Program-made: the position numbers and the translations under genes
The notes under the pieces: generated by a model
The model's database searches: none
What the model saw: only the letters and a program-made list of their open reading frames with translations
Told to the model about the DNA's origin: nothing
Sequence record: MN850625.1
DNA length: 41,110 nt
Strand: one strand, 5' to 3'
DNA from: Escherichia phage smaasur
Part shown: one piece after another, positions 1-41,110 of the stretch
Layout: the number at the start of each line of letters is the position of its first letter
How positions within the stretch are numbered: the first letter of the stretch is position 1

Positions 1-558
1 ACCTTTGGCACCCTCAGTAGGCATGTAGTTGAAACTCGTCTGCGCAAGGCTGGACGCGAACTGCATTGCCGACACGCCGATGGCGCGGCCAAGGATAACA
101 CTATTGCTTGCTGGTTTCTGAGAGTAGCGCTGAGCGGCCACAGCCGTACTCACGATATCCTCAATGCTGGTGTCGAGGTTCATCTCCTGAATCTGCTCAT
201 TGAATCTGGTCTGCGCTTGGCTTTCCTGATTCTGTCGGTTGATATCCGTAACCGCCTCATCGACCGACGCACCTTCAATCCCGGCAGCGGCGGCGTTGTT
301 AATGCTCGCCCCGGCTGCGCGGTTCGCTTCCTTGTTGATGTTGTACAGGTCGGTGCCAGTCTGCTGCCGGAGCAGCCCACGCTGGAGGTTAACGGTATTG
401 ATACGCTGGCCCATTGCTTGCCACGTCTGCTTATTCAGCCGCTCATTCTCGGCTTGCACAGCTTTCATCTGCGCACGCTCAGCGCGTCCTTGCGCATACG
501 TGGTAATGAAAGAGTTCGTGGCATCAGCACCAGCTTTGGCGAAGACAGCCCAACCCAT
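1..558 (-). CDS. internal virion protein, N-terminal part (ATG at 558-556; gene runs past window start)
   Basis: Open minus-strand frame from ATG at 556-558 with no stop to position 1 (translation begins MGWAVFAKAGADATNSF...). Starts 2 nt after the tail tubular B stop. Position after tail tubular B matches the small internal virion protein slot of T7-like phages. Assignment is positional only. Confidence 0.45.
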   Translation of the reverse strand, partial: MGWAVFAKAGADATNSFITTYAQGRAERAQMKAVQAENERLNKQTWQAMGQRINTVNLQRGLLRQQTGTDLYNINKEANRAAGASINNAAAAGIEGASVDEAVTDINRQNQESQAQTRFNEQIQEMNLDTSIEDIVSTAVAAQRYSQKPASNSVILGRAIGVSAMQFASSLAQTSFNYMPTEGAKG

Positions 559-559
559 A

Positions 560-3010
560 TTAAATTCTCCGAACCTTGTTATAGAACTTGACGTAATAAC
601 CTAAACCTTGAATGTTCAGGTCGCCTGCTGTAGTGGACGTGACCACCATGCTGCTGGACTCAACCTCCAGACCCATACGCACTTTGAGGTGCGCACGCTT
701 CGCCAGAGTTGCTGACTCCAGACCAAGCTCCTGACTCGTGTATCGAATCGGGCTGGAGATGATGTTCAGTGCAGAGTACGCCCCACGGTCACTGGCCGTG
801 ATAGTGAAGAGGCTCGTGTACCGCAACGTGAAGTTGTAGTGCATGATGACCATCTTGTTCACGTCCATGTACGAACCGTCGCCGTTGAAGATTCTCGGCG
901 GCGTAGGGCTGAACGTTGCAGTGAATCGCAGGCCCACATACAGCGACGTGCTGCCGTACGAGGGTTGCAGGTACACACGTCGGTTCGCAGTGTCGATGGA
1001 CTTGATACCAACCTCGGCACCGATGTACTGACCGGACGGCACAACCGTGGTCATAAAGTCCCAGTTGCCATCAGCCAGATACCGGGCTTGGATGATATCC
1101 CACAGCGCTTTCTGGATTCCGTCAGCCGCGAACTGGATGTACGAGTTGTCCGTCGCCGGGTTGGTCACAGTCATGAGCTGACTGTAATCCGTTGCCGGGA
1201 GGAAACGCGCTGGGTCAGTCGGGTCTGGAGAATCTCGCATGGACAGCGTAAGCATGTTCATGTGGCCGTTCTGCTCAACCAGCATCACCAGCACTTCACG
1301 GACGAACCATGCGGCGTGGATAGTGCCGTACAGCTCCCAGCGATGCCAAGACGACAACACCTTCTCATCGCCTGACCAGAGGTACTCGTTCACGTATAGC
1401 GTGGACTTCTCAGTGGTCGAGCCGAACACTACGATGTTGTTCGTGGTGCTGGCAGAGATGTAGCTGTTAGCCCCTTCCAGATAAGTCGGCAGGTGGTCGG
1501 TCACATCCTGACTCACGTACTGCAAATCCGTGTAACCGGACGGTAGCATCTCCTTGACGGAGAATGAGCTGTTCGAGCGCGGGTACGAATAATACAGGCT
1601 GCGGCCAGAGGTGGTCGGCGCTACGCCAGTGTCCATCTGGTACGTCGAGGTCAACACGGCGGTGGCGTTGTTCGGCGTGAGGATTTGGTTACGTCCGGGG
1701 ATGACTGCTTGGTGTTCCTCACTGGCCAGAATCAGGTCAGAGTTGAACGGCACCCCGTACCGGAACGAAGCCCCGGCGAAGCTGGATGCTGTGAACTCAA
1801 TGCGGTCATCGTCCAGCACCTGCGTAACAGTGGTGCGGAAGAAGTTGTTCCGGTCATCCTTGTTGCTGGAACCCATTGTGATGTACGGGCCACTGAATAC
1901 AATCAGGCGACCTTGGAACGAGGCCAAGCCAGTAATACCCACGCCATTAGCATCAGTGAATGCAGGGATGGAATTGGTCAGGTCATCGCCAGCCAAGCGG
2001 CCCGGCCAGCTACCCTGAGAGAAAGTGTGCTGGTTCGCGGTAGATGAGGTCTTGAACACCAACGGCATGGTGCTTGGGTTAATCCCGGTCGGGGAGCCGT
2101 AGGCACCTTTCTCAACCCAGCGTGAGTCATTGTAACTCCACTGGAAGTATTGAGCGAAGCTGGCGTCGCCCACAGTCATGATGAACCCACCCGCCGCCGC
2201 AGGCAATCTCGCCGGGAGCTTAGTGGTAAGGTCTACCGTGTGGGTGTTGGATGCAATGGCATAGCTTGAACCAGTCGAGGTAGATACGTTCATGTCGGCA
2301 GCAGCTTCGGTACACTGGATGTACAGGTACGCACCATCCTGTGCCACGACTTCTATACCCTCAGCCCCGCCTACGTGCGTGTCGAGCTGAGACTTGAGCT
2401 GACCGACGATGTACTCCGGCGTGGACTCTTGTGAAGGGTTGCCCGTTGTTGATGAGCTTTCCGGCGTAGTATACGTTGCACTCACTGCGCCCAACTTGGT
2501 CTGCACTCGCACGGTGAACTGCTTACCGTAAGCACCAGCGATAACAAAATAGTAACCCCGGCGACCCGGATTCATTCGCGTTTCGTTCTCGATTAGCACG
2601 GGCAGCTTGGAACAGTTGGCAACGTACATGGTGTTGCCTACGGTCGTGAATACAATGTCGTCGGGGTTATTTGCGATGAGATAATTCGACTGACCCATGA
2701 ACTGGACAGTCTCTGTCTCCACGATGGAGGTCACGTACCCAGTCTTCGTGTTAACGATGAACGTGGTAATCCCCCACCCTAAGTTAGTGGTGTAGAACCG
2801 GAGGTGGCCAAAATTTCCAAGGCTCCATACAGTCGCGTTGGTCGAACTTACGTCACGACTTAGGCGAGTGCCGGGGCGCTTGCGCAGGCCACGAACGGTA
2901 TCGGAGGTCATGTTGACCTGTTCCTCAACCTGCGATAGCTGTCGGTCAGTATAGACCTGCTGGCTTACGCCGCCGAGGATGGATTTATACGAGCCTTGGT
3001 AAACTGGCAT
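560..3010 (-). CDS. tail tubular protein B (T7 gp12-like)
   Basis: 816 aa. N-terminus SILGGVSQQ resembles recalled T7 gp12 NLKGGISQQ; internal matches VGDASFAQYF (T7 VGDASKSADQYY), YYSYPRSNSSFS (T7 YFASPRSSFTS), DHLPTYL (T7 SHVPNYI). Lies directly after tail tubular A with a TAATG overlap. Confidence 0.85.
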   Translation of the reverse strand: MPVYQGSYKSILGGVSQQVYTDRQLSQVEEQVNMTSDTVRGLRKRPGTRLSRDVSSTNATVWSLGNFGHLRFYTTNLGWGITTFIVNTKTGYVTSIVETETVQFMGQSNYLIANNPDDIVFTTVGNTMYVANCSKLPVLIENETRMNPGRRGYYFVIAGAYGKQFTVRVQTKLGAVSATYTTPESSSTTGNPSQESTPEYIVGQLKSQLDTHVGGAEGIEVVAQDGAYLYIQCTEAAADMNVSTSTGSSYAIASNTHTVDLTTKLPARLPAAAGGFIMTVGDASFAQYFQWSYNDSRWVEKGAYGSPTGINPSTMPLVFKTSSTANQHTFSQGSWPGRLAGDDLTNSIPAFTDANGVGITGLASFQGRLIVFSGPYITMGSSNKDDRNNFFRTTVTQVLDDDRIEFTASSFAGASFRYGVPFNSDLILASEEHQAVIPGRNQILTPNNATAVLTSTYQMDTGVAPTTSGRSLYYSYPRSNSSFSVKEMLPSGYTDLQYVSQDVTDHLPTYLEGANSYISASTTNNIVVFGSTTEKSTLYVNEYLWSGDEKVLSSWHRWELYGTIHAAWFVREVLVMLVEQNGHMNMLTLSMRDSPDPTDPARFLPATDYSQLMTVTNPATDNSYIQFAADGIQKALWDIIQARYLADGNWDFMTTVVPSGQYIGAEVGIKSIDTANRRVYLQPSYGSTSLYVGLRFTATFSPTPPRIFNGDGSYMDVNKMVIMHYNFTLRYTSLFTITASDRGAYSALNIISSPIRYTSQELGLESATLAKRAHLKVRMGLEVESSSMVVTSTTAGDLNIQGLGYYVKFYNKVRRI

Positions 3011-3558
3011 TATCCTCTCCGAGCACTCTCATAGCGCCACCAGCTCTGACGCTGGCGAGCATTGAATCGACGTTGACGGGTGTGGATAGACTGGCACTGC
3101 TGCAATGCGTTCGCATAGCCGCCAGTAACCGACACCGGGGGATTGTCTCCCATATCATCAGCATACGCAGAGATGGCTGCCTGATACGCAACCAGTCGCT
3201 GGACTGGACTTGGAAGGTCATCCCACTCAAGGTCATAAGTAACCAATCCCGGAACATCCTCAGTAAAAACAAAGGTTTGGGATTGGGCGTTGTAAAGATA
3301 CCCGCCTCGCACGATACACTCAAACCCATCCGGGATGAAGCTCAGTGCGTCTGCGGGGTATTTGACTCGACCATCCGACTCGCGTGGAATGGTGATTCGG
3401 ATGTTGTTGAACCACCAACCGTCAGTGAGAACCTCTTCCTGTGCGATGGCAATCTTGTCAAGGGCAAGAGTGACGGACGGGTTTCGAATCTCAGTCGAGG
3501 ATACGGTGTGCTCAGACAATGCCCGAAGAACGATGTTTACTGCTTCGAGTAGAGTCAC
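3010..3558 (-). CDS. tail tubular protein A (T7 gp11-like), probable GTG start
   Basis: 182 aa, between capsid and tail tubular B; size and position match T7 gp11 (196 aa). Start codon is GTG at 3558-3556, preceded by AGGAGACTTATC. Confidence 0.7.
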   Translation of the reverse strand: MTLLEAVNIVLRALSEHTVSSTEIRNPSVTLALDKIAIAQEEVLTDGWWFNNIRITIPRESDGRVKYPADALSFIPDGFECIVRGGYLYNAQSQTFVFTEDVPGLVTYDLEWDDLPSPVQRLVAYQAAISAYADDMGDNPPVSVTGGYANALQQCQSIHTRQRRFNARQRQSWWRYESARRG

Positions 3559-3585
3559 GATAAGTCTCCTGTAACGACAATCATA

Positions 3586-3608
3586 GAAGCCCCTCAGAGA
3601 AGGGCTTC
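3586..3608 (-). terminator. candidate transcription terminator/attenuator hairpin downstream of the major capsid gene
   Basis: Minus-strand 7-bp GC-rich stem GAAGCCC/GGGCTTC with 9-nt loop, followed by a moderately U-rich tract (tatgattgtcgtt). Position is analogous to T7 Tphi after gene 10. The U tract is imperfect. Confidence 0.35.
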
Positions 3609-3618
3609 GAGTTTGCCA

Positions 3619-4611
3619 TTAGGCTTCGGTGGTAACGACACCCACCACGTCAGGACGCTTCTGACCCACAGTGTACATGTGGAAGCTATCCAGAACGTTG
3701 GTCATCTCTTTCTCGTCATCCCATACGCGGTTGAACAGCGGCTGGGCTTCGACGGTAACGAGAGCCAGAGACGGGTCGAACACAATCAGCTTACGCTTGA
3801 TTTCGTCGGCAGTGACGTTGAAGTCGGCACCGAGCAGGTGGTCGGTGATTGCAGCCTGCGGGAAAGCATTGCTCTCAATCAGGCGAATACCGTTGACGTA
3901 CGCAACACGGCGCATTGCGAAGTCGTTCACACCACGGCCACCAGTGAACTCAACGTTCATCAGTTTCTTGTGCTCCAGCAGGATGCTGAACCACGCCGGG
4001 TCAATCAGCGTAACCAGACGGCCAAGGTCAGCATCGCGGCGAATGAACGCTTCGATAACTTTCTTGTGGCCATGCACGATTGCGCTTGCGTCGTCTTCTT
4101 CGGAAGCGACGGTGCCAGTCAGCGTAATCTTCTCTTTGATACCAGCGTTGAATGCGCCAGCCAGAGAAGTCGGAGGCACGAAGTCAGCGCACTTCTGGAG
4201 CTGAATTACGTGCGCTTGGTCGAACGCCTTAGCCTGTGCAGTACCCATGTTACGGGTCAGCTCAGCACGGAAGTCCGGCGCAGTCCAGTCATCCTGATAG
4301 TCAATCGGGATACGGATGTAAGACACGGTATCCACAGTGACAATCAGCTTCTCGGAGCGCACTGGCTGGTTAACCAGAGACTCGCCGGACTTACGACCTT
4401 TCACGGTCACGCTGCCGAGGCGGTCGCCACGCCAAGTGTTGGACTGGTTAGCCACGGACTTGAAGTTGGTCAGACCGGAACGGAAGATGGAGTTGTAAAT
4501 AAACTGGGTCTGCACGTCACGGTCATACACCTCAAGGTGAATGTCGTTGTCAGAGTTCGCGCCACCCCAGTGTGGACGGAACTGGTTCGGGGTATAGGAG
4601 TTAGCTGCCAT
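3619..4611 (-). CDS. major capsid protein
   Basis: 330 aa, directly downstream of the scaffold gene and upstream of tail tubular A. Has an AAGGA ribosome-binding site and is followed by a hairpin. Size fits T7-like HK97-fold capsid proteins. Call is positional plus size. Confidence 0.8.
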   Translation of the reverse strand: MAANSYTPNQFRPHWGGANSDNDIHLEVYDRDVQTQFIYNSIFRSGLTNFKSVANQSNTWRGDRLGSVTVKGRKSGESLVNQPVRSEKLIVTVDTVSYIRIPIDYQDDWTAPDFRAELTRNMGTAQAKAFDQAHVIQLQKCADFVPPTSLAGAFNAGIKEKITLTGTVASEEDDASAIVHGHKKVIEAFIRRDADLGRLVTLIDPAWFSILLEHKKLMNVEFTGGRGVNDFAMRRVAYVNGIRLIESNAFPQAAITDHLLGADFNVTADEIKRKLIVFDPSLALVTVEAQPLFNRVWDDEKEMTNVLDSFHMYTVGQKRPDVVGVVTTEA

Positions 4612-4634
4612 ATACGAAAATCCTTAGAAAGAAA

Positions 4635-5855
4635 TTAGTAGCCCATAGCCTTGGCTTGACGACGCTTCTCTACCAGCTCTTGGTAGTGACGGTTGTATTC
4701 CGGGGAACCAACCGGGTGCGCCTGCTCAAGCCAGCCAAGATGCTGACGGAAAGCCTCATTGGTCATCACCTCTTGAGGTGCTTGGCCGCCACCATTGGGC
4801 GTCAAACTCTGACCACTACGTTGAATCAGATTGCCTTGGGCACCAGTGAACTGGAGGATGGTGTTCACTGCCAGACGTACCTGATTCGGGTCGCCTGAGT
4901 TCACTGCTGCTACGACAGCATCGATAGTTGCAGGGTCTGCTGCGGTGTTGAATGCCTGTACTGCGAGGTTCCAACGCTGCTCGCCACCAGCCATCTGGTA
5001 CACCTGCTGCTCAATCTGCGCATCGCGCTGCTGCCCTGCTGCTACCAGCGCACCGAACTGTCCTTTCAGGATAGCTACGGTCTGCGGGTCGAACTGCGCA
5101 AGGTAACGGTCGTTCACCAAGGTCGGGTCGCGTCGCTCGTAAGCCTGACCGAACGCTGCAAGCAGGTCGATGTTCTGGCCACGGGCGATGGTATCCATGC
5201 CTTGGAATACTGCCTGACTGGTTTGGTCAGGGAAAATCTGTGCAACCTGCTCCGGCGTTAAACCTCCTTCCTGCTTAGCCAGCTTGTCAGCAGTGAGCTG
5301 CTGGTTCTGGATAGGCGGCTGCTGCTGCGGCTGCAACTGCTGGAAAGGTTGAGTCTGCTGCTGCGGCTGCTGAGGCTGCTGCTGATGCTGGCCCGGCTGA
5401 TGACCATACGGGTCGAAAGCATACGGCTGCGGTGCTACAGGCTGCTGGAACTGCTGAGCCGGAGCCGCTTGGCCCGGAGGCGTGTAGCCCTGTTGCGGAT
5501 ACCCATTAACCGGAATAGGTGGTGCCGCGTATGGCGACTGCGGTTGCTGAGAACCATACGGGTTCTGCTGAGGTACGGGTGCGTAAGGGCTTGGATTTCC
5601 CTGCGACTGGTTGGCATACGGGTTGTACTCCTGATTTGGAATCAGGCCCGGCTGCGCGAAAGGCTGCTGAGGCTGCGGAGTTGCGCCGCCGCGAGGCAGT
5701 TCAATCGGCGTACCTAAGCGACCAAGCGCTGGGTTCTGTACCACCTGTGGGCTTCCACCATAATCATTACCGCTGTGACCAGAGGGAGCATAGGTCGGGC
5801 CAGCGGGTACGTTTTGGGGAGCGGGTGCGGCAGTAGGTTGGTATTCACCTGACAT
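4635..5855 (-). CDS. scaffolding protein with a long Pro/Gln-rich low-complexity N-terminal region
   Basis: 406 aa between portal and capsid, the T7 gp9 slot. The first ~200 aa are extremely P/Q/Y/G-rich; the C-terminal half is ordinary composition. Confidence 0.6.
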   Translation of the reverse strand: MSGEYQPTAAPAPQNVPAGPTYAPSGHSGNDYGGSPQVVQNPALGRLGTPIELPRGGATPQPQQPFAQPGLIPNQEYNPYANQSQGNPSPYAPVPQQNPYGSQQPQSPYAAPPIPVNGYPQQGYTPPGQAAPAQQFQQPVAPQPYAFDPYGHQPGQHQQQPQQPQQQTQPFQQLQPQQQPPIQNQQLTADKLAKQEGGLTPEQVAQIFPDQTSQAVFQGMDTIARGQNIDLLAAFGQAYERRDPTLVNDRYLAQFDPQTVAILKGQFGALVAAGQQRDAQIEQQVYQMAGGEQRWNLAVQAFNTAADPATIDAVVAAVNSGDPNQVRLAVNTILQFTGAQGNLIQRSGQSLTPNGGGQAPQEVMTNEAFRQHLGWLEQAHPVGSPEYNRHYQELVEKRRQAKAMGY

Positions 5856-5865
5856 GTAATCTCCA

Positions 5866-7428
5866 TTAAATCTGTGCGACGTTCGGCGCTACATCGACTG
5901 CGCCCGGCTGTACGCCTGCGGCAGCGGCTGCTGCATTGTCGATGGCACGGCCTTCATTGGCCAAGTCTTGTGGTGACTTACGATAGTCATCCAGCGCGAC
6001 GCCGTTGGAAGCGAAGATAACCTCAAGGACTTTCTGTGGGTCGATGGTGTTAGCAACGCCGTTGATGTTCTGGACAGCAACCATTGCTGCCTGCGAATCT
6101 GAGAGCGCACGGATGAGCGTCTCTGCTTCGATACTGCGACCGAGGGCATCCAGACCTGCTTCGACTTGAAGGGATAGGATGTTGCCAACGATATCGGGTA
6201 CGGTGGACTCGTCAATCTCCGCGAGCAAGACGTACGCCAGAGGAATCTGGAGGGTCTTCGCCTGCATGGAATACGGGCCACCCAACCCGCGTTCGGCGCT
6301 GGTTGCTACCTGCTGCACTTCGGTTGCGGTGGTACGTTCGGAATCACGGAACTCACCAGTGTACATGAACGCCTGCGCGAGTCGCTGCACAATCTGGTTA
6401 ATTTCGTCACGAGCCTGTTGGACTTTCTGGTAATCCCCGACCTCCAGCCCCTCAAGTTGGGTGCCGGACTGTAGCGGAACCACCTGACCAGTCTCTGCGG
6501 ATTCGATATCGTCAGCGTTGCCGCCTGAGCCAGTCAGCTTCCACAGCACGCGCAAGGCTTCTTGCATGTACAGGGCACTGTGCTCACTCAGCATCGACAG
6601 ACGTGCGAAATCCCCAGCGTGGTCTTCGACAATCCCGCGACCATAATGCTCGCCAGACTTCAAAGACCACACTGGGAAAATCCAAGGGCAGACTTTTTCA
6701 GGGTAGTAATCCTTACCGGGGGTATAAACACAGCCTTGGTAGTTGCCCACCTGCTGCGTCACTTCATAGCCAAAGTTGTTCTGGCGCGGTACACGCTTGA
6801 CGCGAGTGTACAGCCAAATGCGTTTGTTGCCGCTGCAACGGAATCCCTTAGCTTCGAGCTGCTTCTGGAACTCCATAGGCAACGAATCCCACTGGATGCG
6901 CTCCTTGACGATTGCGTCCGTTACAACGCCACGACCGTCGCGCTGCACCACGAAGGATTCCAGACCGTACACACGGTACGTTCCAGTTTCCATATCGCGG
7001 TACAGCGCGGCGTTACCAGTCACGGCTTGCTGGGCAATACATTGGAGCAGGTCGGCATAACCACCGTTCTCTTTGGCTTTATCAACGATGGCTTTCTCAA
7101 TAGTGATGAGTGCCTGATTGACTTGCGACAGTTGCTGCCGCTGCTGTTCAGACACCTTGTTAAGTTTCAGCTTCACGAAACGAGCAGAAGCCGGGAACAG
7201 GAACTCGCCCAATCGAGCAACGAGGTTGTTGACGAGCAGAGCGCCGACAGATTGATAGTCACGAGTAATCTGCTGGCGGTTCATATCGTCCGTGTCAGCT
7301 CGGTCATACTCGCTCACCAGCTTAGCCAGTGTATAGCGGCTGTACTCACGAGCCTTCGTCACAACGTTGCTGTCCCGGTATTTCTGCCACAGAGACTCAT
7401 AGCTGACGTTCTGCGCGTCTTGGGTCAT
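5866..7428 (-). CDS. portal (head-tail connector) protein, T7 gp8-like
   Basis: 520 aa. Contains YRVYGLESFVVQRDGRGVV resembling recalled T7 gp8 YRLSSYVVQRDAFGNVL, and VEAGLDALGRS resembling T7 ISTGLEAIGRGQ. Directly upstream of the scaffold gene. Confidence 0.9.
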   Translation of the reverse strand: MTQDAQNVSYESLWQKYRDSNVVTKAREYSRYTLAKLVSEYDRADTDDMNRQQITRDYQSVGALLVNNLVARLGEFLFPASARFVKLKLNKVSEQQRQQLSQVNQALITIEKAIVDKAKENGGYADLLQCIAQQAVTGNAALYRDMETGTYRVYGLESFVVQRDGRGVVTDAIVKERIQWDSLPMEFQKQLEAKGFRCSGNKRIWLYTRVKRVPRQNNFGYEVTQQVGNYQGCVYTPGKDYYPEKVCPWIFPVWSLKSGEHYGRGIVEDHAGDFARLSMLSEHSALYMQEALRVLWKLTGSGGNADDIESAETGQVVPLQSGTQLEGLEVGDYQKVQQARDEINQIVQRLAQAFMYTGEFRDSERTTATEVQQVATSAERGLGGPYSMQAKTLQIPLAYVLLAEIDESTVPDIVGNILSLQVEAGLDALGRSIEAETLIRALSDSQAAMVAVQNINGVANTIDPQKVLEVIFASNGVALDDYRKSPQDLANEGRAIDNAAAAAAGVQPGAVDVAPNVAQI

Positions 7429-7431
7429 ACG

Positions 7432-7692
7432 TTAACTCCCAATGCCGAGGTTGCTTGCTACACCCGTTCCGGTGCGGCGGCGTCGGCCCGACAGAGTATC
7501 GGAGGCAGAGCTAACCTGACCACCGGACTGAATCGTTGGGGTGTTATCGTTCGACAAGTCGGCTGCGAGGTTGGCCTGCATAGCCTGAGCCTTCACCTGC
7601 GCCGGGTCGGTCTTGATAGTGTACTTCGGGGCTTGGCTACCCAGTCCGAAGACAGAGCCAATACCTTTGAAAACTTTACCTACGCTACCCAT
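7432..7692 (-). CDS. small Gly-rich basic protein immediately upstream of portal (possibly gp7.3-like virion protein)
   Basis: 86 aa. C-terminus SGRRRRTGTGVASNLGIGS resembles my recollection of the T7 gp7.3 C-terminus; position before portal matches. Recollection-based. Confidence 0.4.
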   Translation of the reverse strand: MGSVGKVFKGIGSVFGLGSQAPKYTIKTDPAQVKAQAMQANLAADLSNDNTPTIQSGGQVSSASDTLSGRRRRTGTGVASNLGIGS

Positions 7693-8111
7693 TACGGTTT
7701 CTCCAAATCAATGAATCGGTACTCCTGAACATAAGGACGTACCATGTGGGAGTAACCGCACCAGCGCAACCCAGCTTGCCGGGCAGCGCGTTTGAGTTCG
7801 CGGAGGATGAGACGGGTCACTCCCCGGTTGCGATACTGGGGCCATACATACATGGCCATTACAACGGCGCACGGCCCCACATGAATATCGAACAGCTCAC
7901 CGAGATGAGCACAGCCCATGAGAGCACCGTCAGAATCATGGACGTACACATCTGTGCATCCGTTGGCGGTGGCATCATACATGGCGTCCACTATCACATC
8001 CCACGGTAAATCAGACCATTGGCGTTCATCCTGTATACCTTTGGCTACAGCAGTCCGAATGTCGATTGGCATCGTGGTGTGATGTATGTTGTCCACAACA
8101 GTTACTTTCAT
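7692..8111 (-). CDS. GNAT-family N-acetyltransferase (putative)
   Basis: 139 aa. AVVMAMYVWPQYRNRGVTRLILRELKRAARQAGL fits the GNAT beta4-alpha3 acetyl-CoA-binding pattern. Start ATG sits inside the repeated element ATGAAAGTAACTGTTGTG. Overlaps the upstream small gene by 1 nt (TAATG). Confidence 0.5.
   Translation of the reverse strand: MKVTVVDNIHHTTMPIDIRTAVAKGIQDERQWSDLPWDVIVDAMYDATANGCTDVYVHDSDGALMGCAHLGELFDIHVGPCAVVMAMYVWPQYRNRGVTRLILRELKRAARQAGLRWCGYSHMVRPYVQEYRFIDLEKP
8097..8111 (-). repeat. repeated element ATGAAAGTAACTGTT (copy 1, at the GNAT start codon)
   Basis: Exact 15-mer on the minus strand; extends to 18 nt (ATGAAAGTAACTGTTGTG, 8094-8111) shared with copy 4. Confidence 0.6.
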
Positions 8112-8293
8112 TACACAGTCCTTTCACGGATGAAGTCCAACACGTCCTGTTTACCCGCTTCTCTGTTCAGTAGTGAGATATCTGATTCATGGGTGATGGT
8201 CTTCCCTACCTTCTCCCATGTACCGAATGCCTTCTCTAAGAGAGCTAGTTGTCCTTTGTTGAACGTCACTCTGTCTAATGGTGAGTCTTTCAT
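8111..8293 (-). CDS. small protein (60 aa from MKDSPL), translationally coupled to the downstream GNAT gene
   Basis: ORF track gives 8111..8311; the internal ATG at 8293 has a GGAGA ribosome-binding site, so I start it there. Predicted short beta-strand followed by helix (RVTFNKGQLALLEKAF). Confidence 0.4.
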   Translation of the reverse strand: MKDSPLDRVTFNKGQLALLEKAFGTWEKVGKTITHESDISLLNREAGKQDVLDFIRERTV

Positions 8294-8336
8294 AGAGAAT
8301 CTCCAATGCACTACGAGAGTAATCTGGGTATACCAG

Positions 8337-8351
8337 AACAGTTACTTTCAT
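8337..8351 (-). repeat. repeated element ATGAAAGTAACTGTT (copy 2, just downstream of the RNA polymerase gene)
   Basis: Exact 15-mer on the minus strand, 26 nt downstream of the RNAP stop and 44 nt upstream of the ATG at 8293. Confidence 0.6.
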
Positions 8352-8376
8352 TAAGTGCAAGAAATATAAGACTAAA

Positions 8377-10809
8377 TTAGCAGAAGAATTTGGAGGATTT
8401 CTTGACCTCGTTGATATCCAACTGGCCCCGTGCTGGAGCTTCCTTAGAATATCTCACGGCAAGTTGTTGAATCGGGTCATTTTCCTCGTACATCTGCACG
8501 AATTTTTCACGGATGACTTTGTGCAGTAGACCTGCATGAGCTGCTGCAACACCGAACGAGTCATGAATGGATACCATGTACACCCCGTTATTCCACATCT
8601 CCCACAGGACTTTCGTCATGTGGCTGGCATCCATCGCATGTACAAAATTCGGAGCAATCGCAGCCGCGCATTTGCGACCGTCTGGCTTGTCGATGAACTC
8701 ACGCAGCTTGATGGCATGAACGCCCATCAGCTTGATACCCATAGTGGTCTCTTTGTGAGCCTGATACATGTTCACCACACGCAGACCAGACGGGGCAGTG
8801 AACTCCACATACTCACCGTTAGCCGCCGCCTCAGATGCGATAGCTTGCAGCCATGCCATCAGCTCAGCAGCCTTTGGCACCACGCGAGGAATTGCATCCC
8901 ACATGAACCCGGCGATGTACATTGCGCACTGGAACAGGGTGTACCCTTCCGGTAGCGGAGTGTTGTGCTCCCGTAAATACAGCGCATAGTAATCCACCAT
9001 GCCGTGGCGTGTCGCACCGTACACATAAGTCATCACAGGCTTCTTAGCCATACCGCGCTCTATGCCAGTCTGTATGAGCCACGAACCCAAGACAGTAGGG
9101 TTGGTTGCCTCTGCTTCCTTCAACGCCTCCAGAGCCGCCGTAGCGGTCTTAACGTAGATGTCTGCCTTACGTCCTACTGAATCAATCAGGTTAACCGCAG
9201 CCCCGCCCACCTCGTCACGCAGCATTGCTGAGAGATGTTGCAGACCTGAGCACGTCGCGTCCCACTGTGTCACCACACGGCACGGATACTCTTCCGGGTT
9301 CCCGCTATCCAGCGCACGCACCAGCTCTACCGCAGCCGCCCATGCACACAGTGGGCTGTCAGCCTCAGACCAGAATGAGTCGTATGCCTCTGGCAGACGG
9401 CAAGCCTCGCGCAGTCGCGGCATTGTCTTGTCCGTCCATGCCGCCCGGTCTTCAAAGTCTGTGGAGTCATAGCCGAAGCAGTTGGCCACATGAACCTTCA
9501 ACCAGAACAGACCCTCCTTACCAAGCGGCACCGGGTCAGCCAGCTCAAGCAAAGCACGAATCGCGTCAATGCCTTGCGGGTTCAGGGATGTGGCATAGTA
9601 GCAACGGCCACGAGTGTCGGCGTATGTCGGCAGGTAGATTCGCTCGTACACTTTGTACTGCTCAGCCTCACGCAGCGCACTGCTCAGCGCCTGAATCTGC
9701 GTGGTGAACTTCTTCATGTCGTTGTGGTAAATGCGAGTCTTAACCTTGAACTCGTGCGCCTCAGCGTCCATGCGCTGCTGCATCTCAGCCGGGAACTTGC
9801 TGATGTACTGGCCGAACGTTACGCCTTCCGGGATAGTGAACGGCAGCTTAGGCTCCACTGGAGCAACAGGCAACCCCATCACCCCGGTTCTGTTGGCTTG
9901 TAAGAACTCCAGCACCATCTTGTTCACGCGGAACGGAACGTTTGACAGCATCATGCACGGCTCAATCATCGGTCGTGGGTCAATACCTAACTTGCGATAC
10001 GCCGGGTGCTTGAGCTTGCTGATTACCGCATACGTTGCCGCCTGCCCCGGAGAGTGCCACATACCGCCAAAGCCATTCGCACTGATTTGAGCTGGCGGTA
10101 TAATCAGCGGCGGGTAGCAACTGATGCCGAGGTGTGGCAGCTTCATCCAATCCTCAAGCATGATGAGCACATCGTCATGCAGAGCGAAGTGCGCAGTCGC
10201 CCGGTTCTTCAAGCTACCGCCCACTCGGACAGTCTTGACCAGACCAGTCGGCTCGACAGCACGCATCATCAACTTGCCGATTGTGATGAGCGCACGCTGT
10301 GGCAGGCTTTCAATCTCGACACCAACATTTGCCGAGGCAGCGCGTGCCTTGTTGTAGATGTGGTTTGGCGACTTAGACTTGGACTTATTCACGTCGCGGC
10401 GAACCCTCTCCATATACGCAGCCTCACGCTTACCAGCCCGCTCAGCTCGTGCATAGACTACCTCAGCCATCATTGCCTGCCCCATCTCGCGGAGCAGTTG
10501 AGTCACGGCGGTACGCCCGGTCGCGCCGGACACCGCCATGCTCAGGGCCAGAGACGCGCAGGTCTTGGCCCCGACTTCACGAAGGTACGTGCGGTACTGC
10601 GCACCGAACCCACGAGTAGTTTCGTTCAGGATATCCAGCATTGCAGCTTCGACAGTGGGGTATGCCTCAACCATCGCTCGCTGCAACAGTGGCACCGCCG
10701 AGGCGCGGCCTGAGTCTATCGCATCTCGTACGTTATCTAACCAGCCTGCCCGGTGACGGGCACGCGCCTCTTCTTCCAGTCGAATCTGTTCTGCCAGCAA
10801 ATCCATCAC
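8377..10809 (-). CDS. T7-like single-subunit DNA-directed RNA polymerase
   Basis: 810 aa. [20 protein letters not shown] matches T7 RNAP motif A region [32 protein letters not shown]...SIHDSFG matches T7 motif C region PNFVHSQDGSHL...IHDSFGT. Confidence 0.95.
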   Translation of the reverse strand: [810 protein letters not shown]

Positions 10810-10815
10810 ATCCCC

Positions 10816-11082
10816 TTACTCGTAGTCGTCTTTGTTATTCGGCACATCAATGAACGTAGGCTCAGAGTAGCCCGGCTGCACCTGACTGCGCAGCCCCAGT
10901 TCACGCAGTACCTGCCGCTGCAATACCGGGTCGCTCGTACCCGTACCGCCGCAGGCTTCACACTCACACAGTACAATCTCTTTATTCATCAGCATACTGT
11001 GGAAGGTGCCGCTGCCATGACAGGCACCGCACACTTTACCATCAACCACTGTATCATCAAGCACTTTTTGATAGCGACTCAT
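10816..11082 (-). CDS. small Cys-rich zinc-ribbon protein
   Basis: 88 aa with CGACHGSG and CECEACGG (Cys pairs suggesting a Zn-binding ribbon). Function unknown. Confidence 0.45.
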   Translation of the reverse strand: MSRYQKVLDDTVVDGKVCGACHGSGTFHSMLMNKEIVLCECEACGGTGTSDPVLQRQVLRELGLRSQVQPGYSEPTFIDVPNNKDDYE

Positions 11083-11656
11083 TACGTTTCCTCAGTTCCA
11101 GTTCCAGAATGAACAGCGCATTGCACGCTGCATGGGCCAGATGGTGCAGGCCAGATTCACTGTCCAGTTCCTCACCATTACCCACTGCCAGCAGGTGGCG
11201 TATAAGCGCAGACTTGTAGCGCTCCTGACCTTCCGGCACAGTCTGCCACGAATGGGCAGCGTACTTCTGAGCGCCGAACGTCAGCACCTCGCCGACTGCG
11301 GCCAGTGCGTTCGGGCACCCATCAAACAGCAGAGCCATACGTGGCTTGCCACCGTCGAACTTCATACCGCCCGGCCCGGCACCCTTGGCCACGGCCACCT
11401 CAACGTCATGCGCTGGGTCGTACGGGTCAACCGGGATGAAGTGTGTCTCCACCGCTTGCACCTCGTACGGCTCCAGCACCAGCAGATGAGTCTTCCCATC
11501 CTTCACGCAGGTGTAGTAATCGCGGCTATCGTTCGGCACATCGTACGGTTCGTCGTACGTCAGGATGATACCCTGCTCAGCAATGTCGCTCAGCAGCGTG
11601 CCAGTGCCCCAGTTGCGTGCCGGGTCTAAGATAAACTTCTGACCTTTCTTACCCAT
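11057..11656 (-). CDS. hypothetical protein (199 aa from MGKKGQ)
   Basis: ORF track gives 11057..11734, but the ATG at 11656 has a GGAGGT ribosome-binding site and abuts the upstream stop at 11649. No motif recognised. Confidence 0.5.
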   Translation of the reverse strand: MGKKGQKFILDPARNWGTGTLLSDIAEQGIILTYDEPYDVPNDSRDYYTCVKDGKTHLLVLEPYEVQAVETHFIPVDPYDPAHDVEVAVAKGAGPGGMKFDGGKPRMALLFDGCPNALAAVGEVLTFGAQKYAAHSWQTVPEGQERYKSALIRHLLAVGNGEELDSESGLHHLAHAACNALFILELELRKRNESLSKSA

Positions 11657-12176
11657 TCGCCTTACCTCCATCGACCTTATCGCCAGCACCATCATACTTA
11701 GCATTTGCGTGAACATACTCGTGATTGTCCTCATACCGGGTCACTTCATAAACCGTGATGCCGAGGCTGCGCATGAAGTCCACGATGTGCGGCAGGTCAT
11801 CAAAGGCACATACGATGTTTTCAATGCCAATGTCTTCCAGCGCAGCACGCTTCATCTCAGTGTCCTTACGGCAGTCGCCAACCTCACGCATGATGAGCTT
11901 GTCGTACACCACCCCATTATCGTCGAGCCATTGCTCAGTTACTTCACGGGCCACGGCCCCGCGTCCGGTCAGAATGACAATGCGATACGTGAGGGCCAGA
12001 GCGTTCACAATGTCAATCGTATCCTGAAACGCAGGGTCATCTGCACCTGCCAAGTTGAACTCGGCCCATGCTTCATCAAGGTGGCGTCGGTCGGGCGGCG
12101 GCAGCAGGTGCAGACGCCAGCGGCCATCAGCCAACGTCCCGTCGAGGTCTACCACAACGGTATCTTTTAAGTTCAT
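11649..12176 (-). CDS. HAD-superfamily phosphatase (5'-nucleotidase or polynucleotide 3'-phosphatase-like)
   Basis: 175 aa. N-terminal VVVDLDGTLAD is HAD motif I (DxDGT); ILTGR motif II; AFDD acidic motif IV. Has a GGAGAAAG ribosome-binding site. Confidence 0.65.
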   Translation of the reverse strand: MNLKDTVVVDLDGTLADGRWRLHLLPPPDRRHLDEAWAEFNLAGADDPAFQDTIDIVNALALTYRIVILTGRGAVAREVTEQWLDDNGVVYDKLIMREVGDCRKDTEMKRAALEDIGIENIVCAFDDLPHIVDFMRSLGITVYEVTRYEDNHEYVHANAKYDGAGDKVDGGKANG

Positions 12177-12354
12177 CTTGCGCTTTCTCCAGTGCTTTCA
12201 ACATGTCAGGGATGTAGCACCACGGCAGGGTAACTTCGTCGTCGCCCTGTCGTATGACTACAGTGTCTTCAACTACCTCCACCTGTGTCCGGGCCGTCCA
12301 TTCGACAGCCCAGCCATTGGCAGTGAGTTGGATTACGTCATCATCGTATATCAT
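12127..12354 (-). CDS. hypothetical small protein
   Basis: 75 aa ORF; start overlaps the stop of the upstream phosphoesterase gene and its 3' end overlaps the HAD gene start by ~50 nt. Confidence 0.35.
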   Translation of the reverse strand: MIYDDDVIQLTANGWAVEWTARTQVEVVEDTVVIRQGDDEVTLPWCYIPDMLKALEKAQDELKRYRCGRPRRDVG

Positions 12355-13475
12355 TCCAACATCTCAGGACTAATGGTGAAGCGAGCCACCTCACCGAACC
12401 GGGCGTGATAGGTAATCACGCTGGCACTCCGCTCACTTAACCACCCGCCGCGAGACGCATACGCATCCTTAGCCGCCAGCGTGCGGTGCTGCTCAACAAC
12501 CATAATCGGAGACTCCAGCACTTTCTTGTGGTGGAGGTGGCCGACGTGAGCGTAAGCATGTTTCGTTCTGCCATACACTTCGCGGTACTTGGCAACCAGT
12601 ACAGTCTCAAGCTGCTCGGCCTTACGCTTGTGACCGTGGTGGAAGAACAGCGCAGTCTCGCCGAACTCGTAGCAGTAGTACGGGTCAGGGTTACGGTCAA
12701 CCGTGACACGCGGCTCGTCTTCGTACAGTGCAGTCAGCAGCTCGCGCAGCCAGATGGAGCTGGCCATGTCATGGTTGCCCTCAGCACAGATGACGTGAAC
12801 CTGTGGGAACTTATCCAGCAGCATGGCAATGATGCGGCGCAGTGAACGAATAGCCACACGGGTCAGCTTCTGGAACCGGGTGTCGGCGTCCAGTACGTGG
12901 CCGCTTGATGGCGTCACTGCGTCCAGCCCATCCCAGTGCAGGAAGTCACCGAGCTGACCAAGCACAGCTACCTGCGCTGGCGGCGCTGACTCAATGGCGG
13001 CAGCGAACCACTTGACCAGTAGGTCTTCTGCAATCCGCATATCCCAATCAGCACCAGTCTCTTCAGCCCACGACAACATACCCAAGTGGTAGTCGGTCAA
13101 CACGAACAGGTCGAGCAGCTCAGCCGGGGCCGGGCCACGTCGGTACGGTCGTGGCAGCTCAGGTTTGATATCCTCGCAGATGGCATCGACTGCCTCCTGC
13201 AACAGCGCCAGCTCACGTTCATGGTCGAGCGCAGTCTTCACCCATTGCTGGACTACGTTGCCCTCTTTGTCATACAGCGTGGACGTACCCTTAATCATGT
13301 AGGGTTCGGGCACTTCCTTCGTCATGTCGTGTTCAGGACTCCAGCCACTCTTGGCGAGCTGACGCTTGCGATAACGAATAGCGCTCTCAGTCATGTCATG
13401 CTTGTCGGCGATTGCCTTGGTGCCGAGACCTTCGGCAATATCTTCTTTCAACTGCTGGTTCGACAGCTTCATCAT
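12351..13475 (-). CDS. calcineurin-like metallophosphoesterase with N-terminal helix-turn-helix-like region
   Basis: 374 aa. Metallophosphoesterase motifs in order: LTDYHLG (DxH), LGQLGDFLHWDG (GD), AEGNHD (GNHD/E), FFHHGH, GHLHH. N-terminal ~45 aa (GLGTKAIADKHDMTESAIRYRKRQL) looks HTH-like. Confidence 0.65.
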   Translation of the reverse strand: MMKLSNQQLKEDIAEGLGTKAIADKHDMTESAIRYRKRQLAKSGWSPEHDMTKEVPEPYMIKGTSTLYDKEGNVVQQWVKTALDHERELALLQEAVDAICEDIKPELPRPYRRGPAPAELLDLFVLTDYHLGMLSWAEETGADWDMRIAEDLLVKWFAAAIESAPPAQVAVLGQLGDFLHWDGLDAVTPSSGHVLDADTRFQKLTRVAIRSLRRIIAMLLDKFPQVHVICAEGNHDMASSIWLRELLTALYEDEPRVTVDRNPDPYYCYEFGETALFFHHGHKRKAEQLETVLVAKYREVYGRTKHAYAHVGHLHHKKVLESPIMVVEQHRTLAAKDAYASRGGWLSERSASVITYHARFGEVARFTISPEMLE

Positions 13476-13804
13476 TTCCCCTTAGTGATTACGGCACGCG
13501 CTCTCGCTGCTGCGGCCTTCTTACGTTTCGCGGCTGCGGCTTCCTTCTTCTCAGCCTCCGTCTTATGCGTCGGATACATCAACCCGGTGTGCTGCTTACG
13601 CCGCCACTCAATGGCGCTGTCCAACCAGTCGTCCACCGTGCGCTGGCGCTTGGCTCGGTTGGCAGAGTTCTCTACCTTACCGAGCTGCGCATTGCACCAG
13701 CGGCAGATGACACCGCGTATTTCCCCAGTCACATGGTCGTGGTCAACAACCATGAGCTTGAGGTCAACCATTGGTTCATTACAGAGTGGGCAAGGACAAC
13801 CCAT
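13472..13804 (-). CDS. endonuclease VII-like (HNH/DHDH) Holliday-junction resolvase
   Basis: CPLCNEPM...VVDHDHVTGEIRGVICRWCNAQLG matches the T4 endonuclease VII pattern (CxxC, DHDH, G.VRGLLC..CN). Start uncertain: 13804 or 13852, both overlapping the exonuclease gene. Confidence 0.75.
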   Translation of the reverse strand: MGCPCPLCNEPMVDLKLMVVDHDHVTGEIRGVICRWCNAQLGKVENSANRAKRQRTVDDWLDSAIEWRRKQHTGLMYPTHKTEAEKKEAAAAKRKKAAAARARAVITKGK

Positions 13805-14756
13805 CGCACTCTTCCGTAGGTGCAGCAGTGTCGCGCCAGTCACTTTCCTCATACCACTTCTCCATCAATTTCTTGTGGAGCCACACACGCAGCTCCTTGC
13901 TCAGAGTCAGCGTGTTCAGGTGAGCGGCGAATGTATACTCCGGCGTGCGCAGCAGCCACAGGGCCACGGCTTCTGGCCACGGGTTCTGGTCTTTGGCCAT
14001 GTACTCCCGCAGTACCAGCTCGGCTACTGCTGACTCATCCTCGGTTTCCTGATAGCTCTCCAGTAAATCCCACGCTCTTTGCTTGCCACACTTAACGAGT
14101 CCGGCTATGGCGTCAGCAGTATCGCCCATCAGCATCTGCGCCCAAAAGAATATTGGGCCGTGACCAATGAGAGACTTGTCACTCTTCGTCTCGTGCCACC
14201 ACAGCGTGCCGATACCCTTGCACGGCTCCAGCACCTTGTTGTCGTACGGGTCGAGGAAGCGCCCCGGCCAACAACGCAGGTCTTTGTCAGCGCTGTAGAT
14301 TACAGCGTGCTCCAGCCCCAGCGTCCAAGCGTCCATGATTAAGGTGTCGTCTGCCTCAACGTCGAAGTTCAGGTGAACGTACCAATCCTCGCCGTCCGGG
14401 ATATTGAACATGTTGCGGCCAATAGCTTTACGCAGTGGCTCGACCAACCCCGGCTTCCGGTCTTTATCACGGTTGCTCTGGTACAGCTTGACACCGCGCA
14501 GCTTGTACCGCCCAGCCTTCTTGCACTCAGCAGCAGTCAGCTCGATACGAACCGACTGAGCATTAGCAAGGAACTTGGCAGTCAGGACGCCGGAGCAGAA
14601 GCGCGTTTTGGCTGTCTCGATGTTCTTCGTTGTGGCTGCGGCCACATACACTGTTGAGTCTGCGTCGCAAAGAAGTACGCGCCCCGCAACGTATCCGTCA
14701 AATTGGTCTTCATCAATCGCTCCGGCTGTCGCCAACAAGCGCTGCAATCTGCTCAT
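13779..14756 (-). CDS. 5'-3' exonuclease (T7 gp6-like, FEN family)
   Basis: 325 aa. SADKDLRCWPGRFLDPYDNKV and MGDTADAIAG resemble recalled T7 gp6 SCDKDFKTIPNCDFLW and KGDITDGYSG. Confidence 0.85.
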   Translation of the reverse strand: MSRLQRLLATAGAIDEDQFDGYVAGRVLLCDADSTVYVAAATTKNIETAKTRFCSGVLTAKFLANAQSVRIELTAAECKKAGRYKLRGVKLYQSNRDKDRKPGLVEPLRKAIGRNMFNIPDGEDWYVHLNFDVEADDTLIMDAWTLGLEHAVIYSADKDLRCWPGRFLDPYDNKVLEPCKGIGTLWWHETKSDKSLIGHGPIFFWAQMLMGDTADAIAGLVKCGKQRAWDLLESYQETEDESAVAELVLREYMAKDQNPWPEAVALWLLRTPEYTFAAHLNTLTLSKELRVWLHKKLMEKWYEESDWRDTAAPTEECDGLSLPTL

Positions 14757-14910
14757 CGACTCTCCTTAACACTTCGTTCTGAAACATCTGCCTGAGCGTA
14801 AAGAACATGTCGTAGCTCATGGACACTGTTTCGCGGCGGCTCTTGATTACCATGCTCATGCTCTTGGGGTCGTCATAGTAGATGACCTCTCTTTCATCAA
14901 GCTCTCTCAT
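14713..14910 (-). CDS. hypothetical small protein
   Basis: 65 aa ORF between the 301-aa gene and the exonuclease; overlaps the exonuclease start. Confidence 0.3.
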   Translation of the reverse strand: MRELDEREVIYYDDPKSMSMVIKSRRETVSMSYDMFFTLRQMFQNEVLRRVDEQIAALVGDSRSD

Positions 14911-14945
14911 AAAACCTCCAAGGCACTTCCCTGTGCCCTTATCAG

Positions 14946-15851
14946 TTACAGGCTCGGCAGGCCGAAGTCAGCATCGCCAGTCACGTCAGGCTCCGGCGAG
15001 GTCTCGGTCGCACCCTTCTTACCACCCTTCTTGGTAGGCAGTTCCTCCGGCTCCGGCGTTACTTCCTTCGCTTCCTCCTGCGTCTCTTCCAGCTCAGGCA
15101 GCTCAGAGATTGCAGAGCCAGCGCCGCCGCCATTCAGCAGCAGGTCAAGCGGAGAGCCGGGATACTCAGGGCTGGACAGCAGAGCGTCCTGAATCCAGTT
15201 CTTGGATTTACCCTCGTCGTTCTTCCCTTCAATGTACAGGGATTCCCAGTCTTCCTTGGTAGGACGGTTCCACAGGAACAGCTTGAACAGAGACTCGTCC
15301 TCAACCTCCGGCACATCGAACGGCTCATCAGTCACCGGGTTAACTGCGAGGCTGATGTTCTCAAGGTCGATGTTGGCGTACACCTTCTTGTTCTCGCCCT
15401 CGCCTGATTCGTTATGCACGATAGGCAGGATGAACGTATTGTTCAGGAGCTGAGCGAAGTGCTTCGCAGTCTTCTCCGGGTTCATACGCTTGAACAGTTT
15501 GTACGCGCCGGACTTACTGTTGAGGTCTTTCTTAACAGCAATGAACTGCGTGCGTACAATGCCCGGCACCATCTTGCCATCCACCACCTCGTGGTAGGTG
15601 GAAGTCTTGTCCTTGCCCTTACCCCACACTGCAAACTTGAGGAAGAACTTATTGACAGGCGGCTTGCTTGCGTCCTGCTTAATAGGCTGCGGCCCGATTT
15701 CCACATACTGAATCAGGCGAGCCAGTGCCTTACCTTCCGGCATCAGCTTACCGCCGCCACCGGACACGGCTTCGTTAAAGTCTACGCCTTCTTCTTCAAC
15801 GAACTGTTCAACGATGGTGTTAAAGCGATTCAATACACTCGGCTTAGTCAT
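14946..15851 (-). CDS. hypothetical protein with acidic C-terminal tail (possible ssDNA-binding protein)
   Basis: 301 aa, Lys-rich body with a Glu/Asp-rich C-terminal tail (ELEETQEEAKEVTPEPEEL...DADFGLPSL). Sits beside the DNA polymerase. The SSB assignment is inference from the acidic tail and location only. Confidence 0.35.
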   Translation of the reverse strand: MTKPSVLNRFNTIVEQFVEEEGVDFNEAVSGGGGKLMPEGKALARLIQYVEIGPQPIKQDASKPPVNKFFLKFAVWGKGKDKTSTYHEVVDGKMVPGIVRTQFIAVKKDLNSKSGAYKLFKRMNPEKTAKHFAQLLNNTFILPIVHNESGEGENKKVYANIDLENISLAVNPVTDEPFDVPEVEDESLFKLFLWNRPTKEDWESLYIEGKNDEGKSKNWIQDALLSSPEYPGSPLDLLLNGGGAGSAISELPELEETQEEAKEVTPEPEELPTKKGGKKGATETSPEPDVTGDADFGLPSL

Positions 15852-18337
15852 ATCTCGATACCCTTAGATTTCAGAAAGTTACGTTTGAACTCCAGCACTT
15901 CTTCGGCTGTCGTCTCTACGTGGTGCTTCTCATACATGCTTGGGCCTGCTTCCACCTCTGCCGGGAACGGCACCGTCAGGTCATACTCAGGCCAGATGTG
16001 GTTGTAGTATTCCGGGATGGATTCCATGATTGCCTTGAGTCCAACGAAGAACTCGTGAGGACAGTCAGGTGCCACGTCGAAATAGAATGCGTCATGCACT
16101 TGGTTGATGGGAACCACACGCCCACCAAAGAAGTCATTGCTCAGCAGCCAGCGGAACAACAGGCCACCGATACCCTGCACCCAAAACGCGGTCTCACCCT
16201 GAATCGGATAGTTACGCATTTGGGTTGGCTTGTACTCCATCAAATACCCACGAGCTGCGCTGTTCCATTTCTCGTACTGACGGAATGAATAGCAGGTGCC
16301 ACCCGGAGATTTGTAGAAGCCACGGCGGTAGACGCACCACCGTCCATTCTCATCCTGCTCCTTGAACACATTGCTCTGACCGGACTTCTCCACTGCCGGG
16401 AAGATAACCTTGTCGAACCATGCTTCCACTTCTGGAAACAGACTCTTCTCGTTGTCGATGAATGCCTGTGCCTCTTCCTCAGTACAGCCAGTGGAGTACG
16501 CGATGCCTCGCGCTGTCGCACCGTACTGATATGAGAATGCCTTCGGCTTGATATCGGTACGCATCTGGCTATAGCGTTCGTGGTCAGGGTGGGATTCATC
16601 CTTCGCCTTACGCTTCACCTCTTCGTAATCTTCCTCAAGCTGCGCGGCTAGACGCATACAGTGCATGTCGATGTTATCCATCAGAGCCTTAACGAGATTC
16701 TTATCCTTACTGAATCCCGCCAGCCCTACTACTTCCAGCGCCGAGTAGTCAGCCTCGACTATCCTGCCGCCCGGCCCGAACCGGGAGGTGAACATCTGCT
16801 TAACTTTACTCGTACCTTTACGCGGAAGGTTCTGGCTATTCGGTCGTGCCGATGATAAGCGAGTGGTCTCCGTCGCAGTCATGTTAATGGTGTGATGTAC
16901 AATCCCATCCGGCTGGATGAACTGCATCATACCTGACTGGCCAGTGACGTTACCCTCTTCGTCGAAGGTCTCACTCAAGTAGTAGGTGCCGAGGTCTTTC
17001 TGTGACTTGGCACGTTCAGCGATTTCAACCACACCGGGAATCTTACGGGCAGCCAGAATCTCCAGCACCTCACCCGCCGTACTGAACACAGGCGTGCCGT
17101 CAGCCAGCTTGCGCTTGCCTACCCAGTCACCTGTGCGCCGGAGATATTCACCCGGACGCTTCGGGTCTTCCCATACGAGGTTGTCTGCTATCTCCTTCGC
17201 TCGTCTGTCCTTGTCGCGGAGCAGACCGGGCAGCGGGTACAGCACATCGCCCCACTTGGTGTCCACCTCATCTGTCGCCAGCTTCTCGAACTTAGGCTCG
17301 CCCTTGAACTTGCCTGCCGTGTACAGAGTTTGGTGTACCTTCTCAACCGGGTCATACCATAGCCCGGACTCTTCATCGAACTCGCACTCTTCCTTGTGCT
17401 TCAACCACTTCTCCTTGCCACGCTTGAACAGCGGAGCATCCACCTTCACGTAGATTGGATTGCCGTCTGCATCAGTGCGTGGTACGCGGGTCGTATACTT
17501 CATGACGCCGCCGAAGACGAACGCTGACATGTGGTATGCCGACGTGAACTTGAACTGGTTACGTGCTTCCTCCGGCATATCGTCCGGCAGGTAGTCCAGC
17601 AGCTTCTGTGTCAGCTCGTCAATCTGCGTGCGTAACTCCTGACGATTCCGCTCAGCCACTTCACGGTCAACGTGCAAGCCGCTGTGCATCATGTACGCCC
17701 ACATCAGCATCCCTTCCATACGGGTCAGTGCCATCGGCAGCATACCTTGTTTGGTAAGCTCAGCCCACTGCCCGACGAACACCTTCGTGGTGTTCTCGAT
17801 ATCGCCGCTCGGCCCGGACAGGTACTCACTCAGCAGCTCCGGGTCAATCTGGCTGGTCAGATAACCTGACTCCCACATTGCCTTGACTGCATCCACCTTG
17901 TGAGTACCGCCGTACTTCGGCGCGGTTTCGTTTAACGATGGGTACTGCGATTGCTGGTGAGTCAGCAGGTACTCTGCATACGCGGTACAGAATACACGGC
18001 CACCTCGTTTGAGGAATGCAGTGAACTCGTCACCGTAATGCAGGAACCACCAGCTCAGTTCGTACGGCGCGTTGTGTGCCACCAGTATGTTCGTGTCGGG
18101 GTGCAGGTGCAGACTCTTGTTCTGCAACCAGTCTTCCCTTGACGTGTACCGATACTCTTCGCGCTCGTAGAACTCCCAGCCATTCTTCGTCAGCACACAA
18201 TCGCGCTGGCCTTGCATCACGACGTAGTTGTCCGGGCAGCGTGGAGATGCCAGCTCACCGTACCAGTCATGGTTCTCGGTCTCAACGTCAATGACCTGTG
18301 CTCGAATTGCCATTACCCCTCCGCTATGCTGTGCCAC
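15848..18337 (-). CDS. family A DNA polymerase with N-terminal 3'-5' exonuclease domain
   Basis: 829 aa. Pol I motif A (ADYSALEVV), motif B (KPKAFSYQYGATARG), motif C (QVHDAFYF); N-terminal DVETEN exo I-like motif. Confidence 0.95.
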   Translation of the reverse strand: MAQHSGGVMAIRAQVIDVETENHDWYGELASPRCPDNYVVMQGQRDCVLTKNGWEFYEREEYRYTSREDWLQNKSLHLHPDTNILVAHNAPYELSWWFLHYGDEFTAFLKRGGRVFCTAYAEYLLTHQQSQYPSLNETAPKYGGTHKVDAVKAMWESGYLTSQIDPELLSEYLSGPSGDIENTTKVFVGQWAELTKQGMLPMALTRMEGMLMWAYMMHSGLHVDREVAERNRQELRTQIDELTQKLLDYLPDDMPEEARNQFKFTSAYHMSAFVFGGVMKYTTRVPRTDADGNPIYVKVDAPLFKRGKEKWLKHKEECEFDEESGLWYDPVEKVHQTLYTAGKFKGEPKFEKLATDEVDTKWGDVLYPLPGLLRDKDRRAKEIADNLVWEDPKRPGEYLRRTGDWVGKRKLADGTPVFSTAGEVLEILAARKIPGVVEIAERAKSQKDLGTYYLSETFDEEGNVTGQSGMMQFIQPDGIVHHTINMTATETTRLSSARPNSQNLPRKGTSKVKQMFTSRFGPGGRIVEADYSALEVVGLAGFSKDKNLVKALMDNIDMHCMRLAAQLEEDYEEVKRKAKDESHPDHERYSQMRTDIKPKAFSYQYGATARGIAYSTGCTEEEAQAFIDNEKSLFPEVEAWFDKVIFPAVEKSGQSNVFKEQDENGRWCVYRRGFYKSPGGTCYSFRQYEKWNSAARGYLMEYKPTQMRNYPIQGETAFWVQGIGGLLFRWLLSNDFFGGRVVPINQVHDAFYFDVAPDCPHEFFVGLKAIMESIPEYYNHIWPEYDLTVPFPAEVEAGPSMYEKHHVETTAEEVLEFKRNFLKSKGIEI

Positions 18338-19007
18338 CCAAATGGTCGGGCATACGATTCACGTACTCCTGAATGCGTGGCAGCAACTTCTCGTGCTTCT
18401 CTAACATGTAAGCCAGACGACTCATGCTCGCATCCGGTCGGCATACACGCAGGGTCAGCAGGTCGTCGTAGCTTTCTACCAGACTGGCCAGCGCCGGATA
18501 CCACTGCACATCCTCGGCAGTCAGCTTCGGCTCATACGGGTACGCCATGAAGTCACCGGGGTCACGGCTGTACTGGCCGGAGTAGCGCGGGATACTGGAC
18601 GGGAAGTAGAACTGGTTCAGGTTGAAGTCGAACTCGTTCAGCACCTGTGACCAGCAGCCGCACTTACTGATGATGATATCGACCGGGCCAACTTTGTACA
18701 CGCCGTACAGTCGAGAGCCAAAGTCGCCGCCCTCTTCTGCGTCGTGGTAACTCGGCATGTACTCATAGGCCAGCCTGTGCTCAGCAGCCCAGTCCTCCAG
18801 CCGGGAGTCCAGCCAGTCCAGTCGGCGAGCAACGCGCTGCACGTCACCGCCCCAACCGAACACCACGATATCAAAGTCCTTCGGGTCTACACCAAGCGCG
18901 GTGTCTCGTGCCCCACCCCCTGCAACGACAAAGCTCAGCTCTTCGCCCTGCAACAGCCGACAGATTTCCTCTGCCCACACGCGCTTGAAGTCGTTATCAC
19001 TTGTCAC
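18324..19007 (-). CDS. Pol-beta-superfamily nucleotidyltransferase with CCA-adding-enzyme-like head motif
   Basis: 227 aa. VVAGGGARDTALGVDPKDFDIVVF matches the class II tRNA nucleotidyltransferase / poly(A) polymerase head signature GGxxRDxxLGxxxxDxD; a third acidic residue follows at PVDIIIS. Confidence 0.55.
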   Translation of the reverse strand: MTSDNDFKRVWAEEICRLLQGEELSFVVAGGGARDTALGVDPKDFDIVVFGWGGDVQRVARRLDWLDSRLEDWAAEHRLAYEYMPSYHDAEEGGDFGSRLYGVYKVGPVDIIISKCGCWSQVLNEFDFNLNQFYFPSSIPRYSGQYSRDPGDFMAYPYEPKLTAEDVQWYPALASLVESYDDLLTLRVCRPDASMSRLAYMLEKHEKLLPRIQEYVNRMPDHLGGTA

Positions 19008-19218
19008 TTTTCTTTCTCCCCTTGGTATAGGTGAAGTTAACCACGGCGTAGATATCTTCGGGTGCTACGTTGAAGCGTTCACCCAATGCCTCGGCACCAC
19101 GGAATGCGTCGCCCTTCCGGTACTGTGCCCGGATGAGTTCCTGCTCACGTTGGTTTAAGGGTGCCGCTCGATACGTGCGTTCTTCCATACTGTTTCGCTC
19201 CACACTTTTCACACTCAT
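18997..19218 (-). CDS. small helix-turn-helix protein (sigma-70 region-4-like)
   Basis: 73 aa; LNQREQELIRAQYRKGDAFRGAEALGERFNVAPEDIYAVV resembles the region-4 HTH pattern of sigma factors and LuxR-type regulators. Confidence 0.35.
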   Translation of the reverse strand: MSVKSVERNSMEERTYRAAPLNQREQELIRAQYRKGDAFRGAEALGERFNVAPEDIYAVVNFTYTKGRKKSDK

Positions 19219-19308
19219 AAATCACCAGCACTTTGCCAGTGGCCTTGCCCTTGACCTGCTCAGTTAGCAGGCTGCCGCCGCAAGAGCAACGACGATAGCT
19301 GCGCCCCT

Positions 19309-19662
19309 TCACCACTTGCTCGGCACTGAGCCGGACAGGTAGTTAGTCGTAGGCTTACGCTCGATGTACTGATTGTACCGCGACATGGCATCACACGCCG
19401 CCTGATACAGACGCTCAGCTTCTGCATAGCTCCAGTCTTCGTCAGTGCTCGTCGGCTCCGGCACCTTGGCTACTTCATCCAGTAGCTCCCAGCACTCTGG
19501 CCGCGCAGTCCACGAACCATAGATACCGGAACCACGCGAGCCATCGTCGCGCCGGATGCTGATGCACTTGCTGTCGATATCCACCACAGTACCAGTCGCG
19601 CCGAAGTGTACGCTCTTGGTATCACAGTTACGAACGCGGTCGCCTACCTTTATCTTGCTCAT
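19309..19662 (-). CDS. hypothetical protein with N-terminal GDRVR motif (small paralogous family)
   Basis: Start placed at 19662 (MSKIKVGDRVR), where ATG overlaps the helicase stop as ATGA. Shares an N-terminal pattern with the genes at 21647..22099 and 24363..24626. Confidence 0.5.
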   Translation of the reverse strand: MSKIKVGDRVRNCDTKSVHFGATGTVVDIDSKCISIRRDDGSRGSGIYGSWTARPECWELLDEVAKVPEPTSTDEDWSYAEAERLYQAACDAMSRYNQYIERKPTTNYLSGSVPSKW

Positions 19663-20927
19663 CACATATCCTCGAATTGACATTTATCAGCATAGAAGTG
19701 AACCTGCGAACGGACGTTGGACGGACGCCCAGCTATCTGCCGCTTGTTCTTAGGAGTGCTCACGCCGCGCCGCGCTGCCAGCGCCGGGTCGTAAACGGAA
19801 CCCAGCATGACAATCACATCGGTCGCACCTTGGATACCAGTCTTGGAATCCTTGAGTGCGTCCAGCGCGGGGAACATATCGTCGGCACCGTCTGCGGATA
19901 CCTGAACCGTAGCCAGCGATACGAAGTCATGACGTACCGCCAGCTCACGTACCTCCTGCCAGAGCTGCTCGACTTGGCTGGCCTTGTTGCTGTTAGCGTC
20001 AGCCACAGACAACTTGAAGTTTGCCAGCATATCCCACACCACGATGCAGGGATTCATTGCTTCAATCACCTGCTCCGCTTTGGCCAACGTCGCGCCGTGC
20101 ATGTCCTTCACACGGATGATGTTGGCCGGGGCATTCAACGCCTTCGCGTACTTCTCATGCAGCTTCTTCCTGTCGGCACCCAGTGCTTTTAACTCCGGGA
20201 GCGTACAGCCGAGCGCCGCTTGGTAGATGCGCGGGATGATGTTGATGCCCTGCCCTTCGTTGTTGAACCATAAGATTGGTCGGCCCGGATACAGCTTCGC
20301 TGCTGTCGCCGCCATTCTCGTAAGGTTAAACGCGATGAAGGAAGTCTTGCCACTGTCGGGTCGAGCGCCGATTGCAACGGAGTCACCGGGGAGAAGTACC
20401 CTAACGCTATCTTGCAGACACATGAGACCGAACTTGAAACCTTGGTCATCATCTGTCCGATTGATAATATCAACCACATCATCATCAACGTAATCAGTGA
20501 CAGATGACTGCCCTCGACTGCGGCGTGCGCCTTCTGCAAGGCGGCCCAGCTCATAGATGAAATCAATCTCATCGCCATTGTCGTACCTCTGTGCAAGGAG
20601 GTTAACCTTGCCTGCTGTATCCAGCTCGACTAACTGGTCGATGATGCCTTCGGTCTGCTGCTTCGTCGGCTGGTATTCCTTGAGCTGCTGGCATAGCGAT
20701 TCGAACGCAGCCATCTGCTCCGGTGTACTCCCAGTCTTGAGCCGGACGTGTGTGCCTAGCGTTTCCATATCCACGTAGTCTGAATCCGGGAACGCCTCGA
20801 AGTATGAGCCATACGCACGCAGCATGTAGCCTGTGGTCTGACTCATAGTGTCCTCTGGAATGGCATGGCGCAGGGAGTTATACTTCCCGCGCTCACGCAT
20901 GACAGAGAGCAACAGTTTGTCTAACAC
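19662..20927 (-). CDS. DnaB-like (SF4) replicative DNA helicase
   Basis: 421 aa. Walker A GARPDSGKTS; Walker B-like IVVWDMLANF; RecA-like core. No zinc-finger or primase domain in this ORF. Confidence 0.8.
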   Translation of the reverse strand: MLDKLLLSVMRERGKYNSLRHAIPEDTMSQTTGYMLRAYGSYFEAFPDSDYVDMETLGTHVRLKTGSTPEQMAAFESLCQQLKEYQPTKQQTEGIIDQLVELDTAGKVNLLAQRYDNGDEIDFIYELGRLAEGARRSRGQSSVTDYVDDDVVDIINRTDDDQGFKFGLMCLQDSVRVLLPGDSVAIGARPDSGKTSFIAFNLTRMAATAAKLYPGRPILWFNNEGQGINIIPRIYQAALGCTLPELKALGADRKKLHEKYAKALNAPANIIRVKDMHGATLAKAEQVIEAMNPCIVVWDMLANFKLSVADANSNKASQVEQLWQEVRELAVRHDFVSLATVQVSADGADDMFPALDALKDSKTGIQGATDVIVMLGSVYDPALAARRGVSTPKNKRQIAGRPSNVRSQVHFYADKCQFEDM

Positions 20928-20936
20928 ATTACCCTC

Positions 20937-21650
20937 CTATATTGTTCGCACCCTGCCACACACTCTCAGCTCACGCCTGAGCCTGTCGCTCTGTCGGTGC
21001 TGCAATGATATCACTTCATAACGATTGGCCAGCGCAACGCTAACCAGAGCGCGTACGGTGGCATCGTCGGCATTGGCTACGAACGCTGCATTGCCATCCA
21101 CTCTGTCACCACGACGAACGTGGTCGAGATATGCTGATGCACTGTCGTAAATCCATATCCCTTTGAACTCATCGTCGTCATGATTACTTACTGTCACTGC
21201 CATTAGATGGTTGTGTGGCGAGCGCCACGGAATGAACTGCCGCCCGGTATAGTCCAGACCGCAGTAGCTTGCCGAGTTGTCCGGCAAGTAGATACGCCCG
21301 TACGTTGGGCTGGCAGACAACACACTCAGGTGTGGCAGCAGCTCGTTCTTCTCCAGCGCTGGCAATAACAGACCGGGCTGTTTCGCTATCACCTCAATGA
21401 GAGGCACAACGTCAGTCGGTATCTTCACTTGCTCTTTGGCTGGCGATACATACGGTGCATGGTTGAGGGGTTTAAAATCAGAGTGGCCACAGCGATGGCA
21501 CTTGCACCATACGCCCTCGCTGTTCCGGCCATACTCAAAGTTGGTCTTATTGAATGAGCGTGAGCAAGCGTGAAACGTCCGACGCTTTTGTCCTATCGGC
21601 AGACGCCTCGCCAGCTCCGGCCATTCATCATTGCCCACTGACTTTCTCAT
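20937..21650 (-). CDS. putative DNA primase (Cys-rich zinc-binding N-terminus)
   Basis: 237 aa directly upstream of the helicase. N-terminal HACSRS...CKCHRCGH cysteine/histidine cluster resembles primase zinc-binding domains. TOPRIM motifs not confidently identified. Confidence 0.4.
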   Translation of the reverse strand: MRKSVGNDEWPELARRLPIGQKRRTFHACSRSFNKTNFEYGRNSEGVWCKCHRCGHSDFKPLNHAPYVSPAKEQVKIPTDVVPLIEVIAKQPGLLLPALEKNELLPHLSVLSASPTYGRIYLPDNSASYCGLDYTGRQFIPWRSPHNHLMAVTVSNHDDDEFKGIWIYDSASAYLDHVRRGDRVDGNAAFVANADDATVRALVSVALANRYEVISLQHRQSDRLRRELRVCGRVRTI

Positions 21651-22099
21651 TCGTTATCCCACTCCGGCTCGTACTTAACTACACGTTTCATATTGACGCT
21701 ACCCACCACACGCAATACACGGGCAGTGCAGCCGTACGTTCTGGCCAATCTCTCAGCCTCGCGCCGCGCCGACTCTTCCGTAGTGTGCTCAACCTTCGGC
21801 GGCGTAGAGCCACCTACAACTACGCACATGAACCTGCCCCGGCTCGGCTCGGCCACAGGTTCAGGCTCGCCTATCAGCACGGTGTTGGAGGTTAGCCAGT
21901 CAGATTTGTAGCGCCCTATCTCCGGCTCCGTTCTGCGGTATCCGTTCTCTGACATGTACCAATGCACGAGGTATTTGATATCACCTTGCGGAGCATCTGG
22001 CCGTGCATAAATTACAATGCCTTCTGAGCCACGGCGCGTACCACAGTTGGAGCCAACCATTCGTATGCGGTCGCCCATTGCATAGGTCTTATCTACCAT
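21647..22099 (-). CDS. hypothetical protein with N-terminal GDRIR motif (small paralogous family)
   Basis: 150 aa; begins MGDRIRMVGSNCGTRRGSEGIVIYAR, paralogous pattern to the genes at 19309..19662 and 24363..24626. Confidence 0.5.
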   Translation of the reverse strand: MVDKTYAMGDRIRMVGSNCGTRRGSEGIVIYARPDAPQGDIKYLVHWYMSENGYRRTEPEIGRYKSDWLTSNTVLIGEPEPVAEPSRGRFMCVVVGGSTPPKVEHTTEESARREAERLARTYGCTARVLRVVGSVNMKRVVKYEPEWDNE

Positions 22100-22296
22100 T
22101 TAATCCACCCCCGGTTCTGGCCTACACTCAGGCTCAACTGCATCAGACCCCAGCCTACCAGCATACCGAGCAGCGTGCCCAGTGTTGAGGTGGCTGACTC
22201 ACCGACCGCAGGGATAAGCACCAGTGATGCAAGACCCACCCACAATGCTCCCCAAATAATTATCAGAAGCAGGAACAACAATATTACTTTGAGCAT
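22093..22296 (-). CDS. small membrane protein (two predicted transmembrane helices)
   Basis: Start placed at ATG 22296 (MLKVILLFLLLIIIWGALWVGLASLVLIPAVG...), preceded by GGAGGAGA. The ORF track's longer frame begins further upstream and includes the repeated ATGAAAGTAACTGT element at 22318-22332. Confidence 0.45.
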   Translation of the reverse strand: MLKVILLFLLLIIIWGALWVGLASLVLIPAVGESATSTLGTLLGMLVGWGLMQLSLSVGQNRGWIKW

Positions 22297-22317
22297 ATCT
22301 CCTCCGATGTTGTGCAA

Positions 22318-22332
22318 TACAGTTACTTTCAT
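22318..22332 (-). repeat. repeated element ATGAAAGTAACTGTa (copy 3, 14/15 match)
   Basis: On the minus strand, 22 nt upstream of the ATG at 22296 of the small membrane protein gene. Confidence 0.55.
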
Positions 22333-22364
22333 GGTGGCATCTCTCACGAAATGCCACGAGTAAG

Positions 22365-22607
22365 TCACTTAATTGTTTCGACCTTGGACAAATCATACTG
22401 CCCGTCAGCCAGCCGTTCCGGGTACAGGAACTGCGCCCGGCCATCGGTAACACCTTCGAAGTGCAGCATCTCAGGATTGTATTCGTCCCGACCTTTGAAG
22501 ATGAACTTGCCTGCATTCACTTCCAGTGCGACCGAACAGAACACACCGCCGCTCAGCTTGTACGCGGAACCGACTTCAAGTTTGCTTTCGTCTTTGATGA
22601 TAGTCAT
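22365..22607 (-). CDS. hypothetical small protein
   Basis: 80 aa ORF in the early gene block; no motif recognised. Confidence 0.45.
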   Translation of the reverse strand: MTIIKDESKLEVGSAYKLSGGVFCSVALEVNAGKFIFKGRDEYNPEMLHFEGVTDGRAQFLYPERLADGQYDLSKVETIK

Positions 22608-22760
22608 GCTGGTACTCCCATTCTGTTTACGATACGTTGCAGGTCATCTCGTTTAGCTTCGGCCTGCCACTTTGTGTCACGGACAGCAAACGGTCTGCCC
22701 GGTAGGTCAGCGTACACCACCCACCAGTGCTTACCAGTGGGTGATTTACGCACCACTAAT

Positions 22761-23276
22761 TCAGTGGAGCGTTGCACGTTTCACCTCGCTCGCCGCCGCC
22801 AGCAGCTCACCCAGTCCTTCCTTCAACTGTTGCAGCATGGCATCCAGTACCTCGCCAGCGAACAACACACTTGCGTGCGTCTCGCTCAGGTCGGCAGGCA
22901 CATTCTCACATGCCTGATACCAGTCGTGGTAGCTGGCGTGTACCGTCTCTTCACATGCGAAACGGATAACCAGCGCTGCCGCCATGCGGAGCTGCACCGC
23001 ACGGTCTGTTTCACCTGCTGCCTCCAGAGACTTGGTGCCGAGGCCAGCCAGCAGTGTGATGTTGCGTGCGATGATGGCACCAGTACGGGTCGGCGGGATG
23101 ATATCCACCATGTCCAGTCGGCCTGCCTTAATCGCTGCCACGTACGTCATCTTTGGCAGGAAGCCGCCACGAAATTCAATCACGTCGGATACTTCCGGGC
23201 GCTCATCAATCTCTGCGGCCATGCGTTTGGTTAATTCGAACTGCTGTTTGTCGAACGTTGCGAAGTTAATAGCCAT
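22761..23276 (-). CDS. hypothetical protein
   Basis: 171 aa ORF, tightly packed with neighbours. Confidence 0.5.
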   Translation of the reverse strand: MAINFATFDKQQFELTKRMAAEIDERPEVSDVIEFRGGFLPKMTYVAAIKAGRLDMVDIIPPTRTGAIIARNITLLAGLGTKSLEAAGETDRAVQLRMAAALVIRFACEETVHASYHDWYQACENVPADLSETHASVLFAGEVLDAMLQQLKEGLGELLAAASEVKRATLH

Positions 23277-23279
23277 GAT

Positions 23280-23576
23280 TTATTTACCTTTTACTTTACG
23301 GATAGAGAACTTGTCATTCTCGTAGGCGTAGAACTCATACTCAGGAGCATGGCCTGCCTTCGTAACGACCAGTCGTTTGCCATCATACTCGACGGCACCG
23401 ATGCGTTGCACGTAGCCAGAGTACGCTACGATGTAGTCACCAATTTCCAGTTGCTCACTGGTCTTGGTCACGTACTCGAACGGCTCAGGGTCTGCAACTT
23501 CCACGCGCTGCGGTGGTGGGCCGAAGCTATCCTTCACCCACTGAACCAACGCATCCCACTTAGCACTTCTGCTCAT
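23280..23576 (-). CDS. hypothetical protein (99 aa from MSRSAKW)
   Basis: Start moved to ATG 23576, which has a GGAGGAAAGAGAGG ribosome-binding site and lies 1 nt after the upstream TAG. Confidence 0.45.
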   Translation of the reverse strand: MSRSAKWDALVQWVKDSFGPPPQRVEVADPEPFEYVTKTSEQLEIGDYIVAYSGYVQRIGAVEYDGKRLVVTKAGHAPEYEFYAYENDKFSIRKVKGK

Positions 23577-23577
23577 A

Positions 23578-23862
23578 CTATACCTCTCTTTCCTCCAGCC
23601 ATTGTTGCGCGGCTGCATACGCATCTTCATAACTTACGAAGCCGTCGAACTCATCGCCGTTCGGTGCGAGGAAACACCAGTCGAGATGTACATGTGGGTT
23701 GCCCTTCGAGAAGATTACGCAGGGGAATACACCGCCGACCGAGTGACCGCGCAGGCCGCCGTTACCAGCGCAGTGACCAAGCGTTGCGGCTACACCACGC
23801 AGATGCTCAGCCTCCCGGATTGCGCTGGCTTGTTCGATAATTGTTTCTGATGCCAGTACCAT
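23578..23862 (-). CDS. hypothetical small protein
   Basis: 94 aa ORF in the early block. Confidence 0.4.
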   Translation of the reverse strand: MVLASETIIEQASAIREAEHLRGVAATLGHCAGNGGLRGHSVGGVFPCVIFSKGNPHVHLDWCFLAPNGDEFDGFVSYEDAYAAAQQWLEEREV

Positions 23863-24024
23863 ATCGCTACCCTCTCATTAAATAATACTCGTGGTGCATG
23901 TAGTGACCGCCGAGATACACCGCCCGGCTGAACAGGTTGGGGTTGCTCGCCCCACCCAGCGCACAGTAACCAGCGTACGTTATCTGATTAGCGTGCGCAT
24001 TGTACGTGCTGCCGCCCATGCTCA

Positions 24025-24360
24025 TCACTCCCGCTCAGCTATGCCGAACAGATACATGTCGCCAGAGTACACTGTCGTCATGGTCGCCAGCCATTGCTGC
24101 ATGATGCGAACGCTCGCATTGAAGTGCTGGTCATTCAGCAGGTCAATGATAAACGGACGGCCACCAGCGTACGCCTTGACTCGCTCTATTATCTGCTGGT
24201 CAGTGGCATCCTCAGCAGTGAGGTGATGCCCCATGATTTCAAACTGGTTGAATACAACCAGACCTTCGCGGCCATCAGGCAGGAGGTAGACGAAAGCCAC
24301 AACGTGCTCGCCATCCTCAAAGTCCTTGCCGCGTTTGATGAGTACCTTGTGAATGGCCAT
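24025..24360 (-). CDS. hypothetical small protein
   Basis: 111 aa ORF; start abuts the upstream stop at 24363. Confidence 0.45.
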   Translation of the reverse strand: MAIHKVLIKRGKDFEDGEHVVAFVYLLPDGREGLVVFNQFEIMGHHLTAEDATDQQIIERVKAYAGGRPFIIDLLNDQHFNASVRIMQQWLATMTTVYSGDMYLFGIAERE

Positions 24361-24362
24361 AC

Positions 24363-24626
24363 TTACTCCACTTCGAAGTCGCCGTCGTCGTCGTAGCCGT
24401 ACCCCAGTACGCCAGCCAGTTCGCCGTTAACACCTTCGGCCTGCGCCTCATCAAACAGGACGATGAAGTCATCATCATCGGACGCCAGACCACGGTACAC
24501 ATCTGCATCCGGGTGCGCATCGAATACAGGCAGGCTCTTACCAGTATCGCCACGGTACACGACCACACCTACAGCGTTGCCGAACCATCTTGACTTAACG
24601 CGCTGACCTAATTCTAATTTGCTCAT
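24363..24626 (-). CDS. small acidic protein (N-terminal GQRVK motif, Asp-rich C-terminus)
   Basis: Start placed at ATG 24626 (MSKLELGQRVK), which has a GAGGA ribosome-binding site. C-terminus DDDDFIVLFDEAQAEGVNGELAGVLGYGYDDDGDFEVE is strongly acidic. Confidence 0.5.
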   Translation of the reverse strand: MSKLELGQRVKSRWFGNAVGVVVYRGDTGKSLPVFDAHPDADVYRGLASDDDDFIVLFDEAQAEGVNGELAGVLGYGYDDDGDFEVE

Positions 24627-24663
24627 GTTAATATCCTCAAATGGATGGGGCAGGATTGCCATA

Positions 24664-24687
24664 AAGCCAGCGCCGGAACACTGGCTT
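24664..24687 (-). promoter_or_regulatory. intergenic RNA hairpin (7-bp stem AAGCCAG/CTGGCTT, 10-nt loop)
   Basis: Perfect inverted repeat read directly from sequence, between the stop at 24703 and the start at 24626. Confidence 0.4.
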
Positions 24688-24702
24688 GAGTCAATCCCGC
24701 TA

Positions 24703-24978
24703 TTACGCAGCTTCGTCTACGACGCCGATGTGCTCCAGCTCTACGCCTTCACCCCACACACGCTTGGCTGCATCTTGCAGCTCGTGAATCTGGATACCAG
24801 ACAGGATGAAGATGAGTTCAGGCGGCACGCCTTCACGGTTCAGTTCGGCCAGCACGCCTTCGCCATCAGTCGGCTCGTTGTCGCGGCGAGTGTGAGCCAG
24901 ATAGTGGCCGTTCTTTTCCAGTGCGTAGGCCACTACGTTGTTTGATTCGGTGCCACGTACGATGTAACCATTTGCCAT
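24703..24978 (-). CDS. small acidic early protein
   Basis: 91 aa with AAGGAGA ribosome-binding site; net acidic (many D/E). Confidence 0.5.
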   Translation of the reverse strand: MANGYIVRGTESNNVVAYALEKNGHYLAHTRRDNEPTDGEGVLAELNREGVPPELIFILSGIQIHELQDAAKRVWGEGVELEHIGVVDEAA

Positions 24979-25019
24979 GATAAGTCTCCTTAGACTTTGA
25001 TTGTTGGGTGAGTACAGTT

Positions 25020-25041
25020 CAGGCCACCCGCAGATGGCCTG
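25020..25041 (-). promoter_or_regulatory. conserved stop-proximal RNA hairpin (stem CAGGCCA/TGGCCTG) with flanking GATTACTGA
   Basis: Perfect 7-bp inverted repeat with 8-nt loop, immediately downstream of the stop of gene 25049..25318. Same stem sequence recurs at 25348-25370. Confidence 0.45.
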
Positions 25042-25048
25042 TCAGTAA

Positions 25049-25318
25049 TCACTCAGCGAACGGGATGGTGCCGATGAACTCCAGCGTCACCTCGCCATGC
25101 TGTTCCTCGACGTACTCGATGTTGGCAGCTTCGGCGCGGCCAGACACGTCAAACAGCAGTTCGCTATAGGCCACCTGACCAATCAGGAAGTCCAGAATCT
25201 CCTGCGTACTTGGGTCGCCTTCTTTGACGTACGCCAGCAGGGTCAGCCCTTTCTGATTGTCCAGCAGGTAGAATACCACCTTGCCAGATGCGTCTTTGAC
25301 CAAACTCACACGAATCAT
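25049..25318 (-). CDS. hypothetical small early protein (89 aa from MIRVSL)
   Basis: Start moved to ATG 25318, which follows AAAGGAGG; the ORF track's upstream ATG at 25345 lacks a ribosome-binding site. Confidence 0.5.
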   Translation of the reverse strand: MIRVSLVKDASGKVVFYLLDNQKGLTLLAYVKEGDPSTQEILDFLIGQVAYSELLFDVSGRAEAANIEYVEEQHGEVTLEFIGTIPFAE

Positions 25319-25347
25319 GCAGCCTCCTTTGGCTTGGGATAACAATT

Positions 25348-25370
25348 CAGGCCACTCATTGAATGGCCTG
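25348..25370 (-). promoter_or_regulatory. conserved stop-proximal RNA hairpin (stem CAGGCCA/TGGCCTG) with flanking GCTAACTGA
   Basis: Same 7-bp stem as at 25020-25041, 9-nt loop; lies between the stop at 25385 and the start at 25318. Confidence 0.45.
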
Positions 25371-25384
25371 TCAGTTAGCCCAGC

Positions 25385-25696
25385 TTACTCGTCGTCAGAT
25401 TCGACGCTGTAAACCTCGTCGATATCTGCGCCTTCTACGTCGGCAGCGTCAATGAAAGGCACGCCGTTCAGCATGGCGATGAGCGCCAGCGGCATGTCAG
25501 CATCCAGACCCTGTTCACGGAAGTGCGCTTCGATTTCTTCCTTCGAGTCGCCGTCTTTGTTGATGCCTGCAATCAGGTAGCCCTGACCGTCAGTGATTGC
25601 GACGTACTGCTTGCTCTGTACGTCTTCCAGTTTGACGCCTTCACCGAAAGCAGAGGCAGGCAGGTTGTTCAGCAGGACTACAGTTAATTTGGACAT
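25385..25696 (-). CDS. small acidic early protein
   Basis: 103 aa with GGAGACTTAAC-ATG initiation region; C-terminus DAADVEGADIDEVYSVESDDE. Confidence 0.5.
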   Translation of the reverse strand: MSKLTVVLLNNLPASAFGEGVKLEDVQSKQYVAITDGQGYLIAGINKDGDSKEEIEAHFREQGLDADMPLALIAMLNGVPFIDAADVEGADIDEVYSVESDDE

Positions 25697-25743
25697 GTTA
25701 AGTCTCCAGTTGGGATTGTGGCATTATTGCCGTGGTTACAATC

Positions 25744-25767
25744 GAAGGCACTCGCTTGAATGCCTTC
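25744..25767 (-). promoter_or_regulatory. stop-proximal RNA hairpin (stem GAAGGCA/TGCCTTC) with flanking GATTACTGA
   Basis: Perfect 7-bp inverted repeat with 10-nt loop, directly after the stop of gene 25775..26311; same GATTACTGA flank as the 25020 hairpin. Confidence 0.45.
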
Positions 25768-25774
25768 TCAGTAA

Positions 25775-26311
25775 TCACGCAGCTTTCAGCTTGCGCAGGC
25801 CGTCCAGCACGTTCTGAGGCACGACAACCTTGTTCGCGTCTTCATCACGCCCCTCATGGCGCAGCTCGTTCGCCTTGTTCATCGCCTTCTCAGCTTTGGC
25901 AATGAGCTTGTCCAGCGCTTCTTGCAGGTCGAAGCCTTCGAACGCTGGCTCAGGCTTGCAAGTCCACCACATCGTGGCTTTCGCCTTGTCGATGTTCAGC
26001 TTGATATGCTCCGCGCCTTTCCAGCCCACGAAGCCTGTCTTGCCATCATCCTTCTCGCCTACAATCAGGCCGCCGAACTGGACGAACCAGTCAACCAGTG
26101 CTTTACCACGCACGCCTTCACCCAGTTGGTTGGTAAAGGTTTCGGCACGAGTGTAGTCGCCGTGGTTATAAGCGTGCAGGATGATGCCGACCGCAACATT
26201 CTGAATCTCGTTGCGGAGTGAGTGCGCCTTTTTAACAGTCGCTTCGATAGCTTTGTCCAGCGCGGCAGCGTCTTTGAACGCGGTATATTTAACAGTAGTC
26301 ATGATAGTCAC
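25775..26311 (-). CDS. hypothetical early protein
   Basis: 178 aa ORF, second gene after the early promoter region. Confidence 0.5.
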   Translation of the reverse strand: MTIMTTVKYTAFKDAAALDKAIEATVKKAHSLRNEIQNVAVGIILHAYNHGDYTRAETFTNQLGEGVRGKALVDWFVQFGGLIVGEKDDGKTGFVGWKGAEHIKLNIDKAKATMWWTCKPEPAFEGFDLQEALDKLIAKAEKAMNKANELRHEGRDEDANKVVVPQNVLDGLRKLKAA

Positions 26312-26447
26312 CTTGTCGGTTGGTTGATTTCACATAGCGCCCCGCAGGACGCTATAGGCTATCAGCCACGACGACGGCTCAGGCGCTGGTCAATGACCCA
26401 GCAGGCCGCCGCTATAATGCACAGTGCAGTGAACATAGTCATTCCCC

Positions 26448-26837
26448 TTACTCCACTACCCAAAACAGTTCACCGTCATACGTCCAAGCGGTATGTTGCC
26501 CGGCTTCCATCTGCTCGCCTGTTTTGCTGACCAGCTTGCCAGCAGGCTTGCCCGGATACGGTGAATCCATGAAGATTGCATCATTGTCATCGGTCACTAC
26601 CATGATGCAGTCCTGTTCAAGAGCCTTACAGAACAGCGTAACAGCCTGCCTGATTTCGTAGATTCCATCGACGGGAAAGACCATGCTCAGCTCGTACTGA
26701 TTGTCGAACTTGCCCGTCAGTGTGACCGGAATCACTCCGAACATATCCTGCACCGTTCGCAGTGCCTTGCAATGTAGCGCCAGATTAACACACTCAGCGT
26801 TATTCGGACGATATGCGCTTGCATAGATACGGTACAT
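26448..26837 (-). CDS. hypothetical early protein (first gene downstream of the early promoter cluster)
   Basis: 129 aa; preceded by CTGGAGAAATAACT-ATG. Lies ~550-700 nt downstream of the sigma70-like promoters, giving a long leader comparable to the T7 early transcript. Confidence 0.5.
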   Translation of the reverse strand: MYRIYASAYRPNNAECVNLALHCKALRTVQDMFGVIPVTLTGKFDNQYELSMVFPVDGIYEIRQAVTLFCKALEQDCIMVVTDDNDAIFMDSPYPGKPAGKLVSKTGEQMEAGQHTAWTYDGELFWVVE

Positions 26838-27369
26838 AGTTATTTCTCCAGTTATTGGCTATTTTCAGGTGGATAGTGAACCCATTGTGACGCGCCGTAC
26901 AGTCTGCACTCAGTGGCATTGATTGGCTTGTCGGATTCACTACCCTGAAAAATCGCCCCGCCCATTTCGCGCTGTGGATATTGTCTGCATCCACTCTCAG
27001 GAGTCTTCCAGCAGTCCGTCGCGTATCTTGCTCACCGTTGCCAGCTAACAAGCCGTTTGACTACCCACCCGCTATACTCCGCGCCTTATAAGACGTTCGG
27101 GATTGTACTGATACTGCGCTGCGTCTATCGCGCTTCTCCGTTCCCATGCACCGGGCGCTACCCCTATTGCCTTTCGGCGGTGCCTCACCCAGTTCCAACC
27201 TGCGGCGGATACCCAGTGAGCCGTGACACTACGCGGCCAGTTTGCGTTCACTCAGAGCAGGATGCTTTCCATCCTTTCAACTCGGTGCTGATTTCATCAT
27301 ATCTGAATCAGCTTGTCAACTACTTTTTACTTCTGACTGACTGGCTTGCTACCCGTCAATCTGGAGCGT

Positions 27370-27398
27370 ATTACAGCATACTCATTTCACCTTGTCAA
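27370..27398 (-). promoter_or_regulatory. candidate host sigma70 early promoter (minus strand TTGACA-17-TGTAAT)
   Basis: On the minus strand: TTGACA (plus 27393-27398), exact 17-nt spacer, TGTAAT (plus 27370-27375). Points toward the early genes. Confidence 0.5.
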
Positions 27399-27506
27399 CC
27401 GTTTTATTCAGCGCCCATTCTGAGATGAATAACCCGTACCAGTTCGCCTGCGTGTGTTTTAACGTCTTTATCAATGACTGTTTAGCTTGCTGGCTGACGT
27501 GGAAGC

Positions 27507-27535
27507 ATTACAGCATAGTGAGCTTGCCTTGTCAA
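27507..27535 (-). promoter_or_regulatory. candidate host sigma70 early promoter (minus strand TTGACA-17-TGTAAT), second copy
   Basis: Same architecture: TTGACA (plus 27530-27535), 17-nt spacer, TGTAAT (plus 27507-27512). A weaker third candidate is TTGACA (27313-27318) with TGAAAT (27290-27295). Confidence 0.5.
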
Positions 27536-27779
27536 TACACTCCAGATTGTTAAAGAGCATGGCTAACCGTCTAGCCCACCGTGTAACGATGTTCTGTTAC
27601 CCGGCGATGAGAATTACAGCAAATCACAAAGAGCATTGCAAGTATTATTTTCACTGAATACCTCAAATAGTGGATAAGTTATTGTATTCATTGATAATAA
27701 ATATTTGATTGAATAGGTTATTGCATAGCTTACATACAGCAGAATAACCGTAAATAAATCCTTTTAAATCAATGAGTAA

Positions 27780-27794
27780 ATGAAAGTAACTGTT
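27780..27794 (+). repeat. repeated element ATGAAAGTAACTGTT (copy 4, inverted, at the edge of the T-depleted terminus tract)
   Basis: Exact 15-mer on the plus strand, opposite to all genes; 18-nt identity with copy 1 (ATGAAAGTAACTGTTGTG). Sits at the junction between an AT-rich segment (27640-27780) and the T-depleted tract. Confidence 0.6.
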
Positions 27795-27799
27795 GTGTA

Positions 27800-28380
27800 T
27801 AGCAGTAGCGATACGCAGCGTAAGCGACGCAGCACGCAGTGCGATAGCGGAGCGCGGAGCGGAGCGAATGAGATACGGAGTAGCGAATGAGTGAACGCGA
27901 ACGGATAGCAAGTATCAGAGTGTTACACAGTACACACAGCAGACACACAGCGACGCGATGAGCTGGAGGAGCTGGAGCGCAGGCGGTAGCGCACAGAGTA
28001 CACCGTACACAGTACCGCACAGACACACACAGCAAGCGAGCGCAGGCAGCAGCAGCAACGCACAGAGCAAGCGAGCAAAAGAGATAGATAGCCCCGCGCC
28101 CAGCCACCGACACACAGCAGCACCGCACAGCACAGCGCAGGCCAGCGCAGGCGCGTCCAGTGGTAGCAGTGGCGCAGCGCACAGCAGCAGGACACAGCAC
28201 CGCACAGCACGCCACACGGCAGACGATGAAACGGGCACGCGCGAGCTGTTACCGCACGCACGCGAGCAATACCGCACGCGCAGGCACACGCGCATAATGC
28301 GCACACGTCATGCACGCGCACGCGCACAGGCGTACGGGGGCGCAGGCGCTCCTTCGGGTCGAGGGAGGCCCACGCACAAA
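27800..28380. repeat. strongly T-depleted, degenerate short-repeat tract at the presumed genome terminus
   Basis: Plus strand is almost entirely A/C/G with reiterated CACAG/GCGCAG/CAGCAC units; my hand count gives about 8% T over 27841-28380, and 28021-28080 has none. Lies between the last late gene (endolysin, ends 28435) and the early promoters, where T7-like phages carry terminal repeats and short-repeat arrays. Confidence 0.6.
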
Positions 28381-28434
28381 TAGTCAATTTTCAAGCCGGG
28401 AAACGCCTGTTCTATGTCACAGCTTTCAATGCCC

Positions 28435-28971
28435 CTATAACGTCGCACAGTAAGCGCTACAGCGTTTTGCACGAGCAACCAAGGCATCCCTATACCGAAC
28501 GATTGTCGGGGCTGTAGAAGCCTTTAGGAACGCAATACGAAGGTCACAGATGGATGCTGCTGCGGAGTGAGGTTCCAGACGTTTGGCTGCTGCCACGGTT
28601 GCAGGGCCAATAACCCCGTCTTGTGCAACGCCGCATACCCGCTGTAGAGCTTTCGCCGCACGGCTGATACCGGAGTTGACACCGTAGTCGAACACGGCAC
28701 ATGCAATCGCAGGGTGTAGCTCGTCACCTTTGATGGGGTCGAAATACTCGGCCCGGTAGATAGCGTTGGCTTGCTCTTTGGTGAGCTGTTTGACAGGCAC
28801 ACAAATAGAGCCACCAAGCCCAGTAGGGACACCACAAATTCGGCCATCCAGTTTGCCATCACGAGCATCGCTAATTCCATGATTCGTTTCCCCTCCAGTG
28901 TCACCGGGCAGCTTGGTGTACCCGCCTTCTGCCAGCCCGGTGAACTTCATACAGATTTCAAAGTTAGTCAT
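28435..28971 (-). CDS. endolysin, glycoside hydrolase family 108-like with C-terminal peptidoglycan-binding region
   Basis: 178 aa. N-terminal FTGLAEGGYTKLPGDTGGETNHGIS matches the GH108 signature (EGGY...DxGGxTxxGI) as I recall it. Last gene before the terminus region. Confidence 0.7.
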   Translation of the reverse strand: MTNFEICMKFTGLAEGGYTKLPGDTGGETNHGISDARDGKLDGRICGVPTGLGGSICVPVKQLTKEQANAIYRAEYFDPIKGDELHPAIACAVFDYGVNSGISRAAKALQRVCGVAQDGVIGPATVAAAKRLEPHSAAASICDLRIAFLKASTAPTIVRYRDALVARAKRCSAYCATL

Positions 28972-29357
28972 TACATCCCCATAATGCTTGTGATAAAGGA
29001 CTGGAGCGCTGTGAGGTCGCCAGCCTTAATTGCCAGATACACACCGCTGCACAGGGATGCGGTTAACAGGCACCATTTGACGGCATGTGCTGCCGCCGTA
29101 AACAACTTACCGATATGGCTCATAGTTCTCTGGATATCCTGAATCTGCTCGACCACCAAGAGCTGCTGCTGAACCTGCTGCCAGCGCGAGTCGTTCTCAG
29201 CCAGCTTCGTGAGCATCGCAGCGTCGCCTTTCTCAAGGTTAGCGATTTGCACTTCGTGTTTGTCGAGGCGTAGTTCTACGGTCTGCATACGAGCCTCCAC
29301 TGCACCCATACGCGAGTGGATGTTAGGAGTCGGCTCCTTTCGTTTTGCTTCCGTCAT
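28971..29357 (-). CDS. lysis-cassette membrane protein (holin candidate): N-terminal coiled-coil region plus C-terminal hydrophobic segments
   Basis: 128 aa with strong GAGGAAGG ribosome-binding site. Hydrophobic stretches LFTAAAHAVKWCLLTASLCSGVYLAI and LTALQSFITSIMGM. Sits between the spanin-like gene and the endolysin. Holin role is inferred from position and topology only. Confidence 0.4.
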   Translation of the reverse strand: MTEAKRKEPTPNIHSRMGAVEARMQTVELRLDKHEVQIANLEKGDAAMLTKLAENDSRWQQVQQQLLVVEQIQDIQRTMSHIGKLFTAAAHAVKWCLLTASLCSGVYLAIKAGDLTALQSFITSIMGM

Positions 29358-29814
29358 CTCTTACCTTCCTCTTCCACGGAGATGGTACAAACCACATTAC
29401 CAAACCAAGAATACACGTAAGGCCCATGCCAAATGCCCACAATAAGCTGCGTGGGTCGCTCTGTGAGACGATAACAGTCTTAGCCTGTACGTTTCCTTGG
29501 GTCATCTGAGACCCCTGCTTAGAAGCGTTTACAGAGCCTCCTGAGACGTCCTTGACGGTCGTAGCGTTACTACCCTGTTTAGCGGTATCCACTTTCGCGT
29601 TACCTGATACGTCACCGACTTCGGTTTCGTCGGACTGTTTCGCAGTCACACCGATGCCTTGCTTCGTGTTCTCTGCACCTACCTGTGCCGTCAGTTCCGG
29701 CTTGTTGGGAGAGACAGCCGAAGTTACAGCAGACAGTGCGCTAGTTGCGGAGCAGCCCGTCAAAGTCAGAGACAATGAGAGGACTGCCCCGGCCAATAGC
29801 CGAGACAGTTTCAT
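29323..29814 (-). CDS. unimolecular-spanin-like protein (outer-membrane lipoprotein signal plus C-terminal transmembrane helix)
   Basis: 163 aa. N-terminal signal with lipobox LTLTGC; C-terminal hydrophobic helix LLWAFGMGLTCILGLVMWFV followed by basic residues; middle region has periodic T/K/Q/G repeats. Confidence 0.5.
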   Translation of the reverse strand: MKLSRLLAGAVLSLSLTLTGCSATSALSAVTSAVSPNKPELTAQVGAENTKQGIGVTAKQSDETEVGDVSGNAKVDTAKQGSNATTVKDVSGGSVNASKQGSQMTQGNVQAKTVIVSQSDPRSLLWAFGMGLTCILGLVMWFVPSPWKRKVRDDGSKTKGADS

Positions 29815-29824
29815 ACGCTACCTC

Positions 29825-30010
29825 TTATGCGTCAATGGCAGCCGTAGCTGCTTTAACACGGTCAATGTACACCTGATGCTCAGCCAGCAGGTCAGTGTCA
29901 GCCGTATTCAGGTGGTAGTCTTCCGTGTACACGTTGAGGTATTTGGCCAGCATGTTGCAGGCCGCCACCAGTTCCGCACGCTCAGCGGCGGTAGAAGTTG
30001 CTAAGGACAT
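29825..30010 (-). CDS. hypothetical small protein
   Basis: 61 aa ORF with GGGAGA ribosome-binding site; no hydrophobic segment. Confidence 0.4.
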   Translation of the reverse strand: MSLATSTAAERAELVAACNMLAKYLNVYTEDYHLNTADTDLLAEHQVYIDRVKAATAAIDA

Positions 30011-30021
30011 AAAATCTCCCG

Positions 30022-30693
30022 TTAGGAAAGTGTAATGCCAGTGATAACACCACCAGCGACAGTGAAGGTTACGGTATCGGTGTACGTGCCAGTCGGCTCT
30101 ACACCAGTGAGGGTGGCACCGTTCGCTACGCCAGCAATGGTCGCAGGAAGTGTACCGTACGTGATGACACCGTTGGACACGGTGAAGGTCGCGTTACCGA
30201 TGGGGGTGCCAGCGGAGTTGCGAATCTGGATGTTGCTGCCACTGGCGATTACAGCCGTGGTTGCTGGCAGCCGGGCGGCGACCAGTACACCGTTGCTGTC
30301 CACATAGGAGGTGGAGGTTACACCAGCCGCGCCATTCACGTTCTGTACAGAGATGGAGTCGTTGTTGGACTTCATACCGACAGTAGCAGGCAGGGCGACA
30401 GTGACCGACTCACCATCCACAGCGAAGGTGGCAGCCTTCTGCACAGTACCGTTAGCGTTCACCACAGTGGTTTCAGCGCCGTCTGCGACAATAGCAGAGC
30501 CTTCCGGTACAGTGGTGTAGCCAGCGTCTACCAGAGCCGTTAGGAGCTGCGTAATAGCCGCGTCGATTGGCGCAGCCTGCTCAGCCGTCAGTGTCTTCGT
30601 GTTGTTCACGAAGCGTTGGGTCAGATTGGCGGCGATGTTGGCACGGTAGCCAATATCGTACCGCTGCTGATTAGTGATAGAAATCAAAGACAT
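30022..30693 (-). CDS. Thr/Gly/Val/Asn-rich beta-repeat protein downstream of terminase large subunit (fibre- or adhesin-like)
   Basis: 223 aa; start overlaps the terminase large subunit stop (TAATG). Repeats such as TFTVSNGVITYGTLPATIAGVANGATLTGV and TVTFTVAGGVITGITLS. Function unknown. Confidence 0.45.
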   Translation of the reverse strand: MSLISITNQQRYDIGYRANIAANLTQRFVNNTKTLTAEQAAPIDAAITQLLTALVDAGYTTVPEGSAIVADGAETTVVNANGTVQKAATFAVDGESVTVALPATVGMKSNNDSISVQNVNGAAGVTSTSYVDSNGVLVAARLPATTAVIASGSNIQIRNSAGTPIGNATFTVSNGVITYGTLPATIAGVANGATLTGVEPTGTYTDTVTFTVAGGVITGITLS

Positions 30694-32453
30694 TAGCGGA
30701 TTCTCCGACGAGTGCCACGGACACGCTTATGACTGCGCCACTTCGAGTCGTCGTACCCCATAGGGTTGGCAACAAACTCACGAGCGGCGGCCACTTCACG
30801 CTTTTGGGCCTCTTCATGTTCGTCTTGCTGGAGTACCTCGGCGTGGAGATACACGGCAGCGGATAGGGTTTCAATGCGGTCATCGTGCGGGATGGAGCCT
30901 TTGTCCTGCGTCAAGTTCTGCATCTGCCAGAACAGGCTGTATTCCCGGCCACCGTTGTTCATGGCCCGGCACAGGCGCAGGTCTTCCTCAACAACCGACC
31001 AGTGGATTACCACGCGGTGGCGCTGGAGGATAGGACTCAACCGATTGATGATACGCACTTCTTTCTGGCCGCTGGAGTAAATACCCTCACAGCCGATTGT
31101 CAGTCCTTGACGCTTAATCTCACCACGGTACATGTTGGTCACGGCACCGTGGCCCATGTTGTCCTCAATGGTGATGTGCTGGACACCCAGCTCGTGGCAC
31201 CACTCTACCGCCGCCTTGATGTTCTCTTCCGTCTGGCCGCCGTGGTAGACGTGCATACCGATGACGTGGATAAACGGGCCGATAGAAGCTGTGGCGAAGA
31301 GAACGGATTCGTCCGACCCACCACCAGCAGGGTCAAGAAACGCCTTGGTATTCGTGAATGGTACATACGTCTCAGAGAAGTCAGCGGCCAGATATAGCTG
31401 GGCGCGAGCGAGTGGGAAGTCCATTGGCAGCTCGGCCAAGTGACGCGAATGATTCGACCAGTGCAGATACTCCGGCGCAGACTGCGGCGAGCCGTGGAAG
31501 AAGATAACATCCCGGATATGCAGAGTCTGTTTCAGTGCGTCTGACAGTGATGTGTCCAGCATGAACTGTAGCTGGAAGCCTGCCTGCTGGTAGTCTCGTT
31601 CGTTCTGTAGCTGCTTCTCTTCGGAGTAACGCTGAGGGTCAGTCTGCGCACCACGGTTCCCAAGGATACCGTAACCAGTACGCAATTCAGGGTGGCCATC
31701 CATCTTCTGCTTAATCCACGGGGCCAGACAGCCGCCGTAGCGTTCTTCTTCCTCAACCGTTGGGAAACGACCGGGCCAGATGCGAACGTCGAAGCCACGC
31801 TGCGGGAGCGTGTTGTAGATGGAGTCCTGAGTCTGTGGCGTGCCGAGGTACAGAATCTCTGCACCGTCGTTGGCGATAGCCGCGAACTCTTTGGTCAGGG
31901 TGTTGATACGGGCGCGGTTGGCAGGAGAGCTACCGTTACTGGTAGTCTCCACGTCATCGGCAATCAACAGCGATACGTGGTTCCCCTGCAACTGGCCGAA
32001 GATACCGACCGCTTTGACAGAGGGCTGTTTGTCAGGAATACGAAATGCGTGGTGTACGTCGAAACCGTCTGTATAAGAGGTACGTGCGCCAGCGCGAGTT
32101 TCAGGGCGCAGCCATTCCAGTCTGTCCCATTGCATAATGGCAGACACGATGGCGTGCGAGAGCGTACCCGCATAATCGTCAGAACCGGATACCAGCAGCA
32201 CGGTGGCGTTAGGCATCTGGACGAACTCATACAGGGCACGGGCAATGCCGATGGTGGACTTAGCCTCACCGCGCTGAGCCATGACGCACTTGTTCTTGAG
32301 CGTCCGGTCGGCCATGTAGCGGCCAATATCGAGCTGCATTTCAGTGAGGTCAAAGCCCAGCCATGCGAAGTAGTCATGCAGGAACAGCGGGAAGTTGTTC
32401 TCGTAATGGGCGCGAACAATTCCTGCCATCACCATGCGGCGTTGTAAATCCAT
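30693..32453 (-). CDS. terminase large subunit (T7 gp19-like)
   Basis: 586 aa, the same length as T7 gp19. [26 protein letters not shown] matches T7 [45 protein letters not shown] matches [32 protein letters not shown] matches ALAHDDRLDALALGI. Confidence 0.95.
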   Translation of the reverse strand: [586 protein letters not shown]

Positions 32454-32743
32454 TAGTGCATCATCCCGCTATCTTCTGCAATTGCTTTGATGGCAGAGTC
32501 CATGATGGACTTCCGCTCCGTATCCGACTTCTCTTTGTTGAGCTGCTCTTGCAGCGCCAGCAGGTCGTCGGCGTGGTCAGCATCTGCTTGGATGCCATTG
32601 TCTTTCAGGAACTGGCGAAGTACCGACAGCTCGGCTGCTGGCATTGGCTCGTTACCGGGCTTCATGCACTCAGACAGCCGAGTGGTCAGATACTCAACCA
32701 GCATCCGGTGCAGCCCATCGAGCTGCTTATTCACGGATGCCAT
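32453..32743 (-). CDS. terminase small subunit (T7 gp18-like)
   Basis: 96 aa helical protein immediately upstream of and overlapping the terminase large subunit start; T7 gp18 is 89 aa. Confidence 0.6.
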   Translation of the reverse strand: MASVNKQLDGLHRMLVEYLTTRLSECMKPGNEPMPAAELSVLRQFLKDNGIQADADHADDLLALQEQLNKEKSDTERKSIMDSAIKAIAEDSGMMH

Positions 32744-32752
32744 GATTACTCC

Positions 32753-35137
32753 TTAGATGAATGCGACCGGGTACGTGGCGGCGAGCTGAGTACCTGCCGG
32801 AATCGCAGTTACGATTGCCGGACTGATATCAATCCGCACCGGGTTCCCGATGTTGTTGTCTACCTGATACGGCGCTCGCGTCACAGTGACCGTAAGCGTA
32901 CCGCCACTTGGCCCAGCGCCCGGAATGTTCAGGCGAGTACCAGCAGAGATAGGCTTATGATACAGCCACGAGGTCGAGGCTTGAGTACCTTTCGGGGTCA
33001 GGTTCTGCTCCAGATACGTCTGGCCAGCGGCAGCAGCACGCACCTTGAAGTTGTTGCCGTCATTCGGGATGTAGGCACCGAACCGGGTCACAATGAAGTT
33101 ACCACCCGTGCCGTCCGTCTTGAACAGTACCGTACCTTCGCAGAACTCTTTACCAGTAGGGAACTCCCCACCAGTCAGGGTTGCGAGGTCGTTCGGCAGT
33201 GTGTACATGCGGTTGACCGGAGACAGGATAACGCCGACGTTGCCTTGGATGTTAGTGTACGGAATAGCACGTACGTTGGAGTTCAGCGTACTGATATCCG
33301 AGTAGCGAGCTTTACTGTACAGGGCACCCTCGGTGTTGCCGGGGCCGTAGAAGTTCACGTTCACCATGTTCAGGCAGGTCTTGCGTCGCGGGTACACGCC
33401 GTTGGAGGACGTACCGCCGCTGGAGTCATCGCCTACACAGTCGAAGTCAACACCCGTCACGTTGGTCATGTTCAGGAGTGTGGCCACACCAAAGAGGCTC
33501 AGACGGTAGCAGTGGATGTTCTCAAGGTGGTACACGTTGGTGTTCACATCATCGGAGCCAACACCAGCGTAGACACGCCCGGTCTTGGTGTAGATGTTGC
33601 GCAGCGTCATGTTGAACGATGGGTTGGATGCACCCGGCACGCCACCAGCACCAGCTTGGTTAGAACCCCACTCGCACATGACAAGACGTACCGCAGCCGG
33701 GTCAGTACCAGTGCTGCCAACGATAGGCTCACCGTACACGCCGTCAATGACAATATCCTTGCAGCCGTAGGTGATAACGCCAGCAGCCGTCAGACCTGTG
33801 CCGTTGGAAACAGTCAGGTCAGGGTTGGCATGTACGTCGTACACCGTGCAGTTCTTGGACACCTCGAAGTGGATAACCTGACGCACCCCACGCGGAGCAT
33901 GGACACCACGGACTGTGATGTTCTTCGCGTATTGGGTTTCAGCAGCATCCCAGCCAAACGGCCCTTGACCAGCCAGACCAATCCCGATACCCCAGTTGGA
34001 TACGAAGGATGGGTTGGAGGTTGGGTTGATACCGTTGATATTTTCGAGGTAGATGTTCTCAATCGACAGGCCACCATCATAGTGCTTGTTGATTACGTTC
34101 ATCTCAATGCCGTCGCCAGCCATATCCATCAGGGCGATGTTGCGAATCACACCGTTGTCAATGGTCTCGCCAGTACCCTGCTGGAGAATGCCGAAGTAAC
34201 CATTACGGTGTACTCCGTTCTCGATGACATAGCTGCCCCCGGCGATGTTACCTTGGAACAGGATGCTGGCAACTTTCGATGCCGAAGGGTGGTCAGTGAA
34301 CTCGTAGTCAGCAATGCGCACATTGCCGCCCCAGTAGCAGACACGAACCTTTGATGCAGAGAAGTTGCGGAACGTAGCATTCAGCAGACGGATATCCGCT
34401 GTACCGTTCCACGTACCGCCGACAACCTCAATGCCGTCCATAGTGATGGTGGAGTTCACAGTGCCTTCCCAACCGCGAGCGTCCACAACCTTGTTGTTGG
34501 CTTTGGCGTAGTCGAAGCAGGCTTGGCACGCAGCGGCAATAGAGGCGTAGCCAGTGTTGTTGGTGAACTCAGACAGGCAGACGGTATCCTGACGGTCGAG
34601 GAACGTGCCACCGCCGAGAGTACCAATCCACTTACCGCCGTCATTCATCGCCAGCGCGATGGCCAGCGCAGAGTCAGGAATATCGACCAGCGGCACCATG
34701 AAGGGTTGGCCATTGCTGTCGAAGCCCAGCGCCTTGTTACGGCGGCCTGCGACGTTAGGCAGTGCGTTGATTGACACCTCAGAGTTTGGTACGCGCAGGG
34801 CGCGGTCAAGCGGAGCCAGCCATGCTTCCTGCGTCTCTTCTGCCTTGAAGAGAATCTGCTCAAAGTTCTCGTCGAGGTTGCTGCCAGTGAATGCAGCGTC
34901 CTGACCGAACTTGTTCAGCAGCACTTCTGAGGTGTACCGTTGGAGTCGGACAATCACCCCGGCGAGCGGGGCGGTGTCAAATACGATTTGCTTGGTCACG
35001 GAGTTGTAGGTGTACCCGCTCGTCTGGAGTTCGGAGTTAAGGTACACCTGAATCTGCGTGAACACTCGTTGTTCAAAGGTGACAAGGAACGCGGTCTGCG
35101 TTCCGTTTGCCACGTATGCGTTGTAGCTATTGGCCAT
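32753..35137 (-). CDS. tailspike: T7 gp17-like N-terminal anchor fused to a right-handed beta-helix (pectate-lyase-like) depolymerase domain
   Basis: 794 aa. N-terminal ~120 aa follow the T7 tail-fibre anchor pattern. Central region is rich in Gly/Asn/Val/Thr repeats typical of parallel beta-helix polysaccharide depolymerases. Follows the internal virion proteins. Confidence 0.7.
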   Translation of the reverse strand: MANSYNAYVANGTQTAFLVTFEQRVFTQIQVYLNSELQTSGYTYNSVTKQIVFDTAPLAGVIVRLQRYTSEVLLNKFGQDAAFTGSNLDENFEQILFKAEETQEAWLAPLDRALRVPNSEVSINALPNVAGRRNKALGFDSNGQPFMVPLVDIPDSALAIALAMNDGGKWIGTLGGGTFLDRQDTVCLSEFTNNTGYASIAAACQACFDYAKANNKVVDARGWEGTVNSTITMDGIEVVGGTWNGTADIRLLNATFRNFSASKVRVCYWGGNVRIADYEFTDHPSASKVASILFQGNIAGGSYVIENGVHRNGYFGILQQGTGETIDNGVIRNIALMDMAGDGIEMNVINKHYDGGLSIENIYLENINGINPTSNPSFVSNWGIGIGLAGQGPFGWDAAETQYAKNITVRGVHAPRGVRQVIHFEVSKNCTVYDVHANPDLTVSNGTGLTAAGVITYGCKDIVIDGVYGEPIVGSTGTDPAAVRLVMCEWGSNQAGAGGVPGASNPSFNMTLRNIYTKTGRVYAGVGSDDVNTNVYHLENIHCYRLSLFGVATLLNMTNVTGVDFDCVGDDSSGGTSSNGVYPRRKTCLNMVNVNFYGPGNTEGALYSKARYSDISTLNSNVRAIPYTNIQGNVGVILSPVNRMYTLPNDLATLTGGEFPTGKEFCEGTVLFKTDGTGGNFIVTRFGAYIPNDGNNFKVRAAAAGQTYLEQNLTPKGTQASTSWLYHKPISAGTRLNIPGAGPSGGTLTVTVTRAPYQVDNNIGNPVRIDISPAIVTAIPAGTQLAATYPVAFI

Positions 35138-38100
35138 TATTCGCCCTTAACTGCTTCGTTGAGTGCTCGGACACCCGGCACAATGGAAATGAGTGGGAGT
35201 GCTTGTATGATGTTACCAGCAGTCTTGCGAGCATCATGTACAGCTTGGTCTGTGTCTCCAGTCAGCAAGTCGCCAGCCGTCGCAGTAGCAGAGCCAGCAA
35301 TACCGTACATGCGGTCAAGGAACAGCAGACCCGGCGCACCAAAGCTGCGCTGCTGTCCAGTCAGGACACCAGTGAACTCGGAGGCGAAGCCAATGGCACC
35401 GAGATAGTTCAGTGCTTGGCCAGCCAGCGCACCAATAGGTCGCTTATCATCAAAGCCCTTGCCAGAGATAACATTGTTCGCAGCCGTAGCCATCATCGCC
35501 AGCGGATACTGGTAAGCCATAAGCGTAGCCATCCCACGGGCACCTTCACGGTTCCAAGTACCCACCAGCGTCTTGTTGTGCGTGGCCGCTACGAAGCGAC
35601 GGAACGTAAACAGGAACTTACCGAGGGTACTGAACTCAGCGAATGCAGGCAGCTCGCCCACACGGGCGCGTACGATAGCGTCATCCATAGCGTTCATCAT
35701 AACAATGCGGGAGCGGTTGAATACGCCCTCATCCCACGCATCCGGCTTAGTCCCGGACTTGGCCACTTCCTTGCGGATATCAGCCAGCAGCGCATCGTTA
35801 GCGCCATACGTCTTCATTGCAGCGATAGCCTTCGCATCACCCTCAGCAGCCTTACGCAGCGTCTGCATAACCAGTGCGGCGTTGGTGCGGGTCTGGTGGA
35901 AGTGGATGTATTTCTGCATGTTGATGAACATCGTGGCATCACGTACGTGCTCAAGACGCATAACCCACGGAGACTTATCCGCAGAGAACATATCTTCATA
36001 GTGCTGCAAGATAGGACGCATACGAATATCACTCGCCACAGCAGCCGTAAGAGCTTCCTCAGTGTCGAGAGCCAATTGGCGTCCCTCCGCAGTAGATGCT
36101 CGCATCTGCTTAAATAGTGCGCGTGCTTCTGGAATTGTACGCATCATGGCGCGAAATGTATTGACCGCCCCGAAACGCTGCATCATCGTACCGTATTCGA
36201 CCAACTGCCACAAACCAGAAGCAGCCAAACCAGTGGCCTGAGTCAGTGCAGAGAGTTGTCGCATGAACTGCGGCATCTCTTCACCTACTGGCGCACCCAA
36301 GTAATAGCTGATGATGTTGTCGTATTGGTCGAGAGCCTGACGACGTGCAGTACCGTCCGGGATAGATTTGGCCAGAGCCTCACGAGCTGCTGCGCGTTCG
36401 GCGTCAGTACCCAAACCAGCCTCATGCAGAGCCAGCCGCCCCGTAATGCGACGGTTATAGCTGTCCATCATGCTGGCGATGCTGTCATCGAACAGGTCAC
36501 GCACCTGCAAGTTAGGGCCGAGCTGGTGCATCATATCAATGTTGATACGCGCTTTAAGCATTGGCGCTCTACCAGAATCCTCTCCGGCTTCACGAAGGAG
36601 TGCTGACGCACGGGCCTTGGCAGCCTCGTCGAATCCCTTCGCGTTGTTGATAATTTCGAGCAGCTCATCGCGGCCCTCCTTGTTGATGATATGGCCGGAG
36701 TTGTCGATACCGTAACCTTTACGGCGAGCACGCTCTACCATCGCATGTGCAATGACGTTGGCAGTGGGGCGGTCAGAGCCGATACCACGCTGGACAGCGG
36801 TGGTCATCTGCTTCATGAATGCTTTCTTGCCAAGCAGTTGCTCAGCCTGCTCAACTTTGGTCACGTTCATCCGGCGCGGGTAGTAGTACGGGTTCTTCTC
36901 GACGAAGCCCGGCTCAACCATACCCTTACGCTCCAGCTCCCGGCCCACGGCGCGAGAGTATTCGCCCAGTCTATCAGCAGCTTGTACCACGTTAGCATTG
37001 GCCCCTTTGAAGTTAGGGTCAATCATACGCCTGTCCAGCTCAAGTCGAACTGCTTGCTCGAACTCCTGCTGAGCACGGCGATAACCAACCGGGTCAAGGA
37101 ATCGACGCACGTTAGTCCAGCCGTCAGTATTCAAGGCGTGACGTAGGGTGTCCTCATACTGATTCAGCAGCACGCCAAAGCGAGCCTGAGTCTCACGCTG
37201 AATAGACGCAGCGGAGGTCATGTTGGGATTCAACGGGTCATCCAGTAGGCGTCCTGCGAGAGCACTGGATTCGTCGGAGTGCTGGCTGAAAGTCTTGAAC
37301 AGAGACCACTCAAGGAATGGGCGTTTGGGGTTTGTCTGCTCACCACGGCGTGCAAGGTCAAGACCGCGCTGTGCGGTGGCTCGGATAGACTCAGGAACCT
37401 CATCCACCTCCATAGCGCCACGACGACCACCGAAGCCCAGCGACATAGCCAGCGGAGACATAGCATTCTCCGGGTCGAACTGCGGTGGGTTGTTCGGGTC
37501 AATGCCATTGCGACGTTGCATCTCCGCTGCAAATTCCTCCGGCGACATATCGGCCAGCGAGCTCTGTACCGGAGCCGGGCGATAGAATGCAGTGGTGGCC
37601 GCCCCGTGCAGGGCAGCCGCAAAGATGATTTCGTTCTGAGACACTGGGCGTGCTTCATTACCCACCGCTGTCATAGCAGCAGCAGTTGAAGCTGCACCGA
37701 CAGCGGCGGTTCCAAGGCGACCAAGTTTCAGGGCAGTGCCTGCTCCCATCGAGAGCAGGTCGGTGGCGAGGTACAGCGGGTCAGCGAATTGCAGAACCGC
37801 GTTCATCACCGGGGCAGTGTGAGCCAACTGAGTACGCTCGCGCATCTCTTGGAGCTGCTGCGTACGCCAGTTGAACTCATCCATAGATTTGGATTTAAAC
37901 AGGAAAGTTCTGTCGTCTTCACCAATCGGGAACTGAACCTGCTGCAACGCCTCGTTGGGCTTGAAGTCAGGGTCAGCCTGAAAGGTAGGCTTGTTGAAGG
38001 CGGCATCAAAGAGCTGAGTGGTGTCCCAGTTCTTCACAGAAGCGCTCAACGCCGTGGCAATTGGAGTGGCTTCCAGTTCCTGCATCTTTTCGAACTGCTC

Positions 38101-38238
38101 GACGGCACCCTGACGAGTGGCACCTTGCAGTGGAGTGCTGAGCGTCTCAGCTTTTACGGGAGCTGGAATCACCAGCGTAGGGGCGTTGGCCCCCTGCTTG
38201 GGAGCCATGAACTTGTCTAGCGATTCTTGTGTAATCAT
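35137..38238 (-). CDS. internal virion (ejection) protein C, T7 gp16-like by position
   Basis: 1033 aa, the largest protein, between the 898-aa internal virion protein and the tailspike. Ala/Gly-rich segments in the C-terminal third. Confidence 0.6.
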   Translation of the reverse strand: MITQESLDKFMAPKQGANAPTLVIPAPVKAETLSTPLQGATRQGAVEQFEKMQELEATPIATALSASVKNWDTTQLFDAAFNKPTFQADPDFKPNEALQQVQFPIGEDDRTFLFKSKSMDEFNWRTQQLQEMRERTQLAHTAPVMNAVLQFADPLYLATDLLSMGAGTALKLGRLGTAAVGAASTAAAMTAVGNEARPVSQNEIIFAAALHGAATTAFYRPAPVQSSLADMSPEEFAAEMQRRNGIDPNNPPQFDPENAMSPLAMSLGFGGRRGAMEVDEVPESIRATAQRGLDLARRGEQTNPKRPFLEWSLFKTFSQHSDESSALAGRLLDDPLNPNMTSAASIQRETQARFGVLLNQYEDTLRHALNTDGWTNVRRFLDPVGYRRAQQEFEQAVRLELDRRMIDPNFKGANANVVQAADRLGEYSRAVGRELERKGMVEPGFVEKNPYYYPRRMNVTKVEQAEQLLGKKAFMKQMTTAVQRGIGSDRPTANVIAHAMVERARRKGYGIDNSGHIINKEGRDELLEIINNAKGFDEAAKARASALLREAGEDSGRAPMLKARINIDMMHQLGPNLQVRDLFDDSIASMMDSYNRRITGRLALHEAGLGTDAERAAAREALAKSIPDGTARRQALDQYDNIISYYLGAPVGEEMPQFMRQLSALTQATGLAASGLWQLVEYGTMMQRFGAVNTFRAMMRTIPEARALFKQMRASTAEGRQLALDTEEALTAAVASDIRMRPILQHYEDMFSADKSPWVMRLEHVRDATMFINMQKYIHFHQTRTNAALVMQTLRKAAEGDAKAIAAMKTYGANDALLADIRKEVAKSGTKPDAWDEGVFNRSRIVMMNAMDDAIVRARVGELPAFAEFSTLGKFLFTFRRFVAATHNKTLVGTWNREGARGMATLMAYQYPLAMMATAANNVISGKGFDDKRPIGALAGQALNYLGAIGFASEFTGVLTGQQRSFGAPGLLFLDRMYGIAGSATATAGDLLTGDTDQAVHDARKTAGNIIQALPLISIVPGVRALNEAVKGE

Positions 38239-40931
38239 TCCTGCATACCTGCGAGTAGAGTTTGGATGTAATACTGCTTGCGTTCATCCTGAGACAGCTT
38301 GAACGCCGGGGTATTGGACAGTGCCTGCAACGCCTGCTCCCGGTCGCCGACGCGGATTGCATCAGCCAGCTTGCCATAAGCACCGCCAGAGCGATACCAA
38401 TCGGAGCCAGCCTGATAGCCCATCTGCATCATGAACTGGAACTGAGCGTCTTTGTCACGGCTCCAACCGAGCGCTGCTGCCTGACCGGGCATCTGCCGGG
38501 CAACCATGTTCGTGTGGTTCACGAACGTGTCGTGGATAGTGCGCGGAGACCACTCCGTGCCGCCCTTCATACCAGAAGCCTGACCTTCTGCAAAGTACGG
38601 GCTGCGGTTAGAGATGCCGACACCGTTGGTCTGGACACCAGTGCTGTCACGGTACGTCTGGTTACGGATACCCTCGAACTCAATCAGCTTGCCACGAGCC
38701 TGCAACATGTAGGACTCTTCCACACCTGCGGTATTGACACCGTTGACGCGGATACCGATGTTGCTGTTCTTATCGACAAAGAGTTTCCCGTCGCCGTAGA
38801 CTTCGTTGTTCGCGGTAGCCGCCGCCCGGTCATCTTCACGGATGCGCTCCTGAATAGCCTGCGGAGTAATCCGGTAGCTGTTCGGAGATACGTCACCTGT
38901 CTTGTTGAAGTATTGAACGTTGAGCGAACCATCGGGCATAAACGAGTACGACGTCTCGAAACCTTCTGGTGCCTTGCTCTGGTCAAGTGAGGCGATAGCA
39001 CGACCGATACGGTCAGGTGCCACGTCAGCAGGCAAGCCAAGCATAGACTGAACAGTTTGGTTTCTCGGAGCGATAAGCACACTGCCGGGGCTGAAAGTAG
39101 ACTCACCCACACGCAGCACGCGGTTTGCCAGCTTCGCAGACGCGAGCGCTTCCATACCGTCTTTCGTGATGTTCGGGTTCTTGAGGACAACAGCTTGCAA
39201 CTCTTCGCGGTACGCGGCAGACACCTCCGACATTTCCTGCGCAGCAGTAATGTCACCAGATGCGACGCGAGCTTGGAACAGGTTGCGCTGAGTGTCTGAG
39301 AACAGACCAGCCAGACCTTGCCAAGTGCGAGAGAAGAAGCCCTGTGCTTCAAGGGAGCCTACCACACTGTTAACGTCAGATTGACGCTGAGTGAGGATTT
39401 GGGATTTCTGAGCTGGGGTTAAGCCAGCGTAATCCTGCTGCTGCTTAATGTAACCCTGACCCGCTTGGTTGATGGTACGGCCAGCCTTAATCTGCTCGCG
39501 CATGTACACCATCTTCTCTTGGTTTTCCTCTGACAGACCAGACAGGAGCTTAGTCCATGCGGTCTTGTCACCCTGATTCTCGGCCACGGTTACGCGGTCA
39601 ATCAGCCCGGTCACTGTAGCGGCAGCGTCCGGGTTCATCTCGTCCACTGTGCCGAAGTTCGATAGGGCTGGCTCAATCAGTTTCGCAGCAGACTTGTACG
39701 CAGAAGGGAAGCCAGTCTGTGCGCCAACTTGCAGCAGGTCGAATGCCACGGAGCTTGCCGTCGCGCCCGGCTGCTTCATGCGAGCTTTGATGAATGCGTC
39801 AGCACCATCCTGCTCACTCGCACCCTGCTGGAGCATGTACGTCTGGTTCCCGGTGGCGTATGCCTGACCGAGCTGGTTGGCCTTCGCTTGCTTGGCGTAG
39901 TCCTTGTAATAGCCCTCAATAGCAGAGCTGTAACCAGACGCAGAGATGAGTTTGTTATCTGCGAGCTGCTGGAGGATACCAGTGTACGTCTTAGGGTCTA
40001 CGTCTCCGAAGACTGCCTGACGTGCATTGAGCTGGCCGTACTGCTCCAGCAACCCCATGTTGTCCTGAACCTCGGTGCGGTTCTTCGATTCACGAATCTG
40101 GCCTTGGAGTTTGGCCAAATCATCAGCAGGCAAGTCGTTGAACATCCCGGAGTTAACGGCGGTCTCCACCGGGGTGCGGAGGTCTTGCGACAGCATGTTG
40201 CTCATCATGGACACGACTTGAGTGCGCCGGGTTTCCAGCGGCAACTTCTCATCGGCCAGAATGGATTTGGCCCATGCCATCGTTGCAGCAGTAGCGTTAG
40301 CGTACGCGCCGCCGTCACCCGTTGCCTTGGCCTGAGCAGCCAGAGTAACGAGAGTGTTACCCTGTGCATTGTACATAGAAGCACGCTGCTCAATCAGGTA
40401 CTTGCCGTGCTGAGCAGCCTGCGTACGAATCAGCGTATTGCTGAACGTGAGCTGATTCTCCAGCAGCGCCTTACGACCATTCATGGTCATACCATCAGTG
40501 TTGTTGAAGATGCTCTGCGTCTTCTGGTCAACAACTTTCAGGAAGTCCTGCGGAGACATTTTCGCGTACTCGGTCATGTTGGCCGAGATATCAGAGGCAG
40601 CCTGAGCCATCTGCATACGCTTGTACTGGTCGTTATAACCAGCCTTGTGGAACTCGGCAGTCAGCCAGTTGGAGTCCAAATCCTCCACAGCTTGGCCGGA
40701 CGCTGCCGCGTTCGCACCTTTCAGATACTCTTCCTCAACCGCACGCTCAGTAACCTGACCAGCGATGTTGCTGGCCATGTTCATGATGCGCTGGATGGAC
40801 TCAGTAGGAAACGTGTCAATGCGAGTATCGCGGCCTGCGAGACTGAACGGAGTCTGAGCCTGCTGCACATTTGGTACGCCCTGCTGCGCAGCGTTAAGGT
40901 TAGCGCCACGCTGGTCACGCATAGTTGCCAT
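38235..40931 (-). CDS. internal virion protein B (T7 gp15-like by position)
   Basis: 898 aa with GGGAGC ribosome-binding site, upstream of the 1033-aa protein. As I recall, phiKMV gp36 is also 898 aa and has a C-terminal lysozyme domain; that is recollection, not verified here. Confidence 0.6.
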   Translation of the reverse strand: MATMRDQRGANLNAAQQGVPNVQQAQTPFSLAGRDTRIDTFPTESIQRIMNMASNIAGQVTERAVEEEYLKGANAAASGQAVEDLDSNWLTAEFHKAGYNDQYKRMQMAQAASDISANMTEYAKMSPQDFLKVVDQKTQSIFNNTDGMTMNGRKALLENQLTFSNTLIRTQAAQHGKYLIEQRASMYNAQGNTLVTLAAQAKATGDGGAYANATAATMAWAKSILADEKLPLETRRTQVVSMMSNMLSQDLRTPVETAVNSGMFNDLPADDLAKLQGQIRESKNRTEVQDNMGLLEQYGQLNARQAVFGDVDPKTYTGILQQLADNKLISASGYSSAIEGYYKDYAKQAKANQLGQAYATGNQTYMLQQGASEQDGADAFIKARMKQPGATASSVAFDLLQVGAQTGFPSAYKSAAKLIEPALSNFGTVDEMNPDAAATVTGLIDRVTVAENQGDKTAWTKLLSGLSEENQEKMVYMREQIKAGRTINQAGQGYIKQQQDYAGLTPAQKSQILTQRQSDVNSVVGSLEAQGFFSRTWQGLAGLFSDTQRNLFQARVASGDITAAQEMSEVSAAYREELQAVVLKNPNITKDGMEALASAKLANRVLRVGESTFSPGSVLIAPRNQTVQSMLGLPADVAPDRIGRAIASLDQSKAPEGFETSYSFMPDGSLNVQYFNKTGDVSPNSYRITPQAIQERIREDDRAAATANNEVYGDGKLFVDKNSNIGIRVNGVNTAGVEESYMLQARGKLIEFEGIRNQTYRDSTGVQTNGVGISNRSPYFAEGQASGMKGGTEWSPRTIHDTFVNHTNMVARQMPGQAAALGWSRDKDAQFQFMMQMGYQAGSDWYRSGGAYGKLADAIRVGDREQALQALSNTPAFKLSQDERKQYYIQTLLAGMQE

Positions 40932-40933
40932 GA

Positions 40934-41110
40934 TTAGCTCCCAAAGATGTTACCAGAGCCATAACCCAAGTAACGATTAGAATCATACTGCGCTGGCACA
41001 GGGTTAAATTCCCCGGCCTTCTGCATCCAATTGGTGGTGCTGTAACTGGCAGACGTTCCGAGATTGTCGAACGTCGATGCTGTAGCACCTGAGCCACCAG
41101 TCGTACCAGC
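40934..41110 (-). CDS. C-terminal end of an upstream virion protein gene (gene begins beyond window end)
   Basis: In-frame minus-strand reading with no stop from 41110 to the TAA at 40934-40936 (...NRYLGYGSGNIFGS*). Probably the small internal virion protein; may be the same gene whose 5' end is at 1-558 if the source contig is circularly permuted. Confidence 0.4.
   Translation of the reverse strand, partial: AGTTGGSGATASTFDNLGTSASYSTTNWMQKAGEFNPVPAQYDSNRYLGYGSGNIFGS

Follow-up and report, generated by a model that had tools for sequence, protein, structure and literature searches.

Stem-loops between the early genes of Escherichia phage smaasur as probable T7-type RNase III processing signals

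The early region of Escherichia phage smaasur, a Bonnellvirus ~93% identical to J8-65, raises the question of what role is played by small hairpins that recur in one intergenic gap after another. The window analysed here is the whole 41,110-nt stretch of record MN850625.1; at positions 24664–25767, where every gene is on the minus strand, four successive early gaps each hold a perfect 7-bp inverted repeat on the coding (minus) strand, as the original prediction had it: 24664–24687 (stem AAGCCAG/CTGGCTT, loop 10), 25020–25041 (CAGGCCA/TGGCCTG, loop 8), 25348–25370 (the identical stem CAGGCCA/TGGCCTG, loop 9) and 25744–25767 (GAAGGCA/TGCCTTC, loop 10). Each of them follows a stop codon and precedes the ribosome-binding site of the next gene.

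Composite stem-loops in the early gaps

Over the whole window, perfect 7-bp hairpins were as numerous as chance would give (24, with 23.3 ± 5.2 in dinucleotide shuffles); five of the 24, however, were located inside five early gaps that span 355 nt (binomial P = 1.8e-6), and this clustering is not chance. A motif preceding three of the hairpins, which had been said to contain or adjoin the upstream stop codon, was indeed present (GATTACTGA or GCTAACTGA, minus strand), and the stop was found at it in two cases, as a TGA preceding the motif, but not in the third, where the true stop is a TAA 8 nt farther upstream. The proposed search for motif plus hairpin, run with the pattern ACTGA-N3-GSCA-N6-12-TGSC, returned 3 occurrences against 0.07 expected. 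The hairpins start 7–15 nt past the stop codons and end 19–36 nt ahead of the Shine-Dalgarno sequences, i.e. closer than the 25–45 nt previously claimed.

The 7-bp stems proved to be the core and not the whole of the structures: in RNA the stems extend to 9–10 bp including U.G pairs, with loops of 3–4 nt, and the hairpin flanks pair into a lower stem holding the upstream stop codon (UGAUU/AAUCA). Similarly, the four hairpins are genuine members of a family which is larger than four, the window holding at least seven members with the addition of 22320–22367, 26322–26364 and 3572–3618. All seven elements are intergenic and on the minus (coding) strand, and six of them are placed behind most of the early genes that are followed by an intergenic gap. 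The general form, ~47 nt long on the mRNA strand, is that of a composite stem-loop in which a lower stem of 5–11 bp, whose 5' arm usually holds the UGA of the upstream gene, is separated from the upper stem by a small internal loop with ACUC or ACUGA on its 5' side and UAUG or RAUUG on its 3' side; the upper stem is G+C-rich and closes with U.G followed by U-A (the "distal box") below a loop that is often UNCG or GNRA.

The covariance analysis across related phages which the original prediction had called for was done with 41 elements (alignment A2, model R1), T7 and window sequences being excluded. The upper helix was 98.8% paired, with compensatory double changes at eight of eight pairs, and the lower helix was 73% paired versus 35–53% in slid controls; the covariation score reached 0.576 versus 0.164 for shuffles, and none of the 500 shuffles attained it. 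The eighth upper-stem pair (alignment columns 23/34) was U.G in 28 of the 41 elements. On the opposite strand the scores of model R1 were far lower (45 vs 12 bits for the element around 24664–24687, 44 vs 10 bits for the one around 25348–25370), and the U.G pairs would read C.A on that strand. Such strand-specific G.U pairs together with the flank motifs argue for selection at the RNA level.

The seven elements of the window

The elements were scored with model R1 and with model R2, a covariance model for which seven T7 sites alone were used, R3.8, R6.5 and R13 of T7 being left out because of their different shape. Element g1 (25730..25777, minus), which contains the hairpin 25744–25767, is situated between genes 25775..26302 and 25385..25696. 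It starts with the UGA stop at 25777–25775 followed by UUACUGA, continues with the upper stem GAAGGCAUUC / GAGUGCCUUC (25767–25758 / 25753–25744, loop AAGC) and ends with GAUUGUAACCA. The proposed lower stem, UGAUUAC (25777–25771) with GUAACCA (25739–25733), is weak in the window, an alternative fold competing with it, and the scores were 31.1 bits with model R1 and 18.1 bits (E 0.013) with model R2. In the Lidtsur counterpart the stem is changed to CAGCCCA/UGGGCUG between identical flanks. Element g2 (25334..25380, minus; hairpin 25348–25370) has a lower stem of UGGG-C-UAAC (25382–25374) with GUUA-U-CCCA (25343–25335), an internal loop UGA / AAUU and an upper stem CAGGCCAUUC / GAGUGGCCUG closed by the loop AAU; 19 nt past the hairpin comes the Shine-Dalgarno sequence AGGAGG, and the scores were 43.9 bits (R1 model) and 31.0 bits (R2 model, E 8e-7). 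Element g3 (25006..25051, minus; hairpin 25020–25041) opens with the UGA stop at 25051–25049 and is composed of a lower stem UGA.UAC / GUA.UCA and an upper stem CAGGCCAUC / GGUGGCCUG with loop UGCG. Its segment ACAGGCCAUCUGCGGGUGGCCUGAA is identical in 24 of 25 nt to ACAGGUCAUCUGCGGGUGGCCUGAA of the T7 site R1, with scores of 31.1 bits for model R1 and 22.1 bits (E 6e-4) for model R2; for this element the strand gap of the latter model was small (22.1 vs 19.1 bits).

In element g4 (24650..24697, minus; hairpin 24664–24687) the lower stem GCGGGAUUG (24700–24692) with CAAUCCUGC (24658–24650) is followed by ACUC, the upper stem AAGCCAGUGU / GCGCUGGCUU with loop UCCG, and UAUGG; it scored 45.1 bits with model R1 and 27.6 bits (E 1e-5) with model R2, and it forms a conserved island between non-homologous genes in seven of ten relatives. 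The remaining three elements were absent from the original prediction. Element g5 (22320..22367, minus) consists of a UGA stop, CUUACUC, the upper stem GUGGCAUUUC / GAGAUGCCAC (22357–22334) with loop GUGA, and a final stretch CAUGAAAGUAACUG overlapping a phage RNA polymerase promoter-like motif, and scored 36.8 and 28.4 bits with the two models, respectively. The same promoter-like motif was found again after the RNA polymerase gene. Element g0 (26322..26364, minus), between a SAM-hydrolase-like gene (26448..26837) and gene 25775..26302, reads UGAUAGCC, stem UAUAGCGUCC / GGGCGCUAUG closed by the loop UGCG, and UGAAAUCA; a 32-mer within it recurs with 100% identity in Drulisvirus phages. It scored 25.6 bits with model R1 and was not among the matches of the T7-only model at E up to 10 in the 41-kb window; it is a more distant member of the family. 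Finally, a late element (3572..3618, minus) lies between the major head gene (3619..4611) and a tail tubular gene (3010..3558), with a lower stem UAAUGGCAA / UUGUCGUUA, then ACUC, an upper stem GAAGCCCUUC / GAGGGGCUUC with loop UCU, and UAUGAUUG. It was the best match of model R2 in the window (36.0 bits, E 2e-8; 34.1 bits with model R1), with a fold z of -4.0.

Similarity to T7 RNase III sites and proposed processing

The two models detected each other's elements. Model R2 recovered the four originally reported hairpins, g5 and the late element from the window at 18–36 bits, in the order late element (36 bits), g2, g5, g4, g3 and g1. These matches were all on the coding strand; g3 read on its reverse strand (19.1 bits) fell between g3 and g1. 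Applied to the T7 genome, model R1 gave as its top six matches, all on the plus strand, positions 1431–1479, 13857–13903, 36820–36867, 5851–5898, 856–901 and 3104–3149, directly upstream of genes 0.5, 4.7, 18.5, 1.1, 0.3 and 1, respectively, which, by the naming convention and the coordinates reportedly given by Dunn & Studier 1983, we take to be R0.5, R4.7, R18.5, R1.1, R0.3 and R1. RNase III features were not annotated in the T7 records NC_001604 and V01146, and a literature search for the site coordinates found the sites named without them.

The resemblance extends to details of sequence. The frame ACUC-[stem]-UAUGRU is shared by g4 and the late element with T7 R0.3, R0.5 and R1.1, the apical CAUUC-loop-GAGUG of R1.1 is common to g1 and g2, and the UGA that opens R0.5, R1 and R18.5 is the stop codon of T7 genes 0.4, 0.7 and 18, respectively. 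The distal box of U.G then U-A was present in g1, g2, g5 and the late element; g3 has U.G then C-G, like T7 R1, and g4 U.G then G-C. The former combination corresponds to the canonical UA/UG distal box that lets E. coli RNase III bind optimally (PMC1540722). The proximal stem is CAGG/CCUG in g2 and g3, the same as in T7 R1, GAAG/CUUC in g1 and the late element, and AAGC/GCUU in g4, close to AAGG/CCUU of R1.1.

Taken together, the early polycistronic mRNA of this Bonnellvirus very probably carries T7-type RNase III processing signals, with the hairpins as their upper stems. The homologous elements of T7 are known as RNase III sites (PMC4858673), and, judged by sequence and structure, the window elements appear to be this known type of signal in a previously unannotated relative. 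The suggestion that they are RNase III sites of the sort that separate T7 early genes, with stabilising 3' hairpins left behind, gained strong support from their sequence, two-stem form, distal box and embedded stop, as did RNase III processing at these elements in general, while specific support for RNase E or a protein-binding site, also put forward originally, was not found in the analysis. The 7-bp hairpin alone would be too short for RNase III; the longer composite stem-loop is proposed as the substrate.

By analogy with T7, the host RNase III would bind a ~20-bp quasi-continuous helix and might make a single cut on the internal loop's 3' side, a few nt past the upper stem; internal loops are known to restrict the enzyme to one phosphodiester, which leaves a protective 3' hairpin (PMC1540722). 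The upstream mRNA would be left with a stable 3' hairpin resisting 3'-to-5' exonucleases, and the downstream mRNA would begin ~20–35 nt before the Shine-Dalgarno sequence with an A/C-rich leader of little structure. In this way the early transcript would be divided into messages of mostly one gene each. That cutting occurs, where exactly it falls and how it affects stability and translation we infer from the T7 precedent.

Several features count against this reading. Eleven base pairs between the scissile bond and the loop suffice for RNase III (PMC1540722), and the upper stems of 9–10 bp reach this length only if non-canonical internal-loop pairs stack; T7 R0.3, R1 and R1.1 have the same 9–10 canonical or G.U upper-stem pairs. 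In a minimal R1.1 substrate, G-C or C-G beside the scissile bond lowered cleavage 7- to 14-fold (PMC1540722), and the pair at the foot of the upper stem is G-C in g1 and C-G in g2 and g3; C-G also occupies this place in T7 R1, and which pair represents position 4 of the proximal box depends on the cleavage position. The lower stems, furthermore, are short and paired to 73%.

Alternative roles and comparison with known systems

The same base-of-stem pairs, which could damp RNase III catalysis (PMC1540722), are among the points in favor of structural punctuation that no enzyme cuts, in which the stem-loops would be either barriers to 3' exonucleases, cleavage occurring elsewhere (e.g. by RNase E), or insulators keeping each ribosome-binding site from pairing with the upstream coding sequence. 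This would also agree with the stability of the hairpins, many with UNCG or GNRA loops, with the fixed spacing from stop codon and Shine-Dalgarno sequence and with the A/C-rich leaders downstream. However, a plain barrier needs no ACUC/UAUG loops, no UG/UA distal box and no covarying lower stem, and internal loops, distal box and covarying lower stem are all common to the T7 sites cut by RNase III, which makes uncut punctuation unlikely. Weak or partial terminators or attenuators grading the expression of the early operon appear the least likely of the roles considered, even though the LIMEzero record labels the homologous pre-primase element a "putative factor-independent terminator". The original rejection of classical terminators for want of a U-tract was reasonable and holds for most elements, but not without exception: a loose terminator scan let g2, as the only element, through (5 T in 8 nt), and UUUAU or UAUGAUUGU follows g4 and the late element. 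Terminator-like sites in the region were not in excess (8, versus 5.2 ± 2.2 in shuffles), six consecutive terminators in one operon would shut off the downstream essential genes, and the T7 record puts the early terminator TE elsewhere, at 7588. An Rfam search of 21500–28500 gave no meaningful family match, the best hit (21.8 bits against a 90-bit threshold) lying outside the elements.

A main role at the DNA level, either as protein-recognised palindromes or as recombination linkers for early gene cassettes, is very unlikely as well; the model for the latter would be the PeSL (promoter-early stem-loop) cassettes of T4-type phages, reportedly described by Arbiol et al. in 2010. The elements do form islands of 85–97% identity between non-homologous genes, with isolated g4 HSPs of 57–80 nt in five relatives, the homology to J8-65 restarts exactly at the start codon following g4, and the same subtypes recur beside different genes. 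Yet the G.U pairs and flank motifs discussed above point to RNA-level selection, and the stems covary instead of being identical, which a pure homology substrate would not require. Such a role could coexist with RNase III processing, and there are ~eight conserved subtypes, one at the 3' end of nearly every small early gene of Bonnellvirus and Waewaevirus. It is conceivable, though we consider it doubtful, that the RNase III signals double as portable cassette linkers driving modular shuffling of early genes, their palindromes perhaps being sensed by Lamassu/DdmABC-type defences (PMC11707656). If true, this would be the T7-family counterpart of the T4 PeSLs, shuffling early genes for host takeover or anti-defence within this part of the Autographiviridae.

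Other candidate signals were rejected. Sigma-70 promoter-like sites were not found in the gaps after the hairpins or between the early genes, sigma-54 promoters had the wrong spacing by inspection (GG-N10-GC), and the match to the T7 class II pause signal (ATCTGTT vs TTCTGTC) was too weak. The GGCAATCATGCC box shares GGCAATCA with two annotated promoters of LIMEzero, but its reading as a phage RNA polymerase promoter was abandoned, the window's own promoter-like motif being ATGAAAGTAACTGT. A small upstream ORF or alternative start at this box was also dropped: its ATG shares the frame of the annotated start in some subtypes only, while others have it out of frame, have a stop after it or carry CTG in its place. 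The box makes better sense as the lower stem's 3' arm, which pairs with UGAUU..C.

With RNase III processing as the preferred reading, the analysis offers a concrete annotation for about seven unannotated features per Bonnellvirus or Waewaevirus genome, and at least one published terminator annotation, that of LIMEzero, merits re-reading. Covariance models R1 and R2 could be used to annotate such sites across Autographiviridae. To a specialist the core finding would be expected rather than surprising. It would carry RNase III punctuation of the T7 type beyond Studiervirinae to phiKMV-like layouts, at higher density and with mostly single-gene early messages, and the denser punctuation bears on the prediction of early-gene expression in engineered or therapeutic phages. 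The Lamassu (DdmABC) defence is reportedly set off by palindromes from T7 RNase III sites (PMC11707656), and a phage rich in such sites may be more exposed to it.

Among known systems, intercistronic C(UUCG)G-type hairpins, REP-like mRNA stabilisers and intrinsic terminators resemble the window elements in the stability and high G+C content of the hairpin, in its UNCG or GNRA loop and in its position just past a stop codon; the window elements differ from them in the conserved lower helix, internal-loop sequences and distal box and in having no U-tracts. With the T4-type PeSLs they have in common repeated ~50–70 nt intergenic stem-loop modules that flank small variable early genes and whose conservation outlasts that of those genes; in contrast to PeSLs, no sigma-70 promoter follows the stem-loop, and by sequence the elements belong with the T7 RNase III sites. 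The T7 set compared here (R0.3, R0.5, R1, R1.1, R1.3, R4.7 and R18.5; Dunn & Studier, and the R1.1 substrate of the Nicholson laboratory) shares with the window elements the bipartite stem-loop with internal loop on the mRNA strand of early intercistronic gaps, the 9–10 bp upper stem with a UG/UA distal box by a 3–5 nt loop, the ACUC ... UAUG internal loop, the upstream UGA in the lower stem and the reciprocal detection by covariance models, with g3 nearly identical to R1 and g5 adjoining a phage promoter-like motif. In contrast to T7, smaasur, as a Bonnellvirus, falls outside Studiervirinae and has its genes in the phiKMV-like order, with the RNA polymerase gene coming late in the DNA-metabolism block; its sites are denser (six in ~4 kb versus five in the ~7,000-nt early precursor of T7), the ACUGA / RAUUGU loop subtype predominates, and one site is located between head and tail genes, where T7 carries the terminator Tphi; the T7 sites are known RNase III substrates, while those of the window are predicted ones.

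Early intergenic hairpins and the larger RNA element

The 41,110-bp window represents a complete or near-complete phage genome, whose minus strand carries all genes. Escherichia phage J8-65 (Autographiviridae, genus Bonnellvirus) was 93% identical to it over 23500-27500; similarity to other Bonnellvirus phages of E. coli, Enterobacter, Pantoea, Cronobacter and Kosakonia and to Pantoea phage LIMEzero (Waewaevirus) was weaker and patchy. The leftward early region harboring the hairpins starts with a SAM-hydrolase-like gene (26448..26837, minus strand), followed by a string of 80-180-codon genes without assigned function.

The four perfect 7-bp inverted repeats of the original prediction, located within minus-strand elements g1 (25730-25777), g2 (25334-25380), g3 (25006-25051) and g4 (24650-24697), were all exact in the sequence, and on the coding strand each was preceded by a stop codon and followed by the next ribosome-binding site, although the measured distance from hairpin to Shine-Dalgarno sequence was 19-36 nt instead of the proposed 25-45 nt. 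A fifth perfect hairpin of similar type was present at 22334-22357, within g5 (22320-22367, minus). Perfect 7-bp hairpins were as frequent in the whole window as in dinucleotide shuffles (24 vs 23.3 +/- 5.2), while five early gaps, 355 nt altogether, held five of them (binomial P = 1.8e-6), and the predicted flanking motif together with the stem occurred three times against 0.07 expected.

The 7-bp stems are only part of the RNA element: folding of the coding strand added a U.G pair plus one or two more pairs, giving stems of 9-10 bp with apical loops of 3-4 nt (AAGC, AAU, UGCG, UCCG, GUGA). Early intergenic gaps of the window and of ten relatives were aligned (76 in total), and nearly all gaps of at least 40 nt followed one common plan: a stop codon (mostly UGA), 7-10 nt similar to UGAUUnCU, a G+C-rich hairpin with variable stem sequence, a box similar to UAUGGCAAUCAUGCC, an A/C-rich stretch with CAAC, and a Shine-Dalgarno sequence followed by AUG. 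The conserved flanks are complementary, with UGAUU..C (stop codon included) pairing with G..AAUCA of the box, or UGAUAA with UUAUCA in one subtype; therefore, the unit has two stems separated by an internal loop. At the distal box next to the apical loop, U.G then U-A pairs were conserved in g1, g2, g5 and a late element (3572-3618, minus), while g3 had U.G then C-G, similarly to T7 site R1, and g4 had U.G then G-C.

Relation to the RNase III sites of T7

The T7 stretches just upstream of genes 0.3, 0.5, 1, 1.1 and 1.3, where we take the classical RNase III sites to be placed, were read directly. T7 site R1 (ACAGGUCAUCUGCGGGUGGCCUGAA) and g3 (ACAGGCCAUCUGCGGGUGGCCUGAA) had a single difference in 25 positions; T7 R1.1 reads ACUC-AAGGUCAUUC-GCAA-GAGUGGCCUU-UAUGAUUG and g4 reads ACUC-AAGCCAGUGU-UCCG-GCGCUGGCUU-UAUGGCAAU, while apical CAUUC-loop-GAGUG was common to g1, g2 and R1.1. 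The T7 sites R0.5, R1 and R18.5 start with the UGA that terminates the gene before (gene 0.4 ending at 1433, gene 0.7 at 3100 and gene 18 at 36822), and therefore the stop-codon-proximal character of the hairpins is shared with T7.

Model R1, a covariance model built from 41 elements of the relatives, was run with filters off against the complete T7 genome. The best six matches (34 to 21.7 bits) were all on the transcribed strand: 1431-1479, 13857-13903, 36820-36867, 5851-5898, 856-901 and 3104-3149, with genes 0.5, 4.7, 18.5, 1.1, 0.3 and 1, respectively, directly downstream; a weak seventh (18566-18614) was directly upstream of gene 6.5. These are presumably the genes from which the named T7 RNase III sites take their names. 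Model R2, built from seven T7 sites only, identified in the window, on the coding strand, the late element as its best match (36.0 bits), g2 (31.0), g5 (28.4), g4 (27.6), g3 (22.1) and g1 (18.1), the sole other match in this range being the reverse strand of g3 (19.1 bits). In the relatives, 24 of its 25 matches to the elements were on the coding strand. Model R1 added g0 (26322-26364, minus) in the window, and the Rfam search yielded no family for these elements.

A 32-nt stretch within g0 (26329-26360, minus), folding as a hairpin AUAGCGUCC-UGCG-GGGCGCUAU, recurred at 100% identity in Drulisvirus (Slopekvirinae) phages infecting E. coli, Klebsiella and Acinetobacter, where it is unannotated and likewise occupies an early gap between genes, immediately before a ribosome-binding site.

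Predicted processing and alternative functions

Covariation was evaluated in an alignment of 41 distinct trimmed elements from the relatives only, leaving out window and T7 sequences, with pairs counted for a fixed structure. The upper helix was paired in 98.8% of cells with two-sided changes at 8 of 8 pairs, and the lower helix in 73% compared to 35-53% with the partner slid by 1-3 columns. The whole-structure score of 0.576 exceeded the shuffled value (0.164 +/- 0.016; 0 of 500 reached 0.576) and dropped to 0.07-0.15 on sliding. In the gap after the gp2-like gene, GAAGGCA/UGCCUUC in the window was replaced by CAGCCCA/UGGGCUG in Lidtsur between identical flanks. The eighth upper-stem pair was U.G in 28 of 41 elements and pairs on the mRNA strand only, so selection acts on the RNA and not on a DNA palindrome.

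In the T7 early region, host RNA polymerase makes a precursor of ~7,000 nt. RNase III processes this precursor at five sites while it is being transcribed, and R1.1 RNA receives a single phosphodiester cut (PMC4858673). Internal loops limit RNase III to one strand, and the remaining 3' hairpin blocks 3'-to-5' exonucleases; good reactivity needs a helix of at least 11 bp from cut to tetraloop, while the distal box adjoining the loop (canonical UA/UG pairs) is a positive binding determinant, its change from UG to GU being strongly inhibitory, and G-C or C-G adjoining the scissile bond reduces catalysis (PMC1540722). The conserved U.G/U-A pairs of g1, g2, g5 and the late element represent this distal box. 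The elements are very probably T7-type processing signals, at which cutting by host RNase III would generate mostly single-gene early mRNAs. The internal loop would be cut on its 3' side, a few nt past the upper stem; the R1.1 cut, which we take to be between UAU and GAUUG at nt 5887, fits the T7 sequence. Each early mRNA would have a stable hairpin at its 3' end and start ~20-35 nt ahead of its Shine-Dalgarno sequence. There are reservations: the upper stems are one or two canonical pairs short of the 11-bp rule, the stem base is G-C or C-G in g1-g3 and the lower stems are short in some elements.

In a relative (5433-5479) and in homologous gaps of ROV85 and RZ4, the annotated start of the next gene is an AUG within the GGCAAUCAUG box (3' arm of the lower stem), only a few nt downstream of the predicted cut; unless this start is wrongly annotated, the mRNA would have almost no leader.

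Transcription terminators do not fit these properties, in line with the original prediction: U-tracts are absent, the scan gave no excess of terminator-like sites (albeit one hairpin passed a loose terminator scan), and a row of six terminators would shut the operon down. Nevertheless, in the LIMEzero record a family member is labeled (7255-7284, before the primase gene; 24.1 bits with model R1, 18.9 with model R2) a 'putative factor-independent terminator', and, because UUUAUUAUC comes next, it may be both a terminator and an RNase III-like element. An uncut structural barrier or insulator does not account for the distal box, the conserved sequences of the loops or the covariation of the lower stem. 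A DNA-level role is suggested by the elements being conserved islands between unrelated genes: in five relatives g4 matched as isolated HSPs (57-80 nt, 85-91% identity), whereas the genes on either side of it had matches in only 1-2 of 10, and the start codon following g4 is the exact point where homology to J8-65 restarts. As the primary constraint, such a role is disfavored by the strand-specific G.U pairs; the elements may have a secondary role as recombination linkers, by analogy with PeSL of T4-type phages. At 23874-24624, genes 23867..24028, 24025..24360 and 24363..24626 are swapped for different genes in J8-65, and exchanged early genes of several relatives have nothing conserved between them except the elements.

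Late element, promoter-like motif and comparison with T7

The late element, with the major head gene on one side and the tail tubular gene on the other, is very T7-like (ACUC-stem-UAUGAUUG, 9-bp lower stem). T7 has terminator Tphi at this place, and LIMEzero has an annotated terminator there.

The motif ATGAAAGTAACTGT, repeated on the minus strand at ~22331-22310, ~8347-8330 and 8109-8091, looks like the promoter of the phage RNA polymerase. At the early/middle boundary a copy comes right after g5, and another follows the 810-aa ORF 8377..10809, taken from its size and position to be a putative RNA polymerase gene. T7 similarly pairs promoters with R sites, and LIMEzero carries a comparable 'terminator + phage promoter' annotation.

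A literature search of incomplete coverage found no paper on RNase III sites in Bonnellvirus/Waewaevirus. The kind of signal is already known from T7, while these members are new: in contrast to T7, they belong to Bonnellvirus/Waewaevirus phages with phiKMV-like gene order, reach a density of six in ~4 kb in the window and up to ~ten in relatives, are prevalently of the ACUGA/RAUUGU loop subtype and, in the window, include a site between head and tail genes.

Follow-up and report, generated by a model that had tools for sequence, protein, structure and literature searches.

A probable phage-polymerase promoter and its inverted copy near the left genome end of Escherichia phage smaasur

An inverted copy of a repeated element

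Why does a phage whose genes all run in one direction carry, close to one end of its genome, a repeated element that points the opposite way? We analyzed this locus in Escherichia phage smaasur (sequence record MN850625.1), using the whole 41,110-nt stretch, hereafter the window. The window is a permuted, reverse-complemented Bonnellvirus genome of the phiKMV-like type, 96% identical to coliphage J8-65, and its genuine genes lie on the minus strand without exception; its plus strand reads leftward, i.e., toward the left genome end. By mapping nt 1 of J8-65, the physical left end was placed at window position 28362. The J8-65 record carries a terminal repeat (repeat_region 1-259 and 40723-40981) in two identical copies, both boundaries of which were mapped onto the window, and homology with this phage places one collapsed copy of the direct terminal repeat (DTR) at ~28102-28362. 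Inward from the DTR, the inverted element (27780-27797) is followed by early promoters (27291-27535). The latter form a family of three direct repeats (D7) with sigma-70-like sequences (TTGACA...TGTAAT) on the minus strand at 27507-27535, 27370-27398, and 27291-27319; these are kept in megetsur and remain putative, because a simple promoter scan did not call them. The preliminary description of this DNA had put the inverted copy at the genome terminus; it is indeed near the left end, but the element lies ~570 nt inside the inferred physical end.

When the window was searched for ATGAAAGTAACTGT, exactly four exact copies were found, on the minus strand at 8351, 8111, and 22332 and on the plus strand at 27780. 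Allowing up to two mismatches returned the same four sites only, compared to 0.17 expected from shuffles, none of which reached four; the next-best site carried three mismatches. The full element is 18 bp long (ATGAAAGTAACTGTnnTG), with 17-18 of 18 positions common to the copies. The repeat search thereby confirmed an earlier claim, that the fourth copy is on the plus strand, opposite to the genes, and shares 18 nt with another copy. This partner is the copy at 8111, with which the inverted copy, itself an exact 14-mer member of the four-copy family, has ATGAAAGTAACTGTTGTG in common (19 nt counting the preceding A), the inverted-repeat arms being 26 nt long and 88% identical. Two of the forward copies follow the RNA polymerase gene, copy A (8334-8351, minus strand) 26 nt downstream of its stop and copy B (8094-8111, minus strand) 266 nt past it. 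The ATG of copy B doubles as the start codon of a gp30 homologue (a GNAT acetyltransferase in Lidtsur), and class-matched equivalents of this copy occupy the same place in RZ4, glasur, and ROV85, as well as in LIMEzero (nt 20742). A 7-bp hairpin (GTGGCAT...ATGCCAC) precedes copy C (22315-22332, minus strand), which is followed by the gp11-gp12-primase-helicase block.

The cores of the four copies are not uniform: copy B and the inverted copy read CTGTTG, copy A reads CTGTTC, and copy C reads CTGTAT. We placed the start site by aligning the T7-type core CTATAG of relatives and the end of the LUZ19 motif, which gives G27795 or G27797 as the predicted start of the inverted copy. Since a G at the position aligned to T7 +1 is missing in two of the four window copies, this start is uncertain by ~2 nt.

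The inverted copy also opens a reading frame, and the element could on that account be taken as the beginning of a real plus-strand gene for a 36-residue protein. The frame exists as previously described (27780-27890, plus strand, 36 aa, MKVTVVYSSSDTQRKRRSTQ...), starts with ATG, and has a counterpart of equal length in J8-65. Across 11 genomes, the window included, however, the corresponding frames are 36, 36, 7, 7, 27, 34, 7, 7, 34, 34, and 27 codons long; the 20 nt upstream are AT-rich and contain neither a Shine-Dalgarno sequence nor anything GGAG-like; and the ATG, located ahead of the predicted transcription start, simply forms the invariant opening triplet of the promoter at 33/33 sites, intergenic ones included. 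Moreover, the T-poor strand is short of stop codons by composition, with several frames across the two strands open for 129-154 aa. Because the frame is not conserved, has no ribosome-binding site, and takes its ATG from invariant promoter sequence, we rejected it as coding, and a genuine gene here is highly improbable. Both the ATG and the 36-codon frame are best regarded as by-products of the promoter sequence and of a stop-codon-poor composition. A stop-free tract combined with promoter ATGs probably misleads gene callers, and several records therefore very likely hold false CDSs or wrong start codons.

The element and the phage RNA polymerase

The preliminary description had named absence of the element from the termini of related phages as one observation that would count against it. 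Instead, an inverted copy was found at the same place in 11/11 Bonnellvirus genomes, 589-734 nt past the endolysin stop. Among these genomes, bases 8-10 of the element fall into four classes (TAA, TGT, CTA, and TGA), and the class is the same within one genome at 32 of the 33 sites. In eight genomes, the inverted copy is identical at 18/18 positions to the copy following the polymerase gene. Element position 18 is a G at 31 of the 33 sites compared, and the T7-type core CTATAG occurs in 8/11 relatives, a core from which the window departs.

The proposed reader of the element is the 810-aa single-subunit RNA polymerase encoded at 8377-10809 on the minus strand, recognized by homology to J8-65 gp28. 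Its residues aligned to the T7 specificity loop differ by promoter class across the genus (GIK..A, NIN..S, NIN..G, and HLH..Q). Substitutions in the loop were enriched for the CTA class (p ~1e-4 to 4e-4); the enrichment was not significant for class pairs without CTA and is partly confounded with phylogeny. The positions of the copies also fit those of phage promoters, with copies A and B directly downstream of the polymerase gene and copy C ahead of the primase block, matching annotations in LIMEzero and the promoters P007 and P008 of LUZ19.

Taken as a site for another phage or host DNA-binding protein, or as a site that the polymerase binds without firing, the element would resemble a promoter only incidentally. 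The differing core in the window would suit this reading, as would a literature search on the genus that found no Bonnellvirus transcriptome. The same search yielded no polymerase biochemistry and no mention of promoters, and the Bonnellvirus records examined annotate no phage promoter, the inverted copy included. The binding-site reading is nevertheless improbable, given that the motif sits at classic promoter positions, co-varies with the specificity loop of the polymerase, and has a T7-type core in sister phages, and that an inverted promoter was mapped by experiment at the same genomic position in LUZ19. The sequence analysis makes it highly likely that the repeated element is a promoter recognized by the phage's own T7-type single-subunit RNA polymerase. 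The earlier proposal of a promoter whose inverted copy points outward to the left end thus appears very probable from position, co-variation, and the mapped LUZ19 counterpart, and we expect that the inverted copy is active leftward in vivo, with good though lesser confidence.

Phage-specific promoters of phiKMV-like phages have long been hard to find. The present analysis offers a candidate for a tractable group of Escherichia coli K-12 phages in four natural specificity variants, each paired with changes in the specificity loop of the polymerase, which could be useful as orthogonal polymerase-promoter pairs.

The leftward transcription unit and its possible roles

Base composition bore out the earlier observation that an AT-rich segment adjoins a T-depleted tract at the inverted copy. 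The AT-rich spacer (27640-27779, 75% A+T), kept as a block in relatives, separates the phage promoter, which points leftward, from the early host-type promoters, which point rightward. Downstream of the inverted promoter, the DNA is T-poor with ~63% G+C. The plus strand from 27795 to 28362 contains 8.3% T over 568 nt; elsewhere in the window (outside 27400-28500), no base fell below 13% in any 300-nt segment. T content of the tract was 6.5-9.4% in all 11 relatives. With the predicted start at one edge and the physical end at the other, the tract coincides with a predicted leftward non-coding transcription unit of ~566 nt (27797-28362, plus strand), whose RNA-like strand is 61% purine overall and 64-68% purine in the first 300 nt.

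We considered several functions for the RNA itself. A structured non-coding RNA was rejected, as the predicted folding of the leftward RNA was not stronger than that of shuffled sequence (z = +0.5), and an Rfam search of the tract gave no meaningful match (E >= 0.58; eukaryotic miRNA and snoRNA families, all on the opposite strand). A CsrA sponge was likewise set aside, with ~10 GGA in the leftward RNA versus ~17 expected from base composition (a hand estimate, by eye). Chi-site decoys would need GCTGGTGG on the T-poor strand to be in the active orientation, and its two T's make this unlikely, by reasoning alone. Scans for leftward intrinsic terminators found none on the plus strand from the promoter to the endolysin gene; in 28300-36000, there were two weak plus-strand hairpin/T-run matches (29325 and 32580), no more than in shuffles and no guide to the point at which the transcript would stop on concatemers.

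Within the tract lies a second conserved element, TATCTATCTCTTTT (28077-28090, minus strand), 12 nt inside the inner DTR boundary. It is present in 11/11 genomes, 8 of which read TATCTGTCTCTTTT, and the site was also flagged as terminator-like by the terminator scan. In sequence, it is similar to ATCTGTT, the class II pause signal of the T7 concatemer junction (CJ), and its placement is the same, the T7 signal starting at nt 161, directly past the 160-bp terminal repeat.

We propose that the inverted copy is a working backward promoter giving a non-coding leftward transcript with a role at the boundary of genome units, an explanation that we regard, as a whole, as likely. Once made, in middle to late infection, the phage polymerase would start at about G27795-27797 and transcribe leftward, producing a non-coding, U-poor, purine-rich, and unstructured RNA. 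Its length on the mature linear genome would be ~566 nt, up to the left end; on replicating concatemers, transcription would pass through the terminal repeat and go on antisense into the lysis genes of the neighboring unit. Such transcription may mark and insulate the boundary between genome units, oppose late rightward polymerases reading through the junction, working with the CJ-like pause element, and lay antisense RNA over the junction.

That a boundary, insulator, or antisense function is the main role of leftward transcription is a tentative suggestion, and its insulator component is weakly grounded. Early genes do not generally require shielding from the phage polymerase, because the T7 and KP34 promoters in this region point rightward into early genes. 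Nor does the proposed explanation account for the U-poverty of the transcript. We nonetheless favor a boundary or antisense function over the replication priming or packaging roles suggested in the preliminary description.

In the first of these roles, the purine-rich RNA would form a stable hybrid with its A-poor template and prime leftward leading-strand synthesis, while divergent transcription, driven by this promoter on one side and the early promoters on the other, would unwind the 140-bp AT-rich spacer for helicase-primase loading, as in a T7 origin turned around. T7 origins consist of polymerase promoters (phi1.1A/B, phiOL) and AT-rich DNA, with phiOL acting as a secondary replication origin, and both phiOL and phi1.1A/B fire rightward into an AT-rich region. 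The promoter studied here does adjoin a 75% A+T segment, its RNA-like strand is purine-rich, as is the leftward RNA in LUZ19 and LIMEzero, and phiOL, one of the promoters that T7 uses in this way, occupies the equivalent position. Unlike in T7, however, transcription from the inverted copy runs away from the AT-rich segment: 27640-27779 lies upstream of the leftward promoter, and an adjacent AT-rich region downstream, into which a T7-type origin would fire, was not found. Furthermore, an arrangement more like the T7 primary origin is found just past the polymerase gene, where two promoters stand 240 nt apart in DNA of 44% G+C. Overall, the tract shows almost no GC skew, although origin mapping by GC skew is uninformative here because all genes are co-oriented. 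A role in origin function or priming is, on this evidence, rather unlikely.

A packaging aid, in which leftward transcription opens or marks the single repeat at the concatemer junction for the terminase cut and for repeat duplication, seems more doubtful still. T7 maturation needs T7 RNA polymerase and its pause at the CJ site, and the present locus has several features that would fit such a process: promoter and cut site exactly bracket the transcription unit, with the terminal repeat inside it, a conserved CJ-like element is placed at the inner repeat boundary as in T7, and antisense transcripts of LUZ19 cross to the right genome end (PMC10914365). Yet the CJ-like signal is strand-specific, meeting polymerases that travel rightward and not those launched by the inverted promoter, and end maturation in both T7 and KP34 proceeds in the absence of a leftward promoter.

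Backward promoter and U-poor, purine-rich tract might also be one device, making a persistent RNA-DNA hybrid over the terminal repeat that either primes DNA synthesis, as a terminal origin, or opens the lone repeat copy of a concatemer junction for duplication and cutting. Their combination is conserved across at least four phiKMV-like genera, and if this reading, which we think unlikely, were true, it would represent a transcription-driven solution to end replication or end maturation of linear genomes distinct from that of T7.

Counterparts in other phages

The closest known parallel to the smaasur copy is promoter P001 of Pseudomonas phage LUZ19, an inverted promoter mapped by ONT-cappable-seq (PMC10914365), whose antisense transcripts extend to the right genome end. 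In the same study, a matching motif, antisense copy included, was present at corresponding positions in the 15 other Phikmvvirus species screened, and the authors proposed that the antisense promoter blocks elongation into early genes (PMC10914365, Putzeys et al. 2024). We took the position of P001 from a motif search (nt 748, minus strand). Like the smaasur copy, P001 carries the same motif as the phage's own forward promoters, two of which directly follow the polymerase gene, is directed against all genes, and recurs throughout its genus. The terminal repeat (1-472) and the sigma-70 promoters (913-1182) flank it, and it reads into a tract with an A-depleted sense strand (6.7% A), again as in smaasur. 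The two motifs, GgtTATGTCACacACAnnGG in LUZ19 and ATGAAAGTAACTGTnnTG in smaasur, are unrelated save for (T)ATG at about -15. LUZ19 further differs in its Pseudomonas host and Krylovirinae lineage, and transcripts were seen in LUZ19, whereas the smaasur promoter is predicted from sequence.

The same promoter layout with unrelated motifs was also found in LIMEzero and LIMElight, as in LUZ19. Their records annotate "putative phage specific promoters" at the equivalents of copies A and C, and LIMEzero has an annotated terminator followed by a phage promoter before the primase gene, corresponding to the hairpin and copy C of the window. Both phages carry an inverted left-end copy (LIMEzero nt 654, LIMElight nt 549, each on the minus strand) with a motif differing from that of smaasur; these copies are unannotated in the records, the LIMElight site being labeled as host promoters. 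The A-depleted sense-strand tract is strong in LUZ19 and Bonnellvirus and moderate in LIMEzero and LIMElight. Era103 was excluded from the comparison as SP6-like, with an early polymerase gene. These parallels suggest that an antisense left-end promoter is not peculiar to the LUZ19 genus but belongs to a genome-end architecture conserved in Bonnellvirus, Waewaevirus, and Limelightvirus, with a CJ-like element near the antisense promoter in Bonnellvirus.

In KP34 (Drulisvirus), the polymerase promoter has been defined by experiment as TAATGTTACAGGAGTA (PMC6834552). A copy is present in the left non-coding region at nt 475, past the 216-bp repeat; it differs from the smaasur copy in its forward orientation, and the upstream A-depletion is weaker (15.8% A).

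T7 offers two further points of comparison. Its phiOL, like the smaasur copy, is a phage-polymerase promoter in a non-coding stretch between the repeat with its CJ site and the early host promoters (repeat 1-160, ATCTGTT at 161, phiOL at 405, and A1 at 498), an order echoed in smaasur, where the CJ-like element and the promoter are ~260-300 nt apart. In contrast, phiOL fires rightward to the early genes and the smaasur copy leftward, and with 30% A the left end of T7 shows no A-depletion. T7 A0 (nt 224) is leftward and near the left end with no known gene to express, as is the smaasur copy. A0 has no sequence relation to the smaasur element and would act early rather than late, because it is read by host polymerase and not by the phage enzyme.

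The repeated element and its place in the genome

Exact searching of the 41,110-base window with the 14-mer ATGAAAGTAACTGT returned four copies, at 8351, 8111 and 22332 on the minus strand and at 27780 on the plus strand. Tolerating up to two mismatches brought in no site beyond these four, the best further site having three mismatches, while dinucleotide-preserving shuffles gave a mean of 0.17 matches and never reached four. These searches confirmed the inverted copy proposed in the preliminary description, and the copy does run opposite to every gene, since all genes lie on the minus strand. The 18 nt said to be shared with another copy correspond to ATGAAAGTAACTGTTGTG, common to the plus-strand and 8111 copies (19 nt including the preceding A).

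The three forward copies, all on the minus strand, occupy characteristic promoter positions. Copy A (8351) lies 26 nt past the stop of the gene for an 810-aa single-subunit RNA polymerase (8377-10809), copy B (8111) is 240 nt beyond copy A, and copy C (22332) stands downstream of a hairpin, ahead of the gp11-gp12-primase-helicase block.

We identified the window as a circularly permuted, reverse-complemented Bonnellvirus genome (Autographiviridae, phiKMV-like gene order), with 96% identity to coliphage J8-65 over 25 kb. J8-65 was deposited in linear form, its direct terminal repeat being 259 bp long and present in two identical copies; its nt 1 maps to window position 28362 and its inner repeat boundary to ~28102. 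This mapping gives the gene-sense order of the left end: physical end (28362), terminal repeat (28362 to ~28102), another ~300 nt poor in A, the inverted element (27797-27780, plus strand), a 140-bp AT-rich spacer (27640-27779, 75% A+T), three repeated sigma-70-like early promoters on the gene strand (27535-27291, direct-repeat family D7) and then the first gene, which encodes a SAM hydrolase homologue. This places the element ~570 nt inside the physical end, so that its earlier placement at the genome terminus holds for the left-end region and not for the end itself. The compositional boundary described there was also recovered, with 75% A+T on one side of the element and 8.3% T (plus strand) on the other.

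The J8-65 left end (window 28355-28370) falls within a cross-genus motif, GGGCCTCCC|TCGACCC, with counterparts in LIMEzero (33-47, GGGCCTCCCTCGAC) and Pseudomonas phage LUZ19 (1-10, starting CCCTCCCGAC). This motif is probably the terminase cutting site, and it seems that the deposited LIMEzero sequence begins ~40 nt before this site. In most relatives, the AT-rich spacer holds two copies of a ~21-nt direct repeat (ATAAGTTACTGTAATCATTAG; megetsur-type, e.g., 40560-40680 in L004, the record of one such relative); only one diverged copy was recognized in the window (27671-27700). The repeat does not co-vary with promoter class and may be a protein-binding site.

Conservation and specificity classes of the probable promoter

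We compared 11 Bonnellvirus genomes, the window included, after rotation to a common origin. The inverted copy was present in all 11, 589-734 nt past the endolysin stop, and all 11 also have forward copies behind the polymerase gene and ahead of the primase block. Bases 8-10 distinguish four element classes: TAA (window, J8-65 and Lidtsur), TGT (megetsur, BHUENT7 and Ec1-ASingh), CTA (Kc261 and usur) and TGA (RZ4, glasur and ROV85). These bases match across a genome's three sites in 32/33 cases, and the inverted copy and the one that follows the polymerase gene agree at 18/18 positions in eight genomes. The CTATAG core of the classes other than the window's is the -5 to +1 core common with the T7 promoter.

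In T7 RNA polymerase, residues 746 and 748 contact the promoter specificity bases. The stretch of the Bonnellvirus polymerase that aligns with the T7 specificity loop also differs by class, reading GIK..A, NIN..S, NIN..G or HLH..Q at positions aligned to T7 746, 748 and 754. When the CTA-class polymerase was compared with the ~90%-identical TGT and TGA polymerases, 9/25 loop columns were substituted versus ~9-10% overall (p ~1e-4 to 4e-4); no significant enrichment was observed for the other class pairs.

Together, the positions of the copies, the co-variation of the inverted with the forward copies and the class-specific polymerase loop make it highly probable that the element is the cognate promoter of the phage RNA polymerase. 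Within this family, the inverted copy counts as a member of full strength. The preliminary reading of the element as a promoter, with this copy pointing outward to the left physical end, is supported by position, 11-genome conservation, class co-variation, loop residues and P001, a mapped antisense counterpart in LUZ19. The transcription start is predicted at element position 16-18 (27795-27797), as read from alignment to T7-type promoters and from the end of the LUZ19 motif.

Copy B (8094-8111, minus) overlaps the start codon of a gp30 homologue (GNAT acetyltransferase in Lidtsur), an overlap also seen in LIMEzero (20742, ORF36) and, class-matched, in RZ4, glasur and ROV85; its transcripts would begin within the gp30 homologue and supply the structural genes that lie downstream. 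The annotated start of J8-65 gp11 (5664-5903) is the ATG of promoter copy C (window 22296-22332, minus), but 36 nt downstream there is another ATG in the same frame, this one having a strong ribosome-binding site (GGAGGAGATATG); the start is probably annotated 12 codons too early. Directly after the polymerase gene, window 8001-8500 combines two phage promoters 240 nt apart with 44% G+C, the lowest-G+C stretch in the coding part of the genome. Since the T7 primary replication origin consists of phi1.1A/B and AT-rich DNA after gene 1, this region is a candidate primary origin.

A T-poor tract between the probable inverted promoter and the genome end

Between 27795 and 28362, T makes up only ~8.1-8.3% of the plus strand (equivalent to sense-strand A; in the predicted RNA, 47 U among 568 nt), while outside the 27400-28500 terminal region every base reaches at least 13% in any 300-nt window. 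The predicted leftward RNA is 61% purine, has no Rfam relative and is no more structured than shuffled sequence. Simple scans of the leftward strand detected no intrinsic terminator before the endolysin gene and only two weak matches beyond it.

The ATG-initiated 36-codon ORF previously described is present (27780-27890), and we rejected it as a gene. Its ATG is promoter positions 1-3, invariant in 33/33 sites, intergenic ones included, and lies upstream of the predicted transcription start (27795-27797); its length is unconserved across the 11 genomes (36, 36, 7, 7, 27, 34, 7, 7, 34, 34 and 27 codons), and no Shine-Dalgarno sequence was found in the 20 nt upstream. Because every stop codon contains T, long ORFs arise by composition alone on an 8%-T strand; the skewed tract is almost without stop codons, so that long ORFs appear on both strands, and those of 129-154 aa were found in several frames of each (window 27769-28387). 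"Hypothetical protein" CDSs annotated in the tracts of Lidtsur (41053-41460), Kc261 (41017-41556), glasur (41898-42374) and ROV85 (23520-24700) are very likely false genes.

All 11 genomes have, 12 nt inside the repeat's inner boundary, the gene-strand sequence TATCT(G/A)TCT(C/T)TTTT (window 28077-28090). In 8/11 it reads TATCTGT, which is the core of the class II pause signal of T7. That concatemer-junction (CJ) signal (ATCTGTT) starts at nt 161 in T7, directly after the 160-bp repeat; it pauses the polymerase at such junctions and is needed for maturation. The CJ-like element probably pauses or terminates rightward late transcription at the junctions of concatemers, a region that seems built to halt rightward late polymerases. 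The unverified BHUENT7 assembly has a 121-nt tandem duplication including this element (~340-461 after the endolysin stop, rotated coordinates), which could be real or an assembly artefact.

If the inverted promoter is active, the phage polymerase, once made, would transcribe leftward from ~27795-27797, yielding a non-coding, U-poor RNA. On mature linear DNA, this transcript would run off after ~566 nt; on concatemers, transcription would pass through the repeat and on into the lysis genes in antisense, as seen in LUZ19. With the promoter ~290 nt further in than the CJ-like element, polymerases would be sent head-on against rightward read-through, and we tentatively favour such a boundary, insulator or antisense role as the main function. 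Replication priming or origin activation, which we regard as unlikely, would suit the AT-rich spacer between divergent promoters and the purine-rich, hybrid-prone RNA, but transcription would lead away from the AT-rich DNA, which is not the case at T7 origins. That leftward transcription opens or marks the repeat for terminase is more doubtful again. None of these readings explains the U-poverty of the transcribed tract; speculatively, the skew may strip termination signals for the leftward polymerase, or restriction sites from the first DNA entering the cell.

Counterparts in other phages

ONT-cappable-seq of LUZ19 (Phikmvvirus) mapped four phage-specific promoters with a common 20-bp motif, two of them directly downstream of the polymerase gene, and antisense transcripts from P001 that reach the rightmost genome end over gp47-gp49; near-identical motifs, the antisense copy included, occur at matching positions in 15 other Phikmvvirus species screened, and the authors suggested that the antisense promoter may prevent elongation into early genes (PMC10914365). 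We located the LUZ19 motif at nt 748 (minus), between the 472-bp repeat and the sigma-70 promoters (913-1182). An antisense left-end promoter is thus already known in another genus, and the window copy is the Bonnellvirus counterpart of P001. We found no mention of promoters in the accessible part of the Bonnellvirus literature.

LIMEzero (Waewaevirus) and LIMElight (Limelightvirus) have a like layout with other motifs, namely inverted TGAAGGCAAGCACTAAGGA at nt 654 (minus) and ..GACGTTATAGAGTGA at nt 549 (minus), the latter after a 277-bp repeat. Neither record annotates the inverted copy. The LIMEzero GenBank record does list a "putative phage specific promoter" after the polymerase gene and after the terminator before the primase gene, exactly the two kinds of site held by the window's forward copies. 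In contrast, KP34 (Drulisvirus), whose polymerase promoter is experimentally defined (PMC6834552), has a forward left-end copy at nt 475, and T7 has phiOL forward at 405 and a leftward host promoter, A0, at 224.

Across the only five lineages compared, A-depletion followed promoter direction. From the physical left end to the backward promoter, sense-strand A was only 6.7% in LUZ19 (1-730), where the motif stands at the tract's edge, 12.2% in LIMEzero (45-635) and 7-19% in LIMElight (100-500), while the phages with a forward left-end promoter showed weaker depletion (KP34, 15.8%) or none (T7, 30%). Relative to these known systems, what is new here is the sorting of promoters and polymerases into four natural specificity classes, the T7-CJ-like element found at the repeat boundary, and the occurrence of the backward-promoter layout in three more genera, consistently coupled to a U-poor transcription unit.

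Follow-up and report, generated by a model that had tools for sequence, protein, structure and literature searches.

The nearly T-free tract of the Escherichia phage smaasur genome is probably the non-coding terminal module of a Bonnellvirus, consisting of a direct terminal repeat and the left-end unique leader that follows it. The window analysed is the whole 41,110-nt sequence of record MN850625.1, in which the tract occupies approximately positions 27807-28383. The feature itself is of an ordinary kind, being the terminal repeat and leader of a phage of the T7 supergroup, and it is already annotated in the related phage J8-65. The interest that remains lies in the A-free composition of the coding strand, which is found clade-wide and amounts to a compositional rule exposed at phage genome ends, in the signatures of the terminus, and in a very fast turnover through insertions and deletions.

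Composition and short repeats of the tract

T accounts for 7.7% of the plus strand over 27800-28380. The initial annotation had counted about 8% by hand over 27841-28380 and none in 28021-28080, and a recount agrees, giving 7.4% and 0%, respectively. The genome mean in 540-nt windows is 23.3% (sd 2.6%), with a minimum outside the tract region of 17.2%. All three of the genome's longest runs without T (71, 66 and 56 nt, followed by one of 32 nt) fall within 28014-28226, and the maximum AT skew in the tract is +0.72. The limits given above, ~27807-28383, were set with a criterion of at most 12% T over 100 nt. With every gene on the minus strand, it is the coding (“top”) strand that is A-poor at the tract.

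The degenerate short repeats noticed previously are also present, in the form of enriched words and short arrays with no regular array among them. CACAG occurs 15 times in the tract against 1.4 expected from composition-matched shuffles (shuffle maximum, 7), short words of this type being some ten times commoner than composition predicts; CAGCA, GCGCA and CGCAC have 13 copies each and GCGCAG has seven, while AGCGAATGA occurs twice in the tract and has no copy in the rest of the genome. Tandem Repeats Finder and a repeat finder returned only short degenerate arrays of 2-6 copies, and the k-mer enrichment is without periodicity. Among dinucleotides, AA, CC and GG are held at 0.31-0.49 of expectation and CA and GC are enriched (~1.65), with the result that 67% of steps in the tract alternate between purine and pyrimidine, compared with 53.4% +/- 2.6 genome-wide (z = 9.7 against shuffles). 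Three features of this alternation can be located:

28253..28328, strand not applicable: alternating purine-pyrimidine (CG/CA)n segment, holding four of the genome's eight longest alternating runs
28309-28328: the genome's longest alternating purine-pyrimidine run (20 nt)
28290-28302: palindrome GCGCAT-T-ATGCGC, inside the (CG/CA)n segment

The (CG/CA)n alternation makes 28253..28328 a candidate Z-DNA-prone tract, which might take a left-handed conformation under supercoiling.

Genome context

The source genome is a Bonnellvirus (phiKMV-like Autographiviridae, T7 supergroup) about 93% identical to phage J8-65, and smaasur has been described as 93% similar to that phage (PMC7552041). All long open reading frames are on the minus strand, and the features that frame the tract are, in the direction of transcription:

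32453-30693, minus strand: 586-aa open reading frame for a T7-type terminase, with a Terminase-T7 nuclease domain
28435..28971, minus strand: endolysin gene, the last late gene (Pfam Glyco_hydro_108, GH108; E = 1.5e-21)
27642..27806, strand not applicable: AT-rich spacer from leader to promoters (GC ~30-38%; 80-88% conserved)
27291..27641, minus strand: four sigma-70-type early promoters, TTG(A/C)(C/A)A-N17-TG(T/A)AAT
26448..26837, minus strand: S-adenosylmethionine lyase gene (T3-type anti-restriction SAMase), the first early gene (Pfam S-AdoMet_lyase; E = 1.4e-24)

The endolysin protein is 100% identical to that of J8-65, in which the counterpart of the S-adenosylmethionine (SAM) lyase gene is annotated as SAMase. 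The promoter pattern has four matches in the entire genome, all of them at 27641-27291, between the tract and the SAM lyase gene; these promoters are kept in relatives and lie 720-1070 nt from the left end proposed below. The tract therefore sits between the endolysin gene on one side and the early promoters and SAM lyase gene on the other, in a genome that is transcribed unidirectionally and encodes a T7-type terminase, and the gap from the endolysin stop to the terminus is only 72 nt. The initial annotation had stated that this is exactly where a T7-like genome carries its terminal repeat and concatemer-junction repeat arrays; the position holds, but regular flanking arrays are missing and only the degenerate ones of 2-6 copies are found.

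The probable terminal repeat and left end

The GenBank record of J8-65 (KM247287), the type Bonnellvirus, has a 259-bp repeat_region annotated at both ends, and its two copies are identical. Comparison with this terminus places the smaasur tract on the J8-65 junction: the minus strand from 28800 to 27000 is colinear with the right-unique sequence, one repeat copy and the left-unique sequence of J8-65 (90.5% over 1762 columns), and J8-65 nucleotide 1 aligns at 28362. From this colinearity we infer that the left physical end of the smaasur genome is at 28362, within CCTCCC^TCGAC (^ marks the end), and that the repeat extends over 28362-28102, a placement made by homology to one GenBank annotation; the publication citing that record gives no account of how its ends were established. 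The repeat sequence is present once in the 41,110 nt, and the same colinearity indicates that the assembly is circularly permuted and has merged the two repeat copies into one. To judge the conservation of boxes, the junctions of 11 Bonnellviruses were aligned; the parts of the junction are as follows:

28385..28400, minus strand: box CCCGGCTTGAAAATTG, 23-38 nt before the terminus, invariant in 11 Bonnellviruses
28358..28368, minus strand: terminus box CCTCCC^TCGAC (island CCTCCCTCGAC), invariant in 11 Bonnellviruses
28331..28340, minus strand: left-terminal signature CCCCCGTACG, a C-run starting 23 nt from 28362
28102..28362, minus strand: putative direct terminal repeat, homologous to J8-65 nucleotides 1-259
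28260-28251, minus strand: invariant island TGCGTGCGGT
28150-28142, minus strand: invariant island CTGCGCTGG
28077..28095, minus strand: box GGGGCTATCTATCTCTTTT after the repeat, kept in all relatives as TATCT(G/A)TCTCTTTT (~28090-28077)
27807..28101, minus strand: left-end unique A-poor leader (A ~8%; T-poor on the plus strand), simple sequence and indel hot spot
27780..27787, minus strand: box ACTTTCAT at the end of the A-poor tract, of which CTTTCAT is invariant in 11 relatives

The tract thus starts ~20 nt before the terminus and ends at 27807, taking in the repeat and a leader of ~295 bp. Only some 260 bp of the tract (28362-28102, by homology) can be taken as repeat, and the remaining ~295 bp are leader. 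The broader reading, a T7-like terminal repeat and concatemer-junction region, is borne out by the colinearity with J8-65, the terminus signature and the gene context, together with the coding and Rfam results given below.

Between J8-65 and smaasur the terminus box, repeat, leader and flanking genes are the same, with ~90% identity across the junction; the two differ in that smaasur has a single collapsed copy in a permuted assembly, with ends placed by homology, and in nine indels of 1-20 nt within the tract. By alignment, probable ends and a repeat can be placed not only for smaasur but also for about 20 relatives whose records are permuted circles.

The C-run recurs well beyond the genus and so lends independent support to the proposed terminus. 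Where mapped or recorded left ends of Autographiviridae were compared, a run of C4-8 followed by (A/G)T begins at a distance of 23-29 nt from the end in T7, T3, SP6, K1-5, phiKMV, LKA1, KP34, JG068, J8-65 and LIMEzero, and the LIMElight left end has CCCC-AT at ~+25.

Conserved boxes at the junction

The box CCCGGCTTGAAAATTG upstream of the terminus has related sequences preceding TCGAC in LIMEzero and in two further loci (L065 and L067), and is a candidate for a terminase or packaging recognition element, or else for a terminator tail.

Past the repeat, the box at 28077..28095 has the look of a concatemer-junction signal: it reads CTATCTATCTCTTTT (ATCTATC) in smaasur and TATCTGTCTCTTTT (ATCTGTC) in most relatives. 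The class II pause and termination signal of the T7 RNA polymerase is ATCTGTT, read on the non-template strand and followed by T-rich sequence, and the concatemer junction is one natural copy of it (bioRxiv 10.1101/2021.01.11.426313; 10.64898/2026.02.12.705533). In T7, T3, SP6, K1-5 and JG068 the repeat ends on its right side within (C)TA^TCTGT, the individual boundaries being CCCT^ATCTGTT (T7 and T3), GGGCTA^TCTGTT (SP6 and K1-5) and GGGCA^TCTGTA (JG068); phiKMV, LKA1, LIMElight and KP34 use another boundary motif, GC(T)^TGCCT(C/T)TT. By analogy, GGGGCTATCTATCTCTTTT may be where the phage RNA polymerase pauses, and may mark the repeat's right boundary. We keep its function putative because ATCTATC, at two mismatches from ATCTGTT, and ATCTGTC both deviate from a signal reported to tolerate no changes for the T7 polymerase, and because the box lies 10-25 nt past the boundary annotated in J8-65.

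At the far end of the tract, ACTTTCAT read on the plus strand is ATGAAAGT, and the small open reading frame starting there varies in length among relatives. A T7-like phage promoter at this position was considered and rejected: TCACTATAG is found in some relatives, and neither CACTATAG nor ACTATAG occurs anywhere in the smaasur sequence.

Taken as signatures, the C-run at ~25 nt, the two classes of boundary box and the A-poor leader can be used to find termini in Autographiviridae assemblies that come without read data.

Turnover of the tract

The two sequence types of Bonnellvirus are identical at 58-62% of aligned columns in the tract, compared with 78-80% in the flanks; throughout, the A content of the tract stays at 6.8-8.9% in all 11 Bonnellviruses. 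Turnover over a shorter range was followed in nine further genomes that encode an identical endolysin protein. In these nine the tract length ranges from 530 to 612 nt. Indels affect 15% of alignment columns in the repeat and 38% in the leader, compared with 2.3% in the adjoining promoter region; substituted columns are no more frequent in the tract than in the flank. The indels reach 54 nt, plainly add or remove short units of the neighbouring sequence, and involve residues that are 5-6% A. Hardly any variation is seen in the initial ~100 nt of the repeat or in the final ~80 nt of the leader, the length of which is ~270-295 bp.

Since the indels consist of gains and losses of A-free short units, slippage or unequal exchange among such units is the proximate mechanism of the low complexity. 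The words favoured in the tract are TG, CTG, GTG and GCG. The resemblance to a slippage-driven microsatellite extends to length polymorphism among near-identical genomes, indels that copy neighbouring units, and low complexity; unlike a microsatellite, the smaasur tract has no single repeat unit, is bounded by invariant boxes and lies at a genome terminus.

Coding, RNA and assembly-artefact readings

Long open reading frames occur on both strands of the tract, and “hypothetical proteins” have been annotated there in relatives (forsur_28, QQM15444.1 in Kc261, gp21-24 in ROV85, and a gene in the Logan contig L144), which would suit a tract that encodes one or more proteins. The open frames follow from composition: with almost no A on the minus strand there are almost no stop codons (1-2 per 192 codons in each of the three frames, where ~7 are expected), so that all three frames are open together, and their translations are low-complexity sequences of Cys, Arg, Leu, Ala and Val with 17% Cys. 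Indels between close relatives mostly break the frame, being other than multiples of 3 in 8/9 cases against J8-65, 8/11 against Lidtsur and 18/22 against forsur. Searches of Pfam and PHROGs with four tract open reading frames gave no hits. A small antisense frame running leftward from 27780 was rejected as a gene since its length is not conserved, being cut to seven codons in 6/11 relatives. The tract is non-coding, as the initial annotation had held in calling the open reading frames artefacts of composition, and a protein-coding role is highly improbable. Given the broken frames, the lack of Pfam or PHROGs matches and the truncated antisense frame, the “hypothetical proteins” in forsur, Kc261, ROV85 and the Logan contig are probably spurious annotation.

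A structured non-coding RNA transcribed from the tract had been offered as an alternative. In its favour are the length of this intergenic region, a weak promoter-like plus-strand site at 27671-27698 that points into it, and the leftward host promoter A0 that T7 and T3 have in the equivalent region. Rfam covariance models run on the tract reached at best 19-22 bits, against gathering scores of 65-100 (E = 0.6-0.75), which leaves the alternative without support; no inverted repeats of at least 11 nt were found, and the fast indel turnover cannot fit a conserved RNA fold. In the phiKMV-like phage LUZ19, moreover, early transcripts arise solely from host-type promoters located at 913-1248, downstream of the corresponding tract (PMC3604761). 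We consider such an RNA very unlikely.

Several related records and contigs start or stop inside or beside the tract. These contig ends were examined as evidence of the physical ends and rejected, as they lie away from the cut site. The same pattern might be expected of low-complexity mis-assembly at an anomaly of read coverage; yet the tract, its boxes and their order recur in more than 20 independent assemblies or isolates from different laboratories and hosts, and the chance that the tract is an assembly artefact is negligible.

A working model for the junction

Since the genome was assembled as a circle, one collapsed repeat copy of ~260 bp has the endolysin gene on one side and the early region on the other. 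If smaasur behaves as T7 does, the tract would be the junction in replicating concatemers, late read-through by the phage RNA polymerase would cross the repeat and pause or stop at the box at 28095-28077, and the T7-type terminase would cut at CCTCCC^TCGAC, the repeat being duplicated so as to be present at both ends of the packaged genome. On infection, ~550 bp with neither gene nor promoter would then enter first, followed by the four host-type promoters, at 720-1070 bp from the end and ahead of the anti-restriction SAM lyase gene, and SAM lyase would be the first product.

Distribution of the skew and comparison with other termini

The initial annotation regarded the length and purity of the skew as unusual, and this does not stand: it is unusual only in relation to T7 and T3. 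A-poor coding strands at the left ends of other phages, with coordinates from the left end, are distributed as follows:

phiKMV: 1-800, with 4-11% A per 100 nt; repeat of 414 bp
LKA1: 1-400
LIMEzero: 100-600
LIMElight: 100-350
KP34: 100-300
SP6, K1-5 and JG068: present but weaker
T7: only ~100-170
T3: none

The phiKMV tract, at ~800 bp, is longer than that of smaasur, with LKA1 and LIMEzero similar, and metagenomic relatives with 42-86% terminase identity have the same A-poor arrangement at the left end. As the same end is found in phiKMV, LKA1, LIMEzero, LIMElight and KP34, the A-poor left end characterises the phiKMV-like group as a whole. In these five phages the A-poor coding strand covers the repeat and 100-400 nt beyond it, and is followed by host promoters, as in smaasur. 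Across genera there is a consistent excess of GTG, CTG, TGC and GCT and a shortage of homopolymers, TG-, CTG- and GTG-type words being shared with smaasur; a search for a motif common to the A-poor left ends of different genera found none beyond TG-containing words. From phiKMV and LKA1 smaasur differs in having no sequence similarity to them, in lacking their boundary motif, and in its purine-pyrimidine alternation, which occurs in the enterobacterial phages. In the searchable literature, no description was found of this one-base-missing composition or of Bonnellvirus termini.

With T7 and T3 smaasur shares the position between the last late gene and host-type early promoters, a T7-type terminase, the C-run at ~25 nt from the left end, a box near the right boundary of the repeat that resembles (C)TATCTGT, and a non-coding low-complexity leader after the left repeat in which one base of the coding strand is strongly depleted. 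The depleted base differs, however, being G in T7 (10-12% at T7 201-400) and A in smaasur. In T7 the leader consists of regularly repeated units containing CCTAAAG and is G-poor and A-rich, whereas that of smaasur has no regular unit; the T7 and T3 repeats, of 160 and 231 bp, are A-poor over ~70 nt at most; and smaasur deviates from ATCTGTT in its box and has no repeat array on the right-end side. The flanking short-repeat arrays of T7 were reportedly named SRL and SRR by Dunn and Studier in 1983.

Why A is excluded

Unbiased slippage alone cannot hold A at 8% across genera that have no common sequence. A bias is therefore required to keep up the skew, either preferential expansion of uninterrupted A-free units, towards which we lean slightly, or selection. 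As the cause of the skew, self-perpetuating slippage under only weak constraint seems to us a little better than an even bet, and direct selection for a leader that is A-free, signal-free or strand-polar a little short of one.

One form of the selective explanation is that an A-free coding strand is itself the selected character, a three-letter design, which we regard as possible but doubtful. In a first version, the first-entering DNA and the junction would be kept free of signals that need A and T on one strand, namely sigma-70 -10 hexamers, ATG and stop codons, palindromes containing A/T, and the sites of adenine-methylating restriction systems. In a second, the composition would be a strand-polar cue for the terminase, the ejection machinery or the primase; in the primase variant, a T-free lagging-strand template would block priming that starts with ATP. 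The three-letter design draws on the position and persistence of the skew, which begins ~20 nt from the proposed terminus, is kept up, with A at 7-9%, throughout the 11 Bonnellviruses in spite of ~40% divergence, and recurs in genera without sequence similarity. The tract is also without EcoKI, EcoBI, GATC or promoter-like sites. Going by established chemistry, the known spectra of single-strand damage at resected left ends would raise A on the top strand and would not lower it; damage would thus add A to the coding strand, which argues against a simple mutational origin.

Derived substitutions gave a less stable signal. Unfiltered, derived changes of G/C in the tract are 16 to top-strand A and 53 to top-strand T, against 33 and 25 in the flank, as selection against A would predict; once columns near gaps and clustered changes are left out, the A:T asymmetry drops to 4:10 and then to 3:5 (not significant). 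As significance is lost under these alignment-quality filters, misalignment of repeats may be the cause of the strand-asymmetric signal. Other observations weigh against the three-letter design. GC-only palindromes are commoner in the tract than elsewhere (43 against 30.5 per counting window), and the next ~960 bp, which would also enter before SAM lyase is made, are of normal composition. The repeat folds as a single strand with the energy that its GC content predicts, Chi-like words are not enriched in the tract, there is no shared motif for a protein to read, and T7 and T3 do without such a tract.

More tentative still is the proposal that the near-A-free coding strand over repeat and leader is a selected design common to the phiKMV-like podoviruses and has a mechanical role at the genome end, which we think unlikely as it stands. 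Such a design might orient or pace the terminase or the ejection machinery, or might keep the first-entering DNA without adenine-dependent recognition signals; it might also block priming on the T-free strand, leaving the repeat single-stranded for concatemer formation.

Several more specific causes were tried and rejected. A shared protein-binding motif across genera was set aside on the motif search described above. A is not concentrated in functional boxes, conserved columns having 6.4% A and variable ones 8.7%. General avoidance of restriction sites or palindromes does not fit, as 4-mer palindromes are above background in the tract, all of them GC-only, and a strand bias of EcoP15I sites in the T7 style is not seen (73 against 61). 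Protection from RecBCD by Chi or Chi-like words was dismissed with 0-2 near-Chi words per tract where ~1 is expected; genome-wide, Chi has a strand bias of 8:0, largely predicted by oligonucleotide usage (4-5 expected). Structure-free single strands that would aid annealing were likewise unsupported, the repeat having -20 to -22 kcal per 100 nt, as 69% GC predicts; the leader alone is ~2 sd less structured.

Apparent Terminus Signatures in Autographiviridae

At the left genome ends of ten Autographiviridae, a run of 4-8 C begins 23-29 nt in and is followed by (A/G)T; these are T7 (L056), T3 (L060), SP6 (L059), K1-5 (L142), phiKMV (L058), LKA1 (L139), KP34 (L141), JG068 (L140), J8-65 (L001) and LIMEzero (L057). 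The C-run is often part of a small C/G hairpin and appears to mark genome termini across the family as a whole. The right boundary of the repeat falls into two motif classes:

(C/G)CTA|TCTGT: T7, T3, SP6, K1-5 and JG068
GC(T)|TGCCT(C/T)TT: phiKMV, LKA1, LIMElight (L143) and KP34

The junction-like box of smaasur also varies among relatives. At the equivalent of window 28095-28077, the Logan contig L151 (SRR36242718), otherwise of the window type, has ATCTGTC and not ATCTATC, which indicates that, at the level of sequence, the G/A difference segregates within the lineage. In a distant relative, L127 (terminase identity 42%), the A-poor tract has at its end, ~9900-9915, a CCTATCTGTTACC that matches the T7 junction core exactly.

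Several records of relatives carry annotations in the region of the A-poor tract:

L050, 2002-2517: "hypothetical protein"
L051, 877-1416: "hypothetical protein"
L053, 1779-2526: "hypothetical protein"
L144, 3677-4225: "hypothetical protein"
L002, 2942-2982 (altidsur record 10232-10272): 41-nt "repeat_region" that falls within what is presumed to be altidsur's terminal repeat

The four sets of "hypothetical proteins" lie inside the A-poor tract and are probably artefacts of a strand nearly without stop codons.

Tract End and Early Promoters

The antisense strand at the end of the tract carries a 17-mer, TGAAAGTAACTGTTGTG, which is identical to the start of one coding-strand gene and nearly identical to that of another:

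27781-27797, plus strand: 17-mer at the tract end
8095-8111, minus strand: identical match, start of the gene at 8111 (MKVTVVDN)
22316-22332, minus strand: near-match, start of the gene at 22332 (MKVTVLHN)

The antisense mini-ORF found here, MKV[TS][VI][VT], is conserved over 7 codons in 11/11 Bonnellviruses, with no conserved length among these 11.

Four early promoters are kept in all relatives, and their pattern has no further matches in the whole window:

27291-27641, minus strand: all four, with the common form TTGACA/TTGCAA-N17-TG(T/A)AAT

In each, TGC or TGA precedes TG(T/A)AAT (for example, TGCTGTAAT), and the -10 element has a G in place of the most conserved A of the sigma-70 consensus.

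Genome-Wide Oligonucleotide Bias

Across the whole window GATC is missing (0 observed against ~156 expected), as is CCWGG, and CTAG is scarce (6 against ~156), which suggests that Dam/Dcm-type sites are strongly avoided throughout the genome. Chi (GCTGGTGG) is present eight times on the coding strand and never on the opposite strand of the window:

35569, 33649, 31328, 30057, 24168, 18054, 4991 and 3044, minus strand: Chi sites

Since Markov models of oligonucleotide usage already predict 4-5 sites on the coding strand and ~1 on the other, most of this strand bias is compositional.

Follow-up and report, generated by a model that had tools for sequence, protein, structure and literature searches.

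A coiled-coil holin candidate beside a T1 gp11-type unimolecular spanin in the lysis cassette of a Bonnellvirus phage

Introduction

The lysis genes of T7 comprise a holin (gp17.5), an amidase (gp3.5) and a two-component spanin, Rz/Rz1 (gp18.5/18.7), and in T7-like phages such genes lie scattered. Among holins, a tail-anchored topology with a large cytoplasmic coiled coil is, to our knowledge, so far confined to one partner of the two-component XhlA/XhlB system of Bacillus phages. XhlA-type proteins (SPP1 gp24.1, XhlA) are not lethal alone and need a partner holin with two transmembrane domains (TMDs). The cassette of KP34 has been described as spanin-holin-endolysin, with KP34-like holins of ~83 aa carrying one TMD.

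Closest to the locus described here are the phages J8-65 and LIMEzero, which Kongari et al. (2018; PMC6139136) placed in the T1 gp11 family of unimolecular spanins (u-spanins) in their Table 5, with the J8-65 entry given as a '163-aa USP' in the supplement; that study singles out these two as lacking, alone in the gp11 family, a pinholin/SAR-endolysin pair. One Bonnellvirus paper notes the endolysin only (PMC8402661). As the u-spanin assignment is thus already published, and the gene is annotated in RefSeq as 'Rz-like spanin', it is not new; the spanin half of the cassette adds nothing to what is catalogued, and the value of our analysis lies in the middle gene.

Results

The window analysed here, the whole 41,110-nt record MN850625.1 of Escherichia phage smaasur, is the genome of a Bonnellvirus (Autographiviridae) in circularly permuted form, 98% identical to Escherichia phage J8-65. 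The lysis cassette and the genes that lead to it from the large terminase subunit follow one another on the minus strand in this order:

30693..32453, minus strand: terminase large subunit (TerL), from the annotation of the J8-65 homologue; upstream landmark
30022..30693, minus strand: 223-aa gene, phrog_9732, function unassigned, no TMD; between TerL and the cassette
29825..30010, minus strand: conserved 61-aa gene, function unassigned, no TMD; directly upstream of the u-spanin gene
29323..29814, minus strand: unimolecular spanin of the T1 gp11 family, 163 aa, from PHROG 1804 and T1 gp11 homology
28971..29357, minus strand: 128-aa holin candidate, a predicted tail-anchored coiled-coil protein of phrog_35530, from the PHROG match, AlphaFold2 (AF2) model and synteny
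28435..28971, minus strand: soluble non-SAR endolysin, GH108 muramidase with PG_binding_3, 178 aa, from PF05838 and PHROG 315

An earlier note on this DNA had placed the cassette after TerL, which is correct with the addition of the two intervening genes of 223 and 61 aa, and the 163-aa and 128-aa ORFs lie on the minus strand where that note had located them. The two ORFs overlap by 35 nt, and the stop codon of the 128-aa gene overlaps the ATG of the endolysin gene by 1 nt. On the evidence of their relatives, neither is a chance ORF, since the 163-aa protein matches PHROG 1804 'Rz-like spanin' with E=1e-36, and the 128-aa protein matches phrog_35530, a family of unassigned function, with E=3e-62 and has 32 conserved homologues. 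At the position of the 61-aa gene, equally sized genes are found in LIMEzero (ORF52) and CB5 (gp55). A search of the non-coding genome-end region for tandem repeats yielded nothing notable.

The 163-aa protein carries two membrane elements:

29752..29814, minus strand: lipoprotein signal peptide with lipobox L18-T-G-C21 and Ser at +2, from a regex/hydropathy scan
29386..29445, minus strand: residues 124-143 of the u-spanin, its C-terminal TM helix, with a basic tail, KRKVR, behind it that is predicted to be cytoplasmic, from hydropathy

Its N-terminus reads MKLSRLLAGAVLSLSLTLTG, followed by C21, with Ser22 and no Asp at +2; by the established +2 sorting rule for lipoproteins, sorting to the outer membrane is expected. 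The TMD scores a KD19 of 2.01 and a Hessa sum of -1.18. In an alignment with the LIMEzero, CB5 and T1 proteins, L18, G20 and C21 are invariant, and an invariant TAQVGAENTKQ motif is common to the 163-aa protein and T1 gp11, to which it is 34% identical (pairwise BLASTP E=2e-14); J8-65 gp45 is 99.4% identical. The u-spanin topology that had been proposed for this protein, a lipobox with a C-terminal TMD, is thus present in both elements and is backed by homology to T1 gp11. We assign the protein on these grounds to the T1 gp11 u-spanin family, and predict that it would rescue an Rz/Rz1 defect and disrupt the outer membrane.

The endolysin matches PF05838 (GH108; E=1.5e-21) and the endolysin family PHROG 315, and additionally contains PG_binding_3. 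Its N-terminus, MTNFEICMKFTGLAEGGY, lacks a hydrophobic segment of the kind present in the endolysins of T1 and CB5; neither a SAR nor an N-terminal hydrophobic segment was found in it, its maximal KD19 being 1.08. Judged by hydropathy, it is not the SAR enzyme of a pinholin/SAR-endolysin system. A paper on Acidovorax phage AP1 deals with an endolysin that carries a C-terminal TMD rather than with a holin, and has no relevance for the 128-aa protein.

In the 128-aa protein, three elements stand out:

29286..29298, minus strand: internal in-frame start M24 after GGAGG-N5, a possible second start, from conservation
29151..29309, minus strand: predicted cytoplasmic coiled coil, residues 17-69, from heptad register analysis
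29028..29075, minus strand: short hydrophobic helix W95-I110, 16 residues, flanked by K94 and K111; KD16 1.72, KD19 1.56

The earlier note's description of an N-terminal coiled-coil-like region and a C-terminal hydrophobic part holds for both, with a heptad register that runs unbroken from residue 17 to 69 and the helix W95-I110. Within the coil core, the polar residues H34, D45 and N55 are invariant in the close family. AF2 predicts one long helix over residues 13-112 and a second over 115-127, at a mean pLDDT of 83; as the model is a single long helix, it is to be expected that Foldseek returned nothing for it at E<=0.001 against BFVD. The hydrophobic helix bears a stripe of small residues, S101/G105/A109, and is followed by an invariant G113-D114. 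It is marginal, with a Hessa value of +3.3 kcal/mol; its KD19 of 1.56 compares with 1.66-2.07 in four annotated holin proteins scored in the same way, and some family members fall lower yet (1.2-1.4). The last 17 residues of the protein, GDLTALQSFITSIMGM, form an amphipathic C-terminus that carries a net charge of -1. Both M1 and M24 have a Shine-Dalgarno-like sequence upstream that is conserved in Bonnellvirus and LIMEzero; at M24, GGAGG-CTCGT-ATG is kept in all nine Bonnellvirus sequences and reads AGGAGG-N5-ATG in LIMEzero, while distant members are without M24. The RefSeq start of J8-65 gp46 is M24.

The 128-aa gene occurs in 21 cultured phages (Bonnellvirus and LIMEzero records), every one of which has it annotated as 'hypothetical'. 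An exhaustive HMM search extended the family to ~10 divergent clusters which are 21-32% identical, all of ~127 aa, and across which a tail motif, K-x16-[KRHQ]-x-G-D, is kept. Homologues lie directly upstream of a soluble endolysin in five divergent contexts, and abut or overlap its start in every context recovered. The endolysin is a GH108 enzyme in Bonnellvirus and LIMEzero and a GH24 enzyme (PF00959) in the loci L011, L014, L017 and L021, the last of which retains a gp11-like u-spanin upstream; the association thus survives replacement of the endolysin family. Related-locus scans with the single proteins P0034 and P0036 gave nothing.

No protein of the cassette matched a holin family in Pfam, NCBIfam or PHROG. 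For the 128-aa protein, no holin family emerged with significance from Pfam, NCBIfam or PHROGs, only sub-threshold coiled-coil noise and weak XhlA matches; one distant family member weakly matched a PHROG 'holin' (E=0.053). Against the XhlA family PF10779, the protein scores 16.1 bits, below the gathering threshold of 34.7, and sub-threshold XhlA matches occur in 8 of 11 family members (best E=0.0019). Aligned with XhlA by hhalign, the family reaches a probability of 90.6%, though only over 37 columns of the N-terminal coiled-coil motif, which TM-less coiled-coil repeat proteins match as well; the score of 39.8 compares with at most 22 for shuffled or reversed controls. By these alignments, the likeness to XhlA is confined to a generic coiled-coil motif.

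Discussion

Which protein releases the endolysin in this cassette? Because the GH108 enzyme has neither a SAR nor a signal sequence, a hole-forming holin is needed. There is no small canonical holin beside the endolysin gene, just as the earlier note had remarked, and the 128-aa protein is the only cassette product besides the u-spanin with a membrane-capable helix. By the holin criteria that PMC4411677 summarises from Wang, Smith and Young (2000), it is small (128 aa), has the TMD of which at least one is expected, if a marginal one, and its gene adjoins that of the endolysin, while a highly charged hydrophilic C-terminal domain is absent. On the grounds of synteny and topology, we lean towards reading it as a putative tail-anchored holin, or an essential component of one, with an XhlA-like architecture; its membrane topology, oligomerisation and hole-forming activity are inferred. 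More tentatively, phrog_35530 might constitute an unrecognised class of holins in phages of Gram-negative hosts: tail-anchored proteins of ~127 aa in N-in/C-out orientation that combine a long coiled coil in the cytoplasm with a single short TMD resembling a glycine zipper, and that release soluble GH108 or GH24 endolysins without a 2-TMD partner. Long and short products from M1 and M24 may have a regulatory role in such a class, which could be distantly related to the Gram-positive holin component XhlA or resemble it by convergence.

Two further ORFs have been weighed as the source of the holin:

28524..28904, minus strand: +1-frame ORF inside the endolysin gene, at most 126 codons, with a TMD, MAEFVVSLLGLVALFVCLS
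22093..22368, minus strand: early-region protein with two TMDs, homologue of J8-65 gp11, 79 aa from MKVTV

That a two-component Rz/Rz1 pair is encoded elsewhere, and that the 163-aa lipoprotein is not the spanin, has nothing in its favour: no such pair was found in any frame of the window, no gene in the window has the i-spanin architecture, in which a periplasmic coiled coil comes after an N-terminal TMD, and the 163-aa protein shares homology with T1 gp11. This protein is also the sole credible lipoprotein in a six-frame lipobox scan, the outcome of the search for an embedded Rz1-like lipoprotein ORF in all frames that the earlier note had proposed. The absence of a T7-type Rz/Rz1 asserted there is thus substantiated, and the probability of such a pair is negligible; this alternative is effectively refuted by the six-frame scan, the gene architectures and the T1 gp11 homology. 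The +1 ORF inside the endolysin gene is a highly improbable holin. The endolysin gene of S. aureus phage 187 is reportedly a precedent for an embedded holin ORF, and the frame is open here and retains its TM-like segment in all nine Bonnellvirus sequences examined, with GGAGGGG upstream of its ATG. However, its amino-acid identity is 68-79%, lower than the 89-91% of the main frame, and diversity at four-fold sites is no lower inside the overlap (0.18) than outside (0.15). The corresponding frame of LIMEzero is broken and lacks a TMD; the ORF has no PHROG match, and this genome commonly contains long ORFs in alternative frames that include TM-like stretches (for instance at 38684..39352 and 20189..20596). 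A T in a main-frame third codon position falls at the second position in the +1 frame, which gives rise to hydrophobic residues. By the synonymous-site and alternative-frame conservation tests, the ORF is probably spurious.

The early-region protein enters where the 128-aa protein is taken for a lysis accessory, whether as a co-holin of the XhlA type, as an antiholin or as a regulator of timing, and the early protein for the actual holin. This would accord with the architecture that the 128-aa protein shares with SPP1 gp24.1 and XhlA, which are non-lethal without their 2-TMD partner, with the strength of the two early TMDs (KD19 up to 2.89), with the presence of the protein in 16 Bonnellvirus records and with the scattered lysis genes of T7-like phages. 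We nevertheless regard it as unlikely, for no copy of the early protein was detected in LIMEzero or in 3 of the 19 Bonnellvirus records with the 128-aa gene, and no gene of its type is present on the short metagenomic contigs that carry the pair of 127-aa protein and soluble endolysin. Moreover, the early gene lies ~6.5 kb off, across the genome end, in a region that would be an odd location for a holin, and its product has neither a charged C-terminal domain nor a family match. Decidedly unlikely, too, is that the 128-aa protein has no lysis role at all but acts, for example, as a membrane-associated coiled-coil factor in assembly or host takeover, with the endolysin reaching the wall by another route. 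The protein's marginal hydrophobicity and its lack of homology to any characterised protein would suit such a role; its gene, in contrast, sits between spanin and endolysin, is repeatedly and tightly coupled to two unrelated endolysin families through overlapping stop and start codons, and the soluble endolysin requires some holin, for which there is no better candidate.

The sequence features, the homology of the u-spanin and of the endolysin, the lack of an Rz/Rz1 pair and the conserved order of the genes are observed. With the 128-aa protein as holin, the following course of lysis can be proposed in addition. The protein would be anchored in the inner membrane by its tail, via W95-I110, in N-in/C-out orientation; its N-terminal coiled coil, in the cytoplasm, would drive oligomerisation, with the S101/G105/A109 face packing helix against helix. 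At a critical concentration, it would form holes large enough for a folded enzyme, through which the GH108 muramidase, presumably coupled translationally to the holin candidate via the 1-nt stop/start overlap, would pass and degrade the peptidoglycan. The u-spanin, its lipidated Cys21 held in the outer membrane and its C-terminal TMD in the inner, would then, after loss of the wall, draw both membranes together for fusion, as has been shown for T1 gp11.

If the holin role proves true, the lysis pathway of the genus Bonnellvirus would be completed, and a tail-anchored topology with a large cytoplasmic coiled coil would be added to those of holins, with a model tractable in E. coli for the formation of large holes by such a protein. 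The truncated 105-aa annotation in the RefSeq entries of J8-65 and LIMEzero would be corrected as well.

How does the cassette compare with known systems? With XhlA and SPP1 gp24.1 of Bacillus phages (PF10779), the 128-aa protein has in common its small size, an N-terminal coiled coil with a single C-terminal TMD, the adjacent endolysin and a possible in-frame dual start; it differs by ~35 extra residues between coil and TMD, by the Gram-negative host, by the u-spanin in the cassette and by the absence from the cassette of a 2-TMD partner of the XhlB/gp26 type. With the T1 gp11 family, the 163-aa protein shares the lipobox Cys, the C-terminal TMD, the TAQVGAENTKQ motif and the location in a lysis cassette, but it is longer than typical members (~134 aa) because of an extra unit of ~21 aa, DVSGNAKVDTAKQG..TVK, a unit present in one further copy in LIMEzero and in fewer copies in T1 and CB5. 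Unlike most gp11-family phages, this one combines its u-spanin with a soluble endolysin and no pinholin, as was also noted in PMC6139136. In KP34-like phages (Drulisvirus) and in the Phimunavirus CB5, the gene order downstream of TerL is the same and the u-spanins are 34-52% identical, with KP34-like records bearing a 'holin' feature at the u-spanin match. Yet their endolysins are SAR enzymes (in CB5, with a SAR-like N-terminal hydrophobic domain) in place of the soluble GH108 muramidase, and in CB5, the one gp11-type cassette inspected gene by gene, the middle slot is taken by the gene for a protein of 89 aa with two TMDs, annotated as holin, to which the 128-aa coiled-coil protein is unrelated. 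T7, a fellow member of the Autographiviridae, follows the same three-step logic of holin, endolysin and spanin, but with an amidase where this phage has a muramidase, with a two-component embedded spanin where it has a u-spanin, and with scattered lysis genes where those of this phage are clustered after TerL.

Results

The window holds a whole genome in circularly permuted form, and the window ends cut an internal-virion-protein gene, the homologue of J8-65 gp37, into two parts (1-560 and 40929-41110). The minus strand carries all genes. Over its full length, region 28300-30800 shares 98% identity with Escherichia phage J8-65 (Autographiviridae, genus Bonnellvirus), and it is ~80% identical to several wastewater coliphages, also Bonnellvirus. 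The earlier note had placed a lysis cassette after the terminase large subunit (TerL) and described in it ORFs of 163 and 128 aa; both ORFs are as stated there, and two further ORFs lie between TerL and the cassette. In 5' to 3' order, the genes are:

32453..30693, minus strand: TerL
30693..30022, minus strand: 223-aa ORF (phrog_9732)
30010..29825, minus strand: 61-aa ORF, soluble product, directly upstream of the u-spanin
29814..29323, minus strand: 163-aa ORF, u-spanin
29357..28971, minus strand: 128-aa ORF, start overlapping the final 35 nt of the u-spanin gene
28971..28435, minus strand: 178-aa endolysin, followed by the non-coding genome end

A non-coding stretch of ~1.6 kb (~26,840-28,435), which separates the endolysin stop from the first early gene, contains the terminal-repeat region and the physical ends of the genome; it is the source of many spurious Cys/Ala-rich ORFs. 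In the 223-aa protein, conserved ends (N-terminal MS.I…TNAQ…, C-terminal …TVTFTV.GG.IT.I.LS) flank a highly variable middle. Its homologues at the same position measure 150 aa in LIMEzero, and 97 and 40 aa in the metagenomic contigs L011 and L014; the positional counterpart in Pantoea phage ROV85 measures 102 aa. Equal-sized genes occupy the position of the 61-aa gene in LIMEzero (ORF52) and Phimunavirus CB5 (gp55), and a match to Pectobacterium phage DNA (78% identity) spans this gene and the start of the spanin.

The 163-aa protein carries both the lipoprotein signal and the C-terminal transmembrane helix previously ascribed to it. Its N-terminus (MKLSRLLAGAVLSLSLTLTG, followed by C21-S22) combines a basic n-region, a hydrophobic h-region and the lipobox LTGC with Ser at +2, and its single strong transmembrane domain (TMD; residues 124-143, KD19 hydropathy score 2.01, Hessa insertion-energy sum -1.18) is followed by KRKVR. 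The proposed T1 gp11-type topology was borne out and extends to homology: the two proteins are 34% identical in pairwise comparison (E=2e-14), their alignment covers the motif TAQVGAENTKQ as well as the lipobox and C-terminal TMD, and the 163-aa protein matches PHROG 1804 (E=1e-36), named 'Rz-like spanin', as is J8-65 gp45 in RefSeq. With tblastn, relatives turned up in 639 phage records, among them those of KP34-like Klebsiella phages, Pectobacterium phimunaviruses and T1. Table 5 of Kongari et al., 2018 (PMC6139136) assigns J8-65 and LIMEzero to the T1 gp11 family, and the supplement gives '163 aa'; the authors describe the two as unusually long and as the sole family members without an accompanying pinholin and SAR endolysin. 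The unusual length is explained by the varying copy number of a ~21-aa unit (DVSGNAKVDTAKQG..TVK) in the periplasmic domain (residues ~58-105; window 29500-29640, minus strand), which is present twice in the window, three times in LIMEzero and fewer times in T1 and CB5.

The claimed absence of T7-type Rz/Rz1 also held. A six-frame scan of every potential start, requiring a lipobox Cys at positions 13-35 after a basic n-region and a hydrophobic h-region, found no credible lipoprotein in the window besides the 163-aa protein, nor an embedded Rz1-like ORF; the remaining matches lay on the non-coding strand or in the non-coding genome-end region, or were implausible. When all minus-strand ORFs were scanned for hydropathy, none encoded an N-terminal TMD with a periplasmic coiled coil after it. 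With neither a second credible lipoprotein nor an i-spanin-like gene, there is therefore no sign of an Rz/Rz1 pair elsewhere in the window. The endolysin consists of GH108 and PG_binding_3 domains, and hydropathy analysis detected no hydrophobic segment at its N-terminus, in contrast to the SAR-like N-termini of the T1 and CB5 endolysins.

The 128-aa protein has the coiled-coil-like N-terminal region and C-terminal hydrophobicity expected from the earlier reading. An unbroken heptad register runs from M17 to V69, with polar core positions (H34, D45, N55) that are invariant across the close family, and its sole hydrophobic stretch, W95-I110, is bounded by K94 and K111. The KD19 score of this stretch is 1.56, slightly below the usual cutoff of 1.6, versus 1.66-2.07 for four annotated holin proteins scored in the same way (SPP1 gp24.1, SPP1 gp26, T1 holin, CB5 holin). 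An AlphaFold2 model based on an 11-sequence alignment (mean pLDDT 83) comprises a helix at 13-112 and a second one at 115-127. The protein belongs to phrog_35530 (E=3e-62); among 50,697 cultured phage records, the family occurs in 19 Bonnellvirus and 2 LIMEzero records only, and is called 'hypothetical protein' wherever these are annotated.

In the J8-65 and LIMEzero RefSeq entries, the gene begins at the internal M24, yielding 105 aa; in other records, the upstream ATG is the start. The long form is real, as protein-level conservation extends over residues 1-23, LIMEzero included, and the motif YRRxGxxEARV from this region is kept in distant relatives without M24. Two in-frame, conserved start sites, each with a Shine-Dalgarno-like sequence, are seen:

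29355-29380, minus strand: M1 start site
29286-29298, minus strand: M24 start site

The M24 site reads GGAGG-N5-ATG in 9/9 Bonnellvirus sequences and AGGAGG-N5-ATG in LIMEzero; this could be a dual-start arrangement, but conserved Glu-Ala codons dictate part of the motif.

A word-indexed search with the 128-aa protein retrieved close relatives only. When 1.84 billion representatives were searched exhaustively with a HMMER profile, two close and about eight divergent full-length clusters emerged, and beyond these generic coiled-coil proteins only. The divergent members (21-32% identity, ~127 aa, same architecture) retain the tail motif K-x16-[KRHQ]-x-G-D and small helix residues at i, i+4 and i+8, match phrog_35530 (E=1e-10 to 1e-17), and are encoded on fragments of T7-type podoviruses. 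In three such contigs (L011, L014, L017), TerL comes first, later the 127-aa gene and then a soluble GH24 lysozyme (PF00959), with its start overlapping the 127-aa gene stop or directly adjoining it; a short homologue of the 223-aa protein lies between TerL and the 127-aa gene in L011 and L014, and no spanin is visible in any of the three. A conserved, very basic protein (…KKLGEH…A.AQL.AIE.NKHK), matching part of phrog_3684, follows the lysozyme in L011 (5869-5994) and L014 (3611-3736; 41 aa each), and a similar 42-aa one precedes the 127-aa gene in L017 (1430-1558). On the 42-kb IMG/VR contig L021, the 127-aa gene has ahead of it a gp11-like u-spanin, represented by its C-terminal end (…TGNVQAETV…WVLPAPAW…), and after it a soluble GH24 enzyme. 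Altogether, the family is found directly upstream of a soluble endolysin in five divergent contexts, with endolysins from two unrelated enzyme families, and no further TM-containing gene was seen among the called genes of these cassettes.

Discussion

What can be concluded about the holin of this cassette? One other candidate is an ORF embedded in the endolysin gene:

28524..28904, minus strand: ORF of up to 126 codons in the +1 frame within the endolysin gene

It contains a strong TM-like segment (MAEFVVSLLGLVALFVCLS, KD19 2.31), has GGAGGGG ahead of an ATG, and its frame is open in 9/9 Bonnellvirus sequences examined. As the overlap shows no excess of synonymous constraint (four-fold-site diversity 0.18 inside vs 0.15 outside), this ORF is probably spurious, a by-product of codon usage. 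At the amino-acid level, the +1 frame is less conserved (68-79% identity) than the endolysin main frame (89-91%), in LIMEzero the +1 frame has stops and no TMD, and this genome commonly has long ORFs with TM-like segments in alternative frames. The most serious rival, whether as holin or as an XhlB-like partner, is an early protein:

22093..22368, minus strand: 2-TMD protein, J8-65 gp11 homologue ('hypothetical'); 79 aa from MKVTV, likely start ~22332

It bears two strong TMDs and was found in 16 Bonnellvirus records. Its gene sits in the early region, it was not detected in LIMEzero and it lacks a family match; it is possibly a superinfection-exclusion or host-takeover protein, or else an alternative or partner holin.

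We propose a pathway centered on the 128-aa protein, in which only the identities of u-spanin and endolysin, the order of the genes and the lack of alternatives are shown, and topology, oligomerisation and hole formation are inferred. The protein would be a late product that becomes tail-anchored, its basic flank on the N side and its short tail (net charge -1) outside, consistent with the positive-inside rule. It could oligomerise via the coiled coil and the small-residue face of the TMD, and the oligomers would trigger to form holes. Through these, the soluble GH108 muramidase would exit to degrade the murein, freeing the u-spanin, tethered to both membranes, to fuse them. The analysis supports the earlier interpretation of the cassette. 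Its headline item, the 163-aa protein, is a known u-spanin, already published and annotated, and adds nothing new; the residual novelty is the plausible assignment of the rare, uncharacterised phrog_35530 family to a candidate holin role, with a topology unusual for a Gram-negative phage.

Among known holin components, SPP1 gp24.1 and PBSX XhlA combine an N-terminal coiled coil with a C-terminal TMD and work jointly with a 2-TMD partner (PMC6316719). XhlA is the closest architectural analogue of the 128-aa protein, although membership in its family is unproven. The Pfam XhlA match is sub-threshold (16.1 bits vs a cutoff of 34.7), as it is in 8/11 family members. Profile-profile comparison with 19 bona fide XhlA proteins gave a probability of 90.6% (E=1.3e-6) over just 37 columns of the N-terminal coil, with a score of 39.8 versus 11±2 (maximum 19.5) for column-shuffled controls and 22 for the reversed profile. 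The signal may nevertheless reflect a generic coiled-coil motif, since TM-less 'RMDxLE' repeat proteins match the same portion of the XhlA model at or near threshold. The slot of the 128-aa protein is taken in Phimunavirus CB5 (u-spanin 52% identical to that of the window) by an annotated holin of 89 aa with two TMDs, and a SAR lysozyme comes next. At the u-spanin match, KP34-like records have a 'holin' feature, and the KP34 cassette has been described as spanin-holin-endolysin.

Follow-up and report, generated by a model that had tools for sequence, protein, structure and literature searches.

What is the function of a 223-aa protein encoded between the terminase and the lysis genes of Escherichia phage smaasur, and does it belong to the head, to the tail or to the lysis machinery? 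The window considered here, i.e., the whole stretch of 41,110 nucleotides that was analysed (MN850625.1), is a complete, circularly permuted, reverse-oriented podophage genome (Autographiviridae, Bonnellvirus), and every credible gene in it lies on the minus strand. Across the 5 kb surrounding the 223-aa gene, the DNA is 98% identical to that of Escherichia phage J8-65. An earlier note on this DNA had placed an ORF of 223 aa at 30022-30693, and exactly this ORF is found there, on the minus strand, which the note did not state. Both peptides that it quoted are also present, GVITYGTLPATIAGVANGATLTGV at residues 175-198 and TVTFTVAGGVITGITLS at the C-terminus. It had suggested a beta-rich fibrous or Ig-like surface protein and named a second receptor-binding protein, a decoration protein, and a secreted or lysis-associated factor as possible roles.

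Among these options, the decoration protein is the one that the present analysis favours. Very probably, the 223-aa product decorates the capsid: a dimeric clip would occupy quasi-2-fold interfaces between capsomers, a fibre of four beta units would extend outward, and a 61-aa “claw” protein would sit at other 2-fold sites. The grounds for this assignment obtained here are homology, predicted folds, repeat architecture, synteny and the homology of the capsid protein.

The gene and its neighbours

On the minus strand, the block is arranged in the order tailspike colanidase (794 aa, 32753-35137), TerS (32453-32743, upstream of TerL), TerL (30693-32453; Pfam PF22530 at 2.1e-24 and PHROG terminase families), the 223-aa gene (30022-30693), the 61-aa gene (29825-30010), spanin (163 aa, 29323-29814), a probable holin (128-aa ORF, 28971-29357) and the GH108 endolysin (28435-28971). 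The 223-aa gene is located immediately 3′ of TerL, its own ATG overlapping the TerL stop (TAATG), with a GGAG 9 nt 5′ of the ATG; the 61-aa gene has a strong SD sequence, GGAG, 5 nt before its ATG. Two antisense ORFs within the 223-aa gene (30035-30307 and 30311-30520, plus strand) are not considered genes, given that all credible genes of the genome are on the minus strand. Homologues of the 223-aa protein are conserved in 59 phage records. It matches PHROG 9732 at 4.7e-59; PHROGs places it in families of unknown function only, and a Pfam scan of the protein gives no family at E ≤ 0.1.

The neighbouring lysis genes have features of their own. The spanin (29323-29814, minus strand) bears an N-terminal lipobox (LSLTLTGC) and one C-terminal transmembrane segment (residues 125-143, hydropathy 2.01), a layout that, judged by its sequence, corresponds to a unimolecular spanin and not to an Rz/Rz1 pair. 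The 128-aa ORF (28971-29357, minus strand) overlaps the 3′ end of the spanin gene and probably encodes a holin, since a single C-terminal hydrophobic segment and a weak XhlA match are found in its product. Both PHROG 35530 and the J8-65 annotation (105 aa) span only its residues 24-128, and therefore its true start is probably internal. Further on, positions 26840-28430 contain no credible ORF, and the right end of the J8-65 record falls at about 28102, which places the physical ends of the genome here, in a permuted assembly, along with its terminal repeat and early control region; a search for tandem repeats in 26800-28450 found none.

With spanin, holin and endolysin genes as neighbours, the protein might instead be a non-structural, lysis-associated or secreted factor. 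A repeat-bearing relative also lies beside the lysis cassette in the unrelated siphovirus FP1, and the homologue from phage Peat1 is annotated as a “type VII integral membrane protein”. However, the Peat1 label is unsupported by Pfam, and the 223-aa protein has no signal peptide, no lipobox and no hydrophobic or transmembrane segment: its N-terminus is polar, and its maximal Kyte-Doolittle mean over 19 residues is 1.25, compared with 2.01 for the transmembrane segment of the spanin. Moreover, homologues are physically present in virions, in PhiM1 (PMC11440229) and, by LC-MS/MS, in Ar-KM. A role in lysis or secretion thus has a negligible probability.

The earlier note regarded the location itself as unusual, and on this point comparison with relatives leads to the opposite view. 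A paw-type gene (the name is taken from the PhiM1 protein described below) and a claw gene for 60-64 aa lie together between TerL and spanin in J8-65, Lidtsur and ROV85 (Bonnellvirus), LIMEzero (Waewaevirus), Klebsiella phage IME308 (Drulisvirus) and PhiM1 (Phimunavirus). As the position of the gene pair is conserved in four genera, this location is the norm in the clade. One point against the decoration assignment is the translational coupling to TerL: it is odd that a protein needed at about 120 copies per head should be coupled to a low-copy one.

The PhiM1 alpha-paw and the putative N-terminal clip

A search of 5.8 billion proteins yielded 53 relatives of the 223-aa protein. When a profile of 43 sequences (the query and 42 of these 53) was run against all PDB chains, the sole significant match was the “Alpha-paw decoration protein (gp43)”, 8VB0_J (E 1.9e-36, covering residues 106-223); the second-ranked match had only E 0.2. 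In BLASTP, identity to PhiM1 gp43 is 58% over the C-terminal 84 aa (E 7e-23). Entry 8VB0 describes the asymmetric unit of the capsid of Pectobacterium phage PhiM1 (Eruera et al. 2024, PMC11440229). In this phage, gp44 (alpha-claw, about 6 kDa) is a helix-turn-helix protein that homodimerises into a helical bundle, and gp43 (alpha-paw) consists of a gp44-like clip and a flexible C-terminal fibre, the “forearm” (PMC11440229). Cryo-EM has located gp43 on the capsid at quasi-2-fold axes, and it takes up interfaces flanking the hexamer-pentamer interface (PMC11440229). Paw and claw are present in PhiM1 at a ratio of 2:5. The earlier note's option of a decoration protein is thus supported by homology to a protein whose place on the capsid has been seen directly.

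The likeness extends to the whole build of the protein and to its genetic surroundings. In both phages, a helix-turn-helix clip of ~60 aa forms the N-terminus, and beta units of ~40 aa make up a C-terminal fibre with a conserved cap at its end (...TGTYTxTVTFTVAxGVITxIxLS); the gene lies between TerL and spanin next to a ~60-aa claw gene, the PhiM1 record having the 179-aa gp43 and the 62-aa gp44 at this place; and the capsid proteins are homologous. There are differences as well. The smaasur protein has four units in 223 aa, whereas gp43 has three in 179 aa, and the order of genes is paw then claw in the window but claw then paw in PhiM1. The clip sequences are distant, and the residues reported to contact the major capsid protein (MCP) are not kept in position: Arg15 and Asn20 of the PhiM1 paw correspond to Gly15 and Ile20 in the window, with Arg17 and Asn19 nearby, in an alignment of ~26% identity that is unreliable.

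Codons 1-62 of the paw gene (30508-30693, minus strand) encode the part that resembles an alpha-claw, as indicated by AlphaFold2, hhalign and PDB matches. AlphaFold2 (43-sequence alignment, mean pLDDT 86.8) predicts helices at residues 8-30 and 37-56 of the paw, and the 61-aa protein is likewise predicted as a helix-turn-helix with helices at 8-30 and 39-60 (pLDDT 85). In addition, the 61-aa protein matches the N-terminus of PHROG 9732, the same PHROG as the 223-aa protein. A BLASTP search with the 61-aa protein found nothing in PhiM1 gp44 and nothing significant in the paw N-terminus, which made profile comparisons necessary. Three profiles were aligned pairwise with hhalign, those of the 61-aa family (A2), the paw N-terminus (A3) and the clip (claw) motifs of PhiM1 and Drulisvirus (A7). 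The probability is 92.5% for A2 with A3 (E 4.7e-7), 97.2% for A3 with A7 (E 3.5e-11) and 95.5% for A2 with A7 (E 1.5e-8).

Searches of the PDB with these profiles point in the same direction. Claw-type decoration proteins make up four of the five best matches to A3 (8vb0_J, 8vb0_H, 8eld_H and 23sf_G), and the top match to A2 is 8vb0_J, residues 1-58. Both profiles retrieve 8vb0_J (paw), 8eld_H (Gp48 of HRP29, which we take to be phage Buco) and 23sf_G (“decoration protein gp5”), and 8vb0_H (claw) is retrieved by A3 only; the E-values against the clip chains, 0.003-1.4, are individually marginal. The proteins gp47 and gp48 have been named as the surface decoration of Buco (10.64898/2026.05.18.726046). 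In length and predicted helix-turn-helix fold, the 61-aa protein is like PhiM1 gp44 (8VB0_H), HRP29/Buco Gp48 (8ELD_H) and 23sf_G (60-62 aa), the similarity in sequence being at the profile level only. As far as profiles and predicted folds tell, the 61-aa protein is a paralogue of the paw N-terminal clip and the counterpart of the PhiM1 gp44 alpha-claw. By the same analogy, codons 1-62 of the paw gene would encode a homodimerising capsid clip.

The presumable binding partner of both proteins is the MCP of the window (330 aa, 3619-4611, minus strand). In a phmmer search of the PDB, it matches 8eld_A (HRP29 Gp37, 5.9e-91), 23sf_I (1.8e-86), 8vb0_A (PhiM1 MCP, 1.9e-80) and 9s9b_A (3.9e-70), and claw-type decoration chains are present in three of these four entries with a homologous MCP (8ELD, 23sf and 8VB0). 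Identity to the PhiM1 MCP is 44%. In PhiM1, Asp21 and Asp86 of the MCP have been reported to contact the clips (PMC11440229); in the window MCP, Asp21 is kept and Asp86 is replaced by Glu.

Because the clip similarity is at the profile level only, a different anchor has to be considered. The 223-aa product might be a virion surface protein related to the alpha-paw only in its C-terminal repeats, with an N-terminus that attaches elsewhere (at hexamer centres, 3-fold axes or the portal vertex) or does not form a PhiM1-like dimer. The strong similarity to gp43 is indeed confined to the repeats, and the N-terminal match is weak, without positional conservation of the contact residues; taken as single sequences, the two clips are only weakly similar, which counts against the decoration assignment in its full form. 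Besides, forearm repeats are found elsewhere on unrelated N-terminal domains, and only 52 of 193 fetched relatives fit the Bonnellvirus-type clip profile. Against this stand the profile-profile comparison, which gives 97% for the N-terminus with the clips of PhiM1 and Drulisvirus, the helix boundaries, predicted to be the same as in the claw paralogue, the presence of a claw-only paralogue in the adjacent gene, an arrangement shared with PhiM1, Drulisvirus and Ar-KM, and the homologous MCP. An anchor of another kind is accordingly given a small probability.

The preferred reading, a PhiM1-like clip at inter-capsomer interfaces, can be worked out as follows, with dimerisation, binding sites, stoichiometry and function all carried over from the PhiM1 structure. 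In the paw, the first ~60 residues are predicted to fold as a helix-turn-helix, and two such clips would pair into a four-helix bundle spanning the quasi-2-fold interface between neighbouring capsomers of a T=7 head of the HK97 fold; each clip monomer would touch three major-capsid subunits. The remaining 156 residues would form four tandem beta units of ~40 residues each, a short, flexible fibre pointing outward from the head. The bare clip, i.e., the 61-aa alpha-claw, would fill the remaining 2-fold sites, and both proteins together would coat the head at roughly 1:1 with the capsid protein. By analogy with PhiM1 and other decorated phages, the clip most likely cements the capsomers. More speculatively, the forearm may display a fast-evolving surface of variable length for weak adhesion to the host or to the environment.

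The forearm and its relatives

The forearm is encoded by codons 68-223 (30022-30492, minus strand). A repeat HMM built from family members divides it into units at residues 68-106, 107-147, 148-187 and 188-223, the last one being a terminal cap unit; the consensus of the repeat family is VVANGATVTVQNSAGTATGTGTATVAAGVLTNVRLPATVA. In Smith-Waterman comparisons between the segments, five of the six pairs score 3.8-5.5 SD above composition-preserving shuffles. Thus, the internal repeats suspected in the earlier note exceed chance both by shuffle z-scores and by the repeat HMM. From residue 74 on, AlphaFold2 predicts beta strands only (block pLDDT 89-95). The note had also proposed a beta-rich, fibre-like surface protein built of repeats and recommended structure prediction as a check; the AlphaFold2 model and the repeat HMM agree on this point. 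The PhiM1 forearm is unresolved in 8VB0, and the fold, oligomeric state and function of the smaasur forearm are read from monomer predictions.

No structural neighbour of the forearm model is found among PDB structures. As for the Ig-like character that had been suggested for the protein, the forearm has no Pfam match at E ≤ 0.1 and no match of any significance to an Ig domain (Hoc/BIG2-type) in structure searches, so that this part of the suggestion is not supported. The repeat profile also weakly resembles ribosomal protein L6 in the N-terminal part of the latter (E 0.2; LPxxxxVxxxGxxVxVxxxxG), which was set aside as probable chance.

The number of units varies among relatives. The 192 relatives fetched carry 1 (10 proteins), 2 (52), 3 (76), 4 (40), 5 (12) or 7 units (2), and within Bonnellvirus the number ranges from 1 to 4. 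Pantoea phage ROV85, a Bonnellvirus, has in gp16 (102 aa; locus L011 1501-1809) a clip and the terminal cap unit only; three internal units have gone in a clean in-frame loss. ORF51 of LIMEzero (150 aa; locus L012 1501-1953) shows one clear unit and a divergent C-terminus. The make-up of these two proteins indicates that the forearm gains and loses whole units. Among metagenomic relatives, P0066 (618 aa) and P0068 (338 aa) have at least seven detectable units, and P0066 contains in addition a stretch of ~210 residues (297-505) in which no unit is detected. The family as a whole is modest in size: in a set of 1.84 billion proteins, 490 cluster representatives reach E ≤ 0.001, and 289 of them reach E ≤ 1e-10.

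Repeat-bearing relatives with another N-terminal domain are encoded directly downstream of the major capsid gene in the Bordetella siphovirus FP1 and also on a 99-kb metagenomic contig, where the capsid gene that precedes the repeat gene is Gp13-like. The place directly downstream of the major capsid gene is the classical slot of a decoration gene. The genomic contexts of two further relatives, P0032 and P0043, are uninformative on head association, and the Kp34likevirus paper has SDS-PAGE only, with no mass-spectrometric identification of the homologue. In FP1, the order of genes (locus L005 4707-8948) is major head protein, the repeat protein gp60, gp61, gp62, spanin, holin and endolysin, and the forearm-repeat gene is therefore found just upstream of the lysis cassette in this siphovirus as in the podoviruses; this proximity may be a coincidence or may reflect a co-travelling module.

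The siphovirus relatives bear on one more possibility, namely, that the protein is a second receptor-binding fibre associated with the tail, alongside the 794-aa colanidase tailspike. The fibre-like, repeat-built composition would suit such a role, as would the fast divergence among close relatives, which resembles that of receptor-binding proteins, and the top Foldseek matches of the model include phage fibre and RBP chains. Yet these structural matches are non-significant (E 0.3-0.8), the N-terminus of the paw looks like a claw-type clip and has no tail-adaptor domain, and the siphovirus relatives are encoded beside the capsid gene and not among the tail genes. The solved homologue, PhiM1 gp43, sits on the quasi-2-fold axes of the capsid and not on the tail (PMC11440229). 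The second tail fibre or tailspike envisaged in the earlier note has a very slim chance of being correct, and the forearm is considered below as part of a head decoration protein.

Divergence, comparable systems and significance

The two decoration genes differ sharply from their surroundings in the rate of change. Between smaasur and Lidtsur, amino acid identity is 94.5% for the MCP, 94.1% for TerL, 92.1% for the endolysin and 85.8% for the spanin, but 45.5% for the paw and 42.6% for the claw; no other gene of the block evolves nearly as fast as these two. In comparison with J8-65, the paw gene shows 13 non-synonymous and 13 synonymous codon differences, and the TerL gene none and 24, respectively. 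Inside the paw, variation is highest in the first two units and lowest in the cap. The hypervariability of the pair relative to the MCP may result either from diversifying selection or from cassette exchange.

The unit number of 1-7, the appearance of the same module on unrelated capsid anchors of podoviruses and siphoviruses, and the ~45% identity of paw and claw compared with 94% for the capsid together lead to a further, tentative suggestion. The forearm might be a display module of variable copy number that diversifies rapidly, rather than an inert fibre, and the outer layer of the head might be under diversifying selection; this is possible, though on balance doubtful. Such a layer could serve, for example, as an adhesin for the host surface or for mucus, or else as a shield or decoy against capsid-sensing host systems.

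Ar-KM, a phiKMV-like Pseudomonas phage, likewise encodes one protein that is a clip alone and one that joins a clip to a display part; in this phage, gp55 forms four-helix-bundle dimers stapling the capsomers (bioRxiv 10.64898/2026.05.18.726046). Its partner gp54, the “capsid spike”, has a helical core (residues 1-59) and an outward domain of ~45 residues; both proteins are seen on the capsid, LC-MS/MS has found gp54 in virions, and the divergence among gp54 homologues sets in near residue 59, right behind the clip (10.64898/2026.05.18.726046). The smaasur pair is alike in this division of labour, gp54 being compared by its description, and unlike in that gp54 has a single C-terminal domain of ~45 residues and the smaasur protein has four units. 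The 102-aa gp16 of Bonnellvirus ROV85 represents a minimal one-unit form, as in Ar-KM gp54. BFVD matches to the paw model are Pseudomonas phage proteins of 101-147 aa (phi2, LKA1 and phiNV3), those of LKA1 and phiNV3 being weak (E 0.1-0.2 over 39-108 columns).

Fibre- or Ig-bearing decoration proteins of the head are otherwise represented by T4 Hoc, T5 pb10, N4 gp17 and phi29 gp8.5. The smaasur paw would share with them the general combination of a capsid anchor and an outward display domain, one that assembly can do without and that presumably adheres weakly (partly PMC11440229). In contrast to the site predicted for the paw, these proteins bind hexamer centres; their folds are unrelated, being either Ig-like or those of a trimeric helical fibre, and neither Pfam nor PDB structure searches give a match of the paw to any of these types.

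The basic identity of this type of protein has been known since the structures of HRP29 (2023) and PhiM1 (2024). What is new here is the range of 1-7 units, the single unit of ROV85, the ~45% identity of paw and claw beside 94% for the capsid, and the occurrence of repeat-bearing relatives after the capsid gene in two siphovirus-type contexts. Two “hypothetical” genes of J8-65-like coliphages, together with many relatives in four genera, thereby gain names and a testable role. One of these genera, Drulisvirus, includes Klebsiella phages of a type under consideration for therapy. In a protein built of a clip and a display part, the latter tolerates the loss or gain of whole units, with one in ROV85 and four in the smaasur phage, and this suggests a natural site for the engineering of capsid display. 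Finally, the fact that both decoration genes diverge so strongly while the MCP hardly changes provides a lead on the selection that acts on the outer surface of phage heads.

Follow-up and report, generated by a model that had tools for sequence, protein, structure and literature searches.

A T7 gp17-type anchor followed by a predicted beta-helix colanidase in the tailspike of the Bonnellvirus phage smaasur

Results

The tailspike gene and its genomic neighbourhood

The window, by which we mean the whole stretch of DNA that was analysed, spans 41,110 bp with a GC content of 55.41%; the published table entry for Escherichia phage smaasur lists MN850625 with 41,110 bp, a GC content of 55.4% and 93.3% similarity to phage J8-65 (PMC7552041). 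Once circularly permuted and reverse-complemented, the window was colinear with the J8-65 genome over nearly its full length at 90-96.6% nucleotide identity (about 96% for most of it, dropping to about 90% for a portion of the early region), and a single copy of the 259-bp terminal repeat was found at 28102-28362. The two phages differ in a few small early genes. Nucleotide similarity to J8-65, the type phage, together with the gene order around the spike, places the window in the genus Bonnellvirus (Autographiviridae); the J8-65 paper itself assigns that phage to the phiKMV group (PMC4179555). A tRNA scan found no tRNA. The spike gene and its two neighbours are as follows.

35137..38238, minus strand: upstream neighbour, internal virion protein, 1033 aa (phrog_342, E 2.5e-169; the position in J8-65 agrees)
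32753..35137, minus strand: predicted tailspike colanidase gene, 794 aa plus stop (ATG-to-stop ORF, phrog_6117, identity to J8-65 and NST1)
32453..32743, minus strand: downstream neighbour, terminase small subunit, 96 aa (phrog_891, E 2.3e-21; J8-65 TerS annotation)

A sequence-only reading had placed a tailspike at 32753-35137, which coincides exactly with the 794-aa minus-strand ORF. The spike ATG and the TAA stop of the internal virion protein gene upstream overlap by one base, as TAATG, and the Shine-Dalgarno sequence AAGGAG of the terminase small subunit gene overlaps the spike stop codon, with the terminase gene starting ten bases downstream. J8-65 is annotated with the same gene order as the window (internal virion proteins, spike, TerS, TerL), its spike start likewise overlapping the preceding gene by one base, and in the sibling genomes of the PMC7552041 study the corresponding gene is annotated 'tailspike colanidase'. 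The J8-65 tailspike colanidase (AIM40542 / YP_009101389; Bonnellvirus J865) is also 794 aa long and 98.2% identical at the protein level. The two genes differ at 107 nucleotides and their products at 14 amino acids, a ratio that corresponds to purifying selection (dN/dS = 0.053, Nei-Gojobori); because nucleotide changes are many and amino-acid changes few, we regard the spike ORF as a functional gene. The 14 substitutions are scattered over the protein, and none falls on the invariant columns D342, E345 and E425 (see below). An antisense ORF of 663 aa (32363..34354, plus strand) had no PHROG match, and the gene on the other strand is strongly constrained by purifying selection; the ORF was classed as a shadow ORF and rejected as a gene.

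The genome annotation of J8-65 contains the counterpart of this gene as its sole fibre or spike gene, and we therefore take the spike to be the receptor-binding protein. Overall, the product is the one tailspike, and hence the receptor-binding protein, of a podophage in the genus Bonnellvirus that is nearly identical to J8-65.

The N-terminal anchor

The protein was divided into the following parts, all on the minus strand.

34688..35137, minus strand: T7 gp17-type N-terminal tail-attachment (anchor) domain, aa 1-150 (PF03906, phrog_11393, profile match to 7boz_a)
34646..34687, minus strand: linker between anchor and enzyme, aa 151-164 (homology to spikes with other anchors starts or stops here)
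32756..34645, minus strand: predicted colanidase module, aa 165-794 (homologous to phi92 gp150 residues 30-621)
33428..34495, minus strand: predicted right-handed parallel beta-helix body, aa ~215-570, with a capping helix (aa 200-213) ahead of it
32756..33385, minus strand: predicted C-terminal beta domain or domains, aa ~585-794 (AF2 secondary structure, invariant columns, alignment with the gp150 C-terminus)

As a single sequence, the spike matched Pfam PF03906 (T7 tail fibre N-terminal domain) over aa 2-104 with an E-value of 7e-5 and 23 bits, under the cut-off of 25.2 bits, while the close homologues P0002, P0003 and P0006 carry precomputed PF03906 matches. The anchor also matched phrog_11393 'tail fiber protein' (E 3e-19). 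A profile built from 32 N-termini recovered T7 gp17 from the PDB (7boz_a; E 5.8e-14; profile positions 1-154), as well as many N-termini of podophage fibres and spikes with E-values from 1e-24 to 1e-7, including those of phiAB6, Kp9, K64-ORF41, a KN1 depolymerase, GP4 Gp44 and P-SCSP1u. The search method mattered: with aa 1-165 as the query, a word-indexed protein search returned a single match and an exhaustive HMMER search 1140 homologues. Among the best 150 of these 1140, nearly all match from residue 1-20, in proteins of 133-1079 aa. Similar to other members of the anchor family, the domain thus sits at the extreme N-terminus of fibres and spikes whose C-terminal parts are variable.

The AF2 model was of low confidence in this part of the protein (pLDDT 26-66 over aa 1-183) and hence uninformative, so that the anchor was judged from the sequence profile. 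A second conserved motif, LRVP..LP..R..LGFD..G.P, sits at aa 113-146, and for this reason we set the anchor at about 150 aa and not at about 120 aa. The gp17-type anchor that had been claimed for the spike was thus borne out by the profile match, and its length was revised upwards. At the profile level, then, the first ~150 aa can be counted among the T7 gp17-type attachment domains. The spike resembles T7 gp17 (PF03906; PDB 7BOZ/7EY9) in its homologous attachment domain, again at the profile level, and in the position of the fibre or spike gene, which is the same in Autographiviridae genomes; it differs in having neither the long coiled-coil shaft nor the T7-type tip, the beta-helix enzyme following directly after the anchor.

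The enzyme module and its fold

The match to phrog_6117 'colanic acid degradation' covers aa 84-793 (E 1.5e-239). Against the PDB, aa 162-794 aligned with residues 30-621 of the colanidase tailspike phi92 gp150 (6E0V/6E0W; E 9.5e-65), so that homology to the colanidase family extends across the whole enzyme module. In a whole-protein Pfam scan, made with a Pfam set that lacks PF27800, no beta-helix, pectate-lyase or colanidase family was found; the closest homologues of the spike carry PF27800.

The AF2 model (monomer, 29 homologues) had high pLDDT across most of aa 190-794, with a long succession of short strands over aa ~215-570, and the top Foldseek match was 6E0V (E 1.6e-33). In the C-terminal region, where pLDDT ranged from about 62 to 97, the motif P-G-A-G-x-x-G-x-x-L (aa 739-748) is invariant. 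The predicted arrangement of a beta-helix followed by a C-terminal domain is that of the gp150 crystal structure. We thus recovered the architecture originally proposed for this spike, a gp17-type anchor with a beta-helix depolymerase, from PHROG, the anchor profile, gp150 homology, AF2 and Foldseek taken together; a fibre in place of the beta-helix had been named as the outcome that would speak against it, and the predicted structure is a beta-helix. The phi92 enzyme is different in several respects: it is only about 30% identical, comes from a myovirus, lacks the T7-type anchor and has another, short N-terminus.

Two conserved segments within the module hold acidic residues that may be functional.

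34094..34117, minus strand: motif G-D-G-I-E-M-N-V, aa 341-348, with the candidate residues D342 and E345 (invariance)
33863..33865, minus strand: E425, third invariant acid, in the motif R-Q-x-x-H-x-E (invariant in alignment A1)

Six of the eight positions of the first motif are invariant (consensus G-D-x-I-E-x-N-V). D342, E345 and E425 are invariant among the 29 homologues and are kept in phi92 gp150 and in E. coli WcaM as well. On this conservation, we propose the three residues as candidate catalytic or substrate-binding acids.

A purely non-enzymatic fibre or adhesin, which would bind the surface without cleaving it, was also considered. The homology to enzymes with measured activity runs over the full length of the protein, the putative active-site motifs are invariant, and the model is a beta-helix and not a fibre. 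[quoted passage not shown] Taken together, the chance that the smaasur spike is a mere adhesin appears negligible.

Colanic acid as the predicted substrate

The spike is a full-length homologue of the colanic acid-degrading protein of phage NST1, with 86.8% identity over 794 aa and 95.9% over the N-terminal 146 aa; NST1 was compared by its gene alone, its genome not being in the database. This enzyme is said to have been described by Firozi et al. in 2010 (GenBank HM214492). With 86.8% identity to the NST1 protein and 98.2% to the J8-65 spike, we infer that the substrate of the smaasur spike is colanic acid (M antigen).

How the polymer would be cut was approached through the characterised homologues. 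The recombinant NST1 enzyme, described as a hydrolase, generates reducing ends and converts colanic acid into a species of 1,148 Da, the mass of one repeat unit (PMC9143390), and phi92 gp150 reportedly hydrolyses a glucose-fucose linkage in colanic acid (PMC13450770). Degradation by beta-elimination, as in a polysaccharide lyase, is extremely improbable when set against these products: the Glc-Fuc linkage cleaved by gp150 contains no uronic acid (PMC13450770), and the invariant residues D, E and E are acids, as expected for a glycosidase. By homology, the spike would be an endo-acting, virion-borne hydrolase of colanic acid.

The sequence-only reading had assigned the spike to a variable K capsule or O antigen, with a narrow host range defined by serotype. 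The resemblance to serotype-specific spikes for K and O antigens exists at the fold level only: such spikes are 8-16% identical to the smaasur protein, versus 87-98% for colanidases, and the HK620/P22/Sf6 endorhamnosidases, the K1/K5 lyases and the Klebsiella capsule depolymerases were absent from the PHROG, Pfam and PDB sequence searches. Phages carrying spikes 86-98% identical to that of smaasur were isolated on E. coli K-12; the K-12-derived strain BW25113 and BL21 are described as being without O-antigen or capsular polysaccharides, except for stress-induced colanic acid, which speaks against a serotype antigen as the target. Enterobacter, Kosakonia and Cronobacter were the isolation hosts of further phages whose spikes are 91-96% identical, so that spikes in this identity range are known from phages of four genera of enterobacteria. 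Colanic acid is common to Enterobacteriaceae, and the spread of isolation hosts across genera therefore fits this shared polysaccharide and not a serotype antigen. A serotype-specific depolymerase is accordingly very unlikely here, and the role in serotype specificity was abandoned, since near-identical spikes occur across genera and most Enterobacteriaceae make colanic acid. What remains of the host-range claim is its receptor-binding part, the protein being the sole spike; the serotype-variable K or O antigen gives way to colanic acid.

Colanic acid may be an obligatory receptor or only a barrier. J8-65 was titrated at 37 C on mucoid cells or at room temperature on MG1655, and one K-12 strain is listed as not supporting its growth (PMC4179555), which hints at a dependence on colanic acid, short of proof. 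Overall, a Bonnellvirus tailspike composed of a T7 gp17-type anchor and a beta-helix colanidase that hydrolyses colanic acid is very probably the right explanation as a whole.

Module exchange and allelic mosaicism

The junction between anchor and enzyme falls in the linker at aa 151-164, where the AF2 pLDDT is below 50. Elsewhere, the same enzyme module follows head-binding domains of the P22 type (PF09008) or N-terminal domains of the TSP1/gp66 type (PF18668), and these P22-type- or TSP1-type-anchored homologues, like phi92 gp150, can be aligned only from about aa 162-175 on. The reverse arrangement was found in HHU8 (E. coli) and ROV85 (Pantoea, Bonnellvirus), which carry a 42%-identical anchor followed by unrelated sequence, sharing being limited to aa 1-163 in HHU8 and to aa 1-180 in ROV85.

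A second type of replacement, seen within the genus, lies inside the enzyme module.

32817..34401, minus strand: central cassette replaced in the Lidtsur allele, aa ~246-774 (blastn of the window against Lidtsur)

DNA similarity to Lidtsur ends at gene nucleotide 737 and resumes 64 nt before the end of the gene; the flanks of the cassette have ~81-88% nucleotide identity, and the cassette itself is barely alignable. At the protein level, identity in blocks of 20-40 aa is 92-97% for aa 1-200 and 35-57% afterwards. The NST1-type alleles P0002 and P0003, which are 85-87% identical to the spike, drop to 65-72% in the central beta-helix (aa ~360-520).

Modularity is thus confirmed, at the level of sequence comparison, by three independent observations, namely other anchors, other heads and the Lidtsur cassette. 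Horizontal exchange at the module boundary, as anticipated, can be demonstrated at the anchor/enzyme junction by the P22 and TSP1 anchors, HHU8 and ROV85. Mapping by alignment put the end of the anchor at ~aa 150 and the start of the enzyme at ~aa 165; the boundary suggested earlier, at ~aa 120, did not hold.

A homologous core in the host protein WcaM

The core of the spike around the invariant acids is homologous to E. coli WcaM (b2043; TIGR04004), which is encoded in the colanic acid gene cluster: hhalign gave a probability of 99.4 with 36% identity over 154 columns, and a WcaM orthologue carries PF27800, the same Pfam family as the closest spike homologues. The likeness is confined to this core. 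WcaM is a host protein of 464 aa and not a virion protein, and against the TIGR04004 equivalog model the spike scored 60.4 bits, versus a cut-off of 794.6 bits, with only aa 304-467 aligning. As judged from these alignments, the spike is a homologue of the WcaM core and not a WcaM equivalog. An N-terminal SRRTF motif of WcaM, read from its sequence, resembles a twin-arginine signal.

The biochemical role of WcaM is listed only as 'putative', and our literature searches on WcaM found nothing on its enzymology. It is conceivable, if rather doubtful, that the phage colanidase and WcaM go back to one ancestral glycosidase for colanic acid, transferred at some point between host and phage. The grouping of the spike with WcaM already exists in Pfam (PF27800), and only the functional and evolutionary reading would be new.

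Discussion

All features of the smaasur spike are already known from J8-65, NST1 and phi92 gp150; the protein is an ordinary member of its family. From homology within the anchor family, the ~150-aa gp17-type N-terminal domain would dock the spike onto the tail. Tailspikes are generally homotrimeric, and from this general knowledge the smaasur spike is probably a trimer too. The predicted colanidase (aa ~165-794) would bind colanic acid, the Rcs-regulated exopolysaccharide of most Enterobacteriaceae, and hydrolyse it to repeat-unit oligosaccharides. The virion could thereby bore its way through the slime and reach the outer membrane, and free enzyme diffusing outward would produce the expanding halos around plaques.

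Colanidase spikes have served to clean plasmid DNA, to produce colanic-acid oligosaccharides and as 'donor' enzymes in synergistic phage cocktails. The smaasur spike is a 98% copy of a gene already described and adds little to it; its practical value lies in being one more natural allele. If the shared ancestry with WcaM is true, WcaM would be a host colanidase that trims chains, analogous to Pantoea WceF. Together with the NST1-type and Lidtsur-type alleles, the smaasur allele maps the recombination-tolerant sites of these spikes to the junction at aa ~150-165 and the cassette at aa ~246-774. Spikes of this kind allow phages to pass through the colanic-acid slime of mucoid, phage-resistant enterobacteria.

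Genome organisation and comparison with J8-65

The window (1-41110; 41,110 bp, GC 55.41%) looks like a complete Bonnellvirus genome that is circularly permuted and reverse-complemented. The 259-bp terminal repeat of J8-65, the type phage of the genus, occurs as one copy, at 28102-28362, surrounded by short, degenerate, CA/GC-rich direct repeats with CAGCACCGCACAGCAC-like units.

27975-28362, genome-end region

Positions 27000-28000 are AT-richer (GC 0.479) and hold three copies of a 29-nt repeat, ATTACAGCATA...CCTTGTCAA, which might serve as early promoters. Within the early-gene region, two patches had no J8-65 counterpart, both flanked by sequence 90-96% identical to that phage.

21849-22095, patch in the early-gene region
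23874-24624, patch in the early-gene region

These patches are consistent with the published variation among bonnellviruses, in which small hypothetical genes are the main differences between phages (PMC7552041).

A long open reading frame was also found on the strand opposite the tailspike and TerS genes.

32363-34354, (+), 663-aa antisense ORF

A PHROG search with this ORF returned no match. Given that every annotated gene of J8-65 lies on one strand, the most likely explanation is a shadow ORF, arising spuriously in GC-rich coding DNA, and the frame was rejected as a gene.

Relatives of the tailspike anchor and core

The tailspike anchor was present, at 42% identity, in proteins of the E. 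coli phage HHU8 and the Pantoea phage ROV85, the C-terminal parts of which are wholly unlike that of the tailspike and presumably represent receptor-binding heads for other surface polysaccharides.

HHU8 locus (L003), 4495-6825, 776-aa anchor-bearing relative
ROV85 locus (L004), 4501-7152, 883-aa anchor-bearing relative

The core of the tailspike, a colanidase, was homologous to WcaM, a protein of the colanic-acid cluster of the host, and was compared with E. coli K-12 wcaM (L005, 4503-5897).

33737-34228, (-), WcaM-like tailspike core, aa 304-467

The tailspike core matched the NCBIfam model of WcaM (TIGR04004) with an E value of 1.2e-16, and the hhalign comparison gave 36% identity with a probability of 99.4. 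WcaM retains the candidate catalytic acids D342, E345 and E425 of the colanidase together with its NWGIGIG loop, and the Pfam family PF27800 is found both on the colanidase side and in a WcaM orthologue (P0032) 76% identical to K-12 WcaM. The N-terminus of WcaM carries an SRRTF motif resembling a twin-arginine signal. Taken together, the core homology, the retained acids and loop, the shared family and this motif suggest, at the sequence level, that WcaM may act as a glycosidase on colanic acid in its own right.
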